A DNA stretch of 64,000 bases, from the NCBI GenBank assembly GCA_031555055.1, contig JAVBUT010000002.1, positions 210,165 to 274,164 of the forward strand, read 5' to 3'. The notes below the pieces were generated by a model that was not told the origin of the DNA, made no database searches, and was given only the letters and a program-made list of their open reading frames with translations. The translations under genes were made by a program, and so were the position numbers. Origin of the DNA: Alphaproteobacteria bacterium (lineage in GTDB: Bacteria; Pseudomonadota; Alphaproteobacteria; Rs-D84). Positions 1-64,000 of the stretch are shown in pieces (the stretch's first letter is position 1; each line of letters opens with the position of its first letter).

Positions 1-9
1 GTCCCATCG

Positions 10-468
10 ATGTATGGCGAATATGAAGAGATTGTTGTGGAAAATCCGGTTGCCAAGTATTCCGGAATGTACGGAAAGTATGCCACGGACAGTGATGTTG
101 AAAAAATAAAGCCCACGCCGATTCGCGCGGCTGCACCGAAACCAAAGGCCGGTGATGCCAAACATCCGGTGCTGGCAAAAAAAGTCATGAAAAAGCCGGT
201 AAAACTATCTGAAACCCCCGTAATTCAGCCGGATCAAAAACAATCGGAAATGCCGGCCCCAATAGTTGTAAAACCGACAATAAAGCCAGAGCCGCAACCA
301 GCGGAAGCCGCGCCCCAGGCAAAAGACATTGCGGATTCGTTAAATAATAAACCGTTTGATGTGGACCAGTATTGCACAAAAATCAATCCGCCGGTGCTGG
401 GGCCGTTGCCGCCGGGACTGGTATTAATGCCAGGACGTCCGGACCAGATGTCCTGTGTTAAAAATTAA
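10..468 (+). CDS. C-terminal part of a proline/lysine-rich hypothetical protein (ORF enters from upstream of the window)
   Basis: Open frame from window edge to TAA at 466-468. Low-complexity P/K-rich composition. No recognisable domain. Confidence 0.35.
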   Translation: MYGEYEEIVVENPVAKYSGMYGKYATDSDVEKIKPTPIRAAAPKPKAGDAKHPVLAKKVMKKPVKLSETPVIQPDQKQSEMPAPIVVKPTIKPEPQPAEAAPQAKDIADSLNNKPFDVDQYCTKINPPVLGPLPPGLVLMPGRPDQMSCVKN

Positions 469-560
469 ATATAATCGTATATCTAAAACCGTTTGGCTCT
501 GGTCATGTATGTCCAATACACTCCCATCGCCAAACGGCTTTAGATATACGATTATATTTA
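469..560 (+). repeat. Long hairpin element (about 29-bp arms, 28-nt loop) immediately after the stop codon; loop carries core catgtatgtccaatacactcc shared with the family-C stop-codon-adjacent elements
   Basis: Left arm atataatcgtatatctaaaaccgtttggc at 469-497 pairs with gccaaacggctttagatatacgattatat at 529-557. Loop core matches 19.7 kb, 42.4 kb and 63.8 kb copies. Confidence 0.6.
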
Positions 561-589
561 ATTTTTATAGTCCGATTTTCAAACAATTT

Positions 590-1240
590 TTATTTTGATA
601 AAACCAAGTATTTTGGTGTGGCGGTACCAGCCATATTTTTTTTCTGATACCGGGTTTTTATAATTTCTGATTCCTGATTTCTGATTCCTAGCTTACTGTT
701 TTTAACCTGATCCATGATCCAGTCATAGTATTCATGATGATCTGTGCCAATTATAATGACGCCGTCATCCGTCAGACGCGTCGCCAACAGGTTTAAAAAT
801 TCTGTATTTAACAGTCGGCGCTTTTCATGTCGTGCCTTGGGCCATGGGTCAGGGTGCAGAATCCATATTTTATCGAATCGCATATCGATAAAATCCGGCG
901 ATTCGGATTGAAGGATTTTTCGCACATCGTCCGGCCAGATATACAGGCTTTTATATTCAGGCTTAACCGTATTGTCCGATTCGTTTGTTATCGCAGACAA
1001 TAAAGATGCCACACCGTTCATAAACGGTTCGGCACCGATGATAATCGAATCGGGGTTGGACAATGCCAGGCTGCGCACATGTTCGCCCGCGCCAAAACCG
1101 ATTTCCAAAATATTTTTCCCGGCCTTTTTGATCATTTTTGGCGAAACGGCCGGTAAAATGTTATCGGTCAAAAATTGCTGACGCGCGGAAATCCGTTTTC
1201 CATGCCTCCGCCCGAAAGTTCTTATTTCTTGTTTTTGCAT
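590..1240 (-). CDS. trmB: tRNA (guanine46-N7)-methyltransferase TrmB
   Basis: Motifs GFGAGEHV (SAM binding) and ILHPDPWPK...RRL typical of TrmB. ATG at 1238-1240. The track ORF extends further upstream but the conserved N-terminus starts at MQKQEIRTFGRR. Contains an in-frame GAATCAG-type heptamer triplet at 664-690. Confidence 0.85.
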   Translation of the reverse strand: MQKQEIRTFGRRHGKRISARQQFLTDNILPAVSPKMIKKAGKNILEIGFGAGEHVRSLALSNPDSIIIGAEPFMNGVASLLSAITNESDNTVKPEYKSLYIWPDDVRKILQSESPDFIDMRFDKIWILHPDPWPKARHEKRRLLNTEFLNLLATRLTDDGVIIIGTDHHEYYDWIMDQVKNSKLGIRNQESEIIKTRYQKKNMAGTATPKYLVLSK

Positions 1241-1254
1241 AGAATTAGTATAAA

Positions 1255-1791
1255 ATGCAAAACCATAGAGGACAAGAGATATTGTGGGATACAATAGAAA
1301 AAGAGAAAATGATGTTAGTAAAAATTATTGATGTTTGCTGGGACGGATGGGAACGGATTGATACCGGTGGTTTTAGTGCGAAAACAGATATGACGATTGA
1401 ACAACTGAATCAACAGATTGGTGCAATAAAACTGGACGAAGAGCCGAAAGAATATGAAAATAGAGACATACATTTTATTCAGGTCGTGCATTCCAGCCTG
1501 TGTGTGAACGCTGCGGAATGTAAACTTAAACAATATGGCGATGATTATCAAAAAAAATTAAACGAAAGTATTCATAATGTCGCCGGGATATTTTTTCACT
1601 GTGATAAATGGTGCGAAAAGGGCGATCCAGATGCAGCAAAATATGGTGTATCTGGAATTATGGGTAACAAAAATGCGATATGTAAAAAGAATTTTGGAAC
1701 AGAGAGATGTACATCTTTGGTTGGTCGTAGAATTGCAAATATAATGAAGCCAGGTTGTGTTCCATTGATTGATAATGCAAAGGAAAGATAA
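1255..1791 (+). CDS. hypothetical Cys-rich protein, AT-rich gene (possible start at 1309)
   Basis: ORF ends 4 nt before gltX. About 35% GC versus about 50% in flanking genes. No recognisable domain. Confidence 0.4.
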   Translation: MQNHRGQEILWDTIEKEKMMLVKIIDVCWDGWERIDTGGFSAKTDMTIEQLNQQIGAIKLDEEPKEYENRDIHFIQVVHSSLCVNAAECKLKQYGDDYQKKLNESIHNVAGIFFHCDKWCEKGDPDAAKYGVSGIMGNKNAICKKNFGTERCTSLVGRRIANIMKPGCVPLIDNAKER

Positions 1792-1794
1792 AAA

Positions 1795-3411
1795 ATGCGT
1801 AATGGCTTATCATCAGATTTAATTGCGCGCATATTGGGCGTGGCGCCAAAGTACACGATTGCGGAACTGGAACAAAAATTCCCGCCGCGCAATCTGCCGG
1901 ACGGCGCCATGGTGACCCGTGCGGCGCCCAGCCCAACTGGATTTATGCATTTAGGGAATTTGTACAGCATGCTGATTGATAAAAAGCTGGCCCAGCAATC
2001 GCACGGCGTTTTTATGCTGCGTATCGAAGATACCGATACGGATCGTGAAATCCCCGGTGCGGTCGATACGATTTTGGACATTGTTGAAAAGTTTAGGCTG
2101 GATATAGACGAAGGTGTTTTAAAAACCGGATTGGAAAAAGGCGCGTATGGGCCGTACACGCAATCACAACGCAAGGAAATTTATCATTCTGTGGCCGCCG
2201 AACTGTTGGCGACAGGCCGCGCGTATCCGTGCTTTTTGACATCGGATGAAATGAATGAAATTCGTGAAACACAAACCAAGGCCGGCATGCCGACCGGAAT
2301 TTATGGCGAATTCGCACGTGACCGGGATATGATGCCGGATGAAATTATTGCAAAAATTGATGCGGGCGTGGTGCCGTCGGTTCGTCTGTATTCGACAGGT
2401 GATCCATCCAAAAAGATTTTTTGCAAGGATGTTGCGCGCGGCTCAATCGCATTCCCGGAAAACAACGACGACGTGGTTTTAATAAAATCAAATGACGGAT
2501 TGCCGACATATCATTTTGCGCACTTGGTTGATGATCATTTTATGCGTACGACGAACGTTGTTCGCGGTGGGGAATGGTTGGCCTCGCTGCCGCTGCATAT
2601 TCAGATGTTCAATATGATGGGCTGGGCCGCGCCGGCGTATTCGCATACGGCGACAATTGACAAAATAGATGATGAGACAGGCAAACAGCGCAAATTATCC
2701 AAGCGCAAAGACCCCGAATCCAGCGTCGCGAACTTTATAACCGAAGGCTGGCCGATAGAGGCCGTATTGGAATACCTGTTCAATCTGGTGGCCAGCGGGT
2801 ATGAAGAAGAAAAAGTTAAAAATCCGTTGATGACCATTTGGGATTATGATTTAAAGTTAAAAAAATTATCGACCAGCGGTGCTTTGTTTGACTGGAAAAA
2901 GCTGGAATGGTGGGGAAAAGAATTTATTGCGACACTGCCGGTGTATGATCTGGTCAATCGCGTAATGGAATGGGTGCACGAATATTCGCCCCAGTGGCAT
3001 GAACGAATCGGGGACAAGATTGATTATCTGACCAAAATTTTGGCGATCGAACGCGATAATCCGAAACGTGTCCGCAAGGACTTTGTCACATGGAAGCAGA
3101 CATTGGAAGAAGTTGCATATTTCTTTGATGATATTTTTGAAAAATCAGAAATCGGAAATCAAAAATCAGAAATTAATAAAAATGCGCTGGATGCATTCCT
3201 GCGCGGGTTTGAATGGACTGACGACAAAGACACATGGTGGAATAAAATTGTAAAAATAGCGTCCGACATTGGTACTAAAAACGGCGATGTCGCGATGAGT
3301 TTGCGCGTCGCGTTAACCGGGCGCACAAACACACCCGATCTTTATTCGATCATGCAGGTCATGGGCGGTGAAAGGGTGATAAAACGCATAGGCAAAATTA
3401 TCAATGGTTAA
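1795..3411 (+). CDS. gltX: glutamate--tRNA ligase (class I, GluRS/GlnRS family)
   Basis: HIGH-type motif PSPTGFMHLGN and KMSKS-type motif KLSKRK. RBS AAGGAAAG upstream. In-frame heptamer insert at 3141-3177 encodes EKSEIGNQKSEI. Confidence 0.85.
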   Translation: MRNGLSSDLIARILGVAPKYTIAELEQKFPPRNLPDGAMVTRAAPSPTGFMHLGNLYSMLIDKKLAQQSHGVFMLRIEDTDTDREIPGAVDTILDIVEKFRLDIDEGVLKTGLEKGAYGPYTQSQRKEIYHSVAAELLATGRAYPCFLTSDEMNEIRETQTKAGMPTGIYGEFARDRDMMPDEIIAKIDAGVVPSVRLYSTGDPSKKIFCKDVARGSIAFPENNDDVVLIKSNDGLPTYHFAHLVDDHFMRTTNVVRGGEWLASLPLHIQMFNMMGWAAPAYSHTATIDKIDDETGKQRKLSKRKDPESSVANFITEGWPIEAVLEYLFNLVASGYEEEKVKNPLMTIWDYDLKLKKLSTSGALFDWKKLEWWGKEFIATLPVYDLVNRVMEWVHEYSPQWHERIGDKIDYLTKILAIERDNPKRVRKDFVTWKQTLEEVAYFFDDIFEKSEIGNQKSEINKNALDAFLRGFEWTDDKDTWWNKIVKIASDIGTKNGDVAMSLRVALTGRTNTPDLYSIMQVMGGERVIKRIGKIING

Positions 3412-3452
3412 ATTTATACATCATGCCGGTGCAAACAAAAAGGGAAGGAGAA

Positions 3453-4205
3453 ATGGTTAAAAATAAAAAAGTCGCAAGACAAAAATTAAAAGAAGTGAAA
3501 AAAGACGATCGTGCTTGGGGCCTGTTGAAGGTTCTGCGCGCGACCGGGTTGTTCCGCTGGGAACGCGAATCGACCAAATCGGAATGGGTATTGGATGTTC
3601 TGACGCATGGGATCGGAATCGGTCTGGCGATCGCGGGTCTGACACTGTTGGTGGTGTTCGCGGTTCTAAAAGGCGATCCTTGGGCGGTGACAAGCTGTGC
3701 GATTTTTGGTCTTACCATGTTCACATTATATTTCGGATCGACGATGTGCCATGTGTCGATTGGGCAAAAATCTGAATGCTTTTTCGAAGTCTGGGATTCG
3801 GTCGCGATATATGCGCTGATCGCGGGAACATACACGCCGTTCCTGTTGGTTAATCTGCGCGGGCCGCTGGGCTGGACAGTGTTCGGCATACTGTGGGCGA
3901 TCGTGATATTCGGCGCCGTTATGAAAATAAAGTCACCACGCCGCCAGCCGAAATGGATGGTCGTGCTGTATCTGGTCATGGGCTGGACAATGGTGTTTAT
4001 TCTGCCCGCGATGATCAAATATATCCCTGTGCGCGGCATGTGGTGGATATTGGCGGGTGGCCTGTCGTATTCATTGGGTGTTATATTCTATATGTGGCGC
4101 AAGATGAAGTATTCGCACGCGATCTGGCATCTGTTTGTGATAGGTGGATCGGTATGCTTCTTTTTCGCGGTCCTGTTTGGATCAATAATTGATTATGTCG
4201 GATAA
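3453..4205 (+). CDS. hemolysin III family (HlyIII/PAQR) membrane protein
   Basis: Seven predicted TM segments. Conserved motifs EW..DVLTHGIG, CHVS, AGTYTPF and HAIWHLFV. GGAGG RBS at 3445-3449, ATG at 3453. Confidence 0.8.
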   Translation: MVKNKKVARQKLKEVKKDDRAWGLLKVLRATGLFRWERESTKSEWVLDVLTHGIGIGLAIAGLTLLVVFAVLKGDPWAVTSCAIFGLTMFTLYFGSTMCHVSIGQKSECFFEVWDSVAIYALIAGTYTPFLLVNLRGPLGWTVFGILWAIVIFGAVMKIKSPRRQPKWMVVLYLVMGWTMVFILPAMIKYIPVRGMWWILAGGLSYSLGVIFYMWRKMKYSHAIWHLFVIGGSVCFFFAVLFGSIIDYVG

Positions 4206-4210
4206 AAAAT

Positions 4211-4241
4211 AAAACCGCTGAAACAGCGGTTTTATTTTTTT
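4211..4241. terminator. bidirectional rho-independent terminator between convergent genes
   Basis: aaaaccgctgaaacagcggtttt hairpin flanked by A and T runs. Confidence 0.7.
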
Positions 4242-4246
4242 ATGTT

Positions 4247-4920
4247 TTAACGTCCTGCTTGCCCAACACGTGCGACACCAGAACCAAATTTAAAAACGTG
4301 CTTTTCCATTTGTTCTTTGAATATGGATATAACACATTGTTTGTGAATGTCTGCGCACGCTTCGGTCAAGTTTCCAATGGTTGAAAAGAAGTCGCCTTTG
4401 GTTCTAATTGGTTTTCCATGCCATTCATCGTCCAATGCGATAATTCGATTTTGATGTGTATAACAGCCTTGGTGCATGGCGTCATCGTTTTGTTCTGTCG
4501 GTACAATAATATATGGTTTTTCGTGTCTGTTTACATAGGTGGCGATTTTTGATCCCGCACCGTTCAGATATAATGGTCCCATTGGAAAGCACGGATAGTA
4601 CAGCGAATGTATCCCAAAATTATCGAACACAATGTTAAGCGTGGATTTTTCGTTAATCTTGCACAATGGCCCCAAATATGTGTCTTTCTTGTCAACAAGG
4701 ACATCAAACTTGATGGCTTGCGCGGTGTCTATTCTGTACATGAATATGGATTTGTCGGATTTTATTTTATCGAACAGAGCGTTCGCGCTCTTGAATGTTT
4801 GGTATTCGGTAAATTCGGCATCTTTTTTTTCATCGTACTTGTGAAAGACGACAGGGATATTGTGCAAATTTATCTTTGCTTCGATACTTTTGTGCCCGAT
4901 TTCTGTTAAGTGTATTTTCA
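4247..4920 (-). CDS. hypothetical protein, AT-rich orphan gene (start at MKIHLTEIG)
   Basis: About 224-aa ORF at about 36% GC. ATG at 4918-4920. No recognisable domain. Confidence 0.45.
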
Positions 4921-5216
4921 TGATTATTCTCTGTTTTTGGTTTTGGTAATATAATACATTAGTTGTATTTGTCAATAATATTATATACAGCACTTGATTT
5001 TTAAATTCATCACAGGTATAATTCGTGTGTTATGAAAAAATTGTTTGTTATCTTTACAACAACTACAACCCCTTTGGGGTGCTAGAATTCTATTGCGGTT
5101 TTTCGCATAAACTTTATAATTAATCAAAATAAAAATGAAAAAGTGTAAGTGAAAGTGCAGGTGAAGGCATCCGCCATACCAACGCGAATCACAGACACGA
5201 ACACGAAGGTTTTAAA

Positions 5217-6965
5217 ATGTCAGATAAAGATAAAAAATATCCAATCGAACTGGTGCGTCACAGTCTGGCGCACGTATTGGCGGCGGCGGTTCAGAAACTG
5301 TGGCCGGATGTAAAATTCGCGGGCGGGCCCGATATTGAAAACGGATTCTATTACGATTTTGATACCGATCATCGTTTTTCGGAAAGTGACTTTCCGGCAA
5401 TCGAAAAAGAAATGAAGGCGTTGATCAAATCGGATGGAATGTTCGTTCGCCGTGAAGTCTCGTTACAGGAAGCAAAAGAAATATTTGCGGCCCAACCGTT
5501 TAAAATGGAATGGCTGAACGAATATGACGCGGCAGGTGAAAAATTGTCGATCTATGAATTCCGTGGATTCGTGGACTTGTGCCGTGGGCCGCACGTAGAA
5601 TCATCCAAAGATTTGCCACGCGACGGATTTAAAATCCGCAGCGTTGCCGGTGCATACTGGAAAGGTGATTCCAAAAACAAAATGTTACAGCGTATCTATG
5701 TCGATGCATTTGCGTCCGCCGATGAACTGGACGCGCATCTGAAAATGATGGAAGAGGCCGCCAAGCGCGATCATCGCAAGATTGGCCGTGATATGGACTT
5801 GTTCCATTTCGAACCGGAATACGCGCCGGGCGCCGTGTTCTGGCACGATAAAGGTTATAAGATATATCGCCGTCTGATCGAATATGTGCGTATGCGCCAG
5901 GAAAAAGCCGGCTATTTGGAAATTTCAACCCCGGGGCTGATGGACCGTTCTTTGTGGGAAACGTCAGGCCACTGGGCGAAATATGGCGAACATAATTATT
6001 CCGGCAAGACCGAGGACGGTAAGCAGTTCTGTATAAAGCCGATGTCTTGTCCGGGCGGTATGCTGGTGTTTGGGCATGGTCTGACTTCTTATAAAGACCT
6101 GCCGATGTATGTCGCCGAATTCGGAAAAGTTCATCGGTACGAAGCCGCCGGTGGCTTGCACGGTATCATGCGTGTGCGCGAATTCACCCAAGATGATGCG
6201 CATATATTCTGTACGGAAAACCAGCTGGAAGATGAAGTTGTAAAGATTCTGCGCTTTATCAAAGATATTTATGGCAAATTCGGGTTCAAAAACGTCACCA
6301 TGAAACTGGCGACGCGCAAAGAATCGGAATTCCGTATCGGATCGGATGAAATATGGGATCGCGCCGAAGCCGCGCTTAGAAACGCGCTGGATAAAAACGG
6401 TATTGAATACGAAATCGCCGTTGGTGACGCCGCTTTTTATGGGCCCAAGATTGACAACTATCTGCGCGATTCGATCGGCCGCGTATGGCAGTGCGGAACA
6501 GTCCAGCTGGATATGAATCTGCCGGAACGCTTTGACTTGTCCTATATCGGCGAAGATGGTGAAAAGCACCGTCCGATTATGTTGCATCGTGCAATGCTGG
6601 GGTCGATTGAACGTTTTATGGGGATATTGCTGGAAGAGACCGGTGGAAACCTGCCGCTGTGGCTGTCGCCGGAACCGGTGGTCGTAACCCCGATTTCCGA
6701 AAAGTACAAAGACTATGCGGTCGAAGTGTACGACATGCTGCGTCATGCGGGCGTTTATGCGGGCCGCGATTTGCGCGACGAAAAAGTCAATTACAAGATT
6801 CGCGAACTGTCGCTGGCCAAGACGCCGATCATCGCAGTCGTAGGCGAGAAAGAGCAGGCGGATAAAACCGTAACTTTGCGCTGGCTGGGGTCTGATCAGC
6901 AAGACACAATGTCGCTGGATAAATTCATCGACATGATGAAGTCCGCAGTCCAAATGCCAGAATAA
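5217..6965 (+). CDS. thrS: threonine--tRNA ligase, apparently lacking the N-terminal TGS domain
   Basis: Begins at the editing-domain motif RHSLAHVLAAAVQKLWP and GFYYDFD. Class II catalytic and anticodon-binding regions follow. 582 aa versus about 640 in canonical ThrRS. Confidence 0.9.
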   Translation: MSDKDKKYPIELVRHSLAHVLAAAVQKLWPDVKFAGGPDIENGFYYDFDTDHRFSESDFPAIEKEMKALIKSDGMFVRREVSLQEAKEIFAAQPFKMEWLNEYDAAGEKLSIYEFRGFVDLCRGPHVESSKDLPRDGFKIRSVAGAYWKGDSKNKMLQRIYVDAFASADELDAHLKMMEEAAKRDHRKIGRDMDLFHFEPEYAPGAVFWHDKGYKIYRRLIEYVRMRQEKAGYLEISTPGLMDRSLWETSGHWAKYGEHNYSGKTEDGKQFCIKPMSCPGGMLVFGHGLTSYKDLPMYVAEFGKVHRYEAAGGLHGIMRVREFTQDDAHIFCTENQLEDEVVKILRFIKDIYGKFGFKNVTMKLATRKESEFRIGSDEIWDRAEAALRNALDKNGIEYEIAVGDAAFYGPKIDNYLRDSIGRVWQCGTVQLDMNLPERFDLSYIGEDGEKHRPIMLHRAMLGSIERFMGILLEETGGNLPLWLSPEPVVVTPISEKYKDYAVEVYDMLRHAGVYAGRDLRDEKVNYKIRELSLAKTPIIAVVGEKEQADKTVTLRWLGSDQQDTMSLDKFIDMMKSAVQMPE

Positions 6966-7017
6966 ATTGATTTCTGTGACACATAAATCAATTTCTTGAT
7001 CAGATAAAGAAAAGGAA

Positions 7018-7161
7018 ATGAAAATGAATAAATTAACTTTATTGTTCGCATTGTTTGCGGTATTGACTGTTGCGGGTTGCTGTAACTGTGAAAAAGAGCC
7101 GATTGTGGAACAAAATCACAAGCTGATCGTTCCGCCGAACTTTGGCAACCAACCAAAGTAA
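7018..7161 (+). CDS. small putative lipoprotein (47 aa, lipobox LTVAGC)
   Basis: Sequence MKMNKLTLLFALFAVLTVAGCCNCEK... preceded by GAAAGGAAATG. Below the ORF-track size cutoff. Confidence 0.4.
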   Translation: MKMNKLTLLFALFAVLTVAGCCNCEKEPIVEQNHKLIVPPNFGNQPK

Positions 7162-7164
7162 ATA

Positions 7165-7274
7165 CTAGCGTATAGCAAATAGCGAATAGTGTGTATCGCT
7201 TAGCTGTTTTTTTGATTGAATCTATGTGCTAATCACTATTCACTATACACTATATGCTATTTGCTATGTGCTAG
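7165..7274. repeat. family-A palindromic element (tagcNNatagc-type arms); imperfect inverted repeat
   Basis: ctagcgtatagcaaatagcgaatagtgtgtat versus the reverse complement of ctaatcactattcactatacactatatgctatttgctatgtgctag. Related copies at 13.47 kb and 45.85 kb. Confidence 0.6.
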
Positions 7275-7316
7275 TTTTTATGTTATAATTAATCCATGAA
7301 GTAATGGAGAGATGTT

Positions 7317-8027
7317 ATGAACAATAATGACGAAAGCTTGGACTTGTTGGACTTGGAAGATGACGCTGGTTTGGACAATCTGCCGGAATCCAGCCCATTT
7401 ACACAACCGCGCCCGAAAAAGCCTTGGCTGTTGCTGGGGGTTGGTTTGCTGGTCATCGCCCTGGCGACGTATATAATAATCCGTGTTGTCGGGTCTGATT
7501 CGGAATCATCGGTTGAAATCGATCTGGATGCGCCGGCTGTTGTAACAATTGACGGCGAAGCGGGAACAGTAACCGACACTATCGTCGTTCCGCCGCAACC
7601 GGTTCAGCCCCAGCCCGTGGTATCCCAGCCCCAGCCGGCACCTGTGCAGGCAACGCCTGGTGTTCCTGTGCGCGAAGTAAAAGACCGTCCGGCGACAACA
7701 TTTGACCCGGCAAAGCCTGTGGCGACCAAACCGGTCCAGACAGTAAAACCGAAACCGACTGTCAAACCAAAGGCAAGCGCGGCCGGATCATGGTATGTTC
7801 AATTCGGATCGTACAGCACGCGTGCATTGGCTGAATCCGCCCAGAAAAAGATACATGCTGGACACAGTGGCCTGTTCGCGGGCAAACAATTTGTAATTCT
7901 GGCCGCGGTTCTGCCGAATGGGACGACCACGTACAGACTGCGCATTGCGTTTGCGACATCGAATGATGCAAATGGATTCTGCCGCAATGCCAAATCCGAC
8001 GGATTGGATTGTTATGTAGCAAGATAA
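7317..8027 (+). CDS. SPOR-domain cell-division/peptidoglycan-binding protein (DedD/FtsN-like)
   Basis: N-terminal TM segment, Pro-rich linker and C-terminal SPOR signature WYVQFGSYSTRALAE...YRLRI. Confidence 0.7.
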   Translation: MNNNDESLDLLDLEDDAGLDNLPESSPFTQPRPKKPWLLLGVGLLVIALATYIIIRVVGSDSESSVEIDLDAPAVVTIDGEAGTVTDTIVVPPQPVQPQPVVSQPQPAPVQATPGVPVREVKDRPATTFDPAKPVATKPVQTVKPKPTVKPKASAAGSWYVQFGSYSTRALAESAQKKIHAGHSGLFAGKQFVILAAVLPNGTTTYRLRIAFATSNDANGFCRNAKSDGLDCYVAR

Positions 8028-8033
8028 AAAAAC

Positions 8034-8104
8034 GTGATTCGTGACTCGTGAATCGTAACTCGTCACGATAACCGCGAATCACGAATTACAAATCACGAGT
8101 TACA
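8034..8104. repeat. heptamer array: 4-5 copies of GTGAnTC followed by 4 inverted copies GAnTCAC, just upstream of tatA; four GANTC sites
   Basis: gtgattc gtgactc gtgaatc gtaactc gtcacga ... gaatcac gaattac aaatcac gagttac. 7-bp periodicity with an inverted-repeat centre. Confidence 0.6.
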
Positions 8105-8126
8105 AAGCGACCATAGGGAGCGTATT

Positions 8127-8432
8127 ATGAAAGCTGGTTTTTGGGAAATATTATTAATAGTTATCTTGGTTCTGATTCTGTTCGGACATTCGAAAATTCC
8201 GGACCTGATGAAAAATCTGGCCAATGGAATCAATATCTTTAAAAAAGAATTGAAAGGCGAAGATAAAAAAGAAGAAAAGGCCGAGAAAAAGCCAGAGGCA
8301 GAAAGGCCAATGATCGCAAAATCGACCGCTAAGACTGTTGCGGCAAAACCAACGTCGGCTAAAAAAGTCATGGTTAAAAAAGCGCCAACCAAAAAAGCTG
8401 TTGCAAAAAAGGCCACAGCAAAGAAAAAATAA
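8127..8432 (+). CDS. tatA: Sec-independent translocase protein TatA/E family with Lys/Ala-rich C-terminal tail
   Basis: N-terminus FWEILLIVILVLILFG...FKKEL matches the TatA TM plus amphipathic-helix pattern. RBS GGGAG present. Confidence 0.7.
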   Translation: MKAGFWEILLIVILVLILFGHSKIPDLMKNLANGINIFKKELKGEDKKEEKAEKKPEAERPMIAKSTAKTVAAKPTSAKKVMVKKAPTKKAVAKKATAKKK

Positions 8433-8451
8433 ATTGTGCAAAAAACAAAAA

Positions 8452-8478
8452 AATCCCGTATTCGCGGGATTTTTTATT
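8452..8478 (+). terminator. rho-independent terminator of tatA
   Basis: atcccgtattcgcgggat followed by a T run. Confidence 0.6.
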
Positions 8479-8526
8479 TATGCACTGTTTTGTCATTTAC
8501 TATCTTGTAATAGCGAATGTATATAG

Positions 8527-8612
8527 GGGCGGATCATATCCGCCCCTACGGTTTCGGTTTACGGTTCATGGCCAATGAAAAACAGGGCGCAAATATGCGC
8601 CCCTACTATAAT
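8527..8612. repeat. two taggggcg...cgcccctac palindromic hairpins (REP-like)
   Basis: Sequences taggggcggatcatatccgcccctac and cagggcgcaaatatgcgcccctac. Same motif recurs at 42.59, 53.09, 54.30 and 62.43 kb. Confidence 0.6.
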
Positions 8613-8637
8613 AAAAAAGCCGGCGATTGCCGGTTTT

Positions 8638-9069
8638 TTATTTACGCTTTTCCAATTCTTCCTGTTCTTCGACGGTCATATTGGCCAATGGTCGCGCCAG
8701 CATGCGGGCGATACCGATTTCTTCGCCGGAAATAACGCTGTAACCATATGTGCCTTTGTCCAGCTGGTCCAGTGCGAAATTAATCTTTTTCAACAAATTG
8801 TTCTGGCGTTCGGACAGTTTCAAGTTCATCTGGATTTCTGTTTCGGCCGTGGAATTATCCAAGTCATCACCAACGCCGGCAGTATCATTCTTTTCGGCCA
8901 TTTTAACCGCGTTTAAAACCGATTCTGAATCCTGGATCAGTTCTTCCTTTTGCACAGTCAACAGCTGGTAAAAATATGCTTTTTGTTCCAAAGACATATA
9001 TTTTTCGGATTTTTTTGGAACGTATTTCGGGTCCAATTCCAGATTTTTATAATTTTTGTTGCCAGTCAT
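8638..9069 (-). CDS. dksA: DksA/TraR-family RNA polymerase-binding factor, Cys-less (no C4 zinc finger)
   Basis: Matches the coiled-coil DksA pattern (YVPKK..EKYMSLEQKAYF). The C-terminal C4 positions read Y, S, M and E. Confidence 0.7.
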   Translation of the reverse strand: MTGNKNYKNLELDPKYVPKKSEKYMSLEQKAYFYQLLTVQKEELIQDSESVLNAVKMAEKNDTAGVGDDLDNSTAETEIQMNLKLSERQNNLLKKINFALDQLDKGTYGYSVISGEEIGIARMLARPLANMTVEEQEELEKRK

Positions 9070-9070
9070 T

Positions 9071-9391
9071 TTAGTTTCCTTTCAGTTCGGATACCCAGTC
9101 AATCAGGGTATCCTGGTCCATGACGCCGGTGCGCGCTTCGACCAGTTCGCCGTTTTTAAATGCCAGTACGCTGGGGATGCTGCGGATGCCATATTTGGCG
9201 GGTGTTCGTCTGTTTGCTTCATCAACTTCAAATTTAAGAAAATTTACGTCCGGGATTTTTGTCGCTGTGGCTTCGAATATTGGGCCGAACATCATGCATG
9301 GGCCGCACCAGGACGCCCAGAAATCAACCAAACTGATCCCGGTCGCGGTTTTATCGGCAAAATTCGCATCATTTATATGGTCAAGAGCCAT
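9071..9391 (-). CDS. trxA: thioredoxin
   Basis: WCGPC active site with typical 106-aa thioredoxin fold pattern. ATG at 9389-9391. Confidence 0.85.
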   Translation of the reverse strand: MALDHINDANFADKTATGISLVDFWASWCGPCMMFGPIFEATATKIPDVNFLKFEVDEANRRTPAKYGIRSIPSVLAFKNGELVEARTGVMDQDTLIDWVSELKGN

Positions 9392-9597
9392 CTTTTTCTC
9401 CTTAAAGTTAGCTGTTTCGGCAGAGTGTATTACAACCATTGCGAAATGCAAGGGAAATCACCAGAATTTATATAGGTCGAAATCAGGTTTTTGCAATGGG
9501 AAAATCGGCAAAAATTCCGATAGTTTATAACAAGATTTTCCTGGAAAATAATATATAATGTTAAATAATCTGGTGTAATTACATTTAGGTTTTAAAA

Positions 9598-10767
9598 ATG
9601 ACAAAAAACATATATATGGACGCCGCCGCCAGCAGCCTGAAACCACAGTCTGTGATTGATGCGGAAATGGATTTTTTACAAAATCGTTATGCAAACGCCG
9701 GGCGTGGAATATGCGCGCGTGCATCCGCGGTTGACAATATGGTGGCGAATACCCGTGACGCGGTCCGTGATTTTATTGGCGCGTCAAAATCCGACCAAAT
9801 TATTTTTACATCCGGCACCACGGACGGGATGAATAAAATCGCCAAAATGTTAAAAACTTCGTTATCGTTTGACGACAATTCTTTGGTTATGGTGTCCGAT
9901 CTGGATCATCACAGCGCGCGCATGCCGTTTGAAGAAATGCGCCATGGTGCCGGACGTAATTTTGCTGTATGTCCATTGGACAAAGAATTTAACATTGATA
10001 CTGAAAATATCCCGGCCGCCGACGTATTCGTTATTACCGCTATGTCAAACGTGCTGGGGGCGCCCCAGGATGTAAAAAAAATTATATCTGCGGCCCGTGC
10101 AAAAAATCCAGACGTTATAACGGTTGTCGACGCCGCACAATATGTTGCGTATTTGCCAATTGACGTTGCCGATTGGGATTGTGACTTTTTATGTTTTTCC
10201 GGGCACAAGATCGGCGCGGATACAGGTGTTGGTATAATGTATATAAAAGAGCCGAAAAAATGGTTCCCGGCGGAACTTGGTGGGGGCATGGTGTCGCGAA
10301 TAACAGGATCGGACGGATCAAACGACAGCCGATGGATTTTTATGTCCGCACCAGAAAAATTCGAAGCGGGCACATTGCCGCTGACCCAGATCGCGGGGTT
10401 GGTTTCGGCGATAAGGAATCAGGAATCAGGAATCCGCCTCCGCAGATGCTTCGGCGGACAAGTCAGGGATCAGGGATCGAGAATTGTGAGGTATCTGCAT
10501 GATGAGTTGTCAAAAATTGATCGTATAAAAATAATTACCAAACCAGATGCGGCGGTTTTGACATTCGTGGTCGACGGTATGCATGTGCTGGATTTTGGGG
10601 CTTTGGTGGGTGCGTCGGGCGTATGTATCCGCGTTGGAAACATGTGTGCGTCATGGATACATCGTTTATTGGGACAAGACGGCACGATACGGATATCTTG
10701 TGGATTCTGGAACACAATGGATGAAGCAAACGATGTTATTGATATAATAAAAAAGATATTGAAATGA
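9598..10767 (+). CDS. sufS: cysteine desulfurase, class V aminotransferase (SufS/NifS-like)
   Basis: PLP-lysine motif SGHK, TSGTT and class-V pattern. Followed by DUF59 and SufE genes. Carries a composite repeat insert at 10415-10483. Confidence 0.8.
   Translation: MTKNIYMDAAASSLKPQSVIDAEMDFLQNRYANAGRGICARASAVDNMVANTRDAVRDFIGASKSDQIIFTSGTTDGMNKIAKMLKTSLSFDDNSLVMVSDLDHHSARMPFEEMRHGAGRNFAVCPLDKEFNIDTENIPAADVFVITAMSNVLGAPQDVKKIISAARAKNPDVITVVDAAQYVAYLPIDVADWDCDFLCFSGHKIGADTGVGIMYIKEPKKWFPAELGGGMVSRITGSDGSNDSRWIFMSAPEKFEAGTLPLTQIAGLVSAIRNQESGIRLRRCFGGQVRDQGSRIVRYLHDELSKIDRIKIITKPDAAVLTFVVDGMHVLDFGALVGASGVCIRVGNMCASWIHRLLGQDGTIRISCGFWNTMDEANDVIDIIKKILK
10415..10483. repeat. composite GAATCAG-heptamer/core element inserted in-frame in sufS; same core as the miaB copy
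   Basis: ggaatcaggaatcaggaatcc-gcctccgcagatgcttcggcggacaagtcagg-gatcagggatcgag. The reverse complement occurs at 26836-26896. Confidence 0.75.
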
Positions 10768-11078
10768 GTTTTACCAAAGATCAAATCATAAATGCGATAA
10801 AGACCGTGTATGATCCGGAAATCCCTGTTAATATATGGGATTTGGGGCTGATTTATGATATCGATATCAAAAACGATATGGTTGTTATAACCATGACTTT
10901 TACCAGCCCAACATGCCCCATGATGGAAGAGCTGTTGGCAGAGGTTAAAGAGAAAGTCGAAGCGGTCGCCGGAGTTGCCCAGGTGAAAATAGAACTGGTG
11001 TGGAATCCGCCATGGGATATTTCGCGCATGTCGGACGCGGCGCGTTTGGAATTGGATTTGACCGAAGCGGGTTGGTAG
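10764..11078 (+). CDS. DUF59/MIP18-family Fe-S assembly protein (SufT-like)
   Basis: TVYDPEIPVNIWDLGLIYD...TSPTCP motif. 4-nt overlap with sufS. Confidence 0.7.
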   Translation: MSFTKDQIINAIKTVYDPEIPVNIWDLGLIYDIDIKNDMVVITMTFTSPTCPMMEELLAEVKEKVEAVAGVAQVKIELVWNPPWDISRMSDAARLELDLTEAGW

Positions 11079-11103
11079 ATCAATAATTCGTATTACGAAT
11101 TTT

Positions 11104-11133
11104 GAAATGAAAAATGAAGAATGAAAAATGAAT
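11104..11133. repeat. ATGAAAA-type heptamer tandem array overlapping the sufE start
   Basis: aaatgaaaaatgaagaatgaaaaatgaat. Confidence 0.6.
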
Positions 11134-11493
11134 AATTATTCGGAAATAAAAAAATTATTATCAAATATTGACGATCCGGTTATGAAACTGGAAGTCGTCA
11201 TGGACATGGGAGGACAATTACCGTCAATCCCATCGGATGCAGCATGCACAGAGATTTATGGTTGCGCATCGCGCGTGCAGATATGTCGTGTCGGGAATAA
11301 TTTTTACGGTGCTGCGGACTCTGCCTTGGTGCGTGGGATTGTCGCGGTGATTTTGTCCATGGTAGACGGCAAAACGCCGGATGAAATCAGAAAAATCAAT
11401 CTGCGCGCAGAGTTTTCCGGCCTGGGTCTGAACCTGGGGGCTGGGCGCTTGAACGGTGTCAATTCTATGATTAGTTTTTTAGAAAATTTATGA
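11128..11493 (+). CDS. sufE: cysteine desulfuration protein SufE
   Basis: Active-site motif YGCASRVQI (GC.S.V) and SufE length. Confidence 0.8.
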   Translation: MNNYSEIKKLLSNIDDPVMKLEVVMDMGGQLPSIPSDAACTEIYGCASRVQICRVGNNFYGAADSALVRGIVAVILSMVDGKTPDEIRKINLRAEFSGLGLNLGAGRLNGVNSMISFLENL

Positions 11494-11525
11494 TACAATT
11501 ACGTCAACGAAAATCCGGATAAATT

Positions 11526-11822
11526 ATGAACGAAGACGAAAGAATGTTTCAGTGGGGTATCGGGCTGGCGATGGCGGTGCTGATGCTGACGGCGGGTCTG
11601 CAGGTGTGCTATCGCGTCCAGGACAAGACACGCGCGCGGACCAGGGCTGAAATCGTGAAAACACAACAGGAAACTGCGATCGCTGCGTCGAATTTTGCGG
11701 CCTATGTCCGGCCGGAAATACTGCGCAATGCGGTGACCGGACTGTATCCGAACGCCGAAGTTATCAGTTTTAAAAAATCAATATCAATTGACGAATTGCC
11801 GGCGCGTGAAATAAAAGAATAG
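11526..11822 (+). CDS. ftsL: small single-TM protein upstream of ftsI, FtsL-like
   Basis: Position immediately 5 prime of PBP3 gene. One TM helix. 98 aa. Confidence 0.4.
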   Translation: MNEDERMFQWGIGLAMAVLMLTAGLQVCYRVQDKTRARTRAEIVKTQQETAIAASNFAAYVRPEILRNAVTGLYPNAEVISFKKSISIDELPAREIKE

Positions 11823-11836
11823 TCGTATAGAGAGCA

Positions 11837-13471
11837 ATGTTTGAAGTAGGAAGGGATATTTTAAAAGGTGGCTTTAAATCCGCGGGCGCGGATGTTGCGT
11901 CACGTGGTCGACTGCGCATTGTATATTCTTTGTTTGTCATCGCATTTTCCATTTTTATTGTGAAAACATTGTGGTTGGGGGTCCAGGGCACAGACCGCGC
12001 ACGCCGCGGCACCGGGGCGGGCGACTGGGTGGTTACGCGCGCCGACATCGTTGACCGAAACGGCGATATTCTGGCCAAAAACATAATGTCCGGGCATATT
12101 ACGCTACGTCCACAACTGGTCAAGGATCGCGATGCTGTCGCAAGATTGATACATCAGACTATGCCAATGGAATACAGTCTGTCGGACGCGCTGGGGATGA
12201 TGAATTCGTCCAGACGATTCATTTATGTTAAAAAGCTGGCCGATGATTCCGCACGCAACGCCGTGGCAAACGCAAAACTGGCGGGATTGGACATAGAGCA
12301 GGTTCAAATGCGTCGTTATCCAAAGCGCCGGCTGTTCTCGCACATTGTCGGATTTGTCGGAAATGACGGACATGGGTTGGAAGGCGCGGAAAGAATATAC
12401 GATAGCTATCTGTCTGAAAATAAAGACCCGTTGCGGCTGTCGCTGGATTCGCGTATACAGTCCGTGTTTTACGAACAGCTGTCCGCGGCAATGCACAAAT
12501 ACCAGGCGAATGCCGCAATGGGCATGCTGATGAACTCACGCACGGGGGAAATGTTGGCGATTGTATCTTTGCCGGACTTTGATCCGGAAAATATTGCGTC
12601 GTCGACAACAGCCAGCCGTATGTTCATGCCATTGCGCGGCGTATTCGAAATGGGGTCCATATTCAAGATATTCAACACTGCCATGGCGTTCGAAAACGGG
12701 ATAAATAAAAAATACTTTGTTGGTACGCCGTACAAGATACCGGACAAATTCGGACGCACGGCTGCGATCATCGGCGATGTCAGCAGTTTGAAAAAAGTCA
12801 CCGACGTGACACCGAATATGTCTGTTCCGGAAATTATGCTGTATTCATGCAACGCGGGGTCTGCCCAGATTGCGTTGGATTTGCCGGACGGGGCCCAGCG
12901 CGAATTCTTTTCACGAATTCATTTGGACGATGCGTTGGATTTGGAATTTGGCCGGACCGAGCGTACATTGTTGCCGATCAAATGGGGACCGGTGGAAAGG
13001 GCGACAGTATCTTTTGGTCACGGTGTATCTGTAACGCCGATGCACGTGATGCTGGGGGTGAACGCTATGACAAACGGCGGGATATTCATATATCCGACGT
13101 TGCAAAAGCGCAGCATTGGTGCCGTCCGCGGCGAACGTGTGGTGTCACCGGACATATCTGCGACATTGCGCGGGATAATGTTCCGCGTCGCAGAAGAAAC
13201 GACCGCGAAACAGGCCAGAATCGCCGGCATTAACATTGGTGGGAAAACATCGACTGCGGAAAAAAGAATAAACGGCGTGATCGATCATAAAAAGAATCTG
13301 ACAGCATTCGTTGGGGCATTTCCGATAGAGGCGCCACAATACACCATACTGATTGTTCTGGACGAACCAAAGGGAACCCAGGAATCATACGGTCTGCGCA
13401 CGGCTGCGTGGAATGCGGTTCCGACCGCCGGCAAGATACTGGACAGCGTGTTGCCAATGCTGTTTGATTAA
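11837..13471 (+). CDS. ftsI: peptidoglycan D,D-transpeptidase FtsI (PBP3)
   Basis: GSIFK (SxxK), YSCN (SxN) and KTST (KTG-like) motifs. N-terminal TM segment. Confidence 0.8.
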   Translation: MFEVGRDILKGGFKSAGADVASRGRLRIVYSLFVIAFSIFIVKTLWLGVQGTDRARRGTGAGDWVVTRADIVDRNGDILAKNIMSGHITLRPQLVKDRDAVARLIHQTMPMEYSLSDALGMMNSSRRFIYVKKLADDSARNAVANAKLAGLDIEQVQMRRYPKRRLFSHIVGFVGNDGHGLEGAERIYDSYLSENKDPLRLSLDSRIQSVFYEQLSAAMHKYQANAAMGMLMNSRTGEMLAIVSLPDFDPENIASSTTASRMFMPLRGVFEMGSIFKIFNTAMAFENGINKKYFVGTPYKIPDKFGRTAAIIGDVSSLKKVTDVTPNMSVPEIMLYSCNAGSAQIALDLPDGAQREFFSRIHLDDALDLEFGRTERTLLPIKWGPVERATVSFGHGVSVTPMHVMLGVNAMTNGGIFIYPTLQKRSIGAVRGERVVSPDISATLRGIMFRVAEETTAKQARIAGINIGGKTSTAEKRINGVIDHKKNLTAFVGAFPIEAPQYTILIVLDEPKGTQESYGLRTAAWNAVPTAGKILDSVLPMLFD

Positions 13472-13766
13472 CCATTAGCGCATAACAAATAGCGTATAGC
13501 GATTAGCAAATAGTTACAGGTGCGAACATTTTGTCGTCATACCGGCGACTTGTCCACCGAAGCCTTGGCGAAGGTCGGAGCGCCTGTATAACGACCAGTG
13601 TGAAATATTTTTATTTTTTACAAAATACCGAATTCGGGTTATTTAAAACACAAATTTTGGAACAGAATATAATAAATAGGAAACGTTTCTTTTGTAATAA
13701 AAGAGGCTTATTCCATAGAAGATGCTATGCGCTAATCGCTATACGCTATTTGCTATGCGCTAATGG
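13472..13766. mobile_element. MITE-like element: about 43-bp near-perfect terminal inverted repeats (family A, tagc-rich) flanking about 210 bp of non-coding sequence
   Basis: ccattagcgcataacaaatagcgtatagcgattagcaaatag at 13472-13514 versus the reverse complement of gctatgcgctaatcgctatacgctatttgctatgcgctaatgg at 13724-13766. The internal ORF 13531-13770 is judged spurious. Confidence 0.65.
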
Positions 13767-13840
13767 TTAATGACTATTAACTATTTGCTATTGATCATTT
13801 AATTGCTATAATAATTCCGATAAGAAAAAAAGAGATTACG

Positions 13841-15607
13841 TTGAGAAAGATAGTAGAAAGATCCATGCTGGGCAAAGCGTGGGTTTGCGCGACAGAGTAT
13901 GAAGAAAACACGCCCAGCAGTACGATTTTAAAAGAAGACTTGTTAAAGAAAATATTGGAATCGCGCGGCGTTCGTAGCGGGGTCGATACCAGCAAGTTTT
14001 TAAATCCCAGCATAAAAGAATACATGCCCGACCCCAGCGTGCTGGCCGATATGGATTCGGCGGCGCGTATAATTGTCGACAATATTGTCGCCGGGCGGAA
14101 AATTGCCATATACGGCGACTATGACGTGGACGGAATAACGTCCAGTGCGATCATGGTGAAATATCTGCGTGCGGTTGGCGCAAACGTCGTATGGCACCTG
14201 CCAACGCGCGAAGGCGAAGGGTATGGTCTGAACTGTGATGCCGTCAGTGCGATCGCCGCGGACGGGGTCAATCTGATCGTGACCGTCGATTGCGGAATCA
14301 GCGGCGTGGAAGAAATTGCGCTGGCTAAAAAACTGGGGCTGGATGTCGTTGTTACCGATCATCATTCGCCTGACGGGAATCTGCCGGCGGCCGACGCGGT
14401 CGTGAATCCCAAACGCCTGGACGATACGTCCGGGATGTCTTATCTGGCGGGTGTCGGCGTGGCTTTTATGACACTGGTCGCCGTGAATAGAGAACTGAAG
14501 TCCAGAAATGACGATAAATTCCAAATTCCGCATTCTTTATTTTTGATCGATCTGATGGATTTGGTCGCGCTGGGGACGATATGCGACACAATGCCGTTGG
14601 TGGGACTGAATCGTGCGTTTGCTGCGACCGGCCTGAAAGTTCTGGCCAAGCGAAACAATGTCGGCCTGCGCGCGTTGATGGATATTGCAGTAATTAAATA
14701 GCAGACCAAATACAGCGTGATGTTCGCGCTGGGGCCGCGGTTGAATGCGGCGGGCCGTCTGGATTCTGCGGCGCCGGCGCTGGAACTGTTGTTGACGGAC
14801 AATATACTGGTCGCGAACGATCTGGCGGCAAAATTAAACCGCATGAACCAGGAACGCATAGATGTTCAAAATGCAATCATGATAAGTGCGACCGAAATGG
14901 CCCAGAAATGTTGCGCTTTGGGAAAATGCAGCCTGTTCGTATGTGGCGATAACTGGCGCACTGGGGTTATGGGGATCATCGCCGGGCGGCTGAAAGACAA
15001 ATATAACCTGCCGACATGTGTTGCGACGAAATGCGACGGCGTGATTGACGGGTCCGGCCGTTCTATACCGGGCGTCGATCTGGGGCGCATTGTCCATGAT
15101 GCGGCGGCATTGGGAATAATCAGCGGCGGCGGCGGCCATGCGGCGGCGGCCGGGTTTACTTTGCCGGCAGAGAATGAACAGAAATTCTGCGAATTTTTGG
15201 AAAAATCCGTCTTGGCGCAGTTGGATGGGAAAATTCCGGAAAACGAAACGGTTGTTGATGCCGAAATGGATGCCGGTGGCGCAACGATGAAGCTGGTGGA
15301 ACAACTGGCGGAACTGGAACCGTTCGGCCAGGCCAATCCGGAACCGACACTGGTACTGCGTGGCGGGACATTGGCCCACGCGACGATAATGGGCAAGGGC
15401 GGAACGCACTTGCGCGGATATATCAATACAGGCAACGGATCGCGCCTGGCGTTTGTGGGATTTAATATGGTCGGGACGCCGGTCGGTGATTTTTTGCTGG
15501 ACGATGCGCATACAAATACTAAAATGATGATGTTGGGAAAGTTAAAGGAAAACGAATACCAAGGCCGCGTATCGGCACAGTTCATTTTGGAAGACTTGGC
15601 AATTTAA
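13841..15607 (+). pseudogene. recJ: recJ single-stranded-DNA exonuclease interrupted by an in-frame TAG at 14699-14701 (two ORFs 13841-14701 and 14717-15607 in the same frame)
   Basis: DHH motifs (YGDYDVDG, DHH) in the first part. Conserved FALGPRLNAAGRL and DHHA1 region in the second part. The frames are identical and separated by a single amber codon. Confidence 0.6.
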
Positions 15608-15637
15608 TGAAGAATGAAAAGTGAAAAATGAAAAATT
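15606..15637. repeat. ATGAAAA-type heptamer array immediately after the recJ stop
   Basis: aatgaagaatgaaaagtgaaaaatgaaaaatt. Confidence 0.55.
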
Positions 15638-15685
15638 AAATTCATTTTGACTTAATGGTTTTTCAAAATAAAAAAAGGAACAGAT

Positions 15686-16312
15686 ATGAAATTTTTTTTA
15701 AAGTCATTATTCATTGTTAGTTTTTCATTTTTTATTCCGACATTTGCGTATGCGTCGGTTGACAAGGCTTTGGTGGATTCGGCTGAAACTTATCTGAATT
15801 CTATCACCGGGCTGAACGGAAAATTTACACAGAATGCGAACGGCAAGAAAAGCAATGGGACATTCGACATGCTGCGCCCGGGCAAAGTTCGCCTGGATTA
15901 CAAAGACATGCCGGTACAGTTGATATCGGACGGTCAGGATTTGTATTTCTTTGACAAGTCGCTGGACCAGATCACGACCGTGCCGCTGACCAGTACGCCG
16001 GCCGGGATATTGGTACGCAAGAACATCAATTTACGCAATGCGGATATCAAGGTAACCGAAACAAAACAGAATGCCAAGACTTTCGCGCTGACCATGCATA
16101 TGCGCGATAATGAAGGTGTCGGCAAAATGACTGTCGTATTCGACAATGCGCCGATAAAGCTGAATTCATGGACGGTGTCGGACGCCACAGGGACCAAGAC
16201 GGATGTGGTATTCAACGATCTGAAAACAAAAACCGATTTTGCAAAAAACTATTTCCAGATACAGCGTCACAAGACTGCGACTACATCCGGCGGCGACAGC
16301 TATTATGATTAA
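15686..16312 (+). CDS. lolA: outer-membrane lipoprotein carrier protein LolA
   Basis: Signal peptide plus LolA pattern F.Q.......G.....RPG..R..Y......SDG..LY.FD..L.Q.T. Confidence 0.7.
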   Translation: MKFFLKSLFIVSFSFFIPTFAYASVDKALVDSAETYLNSITGLNGKFTQNANGKKSNGTFDMLRPGKVRLDYKDMPVQLISDGQDLYFFDKSLDQITTVPLTSTPAGILVRKNINLRNADIKVTETKQNAKTFALTMHMRDNEGVGKMTVVFDNAPIKLNSWTVSDATGTKTDVVFNDLKTKTDFAKNYFQIQRHKTATTSGGDSYYD

Positions 16313-17207
16313 GCGGATATCGAATTATTCCAGACATATTGTTTTCGGCATATCGCTGGCGATGTTGTTGATGTCGCCGCTGCGCGCAATCGATGACGGA
16401 AAATGCGATATTGTCGGCGTAACGCCGGCCGCGCCGACGATTTGTGGCGTTGCGGCCCAGGGCGGTATGCTGTATGGTGAAGTCCGGGGCTGGGACGTGT
16501 ATGCGGGCGATGTTAAAATTTCAAACCGCGGTGTGTTTGTGATCGGACTGGACCGTGATGCGGCGGATACTTTGAAATTAAAATTCTGCAAACAGTCCGG
16601 CGGTGCATGCCAGACTTATTCGTATCCGATAAAACAGCGTAAATATATTGAACAGCACGTAAAGGTCGCCGAAAGATTTGACGAAGACAAACAATCGCCG
16701 GAATTAAAGAAACGCATCGTGGCCGAGGCTGCGCGCGTCCAATCCGTCCGCGCCGCCGCATTGGACGATACCACACTGTATTTTATGAATATGCGCATGC
16801 CGGATGATTTAAAGAAATATAAAATGGGCAGCCTGTTCGGGTCGCGGCGCGTGTTCAACAATGTGCCGAAATCGCCGCACAAGGGTGTTGATTTTTCCAT
16901 GCCGGCCGGTGCGCCGCTGTATCCGATTGCGGACGGTGTTGTCATTATGGCCGAAGGCGAACACTTTTATAACGGCAATATCGTCATGGTGTCGCACGGA
17001 CACGGGATCGTGTCGGCTTATCTGCATATGTCCAAGATTGATGTTCATGTCGGTGACATGGTGAACGACAAAACGATCTTGGGACGCGTCGGATCAACGG
17101 GGCGTTCGTCTGGTGCGCATTTGCACCTGGGGCTGTATCATGGCCAGACCGCGATCGATCCGGCATTGTTTATTGTAAAAGGGGGCGCACAGAATGTTCG
17201 GAATTAG
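16305..17207 (+). CDS. M23-family (LytM domain) metallopeptidase
   Basis: HKGVDF...HxH-type motifs (SHGHG, AHLHLG). ATG at 16305 overlaps the lolA stop (ATGATTAA). Confidence 0.75.
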   Translation: MIKRISNYSRHIVFGISLAMLLMSPLRAIDDGKCDIVGVTPAAPTICGVAAQGGMLYGEVRGWDVYAGDVKISNRGVFVIGLDRDAADTLKLKFCKQSGGACQTYSYPIKQRKYIEQHVKVAERFDEDKQSPELKKRIVAEAARVQSVRAAALDDTTLYFMNMRMPDDLKKYKMGSLFGSRRVFNNVPKSPHKGVDFSMPAGAPLYPIADGVVIMAEGEHFYNGNIVMVSHGHGIVSAYLHMSKIDVHVGDMVNDKTILGRVGSTGRSSGAHLHLGLYHGQTAIDPALFIVKGGAQNVRN

Positions 17208-17532
17208 CTGGGCGGAATTTTTAGTGATAATGCTGGTCGGCGTTCTGGTCGTGCCGGCCAAGAACTGGCCCGATGTCGCAAAGTTTCTGGCCGGGTGCGT
17301 GAAATTTATCCGAAACCTGATTTGGAAGATATCGGATGCGACAGAAAGCATAAAAGAACAGATCGAATTGGAAAAGCCGATCAACGATCTGATCCAATCG
17401 ACGACGCGCGACGTCATGGATACTTTTTCAACAGCCATAAAACCTGTGGATAGGGCGCACAGTGGCATACAAGGGAAAAAAACAATACGTAAACCGTTAA
17501 CAGCGCCGCATAAACCGAAGGCTGTAAAATGA
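17194..17532 (+). CDS. tatB: Sec-independent translocase TatB
   Basis: MFGISWAEFLVIMLVGVLVV...P TatA/B-family N-terminus, longer than TatA. Immediately upstream of tatC. Confidence 0.7.
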   Translation: MFGISWAEFLVIMLVGVLVVPAKNWPDVAKFLAGCVKFIRNLIWKISDATESIKEQIELEKPINDLIQSTTRDVMDTFSTAIKPVDRAHSGIQGKKTIRKPLTAPHKPKAVK

Positions 17533-18278
17533 AAAAAAAGAAAACAGTTTCGAATCACGAATCGCCAACGGCGCGTATGACATTGATGCAGCATTTTGCC
17601 GAAATGCGCCGACGTGTTTTGTGGCTGTTGATAATATTCTGCGCAGCATTCGGAATCGGTTGGTTTGTTGCGCCATATCTGCAGGAGTTTTTGACAGAAC
17701 CGCTGATGTCCGTATGGCCGAACGGAACAATGCTGTATACGGGACTGGCCGACGGATTGCTGATCCAGTTTTCATTGGCGACACTGGTCGCGATACTGAT
17801 ATCGTTGCCAGCGCTGTTGTGGCATGTATGGGGATTCGTTGCGCCGGGTTTGCATAAAAACGAAAAACGATTGATCATGCCGATATTAATACTGTCGCCG
17901 GTGCTGTTTATAACCGGCGCGGCGTTCGCATTTTACATTTTGTTCCCGCTGGCGTTCAAATTCTTTGTTGAAATGAACCAGGCTTCGCCAGTTCCCAGCG
18001 TCCTGTTGCCAGCGATGAAAGATTATCTGTCGTTCGCGATCGGATTGTTAAAAGTATTCGGGATCGCGTTCCAATTGCCGTTGGTTATGGTTTTGTTGAA
18101 CCGGTTGGGCATACTGTCACGTGCGACGGTTGTAAAATCGCGCAGATATGCGATTATCGGCATATTTGTCGTGGCGGCGATTCTGACCCCACCGGATATT
18201 GTGTCGCAATGCCTGCTGGCCATACCGATGTGGGGATTGTTCGAGCTAAGCATTTTGTTTATGAAGAAAGATAATTAA
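17529..18278 (+). CDS. tatC: Sec-independent translocase TatC
   Basis: Six TM segments. TatC signature LTEPLM...FQLPL. Confidence 0.85.
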   Translation: MKKKKTVSNHESPTARMTLMQHFAEMRRRVLWLLIIFCAAFGIGWFVAPYLQEFLTEPLMSVWPNGTMLYTGLADGLLIQFSLATLVAILISLPALLWHVWGFVAPGLHKNEKRLIMPILILSPVLFITGAAFAFYILFPLAFKFFVEMNQASPVPSVLLPAMKDYLSFAIGLLKVFGIAFQLPLVMVLLNRLGILSRATVVKSRRYAIIGIFVVAAILTPPDIVSQCLLAIPMWGLFELSILFMKKDN

Positions 18279-18321
18279 TCGCGGCTTTATCCAATTTCTG
18301 TTTTGTGATATAATTACCCTT

Positions 18322-19680
18322 ATGAAAAAAAATATTCGGCGATTTTTTATTGCTGTTTCTATCTTATTAAATTTGTCCGCATGTGACCTGCAGCCAAAGA
18401 TTACCGCACTGCCGGATACGGTCGGTGACTTTATATCCACGCGGTATCCGGCATTGCTGGCGGATCCGACAACCCAGCCAGAAATATACGATTCCGCTGC
18501 GACCGATTACGGCGTTTATGCGTCTCCGGAACTGTACGGCACATCCGGTGAATCCAGCATGGATGATTATCTGATGTACGCCAGTGTGGACGATTACACA
18601 TTGCGGCCGCAACAGACCCAGGTTGTCCGGGTTCCGATTATCGAAACAAAATCCGGTCAGACGGTTATTGTCAGCACCCCCAGCCCAATGGACGATTATC
18701 TGATGGTGCCCGCGTACGAGCATGTTGTTCACGACACGGTCGAGGTAATTGTATCCAAAGGCGACACTCTGTATTCCATATCCAAGAAATATTCGACCAC
18801 GGTTGGCGAATTGGCGACGATGAATAAATTGTCCGCGCCATACGCGTTGTCGGTTGGCCAAAAGATAAAAGTTCCGGTGCTGAAGACTGTCCCGGTGATA
18901 GAGCCGGCACCGATCGTCACCGCCGCGCCGATCATGGCGACACCGGTCAAGGCAGAAGTAGTAGAAGTGACCGTTACCAAGGGCGACACATTGTATTCCA
19001 TGTCGCGCAAATATGCTTTGCCGGTCAATGATCTGGCGGTTATGAATAAATTAAAACCACCGTTTACGCTGTCTGTTGGTCAGAAATTAAAAGTGCCAAA
19101 AATAACGGATGTTGCAATGCCGGACAAGACAATCGTGCCGGTGCGAACCACGACTGTGCCGACATCGCCAATTGTCGCGGCATCGCCGACACCGGTGCCG
19201 AAAACGGTAACACCGATACCGGTCAGACCGATTGCAACGCCGGCGCCGGCAAAGGTATCCAGCGCGCCGACCGCGCCATTGCCTAAAATAACATCGCGGT
19301 CATCGTCAAAGTTTTCCTGGCCGGTGCGCGGAACGATATTGTCCGGATATGGCGCAAAATCGACAGGCTTGTTCAACGACGGAATCAATATCGCGGCCAG
19401 TGCCGGCACCAAGGTCGGTGCGGCTGAAAACGGCGTCGTCGCATATGCGGGCAATGAACTGAAAGGTATGGGTAACCTGGTAATCGTCCAGCATTCAGAC
19501 GGCTGGATGACAGTCTATGCGCATATGGACCAGATGTCCGTGCGACGCGGCGTCAAGGTTACCGTGGGTCAGAAAATCGGAACTGTCGGCAAGACCGGCA
19601 AGGTTGACCGTCCGCAACTGCACTTTGAAATCCGCAAGGGAACCAAGGCGTACGATCCGAATGCATATTTAAAGAAATAA
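18322..19680 (+). CDS. nlpD: NlpD-like lipoprotein with two LysM domains and a C-terminal M23 peptidase domain
   Basis: Lipobox LSAC. Two LysM repeats (VSKGDTLYSISKKY...GQKIKVP). C-terminal M23 fold (AYAGNELKGMGNLVIVQH...HFEIRKG). Confidence 0.8.
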   Translation: MKKNIRRFFIAVSILLNLSACDLQPKITALPDTVGDFISTRYPALLADPTTQPEIYDSAATDYGVYASPELYGTSGESSMDDYLMYASVDDYTLRPQQTQVVRVPIIETKSGQTVIVSTPSPMDDYLMVPAYEHVVHDTVEVIVSKGDTLYSISKKYSTTVGELATMNKLSAPYALSVGQKIKVPVLKTVPVIEPAPIVTAAPIMATPVKAEVVEVTVTKGDTLYSMSRKYALPVNDLAVMNKLKPPFTLSVGQKLKVPKITDVAMPDKTIVPVRTTTVPTSPIVAASPTPVPKTVTPIPVRPIATPAPAKVSSAPTAPLPKITSRSSSKFSWPVRGTILSGYGAKSTGLFNDGINIAASAGTKVGAAENGVVAYAGNELKGMGNLVIVQHSDGWMTVYAHMDQMSVRRGVKVTVGQKIGTVGKTGKVDRPQLHFEIRKGTKAYDPNAYLKK

Positions 19681-19800
19681 AATTAAAGACAATGGCACAT
19701 CTGGTGACGGGGCCGGTGGCTTATGTATGTTTAATACACAACGCCATCGGCCTCGCCATCATCTGCACCATTCTTTTTAATTTTAAACAGCAGAGTTTAA
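19681..19800 (+). repeat. family-C stop-codon-adjacent element, diverged copy, directly 3 prime of nlpD
   Basis: taaaattaaagacaatggcacatctgg...ggtggcttatgtatgtttaatacacaacgccatc...cattctttttaattttaaacagc. Homologous to 42437-42565 and 63758-63885. Confidence 0.6.
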
Positions 19801-19815
19801 ATTTTTTTTCTGTAA

Positions 19816-20349
19816 TTATTCCAATATTCCGCAGGCATACCGTCCGCCACCACCGCCCAACGGTTGTGGGGTGTCGCTGTAATTATCGCCACCGTCATGG
19901 ATTATGATCGCACGACCGCGGACTTTGTTCAGGTTGAACTTTGATACTATGAACAGCTCGTCAATATTTCCGCGTTCGTCTGCATATACCACAGGCAAAT
20001 CGCCGGCGTGTCCGCCGCCACCAGGGCCCTTGTGCGTTCCGGTATTCCTGGGGTCATAGTGTGCCCCCGCGGCCAGACCGCGGCCAATCGTGCCATCCGG
20101 CCCGTTCGGCCCACATGACGTGCCGACATGAATGTGCATCCCGTGCAACCCTGTGGGAACATCGGTCATTGAAACCGCTATTTCTATTCCGTTTGGTACA
20201 CCGCGCAAGGCAATGTCCCCCAGCGGTTCTGCCATGCCTGTATCCGACAACCGATGCATTGTAGCACGCAGGGTAGTATCCTGTTTTTCGCACCCCAGCA
20301 TAACGCCAATGCATGCGATAATTGACATGATCAAAAGTATGTTTTTCAT
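19816..20349 (-). CDS. sodC: periplasmic Cu,Zn superoxide dismutase
   Basis: HGMHIHVGTSC, GGGGHAGDLP and GGGGGRYACGIL motifs. Lipoprotein-type signal (IIACIGVMLGC). Confidence 0.85.
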   Translation of the reverse strand: MKNILLIMSIIACIGVMLGCEKQDTTLRATMHRLSDTGMAEPLGDIALRGVPNGIEIAVSMTDVPTGLHGMHIHVGTSCGPNGPDGTIGRGLAAGAHYDPRNTGTHKGPGGGGHAGDLPVVYADERGNIDELFIVSKFNLNKVRGRAIIIHDGGDNYSDTPQPLGGGGGRYACGILE

Positions 20350-20518
20350 TTGCCGGGCCTAGTCGTTATGTTTCGATTATAAAACGACAGGGCCCATTGT
20401 AATAGCGTGTATCACAAGCATTGCGGGCCCCGTCATTCCTCTCTCTCCTGCGCCGGTGTGGCGGCATGGAAAGAATAGCCCGCATATTTAAAAAAATCCA
20501 TAGGAACAAAAGCAGATA

Positions 20519-21082
20519 TCAGTTGCGAAAGTCACAGTCAATCAGATGATCATTCACATATCCGGTCGCCTGCAGGTGGGAATAGCATATGACAGTGCCA
20601 AAAAACTTAAACCCGCGCTTTTTCATGTCGTGCGCGATCGTATCTGACAATTCAGAACGTGCAGGGATGTCGGCCAGTGTCTTGATATTGTTTATAATCG
20701 GCTTTCCGTTCGGCAAAAACGATTTTATATAATTACAGAAACTGCCGAATTCTTTTTGCACTTTGATAAAGAGTTTTGCATTATTGATCGTGGCCATGAT
20801 TTTCAGACGGTTGCGAACAATGCCGTCGTCGTTCATCAGGCGCGCGACATCGGAATCAGTGAACTTGGCGACTTTGTCCACGTCAAAATTCGCGAATGCG
20901 CGCCGATAGTTTTCACGCTTGCGCAATATTGTGATCCAGGACAGTCCGGCTTGGGCCGATTCCAGTGTAAGAAATTCAAACATTGTTTTGTCGTCAGTGA
21001 CCAGTTTGCCCCATTCGGTATCGTGATATTTGATATACAGCGGATCATTCCCGCACCATCCACAGCGTTTTGTCTGTTTCAT
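20519..21082 (-). CDS. tag: DNA-3-methyladenine glycosylase I
   Basis: RCGWCGNDPLYIKYHDTEWG and ESAQAGLSWITIL signature. Zinc ligands C..C...H...C present. Confidence 0.85.
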   Translation of the reverse strand: MKQTKRCGWCGNDPLYIKYHDTEWGKLVTDDKTMFEFLTLESAQAGLSWITILRKRENYRRAFANFDVDKVAKFTDSDVARLMNDDGIVRNRLKIMATINNAKLFIKVQKEFGSFCNYIKSFLPNGKPIINNIKTLADIPARSELSDTIAHDMKKRGFKFFGTVICYSHLQATGYVNDHLIDCDFRN

Positions 21083-21145
21083 AATGATTCCTTCTTTATA
21101 ACCCCCAGTATATCAGAAATAAAATGCCCGCAAGGGGCATTTGAT

Positions 21146-21180
21146 TTATGGTGGTGGGGGATATTACACAATTATCGAAC
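21146..21180. repeat. att-like direct repeat R1 (hairpin + ttatggtgg...attatcgaac); copy of R2 at 21781
   Basis: ttatggtggtgggggatattacacaattatcgaac preceded by hairpin aaatgcccgcaaggggcat. Same architecture as the tRNA-Lys 3 prime end plus terminator at 23050-23085. Confidence 0.5.
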
Positions 21181-21269
21181 TTCGCCAAAAGGCTTCGTAC
21201 GACAAGTCGAACTAATTTCCCAAGAAAATTTCTTGGTTTGGTTCATAAAATCAGATAATTTAAAAAAAA

Positions 21270-21719
21270 TTAACCCCGCCCCATACCTTTCCACGCATCG
21301 GCATATTTTTTATTTTTCCATTCTTCAACAGTGTTTCCTGCTTCTAAAAAATTAAACATTTCATATTTTTTCTTTTCAGCCAATTCTTGACTATTTCCAC
21401 CATTATCTACGAAATGATTCAACAATATCATAACATCATTTTCTGGAACATGAAGCGCATACCAAAATACAGATGTATGTCGTTTATTGTCATAACATGG
21501 CATCTTATCACACATTTTACGCCAATTTCTGAAACAACAGGACGAGCAACTGCTAACGCCTATGTTATCATCATTGTCCCACATATTCACAGAAGCGCAA
21601 ACATTGTTTTCAATTGAACGCTCTTTTAAATAAGATGGAATATTTTTCATTTTGCACCTGTTTTTTGAATAATAGTTCGATAATTGATAAAAGACAATAT
21701 TTTTATTAAAACACATCAT
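21270..21719 (-). CDS. hypothetical Cys-rich protein, AT-rich islet gene
   Basis: 149-aa ORF at about 33% GC, between att-like repeats R1 and R2. Confidence 0.4.
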   Translation of the reverse strand: MMCFNKNIVFYQLSNYYSKNRCKMKNIPSYLKERSIENNVCASVNMWDNDDNIGVSSCSSCCFRNWRKMCDKMPCYDNKRHTSVFWYALHVPENDVMILLNHFVDNGGNSQELAEKKKYEMFNFLEAGNTVEEWKNKKYADAWKGMGRG

Positions 21720-21780
21720 CTAACCGGTCAAAGAGCGTGCGAATACAAAGAAAAACGCACCCGTAACAGGTGCGTGTGTT

Positions 21781-21821
21781 TTATGGTGGGGGATATTACA
21801 CAATTATCGAACTAATTTCCC
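21781..21821. repeat. att-like direct repeat R2
   Basis: ttatggtgggggatattacacaattatcgaactaatttccc preceded by hairpin aaacgcacccgtaacaggtgcgt. Confidence 0.5.
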
Positions 21822-21893
21822 GGGTGAGTTTGTTGAATTAGTAAGAAAGATATAAAACTTTATAAATAAAAATTAATATGTTACAATTCAATC

Positions 21894-22973
21894 ATGATTC
21901 TTCTAGACTATAATATTCTTGAACAAAAGAAAAACACTTTGGATAAAAAAGTGTTCAAAAAATTACAAAAGAAAGCGGATGAAGCACTATATGCTAAAAA
22001 TGAAACGATTTTAGATTTTCCAGGCTTTCCGAAAGATAAAAAAGATTATTATAGCCTGGCTGCGTATTATCATAAATCACCAGACGGAAAATACATTAAG
22101 CATGATGGTATATATAACCAAGAATCACGTAATGGCCCCAAGGATGTTATGTCGCGATTAACGGATGATGTATTGATTCTTGCTTTGGCTGGGTACTTTA
22201 TTGATAAAAAATATTCCGCACGTGCCGCAGAACGCCTTTCTGCTTGGTTTTTGAGCCCAAACGGCATGAATCCAAACTTAATCTATGCCCAGGCCATACC
22301 GGGCAATGATATTGGACGTCCTGCTGGAATTATTGATGCTCATCACTGGATAAATATTATAACGGCGATTGATTTAATTGAACTTGTAATAACAGATAAT
22401 AAATTTCTGACAGAAATGAAAGAGTGGTTTGGTAAATTTGCGGATTGGTTGCATACCAGTGATAATGCCAATAATGTCCGTGAAATCGGAAATAATATTA
22501 ACGCGTGGAGAAATACGGCAACGCTTGTATTTGCATTATTTGCTGGTAATCGGGATAAAATTGTTAATAAATGTTATGATGAATTTAAAGATATATTAGA
22601 ATCAAAGACTGATGAACAAGGGTGCTTTGTTAGTGAATTAGATAGAACAAGATCATTACACTATAACCTATTTTTTCTTGACGCTATGGCCGTTGCGGCC
22701 GAGGCAGCATACAATCAAGGTATTGATCTTTGGCACTATTTTTCGCCAACGAAAAAGAACATAGAAAATTCATTTGATTTTCTGGGGCAATTTTTGATGG
22801 GCAAACCATGGCCGTATCCACAAATGACGGAAGAGTTTAAGAAACGAAATTCTTTTTATATTGCTGCGGTTCGCTTGAATCGACCCGATTTTATAGATAT
22901 TAATCAAGGGCTTGTGGATAATACTTGGCACGCGCACCTTGGTCCAGCTTGGCTATGGCATGGCGAACATTAG
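21894..22973 (+). CDS. polysaccharide-lyase-like protein (alginate lyase / heparinase II/III-like fold), AT-rich islet gene
   Basis: 359 aa. Motif region RSLHYNLFFLDAMAVAAEAAYNQGIDLW resembles the alginate-lyase NNHSYW core. About 34% GC. Adjacent to tRNA-Lys. Confidence 0.4.
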   Translation: MILLDYNILEQKKNTLDKKVFKKLQKKADEALYAKNETILDFPGFPKDKKDYYSLAAYYHKSPDGKYIKHDGIYNQESRNGPKDVMSRLTDDVLILALAGYFIDKKYSARAAERLSAWFLSPNGMNPNLIYAQAIPGNDIGRPAGIIDAHHWINIITAIDLIELVITDNKFLTEMKEWFGKFADWLHTSDNANNVREIGNNINAWRNTATLVFALFAGNRDKIVNKCYDEFKDILESKTDEQGCFVSELDRTRSLHYNLFFLDAMAVAAEAAYNQGIDLWHYFSPTKKNIENSFDFLGQFLMGKPWPYPQMTEEFKKRNSFYIAAVRLNRPDFIDINQGLVDNTWHAHLGPAWLWHGEH

Positions 22974-23080
22974 TTCGATAATGGATGATTTTTGGTGTTT
23001 TTGGAAAAACACATAATCGAACTCACCCAAGAGCATGTAAATCCAAAGAAAACCGCCCTTTGCGGGCGGTCAGTGTTTCA

Positions 23081-23156
23081 TGGTGGACGAGCAGGGACTC
23101 GAACCCTGGACCCACTGATTAAGAGTCAGTTGCTCTACCAACTGAGCTACTCATCC
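23081..23156 (-). tRNA. tRNA-Lys (anticodon CUU)
   Basis: Cloverleaf read from the reverse complement: GGATGAG/CTCGTCC acceptor stem, D-loop AGTTGGTA, anticodon loop CTCTTAA, T-loop GGTTCGAGTCC, CCA encoded. Terminator hairpin at 23052-23070. Confidence 0.9.
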
Positions 23157-23440
23157 ACAAACTAAAAACGTCTTTTCTGAAAATCACGTCCGCTGGACGG
23201 GGTGACAAAAGACCAGCAGATTATATATAGTTTTCCGCCAAATGCAAGTATTTTTGCCATACTGGGCGGGGACGCCGGATGATCGGACAGGCGCCCTCGG
23301 CCCCAGCGCGAATTTAATGTATGTCAAAAACAGCCGTATGTGCACTGTTTGACGGGATTCCTGGGGATTGATACCTGACGAGAAACTATGGAATATATGG
23401 TATTCTGTTCGTTGTAACAAAAGGAACAAAGGAGAACCTG

Positions 23441-23968
23441 ATGAAACAACTATTAAGAAACTTATGTATGTTTGCGTCCGTACTGGGCGTTGTCGCGATT
23501 ATGGGTGGGTGCTCGTCATCTGACACATCCAAAGATGTAGAATACACCCAGACACACCAGAATGACGATGTAACAAATATCAAGGCCAAGATGTACCAAA
23601 AGTACGGCAACAAAGATAGAATGGGCGAGATCAAATTTGCCGAGACCGACAGCGGGCTGAAAATGACAGTCGATCTGAAAGACGTCAGACCGAACACGGA
23701 ATACAATGTTTACGTGTATGAACTGAAAGGCTGCGACATGAAAAAGGAAAAGAAAGACATGCGCGGTATGTGCGAAAAAACAAAGCAGGATATTGATCTG
23801 CCTATGCTGAAAGGTGACATGAATGGAAAGATTGCCACCACATACATGATTCGCGGTATAACTGCGGCTGATCTGGATAACAAGAAAATCGTGTTGAGCC
23901 GTGAAAACGACAGCGGCGAAGAGGTTCACGTCGGCTGGGGGATGTTGAAAGAAGGAATGATGTTCTAA
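23441..23968 (+). CDS. lipoprotein with a degenerate Cu,Zn-SOD-like fold (metal-binding His replaced: YNVYVY instead of HGFHIH)
   Basis: Lipobox IMGGCSS. GEIKFAETDSGLKMTVDLK and LPML..G....KIVLSREN align to SodC strands. Copper/zinc ligand positions are not His. Confidence 0.45.
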   Translation: MKQLLRNLCMFASVLGVVAIMGGCSSSDTSKDVEYTQTHQNDDVTNIKAKMYQKYGNKDRMGEIKFAETDSGLKMTVDLKDVRPNTEYNVYVYELKGCDMKKEKKDMRGMCEKTKQDIDLPMLKGDMNGKIATTYMIRGITAADLDNKKIVLSRENDSGEEVHVGWGMLKEGMMF

Positions 23969-23978
23969 AGCAAAATAA

Positions 23979-24004
23979 AAAACCGGCCGTTCGGCCGGTT
24001 TTTA
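23979..24004. terminator. bidirectional terminator
   Basis: aaaaaaccggccgttcggccggttttt. Confidence 0.7.
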
Positions 24005-24448
24005 TCTGATTTGTTTTTCGCGCAATTTATACGCCTTGATTTGTTCCGAATACAGTGTGTTGAAACGTCGCGCCGCGTTTTTTAACATGGTTCGTTCGTC
24101 CTTGGTCAGTTCCCGGTTTAATCCGGCTTTTTTAATATCCTTGATTGCGTCCATGTCGATTTGATAAATTTCATCCGCGGTCAGTGTCGCATTTTTCATT
24201 TTTCTGGACTGGGTTTTCAACTGTTCGGTGCGTTTGTTTATCTCGGCAAAATCAAGTATTACGTCGCCGATTAAACGTTGGGCGCCGGATAAAACAGGGT
24301 CGCTGCCAAGATTGATTTGCGCGCCTGTGGTCTGGGTGTGTCTGGCGCTGTCCAGCTTGGTTTTAAGATCCGCCCGGATATATGATATTACCAAATTCAT
24401 ATCCTTGCCTGCGGCCATTTTTCTGCCGGCTTTTTTCAAAAAATTCAT
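24002..24448 (-). CDS. hypothetical basic protein (start at MNFLKKAGRK)
   Basis: RBS AAGGAGAAAAATATG at 24446-24462 (minus strand). 148 aa, coiled-coil-like, no known domain. Confidence 0.45.
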   Translation of the reverse strand: MNFLKKAGRKMAAGKDMNLVISYIRADLKTKLDSARHTQTTGAQINLGSDPVLSGAQRLIGDVILDFAEINKRTEQLKTQSRKMKNATLTADEIYQIDMDAIKDIKKAGLNRELTKDERTMLKNAARRFNTLYSEQIKAYKLREKQIR

Positions 24449-24600
24449 ATTTTTCTCCTTGCTTTTGTGATCCGATACCAATGTAAGGCATACAGTTTCT
24501 TTTTCAAGAAGCCAGACTTGTATATACATTATCTCACTGAAATATCTTTAAAATTTAATTTGAGAATTAATTCCCATTTGCTAACCTGTTATCCGGAGAG

Positions 24601-26163
24601 ATGAGAAATTTAGTCGTATTTTTATTAATGATGACCGTGGGCTTTGGCGCGCCGGCCAATCAGCCGGTTTATATCGATTCGATTATCGTCGGAAAAAATC
24701 TGGATATATTCGATAACACCGTTATAACAAAACAATCAATAGTTGATGTGGATCGTGTAAATATTATAGACACCGTATATTTGGATAACCGTGGCAATAT
24801 TTATGGCGATATTTTTATCCGGGACGGATATATGCTGACACTGCGCAACAGCGGTATGATTTCCGGGGCTGTGCATACCGGTGAAAATTCGCATCTGGTC
24901 CAGGTGATAAAAACACAGAACGACATTACACAGCTTAATGCGCCTGATTCCGGTTTTTCAATATTGGTGCAGAATAAAGAGCCGCTAAAACTGTCCGACA
25001 TTATCGGGATATCTGTCGGTGCGGATCGGATAGTCTTGGACGGTGCATCCATATTTATTTCGCCGGCGCCGATCGCCAAGACATTGCGCGCAACGGCGGA
25101 ACCGAATATAGAACTGGTCGGCGAAACAATTGTTAAAATCCCAAATGCCAAAAACATGGATGGCAAAATGATCCTGTCAAATGTATCCGGCGATGGCGTG
25201 ATTCTGGTACAGGATACAGGCCTGGGGCCTTTGTACGCGGCGACGGCGGTTCGTCGTGAAGACGGGATATATCTGCATGTTGCGCGCGAAACAGATTATG
25301 GCAAAATACTGGGCGCGGGGCGTGGCGCATTTATAGATAAATTGCGTAATATTGATCCGGAAAATAAAACGATATTGGCGCTGGATCGTGCGGCCGATAT
25401 GAATGAATTTCAAAGATTCGCCGCGTCATCCGCCTTGCTGAATCCGATAAATTTGATACGTCCGGTGAAAATATTTAACAAGTTCGAAACATCCGGATTT
25501 TTATCCATGGACGAAGTATCCGGATTGGAACCAATTTGTATAACATCCGACTGGTTGGATTTGTACGCCGCGAAATTACGCGCAGCTTTTAATATCGATA
25601 ATTTCAATATCGCTGTGAACGCCTATGCCGGCGGTTTTGATTCCAATACCGATCTGGATAGTTTTTCAGGTAATTTTTACGGTGGAAATATTGATTTTAT
25701 ATTTTCATACAAATCCTTGTGGATAGACTCTGGTCTGGGGTTCACGGTATCAAGATTTGAAACTGGCGCAATATTTGACGGTAATGATTTCGTATATGAT
25801 CCCAGCGGGATTTCAATTTACGGCGTGGCGGATATCGGGTACAGGTTTGATTTAAATAATGATTTTTATGTATCGCCGTTTGTCGGTTTTGGCGCGGAAT
25901 ATGATTCTGTTTTGTATCAAGACGACACATCGGTATTTGCGCGCGCGGGCGCATATGCCGGATACTCATTCAATGAAATCGGAATCAAATACGATTATCA
26001 TATTTTTGCAATGGCGCAAACGGACGAAACGGTCATGACCGGAATTAGAATGAGTTTCTGGTCTGTCGTCGACCGCATGGGCGGCGATATTTCGTATGCA
26101 ATATCAGATGACGAAGTTGGGATTTCGCATAAATTTTCTGCCGGAATCAGATTTATGTTTTAA
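24601..26163 (+). CDS. outer-membrane protein with autotransporter-like C-terminal beta-barrel domain
   Basis: Signal peptide. C-terminal about 250 aa show alternating aromatic/hydrophobic beta-strand pattern ending in the terminal F (SAGIRFMF). Confidence 0.5.
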   Translation: MRNLVVFLLMMTVGFGAPANQPVYIDSIIVGKNLDIFDNTVITKQSIVDVDRVNIIDTVYLDNRGNIYGDIFIRDGYMLTLRNSGMISGAVHTGENSHLVQVIKTQNDITQLNAPDSGFSILVQNKEPLKLSDIIGISVGADRIVLDGASIFISPAPIAKTLRATAEPNIELVGETIVKIPNAKNMDGKMILSNVSGDGVILVQDTGLGPLYAATAVRREDGIYLHVARETDYGKILGAGRGAFIDKLRNIDPENKTILALDRAADMNEFQRFAASSALLNPINLIRPVKIFNKFETSGFLSMDEVSGLEPICITSDWLDLYAAKLRAAFNIDNFNIAVNAYAGGFDSNTDLDSFSGNFYGGNIDFIFSYKSLWIDSGLGFTVSRFETGAIFDGNDFVYDPSGISIYGVADIGYRFDLNNDFYVSPFVGFGAEYDSVLYQDDTSVFARAGAYAGYSFNEIGIKYDYHIFAMAQTDETVMTGIRMSFWSVVDRMGGDISYAISDDEVGISHKFSAGIRFMF

Positions 26164-27575
26164 ACAATCTCCCCGCGCAGTGACGATTTATTAGCAGCAG
26201 TGATTTTAATGTTTTGCAGGGGCGAATCATTAGTGTCGCAACACGCGCTTACGACCACCTGCTGCATATACGGGGTACGAAATATCAGATTATTTCCGGT
26301 TTTGTCGGGTCCTTCGGTCAGACATTCAAAAGTTTTTCCAACGCATGATTCGTTAAATTCGCGCTGCAGATCGTTCAGGTATCCGTCCAGAATTTTCAGA
26401 CGTTCGCGTTTTTCCGGTTCAGAAATCTGATCCTTCATCAGTGCCGCCGCGGTATGGGGGCGGGGCGAATATTTGAACGAATAAGAATTTATATAACGAA
26501 CGCGTTTTGCGATTTCCATGGTTTTTGCGAAATCCGCGTCCGTCTCGCCAGGGAATCCGACGATAAAGTCCGACGATATTTGGATGTCCGGCCGCGCCGC
26601 GCGCAAACGGTCCACAATATCAATATACAGTTCCAAAGAATAAGGCCTGTTCATGCGGGTCAGAACATTCTGTGATCCGCTTTGGATCGGCAGGTTTAAA
26701 AACGGCAGTAATTTTGGTTCCGTCCGGAACAGGTCGATCAGATCATCTGTCATCTCGGTCGGATAGCTGGAAGTGAATCTTATGCGCTGTATCTGGGGCA
26801 GGGTGGCGGTTTCTTTGATAAGATCGGATAATGTACTGATTTCTGATTCCTGACTTGTCCGCCGAAGCATCTGCGGAGGTGGATTCCTAATTCCTTTATA
26901 CCCGTTCACATTTTGCCCCAGGAAACAAATTTCGATCGCGCCGGTTTCGGCGGCATGGCGGACATCGCGCATAACGCCATCGAATGGTCGCGACAGTTCT
27001 GGTCCGCGCGTGTATGGCACGATACAGTACGTGCAGACGTGGTTACAGCCTTCTTGGATCGGGATATATGCGATGGCCGGCGATGATGACATTTGGGGCA
27101 ACTCGTCGAATTTTTCAAGCCCACCAAGATCGACGTTTAATAAACGTGTGTCCGGATTGTCGATAATTTCCGGCAATTTGTGATAACTCTGTGGTCCCAA
27201 GACAAAATTTAATTCTGGTATTCTGCGGAATGCGTCGGCGCCGCTTTCGCGTGCGACACATCCGACAATGCCAAACAGCGCGTCCGGCTTTTTTGCCAAA
27301 CGGATTCGCCCCAGTGCACTGAACACTTTATTGGTCGCTTTTTCGCGCACGGAACAAGTGTTCAGAATAATCAGATCGGCATTCACGATTTCTGATGTTT
27401 CCGTCCAGCCGCGTTGTATTAACATGCTTGCGATACGCTGGCCGTCATAGACGTTCATCGCACAACCAAAGGTTTGGATGTGGAACAAATTCCCCGCCTG
27501 GGGCGGGGTGCCGTCGCCGTTATGCGTGGCGGGGTGGGTTAAAGAATTCGAAATATCCAATTTGTTTTTTTTCAT
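26160..27575 (-). CDS. miaB: tRNA-2-methylthio-N6-dimethylallyladenosine synthase MiaB (radical SAM)
   Basis: MTTase N-domain FHIQTFGCAMN, radical-SAM CNHVCTYC and TRAM domain. In-frame composite repeat at 26836-26896 encodes GIRNPPPQMLRRTSQESEI. Confidence 0.85.
   Translation of the reverse strand: MKKNKLDISNSLTHPATHNGDGTPPQAGNLFHIQTFGCAMNVYDGQRIASMLIQRGWTETSEIVNADLIILNTCSVREKATNKVFSALGRIRLAKKPDALFGIVGCVARESGADAFRRIPELNFVLGPQSYHKLPEIIDNPDTRLLNVDLGGLEKFDELPQMSSSPAIAYIPIQEGCNHVCTYCIVPYTRGPELSRPFDGVMRDVRHAAETGAIEICFLGQNVNGYKGIRNPPPQMLRRTSQESEISTLSDLIKETATLPQIQRIRFTSSYPTEMTDDLIDLFRTEPKLLPFLNLPIQSGSQNVLTRMNRPYSLELYIDIVDRLRAARPDIQISSDFIVGFPGETDADFAKTMEIAKRVRYINSYSFKYSPRPHTAAALMKDQISEPEKRERLKILDGYLNDLQREFNESCVGKTFECLTEGPDKTGNNLIFRTPYMQQVVVSACCDTNDSPLQNIKITAANKSSLRGEIV
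26836..26896. repeat. composite GAATCAG-heptamer/core element inserted in-frame in miaB (reverse orientation of the sufS copy)
   Basis: ctgatttctgattcctgacttgtccgccgaagcatctgcggaggtggattcctaattcc. The core matches 10426-10462 with 1 mismatch. Confidence 0.75.
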
Positions 27576-27766
27576 TATTTTTTCTTGGTTTTTTCGCCAC
27601 GTGTTTTTTTGCCGATTACGTTTTTCTTGGCGCCAAAGGCCGCAGCGGCTGCAGCCTGTTCATTGGTCGCGGTGCCGATCAAGGGCGACGAAAAATCAAA
27701 ATATTGTATCCCGGTGACTGCATAATCCGGATTTTTGATAACCTTGATTTCGTTTTTATTTGACAT
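27575..27766 (-). CDS. small hypothetical protein (63 aa, Ala-rich centre, Lys-rich tail)
   Basis: AAGGA RBS. Stop overlaps the miaB start. No known family. Confidence 0.3.
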   Translation of the reverse strand: MSNKNEIKVIKNPDYAVTGIQYFDFSSPLIGTATNEQAAAAAAFGAKKNVIGKKTRGEKTKKK

Positions 27767-27779
27767 GTTCCTTCCTTTT

Positions 27780-28637
27780 TTACTTTATTTTTACGATATT
27801 TAATAGCAATTGTGTGTGACCGATATCGTCGGTTGCTTGTTTGAATTTTTCAGCGTGCACGCCGAATTTATTCAATCGTTTGTTCATATACGCCAGTGGG
27901 AAATAATCTTCGGAAATCATAAGCATCAGTTTTCCATTCGGCTTTAAAAATTTAAGTCCATGCGTCACGTAATTTTCATGCGCCTTGTAATTCGGATCCG
28001 ATACCATGTAATTCATCAGTTCAGACCTGTTAGTATGCGCATGATCCAAATATGGCGAGTTCCAAAATATCAGGTCGAATTTCTGACCGATTTTTATGCA
28101 TCCGAACACATCGCTTTGGACACATGATATTTTTTTATCCAATCCGTGTATGTGCACGTTTTCGGCGCAATTTTTAACAGCCGGCATTGATATATCAGCA
28201 CACAGTACGCGCGATAAATCGTATTCCAAACATGCCGATATTCCCATAACTCCGGTGCCGCATCCCATATCTAGCATAGCCTGGCCAGGCTTTAAGGGTA
28301 ATGCCGGCACAATCGCCGTCGCGCAACGCCAAGTCAATGGTGAAAACACATTTTTATGCAGGACAAATTCCCGTCCTAGGGTATTAAACTTTTTTGGAAA
28401 ATCGCCATCTTGGGATTCGACGAACATCTGCTCGCACAGGCCAAAGTTTTTATTGGTTAATTTTTCTTCCCGAATGGACTGTTGGATTTTTCGCAACGGC
28501 GCTGTTTCTTCGTGTAATTCTTGGGTATCCCAATCCTGTGGTGCACTGGATGCATAAGAATGCTGGTTGCGTAATGGGGTGGTGCTGCATTGTTCCTGAA
28601 GTCTTTGTGATGCGATTAAGTCTTTTGCTGATAACAT
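27780..28637 (-). CDS. class I SAM-dependent methyltransferase, small-domain (RsmC/PrmC-like, NPPY-type motif NSPY)
   Basis: Motif I LDMGCGTGVMGI. Motif IV DLIFWNSPY. AGGAGA RBS. Start chosen at MLSAKDL. Confidence 0.55.
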   Translation of the reverse strand: MLSAKDLIASQRLQEQCSTTPLRNQHSYASSAPQDWDTQELHEETAPLRKIQQSIREEKLTNKNFGLCEQMFVESQDGDFPKKFNTLGREFVLHKNVFSPLTWRCATAIVPALPLKPGQAMLDMGCGTGVMGISACLEYDLSRVLCADISMPAVKNCAENVHIHGLDKKISCVQSDVFGCIKIGQKFDLIFWNSPYLDHAHTNRSELMNYMVSDPNYKAHENYVTHGLKFLKPNGKLMLMISEDYFPLAYMNKRLNKFGVHAEKFKQATDDIGHTQLLLNIVKIK

Positions 28638-28650
28638 AACTTCTCCTGTT

Positions 28651-29016
28651 TTATTTCCCGTTGCGCATATTTTCGGTACATATTTTTTCAGCGGTCTTGT
28701 GATATGATAATATTTTTTCGCGCGCGGCAAACGCGTTTTCTTTTGTCATTTCTATTTTTTTGCTTTTAATATTATACACGGTTTCATCGTTCAGCAGACT
28801 GTTGTAAAAATGGTATTTGCTAACCAGTAAATCACGCACGCTGGTCCAGCATATGGCGGATTCATCGTTTGGATTGCAGTCACTGCATAATTTGGTGTTG
28901 AAGAATTCTGACAGCGCCGGTTCGCCGAATTCGCTGCGTGGGCAGTTGATTTCTGTGTATGGCGGTTTATTGTACATTCTGCGTGTCATGCGTACAAAAT
29001 TTTCTGGGCTTAACAT
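28651..29016 (-). CDS. hypothetical protein with C-x16-C-x2-C-x10-C spacing
   Basis: ORF begins 4 nt after the gatB stop. No recognisable domain. Confidence 0.3.
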   Translation of the reverse strand: MLSPENFVRMTRRMYNKPPYTEINCPRSEFGEPALSEFFNTKLCSDCNPNDESAICWTSVRDLLVSKYHFYNSLLNDETVYNIKSKKIEMTKENAFAAREKILSYHKTAEKICTENMRNGK

Positions 29017-29019
29017 TTT

Positions 29020-30558
29020 TTATCCATTTAGTTTTTTGGTTAGTATTTCAGATACGATCGCCGGGTTTGCTGAACCGCCGGTGGCCTTCATAACATTGCC
29101 GACAAAGAATCCCATCAGGCCCGTCTTGCCGGCGCGGTATTGTTCAACCTGACCGGCATTGGCGGCGATGACATCATCGATCGCTTTTTCAATCGCGCCG
29201 GTATCGGTGATCTGCTTCATGCCGAATTTATCGGCGATCTGTTTCGGTGTTCCCGGTTCGTTATCCAGCATTTTGATAAAGATTTCTTTGGCCTGTTTAC
29301 CATTGATTTCGGATGCCGCGATCATATCGACCAGTTCGGCCAGATCGGATGGTTGAATTATACGAGGATAATTACTCCCCCCAAGGGGGGAGTAATTTGC
29401 CTGGTTGCCAAGCACAAAATGTTCCGGATGCGCGAACAGTTCAGAAATCATCCAGTTTGCGATCGGTTTTGCGCGGGCGGGTTTATCACCCACAGCCGCG
29501 TCGAACCATTTTGAAATATCGACAGTCTCGGTCAGGCGCGTTGCGTCATATTCAGATAAACCCCAGGCAGAGATGTATCGAGCGCGTGTCGCCGCCGGCA
29601 ATTCCGGCAGTGTTTCGCGTATGCGTTCAATGGTCTCTTCGCTGATGATCAGCGGTAATAAATCCGGGTCCGGAAAGTGACGGTAATCCAACGCGTCTTC
29701 TTTGGATCGCATTACGGATGTTGTGCCTGTGTCCTGATTATATCGCATTGTATCTTGGGAAACGGTACCGCCGGATTCCAAGATTTCGATTTGGCGGCGT
29801 GCCTCAAATTCAATTGCGGTTTTAATAAATTTACACGACACCATGTTTTTGGTTTCCGTGCGGGTGCCAAATTTTGTGTCGCCGACACGACGGACCGATA
29901 CATTGACGTCGGCACGCATGGAACCTTCTTCCATGTTGGCGTGGCTGACACCCAATGCGCGTGCGATTTCGCGAATCTGGCGCAGGTATCTTTCTGCTTC
30001 GTCCGGTGATGTTATGTATGAATTTTCTTGCGCGTTTTTAACGTCCAAAAATGTCACGATTTCCAACAGCGCGACCCCGGTGCGGTTATAATCTGCAAAA
30101 GATTTTGTCGGATGCGCGTCATGTTTCAGTTTTCCCGCGTCCTGTTCCAAGTGTGCGCGTTCGATCAGAATTTTTTTAGGTTTACCGTCGTCGCCCAAGA
30201 TTTCGACATGGCCACGGCCAACGATTGGCGGTGCGTCTGCGGGTTGCGTGATTTGGTAACCCTGGGGCAGGTCGGGGTAAAAGTATTGCTTGCGCGTGAA
30301 TATCGACCGGCGCGTGATGTCGGCATTTATCCCCAGTCCGAATCGAATTGCCTGTTCAACACAGAATTCGTTCAACACGGGCAGCATGCCAGGCATTGCA
30401 ACGTCAACCATGGAAACTTGGGTATTTGGTGCAATGGTTGGGTTATAGTCCGCGCTGGCCCCGCTGAATACTTTGGCATTGGACAATACTTCGATATGCG
30501 TTTCCAGCCCGATTACCAATTCCCAATCGCCCGTTTTCCCCGTAATTATGTATGTCAT
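29020..30558 (-). CDS. gatB: Asp-tRNA(Asn)/Glu-tRNA(Gln) amidotransferase subunit B
   Basis: N-terminus W.LVIGLETHIEV and GatB/YqeY C-terminal region. Contains an in-frame 29-bp perfect palindrome at 29369-29397. Confidence 0.9.
   Translation of the reverse strand: MTYIITGKTGDWELVIGLETHIEVLSNAKVFSGASADYNPTIAPNTQVSMVDVAMPGMLPVLNEFCVEQAIRFGLGINADITRRSIFTRKQYFYPDLPQGYQITQPADAPPIVGRGHVEILGDDGKPKKILIERAHLEQDAGKLKHDAHPTKSFADYNRTGVALLEIVTFLDVKNAQENSYITSPDEAERYLRQIREIARALGVSHANMEEGSMRADVNVSVRRVGDTKFGTRTETKNMVSCKFIKTAIEFEARRQIEILESGGTVSQDTMRYNQDTGTTSVMRSKEDALDYRHFPDPDLLPLIISEETIERIRETLPELPAATRARYISAWGLSEYDATRLTETVDISKWFDAAVGDKPARAKPIANWMISELFAHPEHFVLGNQANYSPLGGSNYPRIIQPSDLAELVDMIAASEINGKQAKEIFIKMLDNEPGTPKQIADKFGMKQITDTGAIEKAIDDVIAANAGQVEQYRAGKTGLMGFFVGNVMKATGGSANPAIVSEILTKKLNG
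29369..29397. repeat. perfect 29-bp palindrome inserted in-frame in gatB (encodes NYSPLGGSNY)
   Basis: taattactccccccaaggggggagtaatt. Confidence 0.7.
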
Positions 30559-30613
30559 GACTATTTTCTCTTGCTTTTTTGTTTTTCGTACCTTATTATT
30601 CGTCCACTGTTTC

Positions 30614-30689
30614 GGCTGGGTAGCTCAGTTGGTAGAGCAAGGGACTGAAAATCCCTGTGTCGGCGGTTCGATTCCGTCCCCAGCCACCA
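30614..30689 (+). tRNA. tRNA-Phe (anticodon GAA)
   Basis: GGCTGGG acceptor, TAGCTCAGTTGGTAGAGC D-arm, anticodon loop CTGAAAA, GGTTCGATTCC T-arm, CCA encoded. Confidence 0.9.
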
Positions 30690-30892
30690 GATTATAACAA
30701 AATGTTCCGTAAGGGACATTTTTTTATAATCTTTGTTGTTTTGTACCATTAAACCGCCCACAGGGATTTGAAGGTACTGAATCCGAGCGTATAAGCACAC
30801 AAAAATTTTCGTTGTTAGAAAATTTTTGATGTGCGCATAGTCGAGGATACGCGGCTCACTTGATAAATATTTACACTTGGGACCAAGCGAGC

Positions 30893-30935
30893 GAAAATCC
30901 CTGTGTCGGCGGTTCGATTCCGTCCCCAGCCACCA
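30893..30935 (+). repeat. direct duplicate of the 3 prime 43 nt of tRNA-Phe (anticodon loop to CCA); att-site remnant
   Basis: gaaaatccctgtgtcggcggttcgattccgtccccagccacca is identical to 30647-30689. Confidence 0.8.
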
Positions 30936-31019
30936 CAAATTTTCGTTATATTTTTGCAAGGCAAAAATTTTAAGAAAATTTAGTGCCCCACGAAGCCTTG
31001 GCGAAGTGGGGCTTTTTGT

Positions 31020-32504
31020 TTATTCTCCTATCACCTTCGTTGGTCTGTTATCCAGGTTTGCAAATGATTCGATATTCTTGGCCAATTGCAATACGCGTAC
31101 ATCGTCAAAGCGACGGCCCACTATATGGATACCCAATGGTAATCCATCGGCGTTACGACCGCCCGGTACAGATATAGCGGGCAGGCCGGACATGTTTGCC
31201 GATACCAGCATTGCGGATGATATTTCATCCTGGTCATCGTTCAAACTGTCGCTTAATGGATATGCCGCGCATGGTGCGCCCGCCGTCAGTATCAGATCAC
31301 ACTGTTCGAACGCCGCGATAAATTCATTGTCGATCATGCGACGGATTTTTGCCGCCTGAACAAAACATGGTTCATAAAAGTTATGCGTCAGCATTGTCGA
31401 TCCCGTGACCAGGCGGAACTTTACATTATCGCCGAATCCAGCCGCGCGGGTCTTCATATATGTGTCGTTTAAATCTTTGCCTTCGACACGCAATCCGTAA
31501 CGCATACCGTCATATCGGGCAAGATTAGACGATGCCTCGGCACGGGCGATAACGCGGTACAATGTCGCGGTCAGCATGATGTGCGGTATTGAAACCGTCA
31601 CAATTTCCGCGCCATTCGCGCGCAGGTTTTCGATGTGCTTATCAACAACAGATTTCATGTCGTCGCTGATGCCGGGGGCGTCATTAATTTCGCGAATGAC
31701 GCCGATACGCAGGCCTTTTAATTCAATTGGGCCCAGTGCAGATTTAAGATTGTTAACAATTTCATCGGCGTTTGGGGCGGATGTAGAATCGTTCTTATCG
31801 TGGCCGGCCATTGCACTTAACATCAATGCGCAATCATCAACAGTGCGTGCGATCGGGCCCGGATGATCCAGACTGGACGCGAATGCGATACAGCCAAAGC
31901 GGGAACACAGACCGTATGTCGGCTTGAACCCGACCAGGCCAGTAAAACTGGCCGGGATACGGATCGAATCCCCTGTGTCCGAACCGGTTGCGCACAATGC
32001 CATACCGCTGGCCACGGCGGTGACCGCGCCACTGGACGATCCACCAGGGGTCAATTTTTTATCCGCATTATATGGATTGATCGCCGCGCCAAAGTACGAT
32101 GTCTTGCCCGTGCCCGCCATTGCGAATTCGTCCATATTCGATTTGCCCAGCAAGACACATCCGGCGTCGATCAGTTTTTGTGATACGGTCGATTCATATT
32201 CTGGGATAAAATTTTCCAGCATGTACGAACCGGCCGTGGTGCGGATTCCGCGTGTGCAGAAATTATCCTTCATAACCATCGGAATGCCTTCCAGTTCGCG
32301 CGCCGTGCCATTCGCATAGCGTTTGTCTGATTCCGCCGCGTCCGCCAAAGCGCGTTCGCGTGTGACGGTAATATAGGCATTTAATTCTGGATTTAGTTTT
32401 TCAATACGATCCATGTATGCCACAGTCAGCGACGTACAGGTGATTTCACCAGATTTTAATTTGCTTAGCGCTGTGGTTAATGTCAGGTCAATAAGGTGCG
32501 TCAT
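31020..32504 (-). CDS. gatA: Glu-tRNA(Gln) amidotransferase subunit A (amidase signature family)
   Basis: Amidase signature GGSSSGAVTAVASG with Ser-cisSer-Lys triad context. 494 aa. Confidence 0.9.
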   Translation of the reverse strand: MTHLIDLTLTTALSKLKSGEITCTSLTVAYMDRIEKLNPELNAYITVTRERALADAAESDKRYANGTARELEGIPMVMKDNFCTRGIRTTAGSYMLENFIPEYESTVSQKLIDAGCVLLGKSNMDEFAMAGTGKTSYFGAAINPYNADKKLTPGGSSSGAVTAVASGMALCATGSDTGDSIRIPASFTGLVGFKPTYGLCSRFGCIAFASSLDHPGPIARTVDDCALMLSAMAGHDKNDSTSAPNADEIVNNLKSALGPIELKGLRIGVIREINDAPGISDDMKSVVDKHIENLRANGAEIVTVSIPHIMLTATLYRVIARAEASSNLARYDGMRYGLRVEGKDLNDTYMKTRAAGFGDNVKFRLVTGSTMLTHNFYEPCFVQAAKIRRMIDNEFIAAFEQCDLILTAGAPCAAYPLSDSLNDDQDEISSAMLVSANMSGLPAISVPGGRNADGLPLGIHIVGRRFDDVRVLQLAKNIESFANLDNRPTKVIGE

Positions 32505-32521
32505 TTTATATTACTTTTTTG

Positions 32522-32815
32522 TTATTCATCCATTACCTTGGGCACGGCGAAGTATCCGCGGGATGTGCCGGCGTTGTCCGGCGTGCTTTTTAAAACCGCG
32601 TCGCGGATATTGCCGTCGGTGACGATATCGGCGCGGGTCGGTGCGGCGTGTTGGGCCGGGGTGAACATGGGTTCAATACCAGTTGTATCGATTTTTTTCA
32701 ACATGTCCATCCAGCCGAAAACTTGATCAATGTTCATCTCGGCCAATTTATCATCCGGGATTTCAATCCGGATCAGCGATGTGAATTTTTGCAATTGCTC
32801 TTTGGTGAATGCCAT
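32522..32815 (-). CDS. gatC: Asp/Glu-tRNA amidotransferase subunit C
   Basis: 97 aa, begins MAFTKEQLQKF. Immediately upstream of gatA. Confidence 0.75.
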   Translation of the reverse strand: MAFTKEQLQKFTSLIRIEIPDDKLAEMNIDQVFGWMDMLKKIDTTGIEPMFTPAQHAAPTRADIVTDGNIRDAVLKSTPDNAGTSRGYFAVPKVMDE

Positions 32816-32865
32816 TTTTATTACTCTGTATTTGCTATTTGGTAAAATTGTCATATAATGATACT

Positions 32866-33345
32866 ATGATTTTGGCAGATTTCAAGGATTTTCCCCGACA
32901 GGGTCGGGTTATTGGAATAGACTGGGGCGCGCGACGTATCGGCGTCGCGGTGTCTGACGAATCTCGCGAATTTGTGTTCACGCGGGACGTGATAACAATC
33001 AGGAATCGGGAATCCACCGTTGCCAAGGCTTTGGCGGACAAGCCAGGAATCGGTGAAATTATAAAATTGGTAAAATCCGAAAAAATCGTCGGGATAATAA
33101 TCGGCTTGCCGGTGCATGCCGACGGGACGGACTCGGCGACGACAAAAATGGTTCGCGAATTCGCGGACGAATTGTCCGGTCAGACGGATTTGCCGGTCGT
33201 ATTTATCGAAGAGAATTTAACATCGGTCGCCGCAGCGGAGAGGAGTCAGGAGTCAGGAATCAGGAACAAGAATTTTTCGATTGATTCAGAGTCTGCGAAA
33301 ATAATACTGGAAAACGCAATCGCGATGATACGACGAATGGGATAG
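32866..33345 (+). CDS. ruvX: YqgF/RuvC-like Holliday-junction resolvase / pre-16S rRNA nuclease
   Basis: Motifs GIDWGARRIGVAVSD and IIGLP. Two in-frame heptamer triplet inserts at 32996-33017 and 33239-33267. Confidence 0.75.
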   Translation: MILADFKDFPRQGRVIGIDWGARRIGVAVSDESREFVFTRDVITIRNRESTVAKALADKPGIGEIIKLVKSEKIVGIIIGLPVHADGTDSATTKMVREFADELSGQTDLPVVFIEENLTSVAAAERSQESGIRNKNFSIDSESAKIILENAIAMIRRMG

Positions 33346-33391
33346 GGCCAGGCGATACAAAAAATACGAAACCACGGAAAAGGCAGAAACA

Positions 33392-34348
33392 ATGCACATA
33401 GAGCAGATCAAGACATTGGCGAAAAAAATACAGGATGCAAAAAGCATCCTGGTTTTCGGACATAAAAATCCGGACGGGGATTCGCTGGGGTCGGTGCTGG
33501 GGCTGTATCATTTGATCGCGGATAATTTTGGCAAAACACCGGATGTTACTTATGATGGAAACATGCCGGCTGTTTATGATTTTATGCCAGGCCGTGACAA
33601 AATTATATATGTAGAGAAATTGCCGGCAAAAAAATATGACCTGGTGATTTGTCTGGATGTGGCGGCATTAAAACAACTGGGGGACGCGCAAATCGAATTT
33701 TTTAAAAACGCGGTCCAGACCATAAAAATTGATCACCATAAAACATGTGAAGCGTTTGGTGATATAGACATATGCAAGAATGATTTTGTTGCAACGGCAG
33801 AGATTGTCTATGAAATCGCGCGCGAATTGAACTGGAAAATCGGCACGGATGCAGCAATGTGTCTGTATGTCGGGATATATACGGATACTGGTGAGTTTTC
33901 GTACATTGATAACGGCAATGCATTTCGCGTGGCGGCAGAGCTGGTCGATCTGGGGGTGGACGCGCGCAGTGTAAAACCAAATCTGGACGTGTTGTCACGC
34001 AACGACATAATCGCCCAGGCGACTGTGCTGGCGGCGACGGAATTTTTCTATGGCGGTAAATTGGCGGTGGCGGTGGTGCCGAACAAATTGTATAAAAAAT
34101 TGGATTCGGGAGAGGTCACGATATTAATGCGTCTGCGCAGTGTCAAAGGTGTTCGGGTTGTGGTTGTTTTAAAAGAAACAAAGTCTGATCGTATAACCGC
34201 GTCGTTTAGAAGCGAGGCAACGCCAGTGCGCGCCGTTGCAGAAAGCCTGGGCGGCGGTGGGCACGACCTGGCGGCGGCGGCGATTTTGAACGCGTCATTG
34301 AATGATGCGAAAAAGACAGTCGTCGCAGCGTTTAAAAATATTTTGTAA
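33392..34348 (+). CDS. nrnA: DHH-family oligoribonuclease/pAp phosphatase NrnA
   Basis: GHKNPDGDSLGS DHH motif, DHH, and DHHA1 GGGH motif near the C-terminus. Confidence 0.8.
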   Translation: MHIEQIKTLAKKIQDAKSILVFGHKNPDGDSLGSVLGLYHLIADNFGKTPDVTYDGNMPAVYDFMPGRDKIIYVEKLPAKKYDLVICLDVAALKQLGDAQIEFFKNAVQTIKIDHHKTCEAFGDIDICKNDFVATAEIVYEIARELNWKIGTDAAMCLYVGIYTDTGEFSYIDNGNAFRVAAELVDLGVDARSVKPNLDVLSRNDIIAQATVLAATEFFYGGKLAVAVVPNKLYKKLDSGEVTILMRLRSVKGVRVVVVLKETKSDRITASFRSEATPVRAVAESLGGGGHDLAAAAILNASLNDAKKTVVAAFKNIL

Positions 34349-34405
34349 AAAACACACAGCCGACAATTGCAAAATTCGGTTTCTTGAAAATTTTCAGTGC
34401 AAATT

Positions 34406-34990
34406 TTACTGCACAGGTATCAATATCTTTTGGCCCGGTATAATCAGGTCCGGATTGGTAATGCTGTTGTATTCGGCCAATACGGTGTATTTATACGGGT
34501 TGCCCATTATGTTGCCTGCGATATTCCACAAACAATCGCCGGGTTCGACGATATATTCCGAAGGATTATCCACACGCGCCGGTTGTGCAACTGGCACAGG
34601 TTCGGTCACAGCCGTTTCATCGGTCGCGGTCGCCTGTGTTTCGTCTGTCGCGGTAACGACAGTCGCTTCGTCCGGTTGATCCGTGCGCTCGCACCCGGGC
34701 AGATTGAACAAAACCCACACTGCGCCGACAGTGATCGCCAGTACCAAAAACACAGACAGCAAGTACGCCCATTTTTTGCCATAGCTTTGACGGGATACTT
34801 CATTGTCCTGTATTTTGTTAACGATCGGGGTGACAGCAACCAATGTTTGGATGGTTTTGACCGTGTGCCGTGCCAGGTATTTCGCCAGTTTTTGGCCACG
34901 TTCGCGCATTTTCGACATCCACAGTTTCTGACGTTCAACAGCTTCGTTGATCATTTCGCTGGTGGATCTCTTTACTACACCAAGTTTCAT
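34406..34990 (-). CDS. membrane-anchored LysM-domain protein
   Basis: TM helix. Thr/Glu-rich linker. C-terminal LysM (YIVEPGDCLWNIAG...GQKILIP). Confidence 0.6.
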   Translation of the reverse strand: MKLGVVKRSTSEMINEAVERQKLWMSKMRERGQKLAKYLARHTVKTIQTLVAVTPIVNKIQDNEVSRQSYGKKWAYLLSVFLVLAITVGAVWVLFNLPGCERTDQPDEATVVTATDETQATATDETAVTEPVPVAQPARVDNPSEYIVEPGDCLWNIAGNIMGNPYKYTVLAEYNSITNPDLIIPGQKILIPVQ

Positions 34991-35054
34991 TACTTACTCC
35001 TTTGGTTATAGTTTTATCTTAACGAATCAAAAACAAGTTGCGCAAGGAAAAAAA

Positions 35055-36107
35055 TCAGTCTTCGTCGCGTTTGTCGGGAATTTCACCATTGGCGGACAGT
35101 AGTACCGCGATCCAGCGTGTCGAATCAAATTGGGCCGTGATGATGAATGTCGCCACCAATAATGGCACAGAAAAGAACATTCCGCCGATACCCCACAGCA
35201 TTCCCCAGAAAACCAAGTTGATCAAAATCGCCAATGTCGACAGGTTCAATGTCTTGCCGGTCAGCTTTGGTTCCAAGATATTTCCAAATACAATTTGGAT
35301 TCCGATGACGCCGATCGCAACCAAAATCGGAATATGCATTGTGTCGGATGTGATCAACGAATACAGTATCGGTAGCGAGCATGCGATAATTGCGCCGAAT
35401 GTCGGTATGTAATTCATCATGCCGACGATAAACGCCCAGACACCTGCGAACTCGACACCCAAGTGGGCCAGCCAGAAGTACGTCGCCAACGCCGATATGA
35501 CGGAAACAAATGTTTTCATAAACATGTATTTCTTCATGTTTTCGTCGATACTCTGCAAAATGTATCTAGTTTTTTTTGACCGTGTTTTGTTCGGGAACAG
35601 TGCGTCCAATTTTTTTGAAAACGTGCTTTGTTCAATGAACATAAAGAATATGTAAACCAAAACCATTCCGGCGGTCGCGACATATCCGGCCGCAGATGTG
35701 CCGATGTTTGCCGCCAGCTTTGGCAGGTCTGCGATCGTCCCAGGCGAAAAAGATACGCCGAAATATCCGGTCAGATAGCTGCCCAGTGTGCCCAGTTTTT
35801 GCTGAATCTCGGGCAGGGCCGACATCAGTTCTGTAAACATAGGTTGAATCTGGGTAATAAACAAATACATCAGTCCGCCGAATGTCGCCAATGACAGAAC
35901 GCCAGACAAAATATCAAACACGTGTGATACGAATTTATGCTTTTTTGTTTTGTCGGTACGCGTGCGGTATGGCATAACCTTGCGATAATATGACGCGATC
36001 GCGTTCATCAGATACCACAGGAACGCCGCGACCAGCAAAGGAATGAAAATAGAGCGTCCCACGGACAGGATAAAAATTATTCCGATAAATAAAATCAGTC
36101 CATTCAT
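35055..36107 (-). CDS. AI-2E family (PerM/TqsA-like) transporter
   Basis: 350 aa, 8 predicted TM segments and AI-2E-family topology. Acidic C-terminal tail. Confidence 0.6.
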   Translation of the reverse strand: MNGLILFIGIIFILSVGRSIFIPLLVAAFLWYLMNAIASYYRKVMPYRTRTDKTKKHKFVSHVFDILSGVLSLATFGGLMYLFITQIQPMFTELMSALPEIQQKLGTLGSYLTGYFGVSFSPGTIADLPKLAANIGTSAAGYVATAGMVLVYIFFMFIEQSTFSKKLDALFPNKTRSKKTRYILQSIDENMKKYMFMKTFVSVISALATYFWLAHLGVEFAGVWAFIVGMMNYIPTFGAIIACSLPILYSLITSDTMHIPILVAIGVIGIQIVFGNILEPKLTGKTLNLSTLAILINLVFWGMLWGIGGMFFSVPLLVATFIITAQFDSTRWIAVLLSANGEIPDKRDED

Positions 36108-36127
36108 GGGGCGCCCCCTTTGTTATA

Positions 36128-37084
36128 TTATTCTGTTATGACGGTTTCGCTGGTTTCGATTATTTCAACCTGGACATCATTGACGTTCGACAGGTTGTTC
36201 GCAGCATACCATGCAAATCCGATCGTGCCGACAATCAGCAGAACGTTCAATATCACGGCAACGGTTGCAAACGCGCCACCGACATTCTTGCGCAGCTTTG
36301 CCGCACCGGTGATCGATACCCATACGCCGAATATCGCCACAAAGCCGGCCACCAAGAACAAGGTATTAAGGTCCATAATCGGTAATGCTATTGCAAACAT
36401 GGCAAAAAATGCCAAGACCGTGTTGATCGGTTTGGCCACAATCCAATCGGTCAGCGTCGCGAACCACTTTGATTTGATCGGTGTTGTTGGTGTTGTCTTT
36501 TTATCGTCGCTTAACATATATCCCGGGAACCATATCAGCGACAGCCCCAGCGGCACGGACAAGACCGCCTTCCATTTTGGAATGCCCATTGCGATCGCGC
36601 GCTTGTACATAGAATATATCATTGCGATCAACAGACCGAACACGTATAAATAGACCAATGATCCGACCGTTGACAGAACCAGGAATAACCCCATGGAATA
36701 GCTTTGTAGCCACATTACATAAAATAATATCTGCATACTGTTACCACCGAATATCGATATGGCCAATATCACAGACGCCAGCATGAATCCGGTGTACAAA
36801 AGCCCCAGCCCGTTATCGATGGCGACAAAGCTGCGCCGATCCAGATCGTTTTTCGGCAGCCACCCCACCAGCTTGCAGATCGAGAATATAACAGCAGCCA
36901 GCAACAGTATCGCGATTGGTTCCGCGGCAATCTGTGTGGTGCCAAATATCGCCGCATATATTAATGAATACGCCAGCGCAATGCCCAGCATCAACCCAAA
37001 AGACAACAGTGCAAATTTTGCAGGTTGTTTGAAAAACCAGGACGCCAGTATCGATTTTTTTTCATTGGTTGTTTTTTTTGCCAT
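36128..37084 (-). CDS. hypothetical polytopic membrane protein
   Basis: 318 aa, about 9 TM segments, no recognisable family. Lies between sufC and the AI-2E transporter. Confidence 0.45.
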   Translation of the reverse strand: MAKKTTNEKKSILASWFFKQPAKFALLSFGLMLGIALAYSLIYAAIFGTTQIAAEPIAILLLAAVIFSICKLVGWLPKNDLDRRSFVAIDNGLGLLYTGFMLASVILAISIFGGNSMQILFYVMWLQSYSMGLFLVLSTVGSLVYLYVFGLLIAMIYSMYKRAIAMGIPKWKAVLSVPLGLSLIWFPGYMLSDDKKTTPTTPIKSKWFATLTDWIVAKPINTVLAFFAMFAIALPIMDLNTLFLVAGFVAIFGVWVSITGAAKLRKNVGGAFATVAVILNVLLIVGTIGFAWYAANNLSNVNDVQVEIIETSETVITE

Positions 37085-37114
37085 TGTGGCTCTCCTTTTT
37101 TATTTACCGGTCCA

Positions 37115-37798
37115 TTATATCACAATGTGGCCGGCGGACAAAGACGTTGTTTCGGTGGGTGCAATCATCTCTGTGAATTTTGCCTGATGACTGATGATCA
37201 GAAAACTTGTTGCTTTCATTTCATCAATGACGTCTGCGATTAATTTTTGGGTCGTGGCGTCGGCACCGGAATCCGGTTCGTCCAGAATCGCCAGCTTTGG
37301 TTTTGTTAACACCAGGCGTAATAACATCAGTCGTTTTCGCTCGCCCCCGGAAAAGCCGACATTGATACTGCGGTTCAGCCAATCTTTTGGAATATTCAAA
37401 CGTTCGCGCGCGGTTTCCAGATTGGCCAAGAATTCCCCCATGGACAAGTCCTTGCCGGTATTAAAGTGCGTATGTGCGGCGCACGAATGTTTCAAAAAGC
37501 TGATCACGGTCAGGCCCGGTATTTCCGGAACATTTTGCGCACCGATAAATATTCCGCGCAGCGCCCGCGTCGTCGCATTTTCATTTGTGATATCCGTCCC
37601 GTCAAATATTATTTTGCCAGAATCGATTTTAAAATCAGAATTACCTGCAATGGTTTGCGCCAATGTGGATTTGCCAGAACCATTATGGCCGGATAATAAA
37701 TGCCGTGCGCCGGATTTGACGGACATGTTAATATCGTTCAGCAATGTCTTGTCGCCAAGTTGCACGGATAAATTTTTTATGTCTAGTAAAGCACCCAT
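37115..37798 (-). CDS. sufC: Fe-S cluster assembly ATPase SufC
   Basis: Walker A GHNGSGKST, ABC signature and Walker B LAILDEPDSG. 227 aa. Confidence 0.85.
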   Translation of the reverse strand: MGALLDIKNLSVQLGDKTLLNDINMSVKSGARHLLSGHNGSGKSTLAQTIAGNSDFKIDSGKIIFDGTDITNENATTRALRGIFIGAQNVPEIPGLTVISFLKHSCAAHTHFNTGKDLSMGEFLANLETARERLNIPKDWLNRSINVGFSGGERKRLMLLRLVLTKPKLAILDEPDSGADATTQKLIADVIDEMKATSFLIISHQAKFTEMIAPTETTSLSAGHIVI

Positions 37799-37809
37799 AG
37801 CTGATTCCT

Positions 37810-39150
37810 TTAAACTGATTCCTGGTTACTTAATGCCATTTTTATAAGTTGTTTGGATTCCACCAAAAATTCCATCGGCAGGCGCGATATGATCGGCGCC
37901 GCCAGGCCGCCTATGATCAGTGCGGTCGCTTCGTCTTCGGGAATGCCACCCTGTGCCAGATAGAGCAGGGCCGCCGCGTCGATCGCGCCGGTCTTGGCTT
38001 CGTGGCTTTGATCGTTTTCGCCATTGTTGTGAACGATTGTCGGCAGTGTGTTCGCAACCGCCGTATCGCCGATAATTCGGCTGTCGCACTTTGACGCGTT
38101 CATGCCGCGAATGCCATTAAACTGAACACGTGATCGGAATGTCTGGACTGATTCTTCCAGTGCGACACCGTATGACACGATATTCGATACTGTGTCGTCG
38201 CCGATATGAATCATTTTTGTGCCGGTATCGGCCTGTTGATTTCCGCGCGTTATTGTTAGTGAGTAAAAGTCGCTATGTGCATGGTTTCCGCGCAAAATTG
38301 TGGATGGATATTTCCATGTCATGGCACTGCCAACTTCTACCTGGGTCCAATATACTTTTGCATTTTCATGTGCGATTGCGCGCTTGGTGACAAAGTTCAG
38401 GATACCGCCACGCTGCGCGCCGTGATTCGAATATTCTCCGGCGTACCAATTCTGAACTGTGGCGTATTTTACGATTGCGTTGTCCAGTGCGATGACTTCG
38501 ACGACGCCACTGTGCAGCTGGTGGTTTGGTCTGCGCGGTGCGCTGCACCCTTCGAGATAAGATAATTCCGCGCCGGTGTCTGCCACGATCAATGTGCGTT
38601 CAAATTGTCCGATCTTGGCGGTTTCGATTCTGAAATAGCTGGCCAGATCAATCGGGCATTTTGTGTTTTTCGGAATATAAACAAATGTGCCGTCGGAAAA
38701 CACCGCCGCGTTCAGTGCTGCGAAAAAGTTATCAGAGGCCCCCACAACAGTGCCCAGATATTTTTTTACCATGTCGGGATGCTTTTCGACCGCTTCGGAA
38801 AAAGGCAGAAAAATTATCCCCAACTTTTCCAATTCCGCAGTGTACGACGTATGTACGGATCGGCTGTCGATCACGGTGTCTGTCGCCATTCCCATCAGTG
38901 CGCGCTGTTCGCTTTCGGGCAGACCCATTTTTTCGTATGTTTTTTTCAGATCGGAATTGTCGATCAGTGCGGGCTCTTTATAATAATTCAAAGAATCATA
39001 ATCGATCGGATCGTAATTTATTTTTGCCCAATGTGGCTCTTTCATTTTTGACCAGGCGTCAAACGCGGCCAGACGCCATTCGGTCAGCCACGATGGCTCT
39101 TTACGTTTTTTAGAAATATCACGAATAAGATCAGCGTTTAGCTTTTTCAT
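37810..39150 (-). CDS. sufB: Fe-S cluster assembly protein SufB
   Basis: SufB/SufD beta-helix family with SufB-specific LEGCSAP motif. 446 aa. No sufD follows. Confidence 0.8.
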   Translation of the reverse strand: MKKLNADLIRDISKKRKEPSWLTEWRLAAFDAWSKMKEPHWAKINYDPIDYDSLNYYKEPALIDNSDLKKTYEKMGLPESEQRALMGMATDTVIDSRSVHTSYTAELEKLGIIFLPFSEAVEKHPDMVKKYLGTVVGASDNFFAALNAAVFSDGTFVYIPKNTKCPIDLASYFRIETAKIGQFERTLIVADTGAELSYLEGCSAPRRPNHQLHSGVVEVIALDNAIVKYATVQNWYAGEYSNHGAQRGGILNFVTKRAIAHENAKVYWTQVEVGSAMTWKYPSTILRGNHAHSDFYSLTITRGNQQADTGTKMIHIGDDTVSNIVSYGVALEESVQTFRSRVQFNGIRGMNASKCDSRIIGDTAVANTLPTIVHNNGENDQSHEAKTGAIDAAALLYLAQGGIPEDEATALIIGGLAAPIISRLPMEFLVESKQLIKMALSNQESV

Positions 39151-39683
39151 TCCTGGTTCGCTAATAGTTTCGCCTGTTCAAAGAATGTCAATGATTGCCC
39201 CAGCAGACCGTCGGTAAATGTCGCACCCAAAATTCCGTCAGGTTCGTTAATTGTAATATGATGTAAAAATCCGTCCGCCCGACGCAGATAGTTTTCGACG
39301 CTGCGTGCGACTTCGGGGTCCAGCTTGATCGCGCGGCGCAGTTTCTCCAGCGCAAAGGGATTCTTGGCGTATTCGTCCATGATCCCGCCCAGCGCCCGCC
39401 ACAGCGGATGTTCGGCCGTGTTGCGCGGCATGATGTCGATCGCCGCCATGACCGGAATCAGATTCTGCAACAGGTCCTGATAGATCATCTCTGCGTTTTC
39501 AGTGACAACATTCGTTGCGTGTTTGTTTTTTAAAACGGTTTGCATTTTCACCATCAGTGCGTACTGGTGCGACAGTGTTTTCGATATTTCCTTGGTCTTG
39601 GAATACATGACGAACATAAAATACGCCATGACAATCAGAGACAATGCGAAAACAATAAAAAAAGAAAAAGTTAGACTGAACAT
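39147..39683 (-). CDS. hypothetical membrane-anchored protein upstream of sufB
   Basis: N-terminal TM helix. 178 aa. Start overlaps the sufB operon start region. Confidence 0.4.
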   Translation of the reverse strand: MFSLTFSFFIVFALSLIVMAYFMFVMYSKTKEISKTLSHQYALMVKMQTVLKNKHATNVVTENAEMIYQDLLQNLIPVMAAIDIMPRNTAEHPLWRALGGIMDEYAKNPFALEKLRRAIKLDPEVARSVENYLRRADGFLHHITINEPDGILGATFTDGLLGQSLTFFEQAKLLANQE

Positions 39684-39839
39684 ATTAAATACTCCCGCTG
39701 GTTATAAGTCACTGATCACTATAACATCTTTTTTTCCGATTCGCGATGCTTGGGTTTGGTGTTTTTAGCCCTTGCACAGATTCGGTCAACTTGTTATAAT
39801 ATTTCCATAATAAGAGAAAAAACAGTAAAGGAAGCCCCT

Positions 39840-40739
39840 ATGTTTCGTAAAATTTTGATGGCCGCAATGTTCGCAACAGCCGCAGGATACTGCTTTGCGG
39901 CGGATACCGGACTGCCCCAGGTCGTCACATCCGAAGTGTTTTATACCCAAGAAAAATCCGTAAACGAAAACACAGATTATAACACCTATGAAACAAACTA
40001 TGTCGCGCCGGCACCACACGCAGTGCCGACATGGCCGATCGTTGGCACGGACGCGGACACCGCTGTTTCTTGCGGTGCGGGCGGAAATACGGGCGGATGC
40101 GCTGATGACAATATAAAAATAGTTTCTAAAATCGGCGCCGATCTGGTTGTTGAAAATAATTTTAACTTGGGCGGTCACCGCGGTAATGGTGATGGCTGGT
40201 CTGGCGGGGCGAACATGCTGCACGGATTACAAGTGCCGGCCGGATTCGACGACGAATGCAATTCCAGATCGGAAATGCCGCTGATGGGTCGTGAAATGCT
40301 GGAAGACGACGGTGGTGAAGTTCTTGCCGTATCGCGCAGTGCACGCAAAAAATGCGGCAATGCTGGTTCCAATGGGGGTGGCATGACGGGCAAAATGATA
40401 ATCGAAGAAGAAAAAGTAACGGATTACATGGAAATTGCGGTTGATCAGTCCGCCGACGCCGAAGCGCCAAAAGCAATGCAGGACCAGGTTCGTTCATGGG
40501 TTGTGGCATCTGGTCAGACGTTGCGCGAAGTTTTGCAAAACTGGTGCGACAAAGAAGGTTGGGACCTGGTTTGGGCGACACCGCGCGAATACCCGATAGA
40601 GGCCAGCGCCGTATTCAAAGGACGTTTTGTTGATGTGTCCAGTGCACTGGTTCGCAACTTTGGTCGCGCAACACCGGTGCCGTATGCGAAATTCTATAAG
40701 GGAAACCGCGTGCTGGTCGTGTCTACAACCGAAGAATAA
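39840..40739 (+). CDS. TcpQ/PilL-like (type IVb pilus secretin partner) exported protein
   Basis: Signal peptide. C-terminal GQTLREVLQNWCDKEGWDLVW...KFYKGNRVLVVS matches the TcpQ/PilL C-domain pattern (…TLR..L..W...AGW…FY.NRVL.V). Confidence 0.5.
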   Translation: MFRKILMAAMFATAAGYCFAADTGLPQVVTSEVFYTQEKSVNENTDYNTYETNYVAPAPHAVPTWPIVGTDADTAVSCGAGGNTGGCADDNIKIVSKIGADLVVENNFNLGGHRGNGDGWSGGANMLHGLQVPAGFDDECNSRSEMPLMGREMLEDDGGEVLAVSRSARKKCGNAGSNGGGMTGKMIIEEEKVTDYMEIAVDQSADAEAPKAMQDQVRSWVVASGQTLREVLQNWCDKEGWDLVWATPREYPIEASAVFKGRFVDVSSALVRNFGRATPVPYAKFYKGNRVLVVSTTEE

Positions 40740-40743
40740 ATTA

Positions 40744-40773
40744 AATGAAAAATGAAAAATGAAAAGTGAAAAA
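40744..40773. repeat. ATGAAAA-type heptamer array between the TcpQ-like gene and the secretin gene
   Basis: aatgaaaaatgaaaaatgaaaagtgaaaaa. Confidence 0.55.
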
Positions 40774-40828
40774 TAATTCCTTGGTCATTGCATTTTTCCA
40801 AAGACTTGAAACACATAGGTGAGAGAAT

Positions 40829-42436
40829 ATGTACAAGATATTAAAAGTACTTTTCATTTTTAATTTTTCCTTTTTCATTTTGACTGGGTGCGTAAAGAAG
40901 GAATCCGCCCAGGTGGCGTCCGCCGTCGACCAGGACTTTGTCAATGCGCACGATGCGTTCGAAATGGCGAAAAATCCGCGCGCCAAGGTTACCAGCACCG
41001 ATACCGTGTCAATGTCCGAAGGTGTTTGGCTGGGGGCGAAATCCACTTTGCTGGAACATAAAAACAATTTGCCGGGCACATACGAAAATGACACAGGTGT
41101 GACAATCCTGTTGAATGAGCCCGTATCGTTACAGGTTTTGGCCAACAATATTTCATCCATAACGAATATTCCTGTCAAAATCGACAGCCAGGTAAATACT
41201 GAAAAATTAAAAAAGACCATGAATATTGCCTATACCGGCAAGTTGTCTGGTTTGCTGTCCCAGGTTTCGACAGATCTGGATTTGTTGTGGTATTACGACA
41301 AAAGCTCTATCGTGTTTTATGAAACGGAAACAAAAACATTCACACTGTATGCGCTGGGGACGGATGTCGCGTACCAGTCTGTAATCCGTACGGATGACGG
41401 CAACGGCGTTTCATTGGAATCTAATTTAAAAGAATGGGAAGAAGTCGAACGCACGATCGGATCGATTGTCGGCAAAACAGCGAATGCAAACTTTACCGTA
41501 TCTAAAAGCTTGGGCACGATCACGGTTACCGCGCCGCCTTCGATCCAGCACCGCGTCAGCGAATACATCGCACGCCAGAACAAGCGTTTGTCCCAGCTGG
41601 TGACGATCGACGTAAAGGTTCTGCAGGTGTCCATGAACAACAACACCGCGTTTGGCCTGAACTTGGCGATGGCGATTAATTCTGCGGCGGGTCTGAATAT
41701 CGTTGCGAATCCGAAAAACAATCTGCAAACCACCGAAGCCAGCACAATGAATGTCGCGGTGCTGTCGGGATTGTCATTTGCGGACGCTGCAGGCAAGGTT
41801 CCGGCAGGCGCTACACCGGACCAGATCAATTCGGGCAGTCTGAAAAATATCGCAGGAACTGATGCGCTGATCAGTGCGCTGGCCAAGCAAGGCAAAATAT
41901 CGCTGGTGACGAACGTTGGGGTTACGACACGCAACAACCGCGTCGCCCCGGTCAGCAACACCCGCACAACCGGATATATCAAACGTTTTGAATCACGCAA
42001 TTTTACAACTGTCGAATCCAGCACTGTGGACCAGGATGATTTGGAAACAGGATTCAGCATGCAGCTGTTGCCTAATGTTCTGGAAAATGGAAAAATCTTG
42101 TTACTGTTCAAAATGTCGATTCGTGAACTGTTGCAGATGCAGACGCAGAAAATCGGCGAAGTGACATTGCAGTTGCCAGACGTAGAAGAGCGCAGCTTTA
42201 TGCAGGAAGTAATTATGGAATCCGGCCAAATGCTGGTTCTGTCGGGATTTGAACGTCAGACGAACAATGATACGCGTTATGGCTTGGGCGATCCGGACTT
42301 TATGGCGCTGTCGGGTTCGCGCGAATCCCAATCGACCAAGGACGTTTTGGTTGTCATCCTGACACCGCAAGTACTGGTCAGCCCGATGGATGCAGAGCGG
42401 TCTATCCAGCAAAACTGGGGCGCACCACTAAATTAA
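40829..42436 (+). CDS. lipoprotein secretin (type IVb pilus TcpC/BfpB-like, GspD/PilQ superfamily)
   Basis: Lipobox ILTGC. C-terminal secretin domain with conserved ending ...STKDVLVVILTPQVL. Confidence 0.65.
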   Translation: MYKILKVLFIFNFSFFILTGCVKKESAQVASAVDQDFVNAHDAFEMAKNPRAKVTSTDTVSMSEGVWLGAKSTLLEHKNNLPGTYENDTGVTILLNEPVSLQVLANNISSITNIPVKIDSQVNTEKLKKTMNIAYTGKLSGLLSQVSTDLDLLWYYDKSSIVFYETETKTFTLYALGTDVAYQSVIRTDDGNGVSLESNLKEWEEVERTIGSIVGKTANANFTVSKSLGTITVTAPPSIQHRVSEYIARQNKRLSQLVTIDVKVLQVSMNNNTAFGLNLAMAINSAAGLNIVANPKNNLQTTEASTMNVAVLSGLSFADAAGKVPAGATPDQINSGSLKNIAGTDALISALAKQGKISLVTNVGVTTRNNRVAPVSNTRTTGYIKRFESRNFTTVESSTVDQDDLETGFSMQLLPNVLENGKILLLFKMSIRELLQMQTQKIGEVTLQLPDVEERSFMQEVIMESGQMLVLSGFERQTNNDTRYGLGDPDFMALSGSRESQSTKDVLVVILTPQVLVSPMDAERSIQQNWGAPLN

Positions 42437-42565
42437 AATTAAATACAACAACGCATTTGGCGCGATTTGGGGTGGCTTATGTATGTTCAATACACTACGC
42501 CACCCCAAATCACACCAACTACATCATTCTCTTTAATTTTAACAGCCCGGTTTTGGGCCGTTTTT
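42437..42565 (+). repeat. family-C stop-codon-adjacent element directly 3 prime of the secretin gene
   Basis: taaaattaaatacaacaacgcatttggcgcgatttggggtggcttatgtatgttcaatacactacgccaccccaaatcac...cattctctttaattttaacagcccgg. 93% identical to 63758-63885. Confidence 0.75.
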
Positions 42566-42570
42566 AATTT

Positions 42571-42620
42571 AGTCAATAGTCTTTAGTCACTAGTAGGGGC
42601 GCATATTTGCGCCCGTATGT
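42571..42620. repeat. family-B half element (tagtca repeats + taggggcgcatatttgcgccc hairpin)
   Basis: agtcaatagtctttagtcactagtaggggcgcatatttgcgcccgtatg. Compare 62397-62544. Confidence 0.6.
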
Positions 42621-42635
42621 TTTTATAGTCTGGTT

Positions 42636-42935
42636 CTAACGTTTGTTTGAATGATAATCCATAACTTTTAATAAACGTCGTTTATCTTTTTTGTTCTCTA
42701 TATTATCTCTAATATAATCAATAGCATCATAGAGTGATTTTCCAGATATGATCAGCTTAAGTAAAAATCTGATAGTAACATCATTGATTTCTAAAGAATC
42801 AGACGTCTTTTGTACTGCAAACATTACAGCTAGGAAAATAATGGACATTCCGGCAATTTTCCAATTGGTATTACGAATTTCTGTATTTAAATAGTCCAAT
42901 GTTTTTTGAAAATCTTTTTTTCTTATTATTTCCAT
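42636..42935 (-). CDS. hypothetical small membrane protein, AT-rich
   Basis: 99-aa ORF with one TM segment, about 30% GC. Confidence 0.3.
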   Translation of the reverse strand: MEIIRKKDFQKTLDYLNTEIRNTNWKIAGMSIIFLAVMFAVQKTSDSLEINDVTIRFLLKLIISGKSLYDAIDYIRDNIENKKDKRRLLKVMDYHSNKR

Positions 42936-43079
42936 TTGGTAAATCCTTTTATAAGACCTGTTGATTAATCCATTTTATGTGCAAAAAAGTTATTTGTCCA
43001 TATAAAAATAATTAAGTAAATTATGGTGAATTTTTTTTATGTGTGATAGGATTGCTATGTAGAAAGAAAGGAGAAAACT

Positions 43080-43547
43080 ATGTTCTATAAAATTGGATTT
43101 TGGGTTTTGCTGGCGATTGTGCTGGCGTGCGTCGGGCTGTTTATGTTCACAAACCCTATGAAAAATAATGGTGCAATGTCTTGGGTTGATGTTTATTCCA
43201 ACGATCCGACCGCGACATTAAAATTTATGAACGATACTTTTGATATACGGGTTACCGAAACATCCGTGGTGCCGGACGGCGGTGGCGACTATAATGTAAT
43301 CAAGTCCAAGGGATCATTGTGGCCGTTCGCGGGCGTTATGAAGGCGCCGGAAATGCACGGACATAAAGTTCCGGCCGGAACCATGATATATCTGACGGTT
43401 ACGGATTATGCGATGATGTCGGCCAAAATGGTCGCCAATGGCGCCAAACCAATAGAGGAAGATATCGTTGCCGCCGGTATGCGTTTCGGCGTGTATGAAA
43501 TTCCTGGTGGGCTGACCATCGGCATCGCACAGTATGGTGTGAAATAA
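43080..43547 (+). CDS. hypothetical protein with N-terminal TM helix; weak glyoxalase/VOC-like resemblance
   Basis: AGGAGAAAACTATG RBS. 155 aa. Confidence 0.35.
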   Translation: MFYKIGFWVLLAIVLACVGLFMFTNPMKNNGAMSWVDVYSNDPTATLKFMNDTFDIRVTETSVVPDGGGDYNVIKSKGSLWPFAGVMKAPEMHGHKVPAGTMIYLTVTDYAMMSAKMVANGAKPIEEDIVAAGMRFGVYEIPGGLTIGIAQYGVK

Positions 43548-43695
43548 ATTTCTATGGATGCTTTCGCGTGTTCACAGACCCTCGTGTACGTTTTGTACAT
43601 GTCAGGTCTGCGAACCCACGCAATCATATCATATAAATTTATTTCAAATACTAAGGGCGGGCGGATGAGAACCGTACCCACGTTTTTTGGTTTAT

Positions 43696-43730
43696 GAAAA
43701 AAACGGCCCGTTGGGCCGTTTTTTATTTTA
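43696..43730 (-). terminator. rho-independent terminator of rpsT
   Basis: aaaaaaacggcccgttgggccgtttttt. Confidence 0.7.
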
Positions 43731-43741
43731 CCAGATGTAGA

Positions 43742-44002
43742 CTATTTCATAGAATTGACTTTCTTGGTCAAGCGCGATACCTTGCGGGCGGCGCGTTTTT
43801 TCGGCATGGTTTTGCCGGCGGCCTTCATGATTTTGCTTTCTGCGTTGCGCATTGCAGTAGTTGCGGCGGCCTTGTCCCCGGACGCAATCGCGGTCACGGC
43901 TTTTTTTGTTGCGGTCTTAACCGATGAACGGCGCGCAGTGTTCACAGCGTTCTTTTTCGCAGTTACTAAAATTCTTTTTTTTGCAGATTTGTGATTTGCC
44001 AT
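43742..44002 (-). CDS. rpsT: 30S ribosomal protein S20
   Basis: MANHKSAKKR start. 86 aa, Lys/Ala-rich. Confidence 0.9.
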   Translation of the reverse strand: MANHKSAKKRILVTAKKNAVNTARRSSVKTATKKAVTAIASGDKAAATTAMRNAESKIMKAAGKTMPKKRAARKVSRLTKKVNSMK

Positions 44003-44279
44003 GTTTTTATCCTGTGGTTTTATATTGTTACAGAAGCGAACACCAGGAAATCATTTATATATATGTATGGGAAAGGCCAGGGTGCCAAACGGCATATCAT
44101 CATTTATCTGGTGACAAACTTGCCCCAAATAAACAGCCCGAAATTGCAAATATACAATCCGTAACCCACACAAGGCGCAATCGAAATTAATCAATCGCAA
44201 AATGACGTCATAGTTGTTTACATCATCTGTGTTCTGTGTTATTTTATAGGAAACAAACACAAAATCAAGGAAAAACACA

Positions 44280-44867
44280 ATGACATATATATTGGCGATA
44301 TTGGTCGCGTATTTACTGGGCAGCATTCCATTCGGATACTTGGCGGCGAAATATGCCGGGCACGGTGACCTGCGCAATGTTGGATCAGGCGGCACAGGTG
44401 CGACAAACGTTATGCGTGTCGGCGGGTTAAAGCTGGCCGGGCTGGTTTGGATTCTGGATATGGCAAAATCTATCGCGGCGGCGGCGTTGGGGATATGGCT
44501 GATCGGCGAAGGTTTTGGCGCATGGTGCGGATTCGTATCGATTATCGGACATTGCTATCCGGTATGGTTAAAGTTCCGTGGCGGCAAGGGCATATCATCC
44601 ATGCTGGGGGTAACATTGGCGATCAGTCCGATTGCATTTATCGTATGCGCGATCGAATGGCTGTTGGTCGCGCTGACCACGGGATATTCATCGCTGGGGT
44701 CGATTGTCGGCTTTGCTGTTCTGCCGTTTATGGGATTTGCGATCAGCACATCGGTCGGCTGGGCATTTATCGCGATCGCGTTGCTGTGCATGTGGCGCCA
44801 CCGCGAAAATATAAAGCGTCTGGTCACCGGGACGGAATCCAAAATACATTGGAAGTGGAAAAAATAA
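44280..44867 (+). CDS. plsY: glycerol-3-phosphate acyltransferase PlsY
   Basis: GSIPFGYL, GSGGTGATN and GGKG motifs. 5 TM segments. Confidence 0.85.
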   Translation: MTYILAILVAYLLGSIPFGYLAAKYAGHGDLRNVGSGGTGATNVMRVGGLKLAGLVWILDMAKSIAAAALGIWLIGEGFGAWCGFVSIIGHCYPVWLKFRGGKGISSMLGVTLAISPIAFIVCAIEWLLVALTTGYSSLGSIVGFAVLPFMGFAISTSVGWAFIAIALLCMWRHRENIKRLVTGTESKIHWKWKK

Positions 44868-44979
44868 AACGCCCAACGGGCGTTCTTTATTTTAATATTC
44901 AAAGTGCAATTGAACTTTGCACTTTGAACTTTGTACATTTTATGATATGATACAGCCATAACATAGGTGGGGAAATTTC

Positions 44980-45816
44980 ATGAAAAAGATAGTTTCTTTC
45001 TTTGCTGTGCTGCTTGTATGCGGGTCTGCGGTCGCGGCGGTCGCGCCCGGCCGTACAGGCATCGTGTCACAATACGTCGGCCCGGGTCAGCGCACGCCCA
45101 GCATGAAGGCAATCTTGCCTGCGGGATCAAGTCTGGCCGCGAACAAGTCCAGCATACATGCCGAAACGCCGTCTGCGGCGGTGCCTGTGGATAAACGCGA
45201 TACAGAAAGAAAAGCGTGCATTAATAACAATATCGGTATCGGTAATACTTTCGTTTGGGCGTCAAAGTTCAGCAATACGAACAACTATTCCTCCATGGTC
45301 GAAGATACAGAAAATCCGGATAACAACGTTTGCTTTGTAAAAGTCGAACTGAAATCAGACGATCCGAAAATCAACGTGTCAGACATAGCGCCGGTATATT
45401 ATGAAATGGGACGCGACATTACATGCGGGTCATGGGCGAACGAAGATATGATTAAATCACGCATTCTGGACGCGAAGAAAGGCGCGCGTACATGGGGCAC
45501 GGTCGCGGGTGCGGTCGGTGGCGCTGGCGTCGGTGTCGGTGCGATGGAATTGTTTGGCAACCGCCTGATCGGTGGCGCGGTCGAAGGTCAGCGTCATCTT
45601 GAAAGAAATGACAAGGCGGGCCTGTTGCGTTCACAGCTGTTGGTTTTAAAAGACAAGAATCTGAATGAATACAACGCGTTTGTTGATAATCTGGCCAAGC
45701 TGAAAAATCAATGCGAAACAAAAGACTTTGCATGGGGCGAAAACGGCGCGCCGGCAAAGCCGCAAGCATGCACGGACTATGAATACGCATTCGGTGTGTT
45801 GCAGACATTAAAATAA
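44980..45816 (+). CDS. secreted hypothetical protein (signal peptide, Gly-rich segment)
   Basis: Cleavable signal MKKIVSFFAVLLVCGSAVAA. No known domain. Terminator at 45815-45841. Confidence 0.45.
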   Translation: MKKIVSFFAVLLVCGSAVAAVAPGRTGIVSQYVGPGQRTPSMKAILPAGSSLAANKSSIHAETPSAAVPVDKRDTERKACINNNIGIGNTFVWASKFSNTNNYSSMVEDTENPDNNVCFVKVELKSDDPKINVSDIAPVYYEMGRDITCGSWANEDMIKSRILDAKKGARTWGTVAGAVGGAGVGVGAMELFGNRLIGGAVEGQRHLERNDKAGLLRSQLLVLKDKNLNEYNAFVDNLAKLKNQCETKDFAWGENGAPAKPQACTDYEYAFGVLQTLK

Positions 45817-45845
45817 AAAATCCCGCGATGCGGGATTTTTTAACA

Positions 45846-45931
45846 ATTAGCTCATAGCAAATAACATATAGTGTTTAGCGTATAGTATATTGTTAATCGC
45901 TATGCGCTATATGCTATGGACTATGCGCTAG
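45846..45931. repeat. family-A palindromic element (tagc-rich inverted repeat)
   Basis: ttagctcatagcaaataacatatagtgtttagcgtatag ... ctatgcgctatatgctatggactatgcgctag. Confidence 0.55.
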
Positions 45932-45953
45932 TTATTATTCTATACTCACCCTT

Positions 45954-46973
45954 ATGAATGACCTGTTGAATAAATTATTGATACTGCGGACGCCAGGTAT
46001 CGGGCCGGTAAAATATGCCGAGATGATCTGTAAATTTGGCTCTGTGGGTGCGGCGGTCGAATCGCTGGGCGTGACTGACACATATCGTGACGCCGTTTTG
46101 CGCGAAATGGAAAGCGCCGCGCGGTTAAATATACAATATATATCTGATGATGATCCACGGTATCCGGTGTCGCTAAAGGCAATTAAAAATCATCCGCCGA
46201 TAATATCTGTGCGCGGAAATTTGGAAACTTTGTCGCGCCCAACAGTCGGCATGGTCGGAACGCGCCATGCGACCGGGGCAGGCATGAAATTCATATCCGA
46301 TCTGGCGACGGAATTCGCGGCGCGCGGATATGCCGTTGTATCCGGCATGGCAATGGGAACGGACGCTGCGGCGCATATGGGCGCGTTGCGCGCGGACGGT
46401 GACGCGGTCACTATTGCGGTCTTGGCGGGCGGGGCGGATTATATATGGCCGCTGGAAAACGAATCGCTGTATCATAAAATTTTGGAACGCGGCGCAATCG
46501 TCAGCGAAATGCCAGTCGGATTTGTGCCGGTTGCAACCAATTTTGTCCAGCGAAACCGCTGGATTGCCGGCCTGTCCAACATATTGATACTGGGGGAAGC
46601 TGATATAAAATCCGGCAGTGTGCATACCGCACGATTCGCAATCGAATACAAAAAAGAAGTGTTTGCAATACCTTCGCATCCGTCTGACGCGCGTTCGCTG
46701 GGGCCGAACAGTCTGATCAAGGAAGGTCTTGCGACATTATGCATGGGTGCGGATGATTTTTTTGGTGGTACAAAAACCGAATCCCGCAACATAAAACAGA
46801 AAAAATCAGACCCCGAAAATGCACTGATTGACCTGTTGGGAATCAATCCCTTGTCAGAATCTGTATTGGCAGAACTTGCCAAAAAAAGTATTATGGAAAT
46901 AAAACGTGATTTGGTTGTCTTGGAATTGCAAGGTTTGGTTGCAAAACAAGGTGGCGGCTATGTAAAAGTATAG
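45954..46973 (+). CDS. dprA: DNA-processing protein DprA (Smf)
   Basis: Rossmann-like DprA core GMVGTRHATGAGMKF...VVSGMAMGTDAAAH. C-terminal wHTH-like tail. Confidence 0.85.
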   Translation: MNDLLNKLLILRTPGIGPVKYAEMICKFGSVGAAVESLGVTDTYRDAVLREMESAARLNIQYISDDDPRYPVSLKAIKNHPPIISVRGNLETLSRPTVGMVGTRHATGAGMKFISDLATEFAARGYAVVSGMAMGTDAAAHMGALRADGDAVTIAVLAGGADYIWPLENESLYHKILERGAIVSEMPVGFVPVATNFVQRNRWIAGLSNILILGEADIKSGSVHTARFAIEYKKEVFAIPSHPSDARSLGPNSLIKEGLATLCMGADDFFGGTKTESRNIKQKKSDPENALIDLLGINPLSESVLAELAKKSIMEIKRDLVVLELQGLVAKQGGGYVKV

Positions 46974-47315
46974 ACATCGTAATGTCAATACAGTGTCTAT
47001 ACACGTGGCGGAAATCCGGTAAAAAACCGAATCGGTGTCAAAAAATAAATCTGAAATTTTTCGACCAGAAAAACTTGCAAATCAAAAATAATCTTATAAC
47101 TTAACTGACGTATCCAAACGATTGAGAAATCAATCAGAATATGAACGATAAAGGTTGTAAGAAAAAACAATTTTTTTAATGGCTAAATAAAACCGCCGGT
47201 AAAAAAATTGTTTTTTTCTTAGGTGGTTTTTACAGCCTTGATCAGGATGCGGCAGGAAACTCTGGGGTTGGGCGATATCTGTTGTCGCCATTGGGAACAG
47301 GAAAGGAGAAACAGC

Positions 47316-48590
47316 ATGCAGGCAGCAGCAAAACAAACGGTTACAAATGTGGAATCAATAATGGCGGCAATTGCCGCAAAGATTGATCCCGCGGCGTTTA
47401 AATCCTGGATCGCCCCATGCAAATTATCTGTTCAAAACAATACCCTGTTCATTCATTCTAACAATCAATTTTCCGCCGACTTTATCAAATCCGTTTATTC
47501 CAACACTTTGGGCGACGTCGCCGACGAATTCGGATTGGGTCTGTTCATATGCGTTAACGGCGCATGCGCCCCGGCCGCACGCACGGCAAACGACAATACC
47601 GTAAAAACATTCGTGCCGGCTGCACCGGTTGCCACGACCACAACATTCGATAACTTTATCATATCTGATGAAAACGCATTCGTTGTTTCCGCATGCAAGA
47701 AAATGGCGTCTGGCGCGGCGACTTTTTCACCGCTGTTTATATATGGCGCGGCGGGATGCGGGAAATCATTGCTGGTCGATTGCATTAATTCCGAATCAGC
47801 TGGCCGCACACTGGTCATGACCGGAAACCAGTTTGTTTCCGAATTCCTGCGTGCGATGCGCGAACATTCCGTCTTTGCGTTCAAGGATTTCTGCCGAAAG
47901 TGCGACACATTCATCATGGACGATGTTCATACGCTGGCCGGCAAACGCGCGTCGCTGGACGAATTTATGAATCTGGTTATGGATTTGCGCGCTGCAAATA
48001 AAAATATTGTTCTGACATCGAATGTTGCGCCTGGCGATCTGTCCGGGTTTGACCGCCGTCTGCAATCATTGCTGGCGTCGGGATTGGTCGCAGATGTCGC
48101 GACACCGTCTAAAAATGTTGCGCGCACGATTATGGCGCGTGCCGGCGTTGCGGCGAACGTTGCCGAATATCTAGCGGGCCGCATAAACGGTGACGGTCAC
48201 TTGATTGCGGGCGTTGCCAAAAAAATCAACACGTATGCCGAACTGATGAATTCTTTGGTCACATGCGACGTCGCCGAAAGATTATTGTCTGACACATTGG
48301 TAAAATCCAAGACTCCGCTGGCCATGGTAAAATCCATGTGCGCCAGACTGGGGGTATCGTATGACGCGGTATGCGGAACATCGCGCGTGCGCAATGTCGT
48401 CCGTGCGCGCCAGATTATGATGACCGCGCTGAAGTCTGCGACTTCGCTATCGCTGGCGGAAATCGGACGTCTGGTCGGCGACCGTGATCACGCGACGGTT
48501 CTGTATGCGATTTCGACAACCGCAAAATTAAAATCATCCGATCTGATTCTGGGCGCAGAAATCGACCAGATGATTGCCGAATGCAGATAA
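47316..48590 (+). CDS. dnaA: chromosomal replication initiator DnaA (divergent)
   Basis: TFDNFIISDEN...PLFIYGAAGCGKSLL (Walker A), FIMDDVH (Walker B), arginine finger, and domain IV SRVRNVVRARQIMM...GDRDHATVLYA. RBS GAAAGGAGAAAC. 424 aa. Confidence 0.8.
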   Translation: MQAAAKQTVTNVESIMAAIAAKIDPAAFKSWIAPCKLSVQNNTLFIHSNNQFSADFIKSVYSNTLGDVADEFGLGLFICVNGACAPAARTANDNTVKTFVPAAPVATTTTFDNFIISDENAFVVSACKKMASGAATFSPLFIYGAAGCGKSLLVDCINSESAGRTLVMTGNQFVSEFLRAMREHSVFAFKDFCRKCDTFIMDDVHTLAGKRASLDEFMNLVMDLRAANKNIVLTSNVAPGDLSGFDRRLQSLLASGLVADVATPSKNVARTIMARAGVAANVAEYLAGRINGDGHLIAGVAKKINTYAELMNSLVTCDVAERLLSDTLVKSKTPLAMVKSMCARLGVSYDAVCGTSRVRNVVRARQIMMTALKSATSLSLAEIGRLVGDRDHATVLYAISTTAKLKSSDLILGAEIDQMIAECR

Positions 48591-48598
48591 TTCCGAAT

Positions 48599-49227
48599 TG
48601 GGTAGCGCGACCTTGTCCCAAGGTCGCACGTGACAACCTTGGGACAAGGTTGTCCTACCATTTTCAAGTTAAATGAAAAAATGCAAAACGATGATATATT
48701 TTTCAGAAAGAAATTAGATCATGAAATTCCATATTGGGTTAAGTCGGATTCAATATTTTTTATAACAATAAATACATTGCCACGTGGAAAAAATAATCTT
48801 GCGACTTTTAATATTTCGAAAATAATTAGAGATAGTCTGCGATTTTATCAATCAAAAGGTTTGATATATGTTGAATATTTACTGCTGATGCCGGATCATT
48901 TGCATATGCTGGTCGCATTTAATGATATCCCTATGGAAAAATTTATACAACAATGGAAAAAATATATTTCCAGAAATACAAAGGTTGAATGGCAGCGTGA
49001 TTTTTTTGATCATCGGATACGAAATGGCGAATCTTTGCAAGAAAAAATAGATTATATATCAAATAATCCAGTTCGTAAAAATTTTGTGGTTAATTCGTTT
49101 GATTGGAAGTATCAGTGGTTGAGAGGGATGCATGAATTATCAGATTTTGATTTAGGATCATAATTAGGCATGACCGGTTTGTCCCAAACTGGTCATGTGC
49201 GACCTTGGGGACAAGGTCGCGCTACCC
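48599..49227 (+). mobile_element. REP-RAYT-REP unit: IS200/IS605-like HUH tyrosine transposase (RAYT) flanked by inverted pairs of REP hairpins
   Basis: Left gggtagcgcgaccttgtcccaaggtcgc + gacaaccttgggacaaggttgtc. Right catgaccggtttgtcccaaactggtcatg + gcgaccttggggacaaggtcgcgctaccc. The outermost arms are mutually inverted. Confidence 0.7.
48681..49163 (+). CDS. REP-associated tyrosine transposase (RAYT, IS200-like TnpA)
   Basis: HUH motif MPDHLHMLV. RAYT-type motif WQRDFFDHRIRN with downstream catalytic Tyr region (EKIDYISNNP). About 30% GC. Confidence 0.7.
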   Translation: MQNDDIFFRKKLDHEIPYWVKSDSIFFITINTLPRGKNNLATFNISKIIRDSLRFYQSKGLIYVEYLLLMPDHLHMLVAFNDIPMEKFIQQWKKYISRNTKVEWQRDFFDHRIRNGESLQEKIDYISNNPVRKNFVVNSFDWKYQWLRGMHELSDFDLGS

Positions 49228-49303
49228 GAGAGCGCTTCACTAAAGGACTTTTATTATACGGTTTTTTCTGATATAATGTCAGCATCAAATAGGGAGTTTT
49301 AGG

Positions 49304-50731
49304 ATGAAGAAATTAGCTGTTTTTTCAGTTTTCTTAGGCGTATTGGGTGTGTTTGGTGCCGGACATGCGAAGTCTTGTACTCTGCAGTCTTGTGATACAA
49401 GTAGCCTTACAGCCGGATGGTTGCGCGCGCAATATCCGGATGGGACCCAGTGTTATTGGTGCGGTGGAGTTTCTTCAAATAATTGTGAAAACGGAACAAA
49501 CGTTGCGGTTATAAATGGTTTGGGCAACATTACCAATATTTACGAATGTGATACAGGTTGGACAAATGGCTGGAGAGAAAATAATCCCGGCAAATTTTGT
49601 AATAATTCGGACTTAAAAGGCGAAAGTTTAAGTTCAATAAAATTAAATAATACGGACATGTATTATAGCTTGGATGGCGGGATAAAAACAACAGGTTATA
49701 TTTCTGGTGATGCGACAGTTCTTAAAGCCGGTAACATAGCTTGCATTGTGGTGAAATGTAAATCAGGATACGAACCGAATGTAGCAAAAACAGCCTGTGT
49801 AGAAGTTGGCCGCGGCAGTTGCGAAGCCAGAACACATATGAAATGGGATGCAGGAAAATGCATTTGTAAAACGCTGGGAGAGGTGGAAACATCCGATAAA
49901 GCAAGATGTGTTGATCCAAAAAAGTTAGCTAAAGAGGAAGAATGCAGAAAGGGTGGCGCAACATTTGATGGCCTAGATGGATGTGTTTGCAAAGACCGTG
50001 CTTTTGGGACAGGACAAGTATGGAACGATACGCAAAAAAAATGCGTATTGTCTGATGAAGAATTAAAAGCACAAAAGGACAAAGCAACAGAAGAACTGGA
50101 AAAGCGCCGCAAAAACTGTACAACAGACAAAGCAAAAGCGTCCGGTGCGTCATGGAATGGGAGAACGTGTCAGTGCGGCGCCACCAAGGGGTGGGTTGAA
50201 TCGCGCGGAGAATGTGTATTGAATGCAAAAGTTGTTGCGTGTAACGCCCTGCGCGATCGTGGTATCAAGGTGGATTGGAGCGAATTGCAGAACGACTGTG
50301 TATGTACAGAAAACGGCTATCGGATGAATGATGCTAAGACGGATTGTATAGAAAGTTCCGACGCAAGACAAGCGCGCGAAGATAAGCAAAAACAAGAAGA
50401 AGCAGACAAGGCGGAAAAGGCACGCTTGGAAATAGAAAGGAGAAGCAAGACAACGATAACAGTTATTACGGATACTTCGAAAAAGTTGACCGATATCGGC
50501 AGTGCCCACTTTGACGTCAGCGCATGGAAAACAGCCGAAGGTACATTTAATACTTCGCGTTTGATTTCGGATTCTGTTGCGGGTGTCGTGCTGGGGACGG
50601 CCGGTGGATTAATCACCAGTAACGTTATCAAAAACAATCAGGTCGACAGCGGATTTGATGATATATCATGTACCGTCGGCGGCCAGGTCGTCGCCGGATG
50701 GGGCGATCAGTTCAGGGTTGGAATAAGATAA
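49304..50731 (+). CDS. secreted Cys-rich repeat protein with central Lys/Glu coiled-coil segment
   Basis: Signal peptide. More than 40 Cys in recurrent C-x-C, W.G..C and G.C.C patterns. No confident family. Confidence 0.45.
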   Translation: MKKLAVFSVFLGVLGVFGAGHAKSCTLQSCDTSSLTAGWLRAQYPDGTQCYWCGGVSSNNCENGTNVAVINGLGNITNIYECDTGWTNGWRENNPGKFCNNSDLKGESLSSIKLNNTDMYYSLDGGIKTTGYISGDATVLKAGNIACIVVKCKSGYEPNVAKTACVEVGRGSCEARTHMKWDAGKCICKTLGEVETSDKARCVDPKKLAKEEECRKGGATFDGLDGCVCKDRAFGTGQVWNDTQKKCVLSDEELKAQKDKATEELEKRRKNCTTDKAKASGASWNGRTCQCGATKGWVESRGECVLNAKVVACNALRDRGIKVDWSELQNDCVCTENGYRMNDAKTDCIESSDARQAREDKQKQEEADKAEKARLEIERRSKTTITVITDTSKKLTDIGSAHFDVSAWKTAEGTFNTSRLISDSVAGVVLGTAGGLITSNVIKNNQVDSGFDDISCTVGGQVVAGWGDQFRVGIR

Positions 50732-50759
50732 AAAAATCCGGCGGATGCCGGATTTTTTT
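50731..50759 (+). terminator. rho-independent terminator
   Basis: aaaaaatccggcggatgccggattttttt. Confidence 0.7.
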
Positions 50760-50761
50760 AA

Positions 50762-50985
50762 ATGAAAAATGAAGAATGAAAAATGAAAAATGAAAAATGA
50801 AGAATGAAGAATGAAAAATGAAGAATGAAAAATGAAAAGTGAGGAACAAAATAGAATATAAAAGTTATAAAAGTACAGAGTAAAGATATTATGAATCACT
50901 CTGTACTTTTGTAACTATTAAATAATAACTGTTGTGCGTAAAATCACTGATTACTTTTCATTTTTCATTCTTCATTTTTCATTTA
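50762..50985. repeat. composite palindromic heptamer element: 12 tandem ATGAA(A/G)A units, a central 13-bp-stem hairpin, then 4 inverted TTTTCAT units
   Basis: atgaaaa atgaaga ... x12 at 50762-50845. Hairpin aaaagtacagagt...actctgtactttt at about 50870-50912. ttttcatttttcattcttcatttttcattt at 50955-50984. Confidence 0.7.
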
Positions 50986-51013
50986 AAAACCGCGCCATTG
51001 GCGCGGTTTTTAA
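50986..51013 (-). terminator. rho-independent terminator of parE
   Basis: aaaaaccgcgccattggcgcggttttt. Confidence 0.7.
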
Positions 51014-51092
51014 ATATCCAAATCGCGGACGATCCCGTACTCGCCCTATGACTGCCGGCGATGCGGCGCATACGGGCTCTACGGGATGACAA

Positions 51093-53069
51093 TTAAATGT
51101 CAAGATCTCTTACAAATTTTGCGTGTTCTGTGATAAAGCGGAATCGGAATTCCGGTTTCTTGCCCATTAATTCGGACACCACGGTTTTGGTGCGTTCTGC
51201 GTCTTCGGCGCCTTCTTCGGTGCGTGGCGGCAGTTCGACGCGGATCAACCGGCGTGTTTTCGGGTTCATTGTCGTTTCTTTCAACTGGTTCGGCATCATT
51301 TCGCCAAGCCCTTTGAATCGCGATATTTCAATTTTTTTGTTTTTATATTTTCCTGCCTTTAATTCTTCCAATTCTTCATCCGTATCGACATATATCGATT
51401 CGGTGCCATGCGTCAATTTATACAGCGGCGGGCATGACAGATACAAGTGTCCGCCATGTATCAGGCCCGGCATGTCGCGATAGAAAAACGTCATCAGCAG
51501 TGCCGCGATATGCGATCCATCGACGTCCGCGTCGGTCATGATTATTATTTTTTCATAACGTAATTTTGATTCGTCCCAATCGCGCGCCGTGCCGGCGCCG
51601 ATGATGTCGATCAATTCGTTCAGTTCTTTGTTCGCGCCGAACTTTTCATCAGAGTTAGAGAACACATTCAAAACTTTTCCGCGCAAAGGCATGATTGCCT
51701 GGGTCGCGCGGTCGCGCGCCTGTTTTGCGGTGCCGCCCGCCGATTCGCCTTCGACGATAAACAGTTCTGTGCCCGCGATTCCATGTTTGGCACAATCGGC
51801 CAGTTTGGCCGGCATGCGTGCGCGTTTGGTCGGCGTCTTGCGCGCGATGTCTTTGACAGCCTTGGTCTTGATACGTGCGTTCGCCAGATTGATCACAAAG
51901 TCCAGCAATGCGTTCGCAGTTTTCGGATCAGACGCCAAGAACATTTCCCATGGATCGCGCAGCGCGTTTTCAGTGTATCGCGCGATTTCCGGGTTGGACA
52001 GTTTTTCCTTGGTCTGGCCCAGGAACTGTGGCGATTTATAGAATACGGAAACAATTGATGCGACCGAATCAAAAACGTCTTCGCTGATGATGTTTGCGGC
52101 GGCCTTGTTATTTATTTTTTCGCCATAGTTTTTAATGCCGCGCGTGATCGCGGATTTAAATCCGCTTTCGTGTGTGCCGCCGTCGATTGTCGCGATCGTG
52201 TTACAGTACGACGCGAAAAAGCCATCGTCGGATGCCGCGCCGTTTTCATCGGTTAAAAATGTCAGTGCCCATTCCACACGGCCAGCATCGTCCGGAAAAT
52301 CAACCATGCCGGAAAATATTTTCGGCAGAATGCGCGGCTTGTCGTTTGTGCGTTCCGCCAAAAAGTCCGCGACGCCATTGGGATAATAAAACTCTGTCTT
52401 GGCCGGGATATTCATATCTTCGGTAATTAATTCCGGATTACAGTTCCATTCGATTTTTACGCCGCGCGACAAGAAAGCCTTGGCCCGCGCCATGCGATAG
52501 ATTTTCACCGGCTTGAACGTTGCATTCGCGCCGAAAATATCGTCGTCCAAAGTAAAGCGGATCGCGGTGCCGTGTCCACGTGTCGCGTCGCCCCGGCTTA
52601 CCGGGCTGGTGGTTTTGCCGCGCGCGAATGTTTGGGTCCAGATGTATCCGTCCTTGGACACTTTGACGGTCATTTCAGACGACAAGGCATTTACGACCGC
52701 GCCGCCGACCCCGTGCAGACCGCCGGATGTTTTATATACGTTATTGTTGAACTTGCCACCCGAATGCAGTGTGGTAAAGATGATCTCCAGCGCGGATTTG
52801 CCAGGATATTTCGGGTGTTCGTCGACCGGGATTCCGCGGCCGTCGTCGATGATTTCAATTGTCTTGGCGTCGATCATGTTTACGACGATTTTCTTGGCAA
52901 AGCCGGCGACGGCTTCATCAATAGAATTGTCCATGATTTCCACAGGCAGGTGGTGCCAAGCCTTTTCATCCGTGCCGCCGATGTACATTCCGGGGCGCAG
53001 ACGCACTGGTTCAAGACCCTCCAAAACTTGGATATCCGATGCAGAATAGTTGTTGTTAGTTTCAGCCAT
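51093..53069 (-). CDS. parE: DNA topoisomerase IV subunit B (GyrB/ParE family; length fits ParE)
   Basis: GHKL ATPase motifs (LEGLEPVRLRPGMYIGGT, GLHGVG), Toprim EGESAGG and PLRGKVLN. 658 aa from ATG at 53067-53069. Confidence 0.75.
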   Translation of the reverse strand: MAETNNNYSASDIQVLEGLEPVRLRPGMYIGGTDEKAWHHLPVEIMDNSIDEAVAGFAKKIVVNMIDAKTIEIIDDGRGIPVDEHPKYPGKSALEIIFTTLHSGGKFNNNVYKTSGGLHGVGGAVVNALSSEMTVKVSKDGYIWTQTFARGKTTSPVSRGDATRGHGTAIRFTLDDDIFGANATFKPVKIYRMARAKAFLSRGVKIEWNCNPELITEDMNIPAKTEFYYPNGVADFLAERTNDKPRILPKIFSGMVDFPDDAGRVEWALTFLTDENGAASDDGFFASYCNTIATIDGGTHESGFKSAITRGIKNYGEKINNKAAANIISEDVFDSVASIVSVFYKSPQFLGQTKEKLSNPEIARYTENALRDPWEMFLASDPKTANALLDFVINLANARIKTKAVKDIARKTPTKRARMPAKLADCAKHGIAGTELFIVEGESAGGTAKQARDRATQAIMPLRGKVLNVFSNSDEKFGANKELNELIDIIGAGTARDWDESKLRYEKIIIMTDADVDGSHIAALLMTFFYRDMPGLIHGGHLYLSCPPLYKLTHGTESIYVDTDEELEELKAGKYKNKKIEISRFKGLGEMMPNQLKETTMNPKTRRLIRVELPPRTEEGAEDAERTKTVVSELMGKKPEFRFRFITEHAKFVRDLDI

Positions 53070-53083
53070 GTTTTTATTCCCGT

Positions 53084-53132
53084 AGGGGCGGCTGGAAAGC
53101 CGCCCAGGGCGCGTTTCCACGCGCCCCTACAA
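53084..53132. repeat. nested taggggcg...cgcccctac palindromic element in the parE 5 prime leader
   Basis: gtaggggcggctggaaagccgcccagggcgcgtttccacgcgcccctac. Confidence 0.6.
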
Positions 53133-53256
53133 ATTCAATCTAAACGGCAGAATAATCAATTTTCGCGCGGGGTGCAAGCCAGATTTTGACAATTTTTAAT
53201 TTTTGTCTTGACATTTTTTTTTTTGGTCCAGAATATAGAAAACAAAAGGATGCTTT

Positions 53257-53826
53257 ATGTTTCTTATTAATAAATTAAAAAACAAAAAACAGCAATTGAT
53301 TCTAAATCAATTTTCAGAATATTTAATTTCTCATAGTCCAGTTTCTGAAAATTACCAAGGATTTATGGAAGAAGAGGATATTAAAAAATTTTTGCAATCA
53401 TTGGGAATGGTTGAAAAGATTAGACATTCTGAAACCTATGCGTATTCTGAAACTTATGAAGTAAACACTAAATTGGATACATACACTGTTGATCATAATG
53501 GGATTTATATTTGTGCCGGATCAAGTTGGATTTATGATGAAGAAGAACCAAACGCGCGCGTGCACATAAAGATAAGCCGGGGTGGTAAAAAAGTATTTGA
53601 ATCAGAATATTACGAACAAATGGGCTATGTTTATGCTACTCATGGTGTAATGAGCGAATTGTACAACGGTTTAAAGCAAACAAGGCCTTATTTTGATAAT
53701 TCCTTGGAAACATTAAAAGAAAAGCTTTCTAGGGCTGAAAAAGAAAAAGCCCTGATGGATATGAAGCTTATCAAACGGGAAATGAAAATTAAAAATCGCG
53801 AAATTATAAAAAAAATTCGTGGATAA
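53257..53826 (+). CDS. hypothetical protein, AT-rich orphan gene
   Basis: 189 aa, about 30% GC. Terminator hairpin at 53838-53872. No domain recognised. Confidence 0.4.
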   Translation: MFLINKLKNKKQQLILNQFSEYLISHSPVSENYQGFMEEEDIKKFLQSLGMVEKIRHSETYAYSETYEVNTKLDTYTVDHNGIYICAGSSWIYDEEEPNARVHIKISRGGKKVFESEYYEQMGYVYATHGVMSELYNGLKQTRPYFDNSLETLKEKLSRAEKEKALMDMKLIKREMKIKNREIIKKIRG

Positions 53827-53934
53827 AATAAAAACCAAAAAACAGGCGGTCGGATGACCGCCTGGTTTTATTTGCATTGACTTGAATTTTCGTTTGGTCA
53901 ACAATACGGTCAGGATATACGAAAGGAGTTTGCT

Positions 53935-54222
53935 ATGGCAGAAATGAAAATGTCAGACAAAAATGCACCACAAGATATCATGGCGGTTGCGACAAGAAAG
54001 CAAAAAAATTCAAAAAACATTACGGTCGGGTCGGTTAGTACGCTGGTATTGCTGGCTGGGGTTGCGTTGTTTTTAGAATCCAAAGGAAAATCAGCCGCCA
54101 GCAGCATTGCGACGGGCACCGCAATATTAAACTTTTTTGCCGCGGTATATTCTTATCTGAATTATAAAGCCAATGCAGAACGAGTTCTGAAAATCAATCA
54201 AATGTGCAGGGGTGCCAGATAA
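53935..54222 (+). CDS. small hypothetical membrane protein
   Basis: RBS GAAAGGAG. Two predicted TM helices. 95 aa. Confidence 0.4.
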   Translation: MAEMKMSDKNAPQDIMAVATRKQKNSKNITVGSVSTLVLLAGVALFLESKGKSAASSIATGTAILNFFAAVYSYLNYKANAERVLKINQMCRGAR

Positions 54223-54304
54223 TATATCGCCCAGTGCCGATTAAAAACATCCGCCACTTGATTATTTATCCGTAATTTATTATATAAAGTGCAACATGAA
54301 TAAT

Positions 54305-54330
54305 GTAGGGGCGCATATTTGCGCCCCGGG
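54305..54330. repeat. taggggcgcatatttgcgcccc palindromic hairpin upstream of dnaJ
   Basis: gtaggggcgcatatttgcgccccggggc. Same core as 42.59 and 62.43 kb. Confidence 0.6.
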
Positions 54331-54369
54331 GCACAAGAATATGCCACTACAAAGGTTTGGTCAAAAAAT

Positions 54370-55497
54370 ATGAACAAAAATCCATATGAAGTCTTGGGTG
54401 TGGCGCGCGACGCGTCGGACGCGGATATTAAAAAAGCGTATCATAAACTGGTTATGAAACATCATCCTGATAAAAATCAGGGCGATAAGGCATCCGAAGA
54501 AAAATTCAAAGAAATCAACAACGCATTCGATATTCTGAAAGACCCGCAAAAACGCGCGGCATACGATCGCTTTGGCGACGCGGCTTTTGCCGGCGGAAAT
54601 GGCGCGTCCGCCGGTATGGGGGGCAATCCGTTCGGCGGCGCCGGCGGTTTCCATTTCGATATGGGCGGCGGCATGGGTGGCATGGAAGATATTATCAGGG
54701 AAGCCATGCGCGGTTTCGGATTTGCCGGGGATATGGGCGGCGGTCAGACGCGTGAAATGCGCGGACGGGATTTACTGGACGAAGTTGTAATTGATTTGCG
54801 TGATGCATATTTCGGAAAAACGCACACTGTGAAATTTTCATCCAATGTGAAATGCGAAAAGTGCGACGGTCACGGTACTGACGACGGAAAGTCCGCGCCA
54901 AAATGCGAACGCTGTCATGGTGCCGGCACCATTCACCAAAGCCGTGGATTTTTCGCAGTAGAGACGCCTTGCCCGGAATGCCAGGGTCTGGGGCGTAAAA
55001 TCAAAAAGAAATGTTCGTCGTGCGAAGGCACCGGAACCGTTCACAAACAAAGAACACTGGAAGTAAAAATACCGGCCGGCGTCGCGGACGGAACACGGTT
55101 GCGTCTGGCGGGCCAGGGCGAAGCCGGTCAAAACGGCGCGCCGGCCGGTGATTTCTATGTCGATATCCGCGTGCGCCCCAATGCAAAGTTCGACCGTGTC
55201 GGCAACGACTTGTTAATGCGCGAAAACGTTCCGTTTACGACATTGGCGTTGGGTGGCGAAATCGAAATCGAAACGATTGATGATAAAAAACTGTCGGTCA
55301 AGGTTCCGGCGGGTACCCAAATCGGTGAAAAACTGCGCGTGCGTGGCCACGGAATGCCAACAGGGCGCGGCGATCACTTTGGCGATTTGTATATTGATGT
55401 CGCAATGATTGTTCCGACCAAGTTAAACGAAAAGCAAAAGAAAGCATTGAACGAATTCTCGGCGAACACTAAATCCGATAAAAAGGGTTGGTTTTAA
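54370..55497 (+). CDS. dnaJ: molecular chaperone DnaJ
   Basis: J domain with HPD (YHKLVMKHHPDKN), Gly-rich region, four CxxCxGxG zinc-finger repeats and C-terminal domain. No dnaK immediately upstream. Confidence 0.9.
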   Translation: MNKNPYEVLGVARDASDADIKKAYHKLVMKHHPDKNQGDKASEEKFKEINNAFDILKDPQKRAAYDRFGDAAFAGGNGASAGMGGNPFGGAGGFHFDMGGGMGGMEDIIREAMRGFGFAGDMGGGQTREMRGRDLLDEVVIDLRDAYFGKTHTVKFSSNVKCEKCDGHGTDDGKSAPKCERCHGAGTIHQSRGFFAVETPCPECQGLGRKIKKKCSSCEGTGTVHKQRTLEVKIPAGVADGTRLRLAGQGEAGQNGAPAGDFYVDIRVRPNAKFDRVGNDLLMRENVPFTTLALGGEIEIETIDDKKLSVKVPAGTQIGEKLRVRGHGMPTGRGDHFGDLYIDVAMIVPTKLNEKQKKALNEFSANTKSDKKGWF

Positions 55498-55556
55498 ATC
55501 ACCCGCCCCAAAGGGGCGGGTGATTTAAAAAAAATCCCGCGGCGCGGGATTTTTTA
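55497..55556 (+). terminator. tandem rho-independent terminator hairpins after dnaJ
   Basis: aaatcacccgccccaaaggggcgggtgattt and aaatcccgcggcgcgggatttttt. Confidence 0.7.
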
Positions 55557-55872
55557 TAATTTTACATTGATTTTAACGCGGTGATTTGGTGGCGCGCGTG
55601 TTCCATGGCAATCTGATTCTTTGCAAACGTGTCCAAGGCCGCCGTTCGTGATATCGGCAATGGTTTTATTCCAGGGTTCTTTTTGTTGGTGATAGATATT
55701 TGGATTTTATATGCCATATTTTCCACCTTTGGTTATTTTGAATTTTGCTTGGTCTTTGTCGCAACTTCCTTGCCTGGGTGCGGCAAAGGTTTGATTTTTG
55801 GCGGATGTCCGACTTTTACTTTACCAGTGCCAAATATTTTTTTCAGGAGTGACATGTCTGTCCCCTTTGGTT

Positions 55873-56478
55873 TTATTTGTTTTTTATCTTTTTAAATTTC
55901 TTTGCAAAGTCGATCGTGTATTCAACCGCAGACCACAAAGACGCAACAACCCCCAGCCACAATCCCCAAATTCCAATCTGGGGCAGGGCATAGATCACGA
56001 ACATAAATATTCTGCTCGTCATATCCGGGGTGATCAATGTGCCGACCGCAAACATCAGCATAAATGCGCCGACTGCGACCATCTGGATTGTGTTTTTAAC
56101 CTTGCCCATGGAAAAGCGCCATGCGGGTACAGGCATTTCCATTTTCTGGGTGCCCATGAATTCGCGCAGGCCCGAAACGTACAATTCGCGCGCGATCATG
56201 ATAATAATTGGTATTACGATAAACCACACCGGCATCATCGCAGCCAGCATGACCATGGTGTTAACCACTAACAGCTTGTCCCCGATATGATCCAGCACAC
56301 CGCCGATCTTGGATGTAACGTTATATTTTTTCGCCAGTATCCCGTCAAACAGATCGGTAAATCCGGCAATGGTAAACAGTGCGAACGACACCCAGTACCA
56401 TTGGTACATTAGTGTCGGGATAATCGCGAACGACGCGGCGATACGAAAGCATGTCAGAAAATTTACAAAAAACTTCAT
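55873..56478 (-). CDS. pgsA: CDP-diacylglycerol--glycerol-3-phosphate 3-phosphatidyltransferase
   Basis: CDP-alcohol phosphatidyltransferase motif D.FDG..AR/K......G...D...D (DLFDGILAKKYNVTSKIGGVLDHIGDKL). Confidence 0.85.
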   Translation of the reverse strand: MKFFVNFLTCFRIAASFAIIPTLMYQWYWVSFALFTIAGFTDLFDGILAKKYNVTSKIGGVLDHIGDKLLVVNTMVMLAAMMPVWFIVIPIIIMIARELYVSGLREFMGTQKMEMPVPAWRFSMGKVKNTIQMVAVGAFMLMFAVGTLITPDMTSRIFMFVIYALPQIGIWGLWLGVVASLWSAVEYTIDFAKKFKKIKNK

Positions 56479-56561
56479 TTGGTTTTCTCCTTTGGGATAT
56501 TTATATGTGCGTATTATATCATTTTTTAAATTAAAACCAGATTATATTTTTTAACCAATAA

Positions 56562-57983
56562 TCAAGAATGAAAATAAGAATATATTTTCATCGCGGCGGA
56601 TTTTCCAAGTCCGGGTACTTTTAACAATGCGGACAATTCGGCATTCGCGATTTCGCGCACCGATCCGAAATGATGCAGAACGCTGCGCTTGCGCGCGGGG
56701 CCGATCCCTTCGATTTCATCCAATCGCGACGCGGTGACCTGTTTTGCGCGGATCGTGCGGTGGAATGAAATCGCGAAACGGTGCGCTTCGTCGCGGACCG
56801 CGCGCAGCAATAAAAACAGTTTCGAATTTTTGGGCAAATCCGTGCTGATCGATCCGTCTGGCAAAATAAAATGTTCGTCGCCGTCGCGAACCTGGCCCTT
56901 GGTGACGCCCAGGATTGGTATGTTCATCGCCGTCGTATGCGCGATGTTCCACTGGGCCGGACCGCCGTCAACGATAATAAGGGATAAGGTTTGAGGTTCG
57001 AGGTTCGAGGGATTAATCGCCCTGGCGACAAATTCTTGCATCATGGCGATGTCGTTTCCGGCCGCGGCCATGTTTTTCAATTTAAAATGCCGATAGTCTG
57101 ATTTTATAAATCCGTCATGTCCGAATACGATCATGGCGCCGACGGGACTGCGCCCGAACAGGTGCGAATTGTCGAATACCGCCACGCGATCAATTTTTAT
57201 CCCCAGCCATTTTTCCAATTCTGCGACGGAATCACGCCAGCTGATTCCGGATTCTTTTTTCTGTTTTATTCCGCGGACGGATGTATGCGTCAGCGCAGCG
57301 ATACGATCGCGGGCGTTCGCCGCTGATTCAAAATCCATGTTGTCGGAAAATTTTTTCATTTGCGCCGACAGTTCCGCAATAACAGGCGCGCTGTCGCCAG
57401 TCAATATGCGACGGGCCAAGCGAACGTTATCGTTGTATTCGGTTTGTTGGATGCAACACGGTGCGCTGCACCGGCCGATCTGGTGCAATAAACACGGACG
57501 AGTACGGTTTTTCATAAACGTGTCGTTGCATGTGCGCAGCCGGCATACTTTTTGAATTGTCTTGATCGTTTCGTTCAGGCTGGATACGGAAGGATACGGG
57601 CCAAACACGTCGCGTTTTTGCGAAATCTTGCCACGGAATTTCATCAGACGCGGAAATTCATGATTGGTCAACGCCAACATCGGATACATTTTCCCGTCGG
57701 TCAGCATTATGTTGTAACGTGGCTTTTCTGTTTTGATCAGTTTTTCTTCCAGAATCAATGCCGCCGATTCGTCCGCGGTGGTATCCCATTCGACACGCGT
57801 TACCAAAGACCGCATTACCTGCTTGTGCGTTTCCAGTTTTGAAATGTCCACATATTGCCGCAAACGCGCGGAAATATCGCGCGCTTTGCCCACGTACAAC
57901 AGGGTGCCATCCGCGTCGTACATCTTGTAGATACCTGGCGCTTTAGGACTTCCTTCAATCAAATCAGAAAATTGAATATTCAT
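56562..57983 (-). CDS. uvrC: excinuclease ABC subunit C (compact form)
   Basis: GIY-YIG N-terminus (GIYKMYDADGTLLYVGKA), Cys cluster, RNase-H-like endonuclease domain and C-terminal HhH. Heptamer triplet insert at 56988-57010. Confidence 0.75.
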   Translation of the reverse strand: MNIQFSDLIEGSPKAPGIYKMYDADGTLLYVGKARDISARLRQYVDISKLETHKQVMRSLVTRVEWDTTADESAALILEEKLIKTEKPRYNIMLTDGKMYPMLALTNHEFPRLMKFRGKISQKRDVFGPYPSVSSLNETIKTIQKVCRLRTCNDTFMKNRTRPCLLHQIGRCSAPCCIQQTEYNDNVRLARRILTGDSAPVIAELSAQMKKFSDNMDFESAANARDRIAALTHTSVRGIKQKKESGISWRDSVAELEKWLGIKIDRVAVFDNSHLFGRSPVGAMIVFGHDGFIKSDYRHFKLKNMAAAGNDIAMMQEFVARAINPSNLEPQTLSLIIVDGGPAQWNIAHTTAMNIPILGVTKGQVRDGDEHFILPDGSISTDLPKNSKLFLLLRAVRDEAHRFAISFHRTIRAKQVTASRLDEIEGIGPARKRSVLHHFGSVREIANAELSALLKVPGLGKSAAMKIYSYFHS

Positions 57984-58040
57984 AAGTTGTATGTTATAAT
58001 ATAATGGTATAAATATCAAATTTCAAAAAAGGAAGGAAAT

Positions 58041-58505
58041 ATGAAACAAGAGTCCGGAAGATCAATGATCGAAATGCTGGGGGTATTGGCGATTATGGGT
58101 ATCATAACCGTCGGTGCGATCACAATGATTTCATATGCTATGAAAAGCCAGAAACGAACCGCCGTCAACGACGAAGTCACCCAGATGGTGACCGGTGTCC
58201 GCCAATTGCTGGGTGAATATGATGACTTTTCAAACATAAATAATTCTACGATTTTTGGTGCGATCGGGATGTCGCCCAAGAATCCGTATGGCGGAAATTA
58301 CGAGCTGGCGGTGAATCCGTCCAACCCGCGCCAGTTTATCGTTTCTATCAACGGGCTGTCAAAATCCGATTGTGAGTACTTTTTAACCAAAGCGTGGTCC
58401 GATTCTGTCGAATTTCAAATGTCCAGCGGCCAGCGCGGTGGCGCGATCGGGGCCTGTACGGATGAAGCCGGCAGGAACGTGGTCAGAATAATTTACGGGG
58501 AATAG
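58041..58505 (+). CDS. type IV pilin-like protein (short leader, Gly-1, Glu+5, hydrophobic helix, C-terminal disulfide pair)
   Basis: MKQESG|RSMIEMLGVLAIMGIITVGAI resembles the TcpA-type N-terminal helix. Cys pair CEYF...GACTDE. RBS AAGGAAGGAAATATG. Confidence 0.5.
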   Translation: MKQESGRSMIEMLGVLAIMGIITVGAITMISYAMKSQKRTAVNDEVTQMVTGVRQLLGEYDDFSNINNSTIFGAIGMSPKNPYGGNYELAVNPSNPRQFIVSINGLSKSDCEYFLTKAWSDSVEFQMSSGQRGGAIGACTDEAGRNVVRIIYGE

Positions 58506-58514
58506 CGACTGGTT

Positions 58515-59483
58515 ATGGCCGGATCAGTCGAGATTTCAAAGACCGAAGATGGAACAAGACTGTTGCGCTGGTTTTTGCGCGTATACCCGGGAATGCCACA
58601 GCGTGAATTTTACAAGCTGTGTCGCGGCGGACAGATACGGGTTAATTCCAGGCGGTGTCGCGGCCAGGAAATATTGCGCGCCGGCGACGTTGTTCGCGTT
58701 CCGCCGACAGTCGCAAAGTATCAGCAGATAAATATAAAAAAGACCGAGGCCGGCGATCGGTTTTCGCTGGCGGACTTGGAAGAGTTGCGCAGGTGCATAA
58801 TTCACAATGACGATGATATCGTCGCGTTTAACAAGCCGGCCGGAATGGCCGTCCAGGGCGGAACAGGGATCAGAAAGTCCGTCGATAAAATGGCGGCTGC
58901 GCTGTTTCCGTACGACAAGGTATCGTTGGTTCATCGTTTGGACCGCGAAACCAGCGGTGTTTTGGTTGTCGCTAAAAACCATAACGCGGCGCAGGTTTTG
59001 ACCAAAGAGTTTCAGGATAAAACCGCGCACAAGGAATATTTGGCATTGTTAATGGGCGATGTGTCACCAGAATCCGGCGTCATTGATAACTTTATGATCA
59101 AGGGACGGATTATGGCAGAAGGGGATACAAACCCGACCGGCCCGCGGCCCCAGCGCGCAGTCACCGAATACACGGTTATATCGAAACTGTCGGGGATCGT
59201 GTCTTGGGTTTTATTTATGCCAAAGACGGGTCGTACGCACCAGTTGCGCATGCACAGCGCTTTTTCGTTGGGGGCGCCGATTGTCGGTGATACGCTGTAC
59301 GGTGGCGAAAAGAAATTTGACGGGGCTTTGGATTCGATGCTGTCCACGAAAAACTTGTTTTTATTCGCAAGACAGTTATCATTCCGTCATCCGCGCACGG
59401 GAAAAATAATGACGCTGCGGGCGCAAATGCCGGACTATATGCAGTCGGTGATAGAATTTTTGGAATTTAAAATACCGGAATAA
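58515..59483 (+). CDS. RluA-family 23S rRNA pseudouridine synthase (RluC/RluD-like) with N-terminal S4 domain
   Basis: Catalytic motif HRLDRETSGVLVVAKN. S4-like N-terminus. Confidence 0.8.
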   Translation: MAGSVEISKTEDGTRLLRWFLRVYPGMPQREFYKLCRGGQIRVNSRRCRGQEILRAGDVVRVPPTVAKYQQINIKKTEAGDRFSLADLEELRRCIIHNDDDIVAFNKPAGMAVQGGTGIRKSVDKMAAALFPYDKVSLVHRLDRETSGVLVVAKNHNAAQVLTKEFQDKTAHKEYLALLMGDVSPESGVIDNFMIKGRIMAEGDTNPTGPRPQRAVTEYTVISKLSGIVSWVLFMPKTGRTHQLRMHSAFSLGAPIVGDTLYGGEKKFDGALDSMLSTKNLFLFARQLSFRHPRTGKIMTLRAQMPDYMQSVIEFLEFKIPE

Positions 59484-59484
59484 A

Positions 59485-61575
59485 ATGAGAATTTACAAGC
59501 GCAGAGTTTTTTATCGCATTGCCAGAATTGCCGCGATGTTCTTGATCGGGCTGGTCGTTGCCGCGATAATCGCGCTGTCCCAGGTTAATTTGGAAACACT
59601 GCGCGAAGATCTGTTGCACACGATGCGCGACGCAACCGGACTGCCGATCGAAATCGATGGCGAAATTTCATGGAAGTTTTCACTGCGCCCAAAGGTAGAG
59701 CTGAACAATATCAGAATCCCAAACGCCGACTGGGCGAAAAACAAAAACGCCGTCACCGCAAAGAAAGTCGATGTGACGCTGAACCTGATGTCGCTGTTGC
59801 GGGATCGTCCGACAATACAAAGCGTCAAGATTTACGACGTGGATATATCCGTCGAAGAAAATACCAGTGGCGAATACTCGATCAAACAACTGACGGATGA
59901 AGAAAGGCACATGGACGCTTCGGATCGCGACAAAAGATATCCGTTCGGGGACCTGGGGATGGGGGTCATAGAGATTCGTGATCTGATCGCGCACGTAAAC
60001 GGATCAACATATGCGTTCTCGGGATTCCAAATATCATACAAGTCTGGCAAAAATTCGCGTGAGTACAGCGGATGGCTGAAATCCGACGGCAGTGTTTATC
60101 CATTCATAATATCGCTGTCGGAATATAATGAAGAACGCAAGGTTTATCCAGTGCGTGTCGCATTGTCCACAGGGGGCGAAGCGCTGGTCGCGAACATCGC
60201 GCTAGAAGGCACCAGCCTGATGCCAATAGACTTTATATTAAAGGGAAATATTCCGGATATTGCGCCACTGGGGCGGGCTGTTGATATAGATATCCCGGAA
60301 CTGCCCAGAATCAAAGTGAACATGTCGGGTGGATTTGGGCATAAAAAAATAACTTTGCGAAAATCATCTGTCACGATCGGTGGCACCGATATGACAATAT
60401 CCGGCGATTTAGACTGGGGCGCAGAAGTTCCAAAGATGAACTTGAAAATCAAGGCAAATAAAATTGATATCGTCGAATTGTTTCCGGATTTGTACGCGTC
60501 CGGCACAGAATGGATTCGACCAAACCGGCCATTGAATGTATTCAAGGATACACCGTTGTATGGCACAGAATTGCTTAACAAAAATATAAGTCTGGATTTG
60601 GATGTTGGTACTTTGCGCGTTTACCGCGATATGGAGATTAAAAACTTAAAACTGACCGCAAAGCTGAAAGAGGCACGTACCAAGGGTTATGAATCTCATC
60701 TGTCAGCCAGTGCCAGTGCGCGCTTTGCCGAAGGCGATGTACGTGCGGGTCTGGATGTGGAAGTCGACGCGAATGGAAAACTGAACGTGCGTGGCGCCGG
60801 AATCGGCGAACGGATTTATATAGGCGAGTTTATGAAAGAACTGCGCGAATACGATTATATTTCCGAGCTGCCGGTTAATTTTGAATTTTATCTTATGGGG
60901 ACAGGCGGGAATCTGTCAGAGCTGATGTCAACAGTCACGGGCCCGTTGTATATTTATTCTGTCGCGCCGGGATACGCTCATTCGGAACTTGTATCGTTTG
61001 TGTACGGCACAGACTTTTTGACGGACTTGCGACACAATATCCAGGACTTGTTCAGATCGGAAAAGAAACATAACCAGATTACGATATCGTGCGCAGCCAT
61101 AAAATTAAAACTTCGTAACGGCAAGGTCGAAACAACCAACGGTGTCGCGATCGAAACCAACGCGATAAACATACGGTTGGCCGGCATGGTGGACTTGGCG
61201 AATGAAACGCTAAAGGCGTCATTGATAACAGTGCCGTCACGCGGATTGAAAATAACCCTGACGGGCGGACTGGTCAATTCGATGGAGTTTACAGGAAACC
61301 TGGCCGAGCCTGATGTGAAAATCAGCGGATCGGCCGTTGTCAGCAAGGTCGCCAGCGCCACCGGCATAGGCTTGCTGTTGGCACCATTTACGGGCGGTCT
61401 GTCGATTGTCGCAGGCGCCGGGATCGGCCTGGTCGCGGGCGACTTTTTGGAAAACTGGCTGTCGGATCCGCATCCGTGCAGAACCGCGCTGGATCATGGT
61501 GCGGCCCCGCGTGAAGGTGATCCGGAATGGCTGAGCCAGCCTATGTCCCAGCTGGTCGGCGAATTGATAAAATAA
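59485..61575 (+). CDS. AsmA-family outer-membrane assembly protein
   Basis: N-terminal TM anchor followed by long beta-rich periplasmic region with AsmA-like N-domain pattern. 696 aa. Confidence 0.55.
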   Translation: MRIYKRRVFYRIARIAAMFLIGLVVAAIIALSQVNLETLREDLLHTMRDATGLPIEIDGEISWKFSLRPKVELNNIRIPNADWAKNKNAVTAKKVDVTLNLMSLLRDRPTIQSVKIYDVDISVEENTSGEYSIKQLTDEERHMDASDRDKRYPFGDLGMGVIEIRDLIAHVNGSTYAFSGFQISYKSGKNSREYSGWLKSDGSVYPFIISLSEYNEERKVYPVRVALSTGGEALVANIALEGTSLMPIDFILKGNIPDIAPLGRAVDIDIPELPRIKVNMSGGFGHKKITLRKSSVTIGGTDMTISGDLDWGAEVPKMNLKIKANKIDIVELFPDLYASGTEWIRPNRPLNVFKDTPLYGTELLNKNISLDLDVGTLRVYRDMEIKNLKLTAKLKEARTKGYESHLSASASARFAEGDVRAGLDVEVDANGKLNVRGAGIGERIYIGEFMKELREYDYISELPVNFEFYLMGTGGNLSELMSTVTGPLYIYSVAPGYAHSELVSFVYGTDFLTDLRHNIQDLFRSEKKHNQITISCAAIKLKLRNGKVETTNGVAIETNAINIRLAGMVDLANETLKASLITVPSRGLKITLTGGLVNSMEFTGNLAEPDVKISGSAVVSKVASATGIGLLLAPFTGGLSIVAGAGIGLVAGDFLENWLSDPHPCRTALDHGAAPREGDPEWLSQPMSQLVGELIK

Positions 61576-61601
61576 AGTATAAAGCAAGGAGAAAAGAAAA
61601 A

Positions 61602-62375
61602 ATGTTTAGTTGGATTGGTTTAGTTCAGGTTCTGATCATCGCGGCCATAATATGGTTTTTTTACAGGTCTTTTATAAGAAACACTGCGTCGGAAAAACTG
61701 GTGCACGGATTGTTCGGTTTGGGATTTTTATGGGTGCTCAGCTTTGTCATGAATTGGGCTAATCTGGATTTGCTGGCGGGCTTTTTGCATTGGACGGCAT
61801 TATTTCTGTCTGTCGGTCTGGTTGTTATATTTCAACCGGAGCTGCGTAAATTTCTGGCGCTGATGGGAAATGTAAAATTGTTGCGCAGTTTGTTCAAGCC
61901 GTCGTCGCTGCGCGGAATCACGGATAAAGAGCGCGTCGGGAAAATCGTGGACGAAATAGTCGTCGCCGTCGAATACATGTCCAGTAAACGCACCGGCGCA
62001 CTGATCGTGTTCCAGGATAAACTGGACGATTCCGGTATCGAAAAAAAAGGCGTCAAAATCGACGCGGTAATTTCCAGCGAACTGATGCTGACAATATTCT
62101 TTAACAAAACACCACTGCACGACGGCGCGATGATAATCGACAACAACCGCATAATGTATGCCGGCGCGATACTGCCGCTGTCCCAGAATAATCTGAACTG
62201 GAAATACGGAACGCGCCACCGTGCCGCGCTGGGACTTAGCGAGACTTCTAAATCGGTGGTCCTGGTTGTCAGCGAGGAAAGTGGTGACATATCAATCGCC
62301 GAAAAAGGCGTGTTTAAAAAATACGACGATATGAAAAAGTTAAAATCGCGATTGGAAAAACTGATGATCAAATAA
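61602..62375 (+). CDS. cdaA: diadenylate cyclase CdaA/DacA (DisA_N domain) with N-terminal TM helices
   Basis: DAC-domain motifs GALIVF, DGA (PLHDGAMII) and RHRAA (GTRHRAALG). RBS AAGGAGAAAAG. Confidence 0.8.
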   Translation: MFSWIGLVQVLIIAAIIWFFYRSFIRNTASEKLVHGLFGLGFLWVLSFVMNWANLDLLAGFLHWTALFLSVGLVVIFQPELRKFLALMGNVKLLRSLFKPSSLRGITDKERVGKIVDEIVVAVEYMSSKRTGALIVFQDKLDDSGIEKKGVKIDAVISSELMLTIFFNKTPLHDGAMIIDNNRIMYAGAILPLSQNNLNWKYGTRHRAALGLSETSKSVVLVVSEESGDISIAEKGVFKKYDDMKKLKSRLEKLMIK

Positions 62376-62396
62376 AATGCCCGTTCGGGCATTTTT

Positions 62397-62544
62397 TAGT
62401 CATTAGTCTTTGGTCAATAGTCATTAGTAGGGGCGCATATTTGCGCCCATATGATTTCATATCATGGTTTACAAAACATGGCGAATTTACATTCGCCCCT
62501 ACTAATGACTATTGACTAATGACTATTGACTAACGACTATTGAC
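62397..62544. repeat. family-B composite palindromic element: tagtca-rich inverted arms around a taggggcgcatatttgcgccc hairpin
   Basis: Left arm gtcattagtctttggtcaatagtcattagtaggggcg versus right arm cgcccctactaatgactattgactaatgactattgac. Confidence 0.65.
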
Positions 62545-62638
62545 AGATGTCTCCTTTTTGCTCTTGCGCCGAATCGGCATTTTTTGCTAAACTGAACCGT
62601 AAGAATGTAGAAAGAAGTCATACTACAGGAGTTAAGTT

Positions 62639-63757
62639 ATGGAATTTTCAGTCTTTCGCCAGGTTTTGATCCGTGCGCTGGGGCATATGCAGTCTATCGT
62701 TGAAAAACGCGCGACTCTGCCGATCTTGATGAACGTCAAGATAGAGGTTGCAGACGATATGGTGTTAAGTGCAACCAATGTCGACTTGGAATTGGTCGAA
62801 CATGTCGCTGCGGACATCACATTGCCGGGCAAGACGACCGTTCCGGTTCAAATGCTGTACGATATTGTGCGCAAGCTGCCTGATGACGCTGAAATCAACT
62901 TTAAACAATCCGGCGACCAGCTGGTTGTGTCCAGCGGTCGCGCGATATTCCGTCTGCCGACATTGCCTGCGGAAAATTTCCCGGCGATGGCGGGCGCAAA
63001 CCTGACCACTAAATTCCAAATGACAACCGGCGATCTGGGGCACCTGATCAACAAGACAAAATTTGCGATTCCGGTTGACGATGTCCGCTATCACTTGGGC
63101 GGGATATATTTCCATATCACCGAAGAAGGCAAAAGCAAAATGCTGACCGCGGTTGCGACCGACGCCCAGCGTATGGCGCTGTGCGAAATGCCGGTACCCA
63201 GCGGCGCGACCGACATGCCGTCCGTAATTTTGCCGCGTCGTGTTATCGGGGAACTGTCAAAGTTGCTGGAAGATGCGACTGTTGATGATGTTATGGTCGA
63301 ACTGTCCGATACCAAGGCCCGCTTTACCGTCGGCAGTGCCATACTGACATCCAAACTGGTTGATGCCCAATATCCAAATTATCGCGTCGTTATTCCAAAG
63401 GGCAACGACAAGATCGCAACATTGGACCGTAAATCGTTCGTCAATGCCGTTGACTTGGTTTCCGTGGCGTCCCAGGATAAAACAAAATCAGTGCAATTGA
63501 CATTCAGCATGAACAAGCTGGTTATTAACGCATCCAGTCCGGAAAACGGAACCGCAACCCAGGAATTGGATGTGGAATACAACGGTGACAATTCCTTTAC
63601 GATTTTGTTCAGTGTTAAATTCTTGCTGGACATCACATCTCAGGTCGAAGGAAACAAGTTCCAGATGGAAATGCAGGACCCGATGTCTCCGACAATTCTG
63701 AAATCTACAGAAAAAAAGACGGATGCGTTGTTTGTCCTAATGCCGTTAAAGATGTAA
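62639..63757 (+). CDS. dnaN: DNA polymerase III beta sliding clamp
   Basis: Three-domain beta-clamp pattern. N-terminus MEFSVFRQVL...ILMNVKIEV. C-terminal MPLKM. Confidence 0.9.
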   Translation: MEFSVFRQVLIRALGHMQSIVEKRATLPILMNVKIEVADDMVLSATNVDLELVEHVAADITLPGKTTVPVQMLYDIVRKLPDDAEINFKQSGDQLVVSSGRAIFRLPTLPAENFPAMAGANLTTKFQMTTGDLGHLINKTKFAIPVDDVRYHLGGIYFHITEEGKSKMLTAVATDAQRMALCEMPVPSGATDMPSVILPRRVIGELSKLLEDATVDDVMVELSDTKARFTVGSAILTSKLVDAQYPNYRVVIPKGNDKIATLDRKSFVNAVDLVSVASQDKTKSVQLTFSMNKLVINASSPENGTATQELDVEYNGDNSFTILFSVKFLLDITSQVEGNKFQMEMQDPMSPTILKSTEKKTDALFVLMPLKM

Positions 63758-63885
63758 ATAAATTAAATATAACAGCGCATTTGGCGCGATTTGGGGTGGC
63801 TTATGTATGTTCAATACACTACGCCACCCCAAATCACGCTAACTACGCCATTCTTTTTAATTTATTACAGCCCGGTTTCGGGCAA
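63758..63885 (+). repeat. family-C stop-codon-adjacent element directly 3 prime of dnaN
   Basis: taaataaattaaatataacagcgcatttggcgcgatttggggtggcttatgtatgttcaatacactacgccaccccaaatcac...cattctttttaatttattacagcccggtttcggg. Followed by terminator at 63903-63930. Confidence 0.75.
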
Positions 63886-63902
63886 TTTTATTTTCATCAT
63901 AT

Positions 63903-63930
63903 AAAAAAACCGGCATACGCCGGTTTTTAT
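63903..63930 (+). terminator. rho-independent terminator
   Basis: aaaaaaaccggcatacgccggttttt. Confidence 0.7.
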
Positions 63931-64000
63931 CGAATTTTTATCACCAATCCGCATGTACCATAAGGTGTCAATTTGCTGGCGCCGTCTTTGCGGGTTACGT

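Follow-up and report, generated by a model that had tools for sequence, protein, structure and literature searches.

ATGAARA arrays of an Enterousia-like gut alphaproteobacterium read as heptanucleotide microsatellites with foldback arms

We analysed a 64-kb stretch of DNA (hereafter the window) from a Candidatus Enterousia-like gut alphaproteobacterium, in which a composite repeat at positions 50762-50984 lies between convergent genes, with a separate intrinsic terminator on each side and no gene start adjoining. The left terminator (50729..50760; A-tract, CCGGCGGATGCCGG, T-tract), bidirectional-looking, found by a terminator scan and recovered as a separate hairpin in the fold, stands 3' of an ORF of 475 aa and adjoins a forward-strand array (50762..50845) of 11 clean ATGAARA units plus one degenerate GTGAGGA (TRF: period 7, 11.9 copies, score 131). 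A unique, AT-rich centre with a hairpin of its own (50846..50954) separates this left arm from a right arm of four inverted units (TYTTCAT; 50955..50984, reverse strand), beyond which a second intrinsic hairpin (AAAAACCGCGCCATTGGCGCGGTTTTT; 50985..51012) serves the convergent parE/gyrB-like gene for topoisomerase IV subunit B (51093-53120, reverse strand). Both flanking hairpins qualify as intrinsic terminators; the stem formed by the arrays, AT-rich and followed by no U-tract, does not. The flanking proteins recur only in a short-read assembly of the same strain, where they are 100% identical, and for the 475-aa protein the closest homologue shares 37% identity. An Rfam search of the window returned only two tRNAs at the gathering threshold, and the permissive matches at the composite, all far below it, have the character of sub-threshold hairpin noise; a known RNA family was rejected for this locus because no match reached the gathering score.

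A preliminary description of this DNA had presented the largest array as a palindromic composite with an inverted array and a 13-bp-stem hairpin between the arms, and the sequence bears this out. The inner 31 nt of the left array (50810-50840) are 100% complementary to the right array (50953-50983), A/G unit variants included, and the hairpin of the centre (50869-50881 / 50898-50910) has arms that extend to 26 nt (50856-50881 / 50898-50923) at 88% complementarity. The composite folds with z scores of -14 and -18, and its centre has no second copy in the window or at any fetched locus. Written by their variable base, the left-arm units run AGAA-AG-G-AGAA and the right-arm units AGAA, matching the inner four and also the outer four units on the left; this pattern points to block duplications in the past, and the large array can indeed be read, as had been proposed, as a record of past slippage. 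Its outer ~7 units form an expansion that is predicted to stay unpaired.

The maximum of 12 units given at first corresponds to these 11 clean units and one degenerate one, and both the count and the join across the centre rest on one assembly and find no confirmation in the other assembly of this strain, made independently from short reads (Logan), whose contigs stop within both arrays (at 50784 and 50960 in window numbering). Such breaks are what would be expected if the palindrome or the unit count were a misassembly of low-complexity reads, an explanation that we find barely credible: the array flanks are 100% identical in the independent assembly right up to the arrays, and assemblies run straight through this architecture at other loci of the window and in many unrelated metagenome contigs.

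Three further loci carry ATGAARA arrays. At the first, a solitary array of four units (11104..11136, forward strand) lies between the stop of an FeS-assembly gene (11078) and sufE, its last unit, ATGAATA, supplying the sufE start codon (11128); it has no inverted partner and no significant fold. Between recJ and lolA, a forward-strand array (15606..15640) begins on the recJ stop TAA, 46 nt upstream of lolA, and a degenerate inverted arm (15706..15736, reverse strand; 24/28 matches to (TTTTCAT)n, 77% complementary) occupies signal-peptide codons of LolA (FIVSFSFFI); the RNA fold of this pair is not significant (z -1.2). Between tcpQ and the secretin gene, a forward-strand array (40741..40774) starts 2 nt past the tcpQ stop, and an inverted arm of 36 nt (40845..40880, reverse strand; 26/28 matches to (TTTTCAT)n, 86% complementary) occupies the lipoprotein signal peptide of the secretin (LFIFNFSFFIL), while the centre is native sequence including the conserved ribosome-binding site, which together with the AUG falls in the hairpin loop (z -2.8). 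The arrays reported earlier were thus all found in place; the five loci into which they had been sorted are better grouped as four loci with seven arrays (four forward, three inverted), two of them degenerate inverted arms that had not been listed. At three of the four loci the layout is the same: a purine-rich arm, a centre and a TYTTCAT arm.

At the secretin locus, the forward array lies within an insertion of ~50 bp that is missing from 24 related species, where the spacer measures 29-47 bp, and the signal peptide of the secretin is as long as in 27 relatives although its hydrophobic core has been replaced; the core DNA matches (TTTTCAT)n at 26/28 positions here and at no more than 16/28 in any of the 27. 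Ranked by this match, LolA and the secretin are the top two of 69 ORF N-termini (median 13). The downstream arm evidently overwrote the signal-peptide core in place, and the unchanged length combined with the 26/28 match fits templated conversion and not block insertion.

ATGAARA is part of a broader phenomenon in this DNA. Matches to ATGAARAATGAARA with at most one mismatch number 28 in the window against 0.36 expected from shuffles, in agreement with the original claim that the arrays are non-random and dispersed, and TRF describes the arrays as period 7 with 4.3-11.9 copies and 85-92% matches, that is, as the head-to-tail runs of at least three 7-nt copies that define LSSRs and STRRs. Of all tandem periods from 4 to 13 in the window, period 7 alone is enriched, with 15 arrays against 0-3 for each of the others, and these 15 represent at least eight different unit families; a period-7 excess with several unit families, the second mark of LSSRs and STRRs, is therefore present as judged on 64 kb of genome. 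That ATGAAAA is only one among many heptamer families of this genome had been overlooked. The units do provide ATGs in all three frames, as had been pointed out; every ATGAARA unit also holds a TGA, and each ATG within an array is closed after five codons.

The other palindromic arrays of the window fold with z scores of about -4 to -14. They include a TAGCGNA / TNCGCTA pair (13467..13771) whose 47-nt arms are 94% complementary in register around a centre of 211 nt; a TTAGTCA/TTGGTCA array (right arm TGACTAA; 62396..62544; z -13.8) that flanks a doublet of GTAG-type REP hairpins; two TAGC-type arrays, one palindromic (7159..7280; z -6.7) and one between a terminator and a -10 box (45845..45935; z -4.4); an AAAGTGC / TTGMACT array (44898..44936; z -5.4) inside a conserved promoter, between CTTTATTTT and an extended -10; and a palindromic CGTGANT / ANTCACG array (8033..8110; z -3.9). 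Inverted arms that pair in register thus span 31 nt at 100%, 47 nt at 94% and 43 nt at 91% in the window. The array at 62396..62544 is absent from the orthologous spacer of 23 relatives, that at 45845..45935 from 45 and that at 44898..44936 from 44; for each of the four spacers whose orthologues were open to comparison, the 23-45 related species have no arrays, which marks the arrays as lineage-specific insertions, apparently recent ones. Heptamer-array density is ~10-fold lower in 1.5 Mb from 80 sister species, with a few rich exceptions (L006, for example), and the phylogenetic distribution is sporadic, as in LSSRs and STRRs, most sisters being poor in arrays that are present in Bacteroidales and other metagenome contigs.

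Lineage-specific insertion is also what would be expected of non-autonomous mobile elements (MITE, foldback or REPIN-like) with heptamer terminal inverted repeats, moved by a transposase encoded elsewhere in the genome. Such elements would account for the recurrence of the same unit families at several loci and at non-orthologous loci of other species (AAAGTKC, the family of 44898..44936, is found in the window and in the other species L060 and L061), for the constant orientation of the arms, as in terminal inverted repeats, and for in-register arms of 31-47 nt at 91-100%. The window moreover encodes a RAYT (REP-associated tyrosine transposase; NF047646, 87 bits against a cutoff of 80) with GTAG-type REPs, 1.6 kb away, and heptamer arrays adjoin REP heads at 8547, 42568 and 62396. 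The centres, however, are unrelated between copies, with no shared internal sequence; the secretin locus has a native centre and an arm that replaces coding DNA at the same length, which cut-and-paste cannot do; the boundaries show no convincing or consistent target-site duplications; and the arms may be very unequal (12 against 4 units). The RAYT-flanking REP is confined to the RAYT gene, the GTAGGGGCGC REP family adjoins TAGTC-type arrays and not ATGAARA arrays, and the ATGAARA elements, with neither a GTAG head nor a GC-rich palindrome, are not REPs or REPINs. In 809 kb of array-bearing metagenome contigs, RAYT homologues (one weak match only) were not associated with arrays. We rejected on these grounds a RAYT/REP link for the ATGAARA family, and likewise a MITE with a shared centre, none being common to the window and the fetched loci. 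The suggestion that the arrays are a mobile repeat therefore holds as regards lineage-specific insertion and fails on the unique centres, the in-place overwriting and the lack of a linked transposase; a classic mobile element (MITE) is unlikely, and the same must be said of this class of explanation as a whole.

Arrays also occupy coding patches in RuvX, UvrC and SufS, where the genes are not destroyed; in RuvX, conserved sequence is replaced with the length unchanged. These coding arrays have no inverted partners, for which reason they were rejected as mirrored copies.

Beyond this genome, (ATGAARA)4 occurs in more than 120 metagenome contigs with GC from 0.34 to 0.63, one Bacteroidales contig among them. 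The same contigs abound in further arrays of this period (166, where the remaining periods give 9-58), and in some of them TAACTGA arrays co-occur. The layout seen in the window recurs: among inverted ATGAARA pairs, 17 unique pairs place the purine-rich arm first and one shows the reverse layout, and in pairs of other units the 5' arm has A>T in 18/20 and G>C in 17/18. The centres of the palindromic examples are again unrelated to each other. Three composition-matched permuted heptamers were found in 48, 63 and 35 viral contigs against 56 for ATGAARA, so the unit sequence is not special in viral contigs, to which this control was confined, and a sequence-specific or horizontally shared ATGAARA motif was rejected on the same viral contigs. 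An origin from divergent gene starts (ATGAAAA encoding Met-Lys) was also rejected, the observed layout being opposite to the one expected, and keeps its plausibility for the seeding of the sufE array alone. Literature searches found nothing relevant on ATGAAGA or ATGAAAA arrays in bacteria and nothing on repeats in Enterousia.

Copy number bears on the proposal, made at the outset, that the arrays are contingency (phase-variation) loci in which 7-bp slippage switches or tunes adjacent genes such as sufE. Tandem 7-bp units are prone to slippage, the large array shows past gains of units, one long ATGAAGA array among related contigs of other organisms has 9, 9 and 5 units, and heptanucleotide repeats drive phase variation of the hmw adhesins of Haemophilus influenzae (PMC8262952, PMC12721329). 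Short arrays are nonetheless stable: orthologous four-unit arrays in other organisms have identical copy numbers in two strain groups (5 and 4 contigs), whose strains differ by SNPs, and in one viral group (9 contigs). The forward arrays lie outside ORFs, and a gain or loss of 7 bp therefore leaves the reading frames of sufE, lolA and the secretin gene intact, contrary to the phase shift that had been envisaged; the sufE frame is fixed by the last unit at any copy number, and in the signal-peptide arms such a change would merely inactivate essential genes. Nor does the setting resemble that of contingency loci, which occupy expression-switching positions (within an ORF, a promoter spacer or a 5' UTR) and go with surface, virulence or restriction-modification genes: the neighbours are housekeeping genes (SufE, LolA, RecJ and ParE), the secretin being the only surface component, and the only long array has no adjoining gene start. 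We consider a contingency function very improbable.

Another reading is that the arrays act in cis, the heptamers binding an RNA- or DNA-binding protein or acting on ribosomes to tune termination, mRNA stability or translational coupling, whether as an all-frame stop with an overlapping ATGA restart cassette or as an A-rich leader. At three of the four loci the array lies at a same-strand junction, 0-55 nt upstream of the next start; solitary arrays in metagenomes start at or within ~20 nt of a co-oriented stop codon in ~35 of 54 cases, '++' junctions being commonest; and the strict purine-first polarity and the placement of ribosome-binding site and AUG in the secretin hairpin loop both fit such a role. 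In Nostoc constructs, deletion of heptamers altered reporter output (10.1101/2022.06.06.494920), and a translational role has been proposed for similar repeats (PMC4679880). Against this, the biggest array sits between two terminators far from the start of any gene, the same junctions work without arrays in 24-45 related species, and neither sufE nor lolA shows a fold signal. One and the same genome contains widely differing units, and permuted ones are just as frequent, so that no single sequence-specific binder fits, and none of the 10 small or uncharacterised ORFs of the window offered a candidate binder, with a ribbon-helix-helix or other DNA-binding domain. Cis-regulation is accordingly a possible reading, if a doubtful one.

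The account we prefer, with a chance of being right that we put level with that of being wrong, takes the ATGAARA tracts to be microsatellites of a 7-nt unit, of the LSSR/STRR type that also includes the TAACTGA repeats of Beggiatoaceae, grown by slippage, mirrored by hairpin template switching and probably neutral. On this account the lineage became prone to making and keeping 7-nt arrays of many units. An array would first be seeded or inserted in tolerant gene-boundary DNA, such as the positions after stops, at operon junctions or between terminators and promoters, and would then grow and shrink through replication slippage, longer arrays being less stable; the internal unit pattern of the large array and the behaviour of arrays in other organisms suggest slippage as the mechanism of growth. 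Intramolecular (hairpin) template switching would then frequently place an inverted copy across a nearby segment, yielding a foldback whose 5' arm is rich in purines and whose 3' arm is rich in pyrimidines. Hairpin template switching turns quasi-palindromes into perfect palindromes, and we infer that it mirrored the arrays here. At 50762-50985 it would have produced the 31-bp perfect stem round a unique centre, with ~7 left-arm units added afterwards. This composite probably sees little transcription and needs no function; at most it would serve as an extra stem-loop or insulator.

Several observations sit uneasily with the microsatellite account. Plain slippage leaves the spread of unit families to new loci unexplained and does not account for the same-length coding replacement in RuvX, and several units recur across phyla, TTGGTCA/TTAGTCA being both the cyanobacterial STRR2 unit and the Nostoc recO repeat. 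As to neutrality, the stop-proximal starts (~35/54) and the strict purine-first polarity could reflect function or a directional mechanism. A quite unlikely but more radical reading is that the arrays are not products of ordinary slippage and were written by a templated, directional process at work in scattered lineages across several phyla. Such a process would swap patches of 25-50 nt, intergenic and coding, for heptamer arrays, would always set the purine-rich strand 5', co-oriented with the upstream gene, and might be a repair-coupled conversion or a conversion via single-stranded DNA or reverse transcriptase. The same-length patch in RuvX, the patches in UvrC and SufS, and the rewritten signal peptides of the secretin and LolA are all of a kind that it would produce.

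Period-7 tandem repeats have reportedly been known in bacteria since 1990, with the STRR heptamers that Mazel et al. (1990) are said to have described in cyanobacteria. What the present lineage adds is a natural comparison of one heptamer-rich lineage with ~80 heptamer-poor sisters of conserved gene order, which would let insertions be dated and mapped per base and a determinant of 7-nt instability be sought through gene content. It also adds a structural rule that any mechanism has to explain, the purine-rich arm coming first by 17 to 1 for ATGAARA and in most other units too, and the invasion of essential coding sequence (signal-peptide cores and patches of RuvX, UvrC and SufS) without destruction of the genes. 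In practical terms, short-read assemblies break at such arrays, which can also lead the calling of gene starts astray. The directional templated process, if true, would give protein and regulatory novelty a source that had so far gone unrecognised.

Among known systems, period-7 LSSRs are the commonest class of long simple repeats and have a sporadic phylogeny (Mrazek et al. 2007, as summarised in PMC4679880). The ATGAARA arrays resemble them, as far as that summary describes them, in their tandem 7-nt units, the dominance of period 7, the occurrence in sporadic lineages, the mostly intergenic location and the proposed role of slippage (Mrazek et al. 2007 via PMC4679880). They differ in that the arrays here are often inverted pairs with a fixed purine-first polarity and some overwrite coding DNA, and in that gut Enterousia-like Alphaproteobacteria are not described as LSSR-rich in the literature we found. 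With STRRs and the heptamer repeats near starts and promoters of Nostoc PCC 7120 (10.1101/2022.06.06.494920), they share the several dispersed 7-nt tandem families, often adjoining start codons or promoters, and the TTGGTCA/TTAGTCA unit (GACYAAT) of the window; STRRs, however, belong to another phylum, ATGAARA is not a named STRR unit, and inverted pairs are not a described STRR feature. The TAACTGA direct repeats of marine Beggiatoaceae, Cyanobacteria and Bacteroidetes are likewise short forward arrays (2-6 copies) just upstream of starts, with stops in all frames and a patchy spread across phyla, but there one unit dominates the genome and indirect repeats make up 1/170 sets (PMC4679880), whereas here units are many and inverted pairs frequent. 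For both the TAACTGA repeats and the Nostoc heptamers, a role in termination, mRNA stability or translational coupling at junctions has been speculated. The hmw1A/hmw2A repeats of H. influenzae are also slippage-prone 7-bp units upstream of genes, but they are found in promoters or 5' UTRs of surface-adhesin genes, whose expression is demonstrably tuned by copy number (PMC8262952, PMC12721329). The ATGAARA arrays adjoin housekeeping genes and are stable when short, and the largest of them sits between two terminators.

REP/REPIN elements, MITEs and eukaryotic foldback elements offer a structural likeness, being intergenic, terminator-adjacent, lineage-specific insertions with long hairpins, and the arms of foldback elements are also built of short tandem sub-repeats; the ATGAARA elements nevertheless have no GTAG head, GC-rich palindrome, conserved centre or transposase association, and one arm was made in place within a gene. 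On inc18 plasmids, the omega (ribbon-helix-helix) repressor binds heptad operators, in which 7-bp units follow each other without gaps, direct or inverted, close to promoters, and some arrays of relatives (AGTGATT in L045) resemble WATCACW; those operators, however, are few plasmid sites with one consensus, against many chromosomal sites with many consensuses here, and the absence of a ribbon-helix-helix or other DNA-binding domain from the ORFs screened led us to reject them as a model. The ATGAARA arrays belong to the known class of bacterial 7-base microsatellites, and it is the polarity of their inverted pairs and the overwriting of coding sequence that set them apart.

The largest ATGAARA composite (R = A or G) lies between two convergent genes, a 475-aa ORF with no Pfam or NCBIfam match (49304-50731) and a parE/gyrB-like gene on the reverse strand (51093-53120), and is bracketed by the canonical terminator hairpins of both (50729-50760 and 50985-51012). 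Its left array (50762-50845, forward strand) consists of 11 clean ATGAARA units and one degenerate copy, GTGAGGA (TRF score 131, 11.9 copies, period 7), and its right array (50955-50984, reverse strand) holds four units of the inverted form, TYTTCAT (Y = C or T). The 13-bp stem that the preliminary description had placed between them is present (50869-50881/50898-50910) and extends to 26 nt at 88%; the arrays it had listed were likewise all found at their positions, the shorter ones at the sufE start (11104-11136), between recJ and lolA (15606-15640) and between tcpQ and the secretin gene (40741-40774). As a single strand, the locus is predicted to fold so that terminator 1 is followed by some 50 unpaired nt, then by a 34-bp stem with the central hairpin as its cap, and finally by terminator 2 (-105.6 kcal/mol, z -14.1; opposite strand z -17.9), and no Rfam family matched it.

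The right array pairs with the innermost 31 nt of the left one at 100% complementarity, A/G unit variants included, and the AGAA pattern recurs in the left array's four outer units (right arm AGAA; left arm AGAA-AG-G-AGAA). Judged from these variants, the composite looks like a once symmetric 4+4 palindrome, the left arm of which would have gained about seven units later by block duplication. How many units the long array has is unconfirmed beyond the window's own assembly, as independent contigs stop inside the arrays: an assembly of short reads from this strain (SRR23967709) gives two contigs, 100% identical to the window, that end at 50784 (L001) and 50960 (L002), each about 25 nt into an array. 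Heptamer repeats of this kind fragment short-read assemblies.

Across the window, 28 copies of the two-unit pattern were counted when one mismatch was allowed, whereas shuffles that preserve dinucleotides predict 0.36. Scanning the whole window with a (TTTTCAT)n-like 28-mer returned only the known loci plus two extra inverted arms on the reverse strand (15701-15739 and 40845-40887), which brings the total to seven arrays at four loci, three of which have the layout forward array, centre, inverted array.

Around parE, genes are arranged similarly enough among relatives for four orthologous spacers to be compared, and this comparison indicates that the arrays are lineage-specific insertions. The tcpQ-secretin spacer measures 89 bp in the window against 29-47 bp in 24 relatives (TAA...GCCGTAGGAGAATATAAAT-ATG), with the conserved ribosome-binding region kept and an addition of about 50 bp upstream of it that contains the ATGAAAA array. 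Two elements in terminator-to-next-promoter gaps, a TAGC-type palindrome (45845-45935) and a TAGTC-type element (62396-62544), are missing in 45/45 and 23/23 relatives respectively, and a palindrome at 44898-44936, missing in 44 relatives, interrupts a promoter that these relatives conserve, separating CTTTATTTT from the extended -10. The latter palindrome stands between CTTTATTTT and TTTTGTGRTATAAT, and its last TTGAAC, 16 nt from the -10 (TATGAT), could be a replacement -35.

In the lipoprotein signal peptide of the secretin, the lipobox Cys is residue 21, in line with 27 relatives (20-21), yet the DNA encoding this peptide agrees with (TTTTCAT)n at 26 of 28 positions (mean 14 and maximum 16 in relatives), with a period-7 self-match of 21/28 (relatives' maximum 15). 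Of the window's 69 ORF N-termini (median match 13), secretin ranks first with 26 and LolA second with 24, and these are precisely the two genes preceded by a forward array. Together with the spacer comparison, this shows that the upstream arm was inserted, that the centre is native, and that the downstream arm has overwritten a tolerant hydrophobic segment without altering its length. Such an in-place arm is impossible for a cut-and-paste element and, with centres that are unique across the window and the compared loci, makes a classic MITE unlikely; it could arise by intramolecular template switching, an established process in quasi-palindrome correction.

ATGAARA is only one of many heptamer families. 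No tandem period but 7 is enriched in the window (15 arrays, versus 0-3 for the others among periods 4-13), with further units including TAGCGNA, TTAGTCA, CGTGANT, AAAGTGC and AGGAATC. The majority of intergenic heptamer arrays are inverted pairs in register, found at 13467-13513/13725-13771 (47 nt, 94%, centre 211 nt), 62396-62438/62491-62533 (43 nt, 91%), 7159-7280, 8033-8110, 44898-44936 and 45845-45935, and the pairs of units other than ATGAARA fold with z-scores of -3.9 to -13.8.

Heptamer arrays also lie within five housekeeping genes, encoding a TrmB-like methyltransferase (663-689, reverse strand), GltX (3140-3173), SufS (10410-10437 and 10463-10478), RuvX (33238-33267) and UvrC (56985-57011, reverse strand); four of the five have the coding-strand unit AGRARTC and yield one cyclic peptide (RNQESGI) in differing frames. 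The RuvX array substitutes, at unchanged length, for MGRVRVRD, a stretch that 7 relatives conserve, UvrC has four more residues than in 12 relatives, and SufS has about six more than a solved homologue. Inverted partners were found for 0/5 of these coding arrays.

The window also holds a RAYT (REP-associated tyrosine transposase) gene (48630-49163; NF047646, 87 bits, cutoff 80), flanked within 48600-49230 by inverted GTAG-type REPs (GTAGCGCGACCTTG...). It directly follows dnaA, in the place of dnaN, and the DnaA homologue (47223-48590) scores 249 bits, well under the NCBIfam equivalog cutoff of 344. There are about eight copies (near 8520, 8585, 42590, 53105, 53135, 54330, 62427 and 62480) of a second REP family, GTAGGGGCGCATATTTGCGCCC, the GTAG head of which is adjoined by heptamer arrays at 8547-8566, 42568-42594 and 62396/62501, with units similar to the REP head plus flank. 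RAYT and the GTAG REPs are a repeat system separate from the ATGAARA arrays, and on array-bearing metagenome contigs RAYT was not linked to arrays. Another separate family, palindromic, MITE-like and about 110 bp long (TAAAATTAAA...TTATGTATGTTYAATACAC...TTTAATTTTA; arms 77-88% complementary), occurs at 459-567, 19678-19785, 42433-42542 and 63757-63866, each element starting at the upstream gene's stop codon or at most 10 nt before it.

Searching with the parE-like protein retrieved 80 loci (1.5 Mb) from distinct Candidatus Enterousia-like species of gut Alphaproteobacteria (85-88% amino-acid identity), which hold 34 period-7 arrays, a density about 10-fold below that of the window and overall without period-7 enrichment. 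A few sister species show a like architecture beside terminators (TAGTGAA/TTCACTA flanking a GC hairpin at locus L006, TTAGTGR/CACTAAC at L045, AAAGTGC/GCACTTT at L061), and single arrays adjoin terminators at L016, L049, L060, L073, L075 and L078. The 22 kb of L006 carry six period-7 arrays, a density comparable to the window's, and most of the other 79 species carry none or one. Heptamer richness is thus patchy within the clade, and an equally patchy distribution is described for period-7 long simple sequence repeats (LSSRs; PMC4679880).

Beyond the clade, (ATGAARA)4 occurs on at least 120 metagenome contigs (GC 0.34-0.63 among the matches listed) and on 56 contigs of a viral collection. Among the metagenomic matches listed, the inverted TYTTCAT partner lies downstream in 17 unique cases and upstream in one, and the centres of the pairs are unrelated; one pair is carried by a Bacteroidales contig (L147; DUF6242 protein, Prevotella/Xylanibacter homologues). 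On two unrelated metagenome contigs (L084 1700-2000 and L133 8100-8340), ATGAARA arrays alternate in tandem with a repeated module of about 60 and 84 nt respectively, a higher-order organisation that the window lacks. Among viral contigs the unit sequence is not special, since composition-matched permutations are about equally common (AGTAARA 48, ATAGARA 63 and ATAAGRA 35 contigs, versus 56), which speaks against a binder specific for this sequence and against horizontal sharing of the motif. The array-bearing contigs (809 kb) have, among the matches listed, 166 other period-7 arrays against 9-58 for other periods, with TAACTGA among the units.

Where other units form inverted pairs, A exceeds T in the 5' arm of 18/20 and G exceeds C in that of 17/18 of the matches listed, which makes purine-first polarity a general rule; about 35 of 54 solitary arrays listed begin within about 20 nt of a co-oriented gene's stop codon, and such arrays often fill same-strand gene junctions. 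Given this stop-codon adjacency and the strict polarity, the arrays may have a regulatory role at gene junctions, of the kind speculated for TAACTGA repeats (PMC4679880) and Nostoc heptamers (10.1101/2022.06.06.494920). The main composite, lying beyond both terminators, needs no function.

In other organisms, exactly four units were present throughout two orthologous human-gut contig groups (5 and 4 members, with flank SNPs) and a viral group of 9, and one long array had 9, 9 and 5 units, alleles with fewer than four perfect units being undetectable in these comparisons. The earlier suggestion of slipped-strand contingency tracts modulating translation initiation does not hold up, with array position, neighbour gene class and short-array stability all against it.

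The most economical history is seeding or insertion, slippage growth and hairpin mirroring: an array would be seeded or inserted at a gene boundary, would grow by slippage, and would be copied in mirror image to the far side of a neighbouring segment when a hairpin causes template switching, with selection then sparing arrays only at tolerated sites (after stops, in terminator-promoter gaps and in signal-peptide cores). This history does not account for the spread of the same unit families to new loci, the constant purine-first arm order or the replacement of coding patches, which gives room for a directional, templated 'writing' process, although we consider one improbable. The ATGAARA tracts belong to a known but unexplained class of heptanucleotide microsatellites that includes LSSRs, the cyanobacterial STRRs and TAACTGA repeats. 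Within the window, the TTAGTCA/TTGGTCA unit of 62396-62544, read as GACYAAT from the opposite strand, is identical to the GAC(C/T)AAT repeat that precedes recO in Nostoc, and it is also cyanobacterial STRR2; one heptamer family is thus common to Cyanobacteria and a gut alphaproteobacterium.
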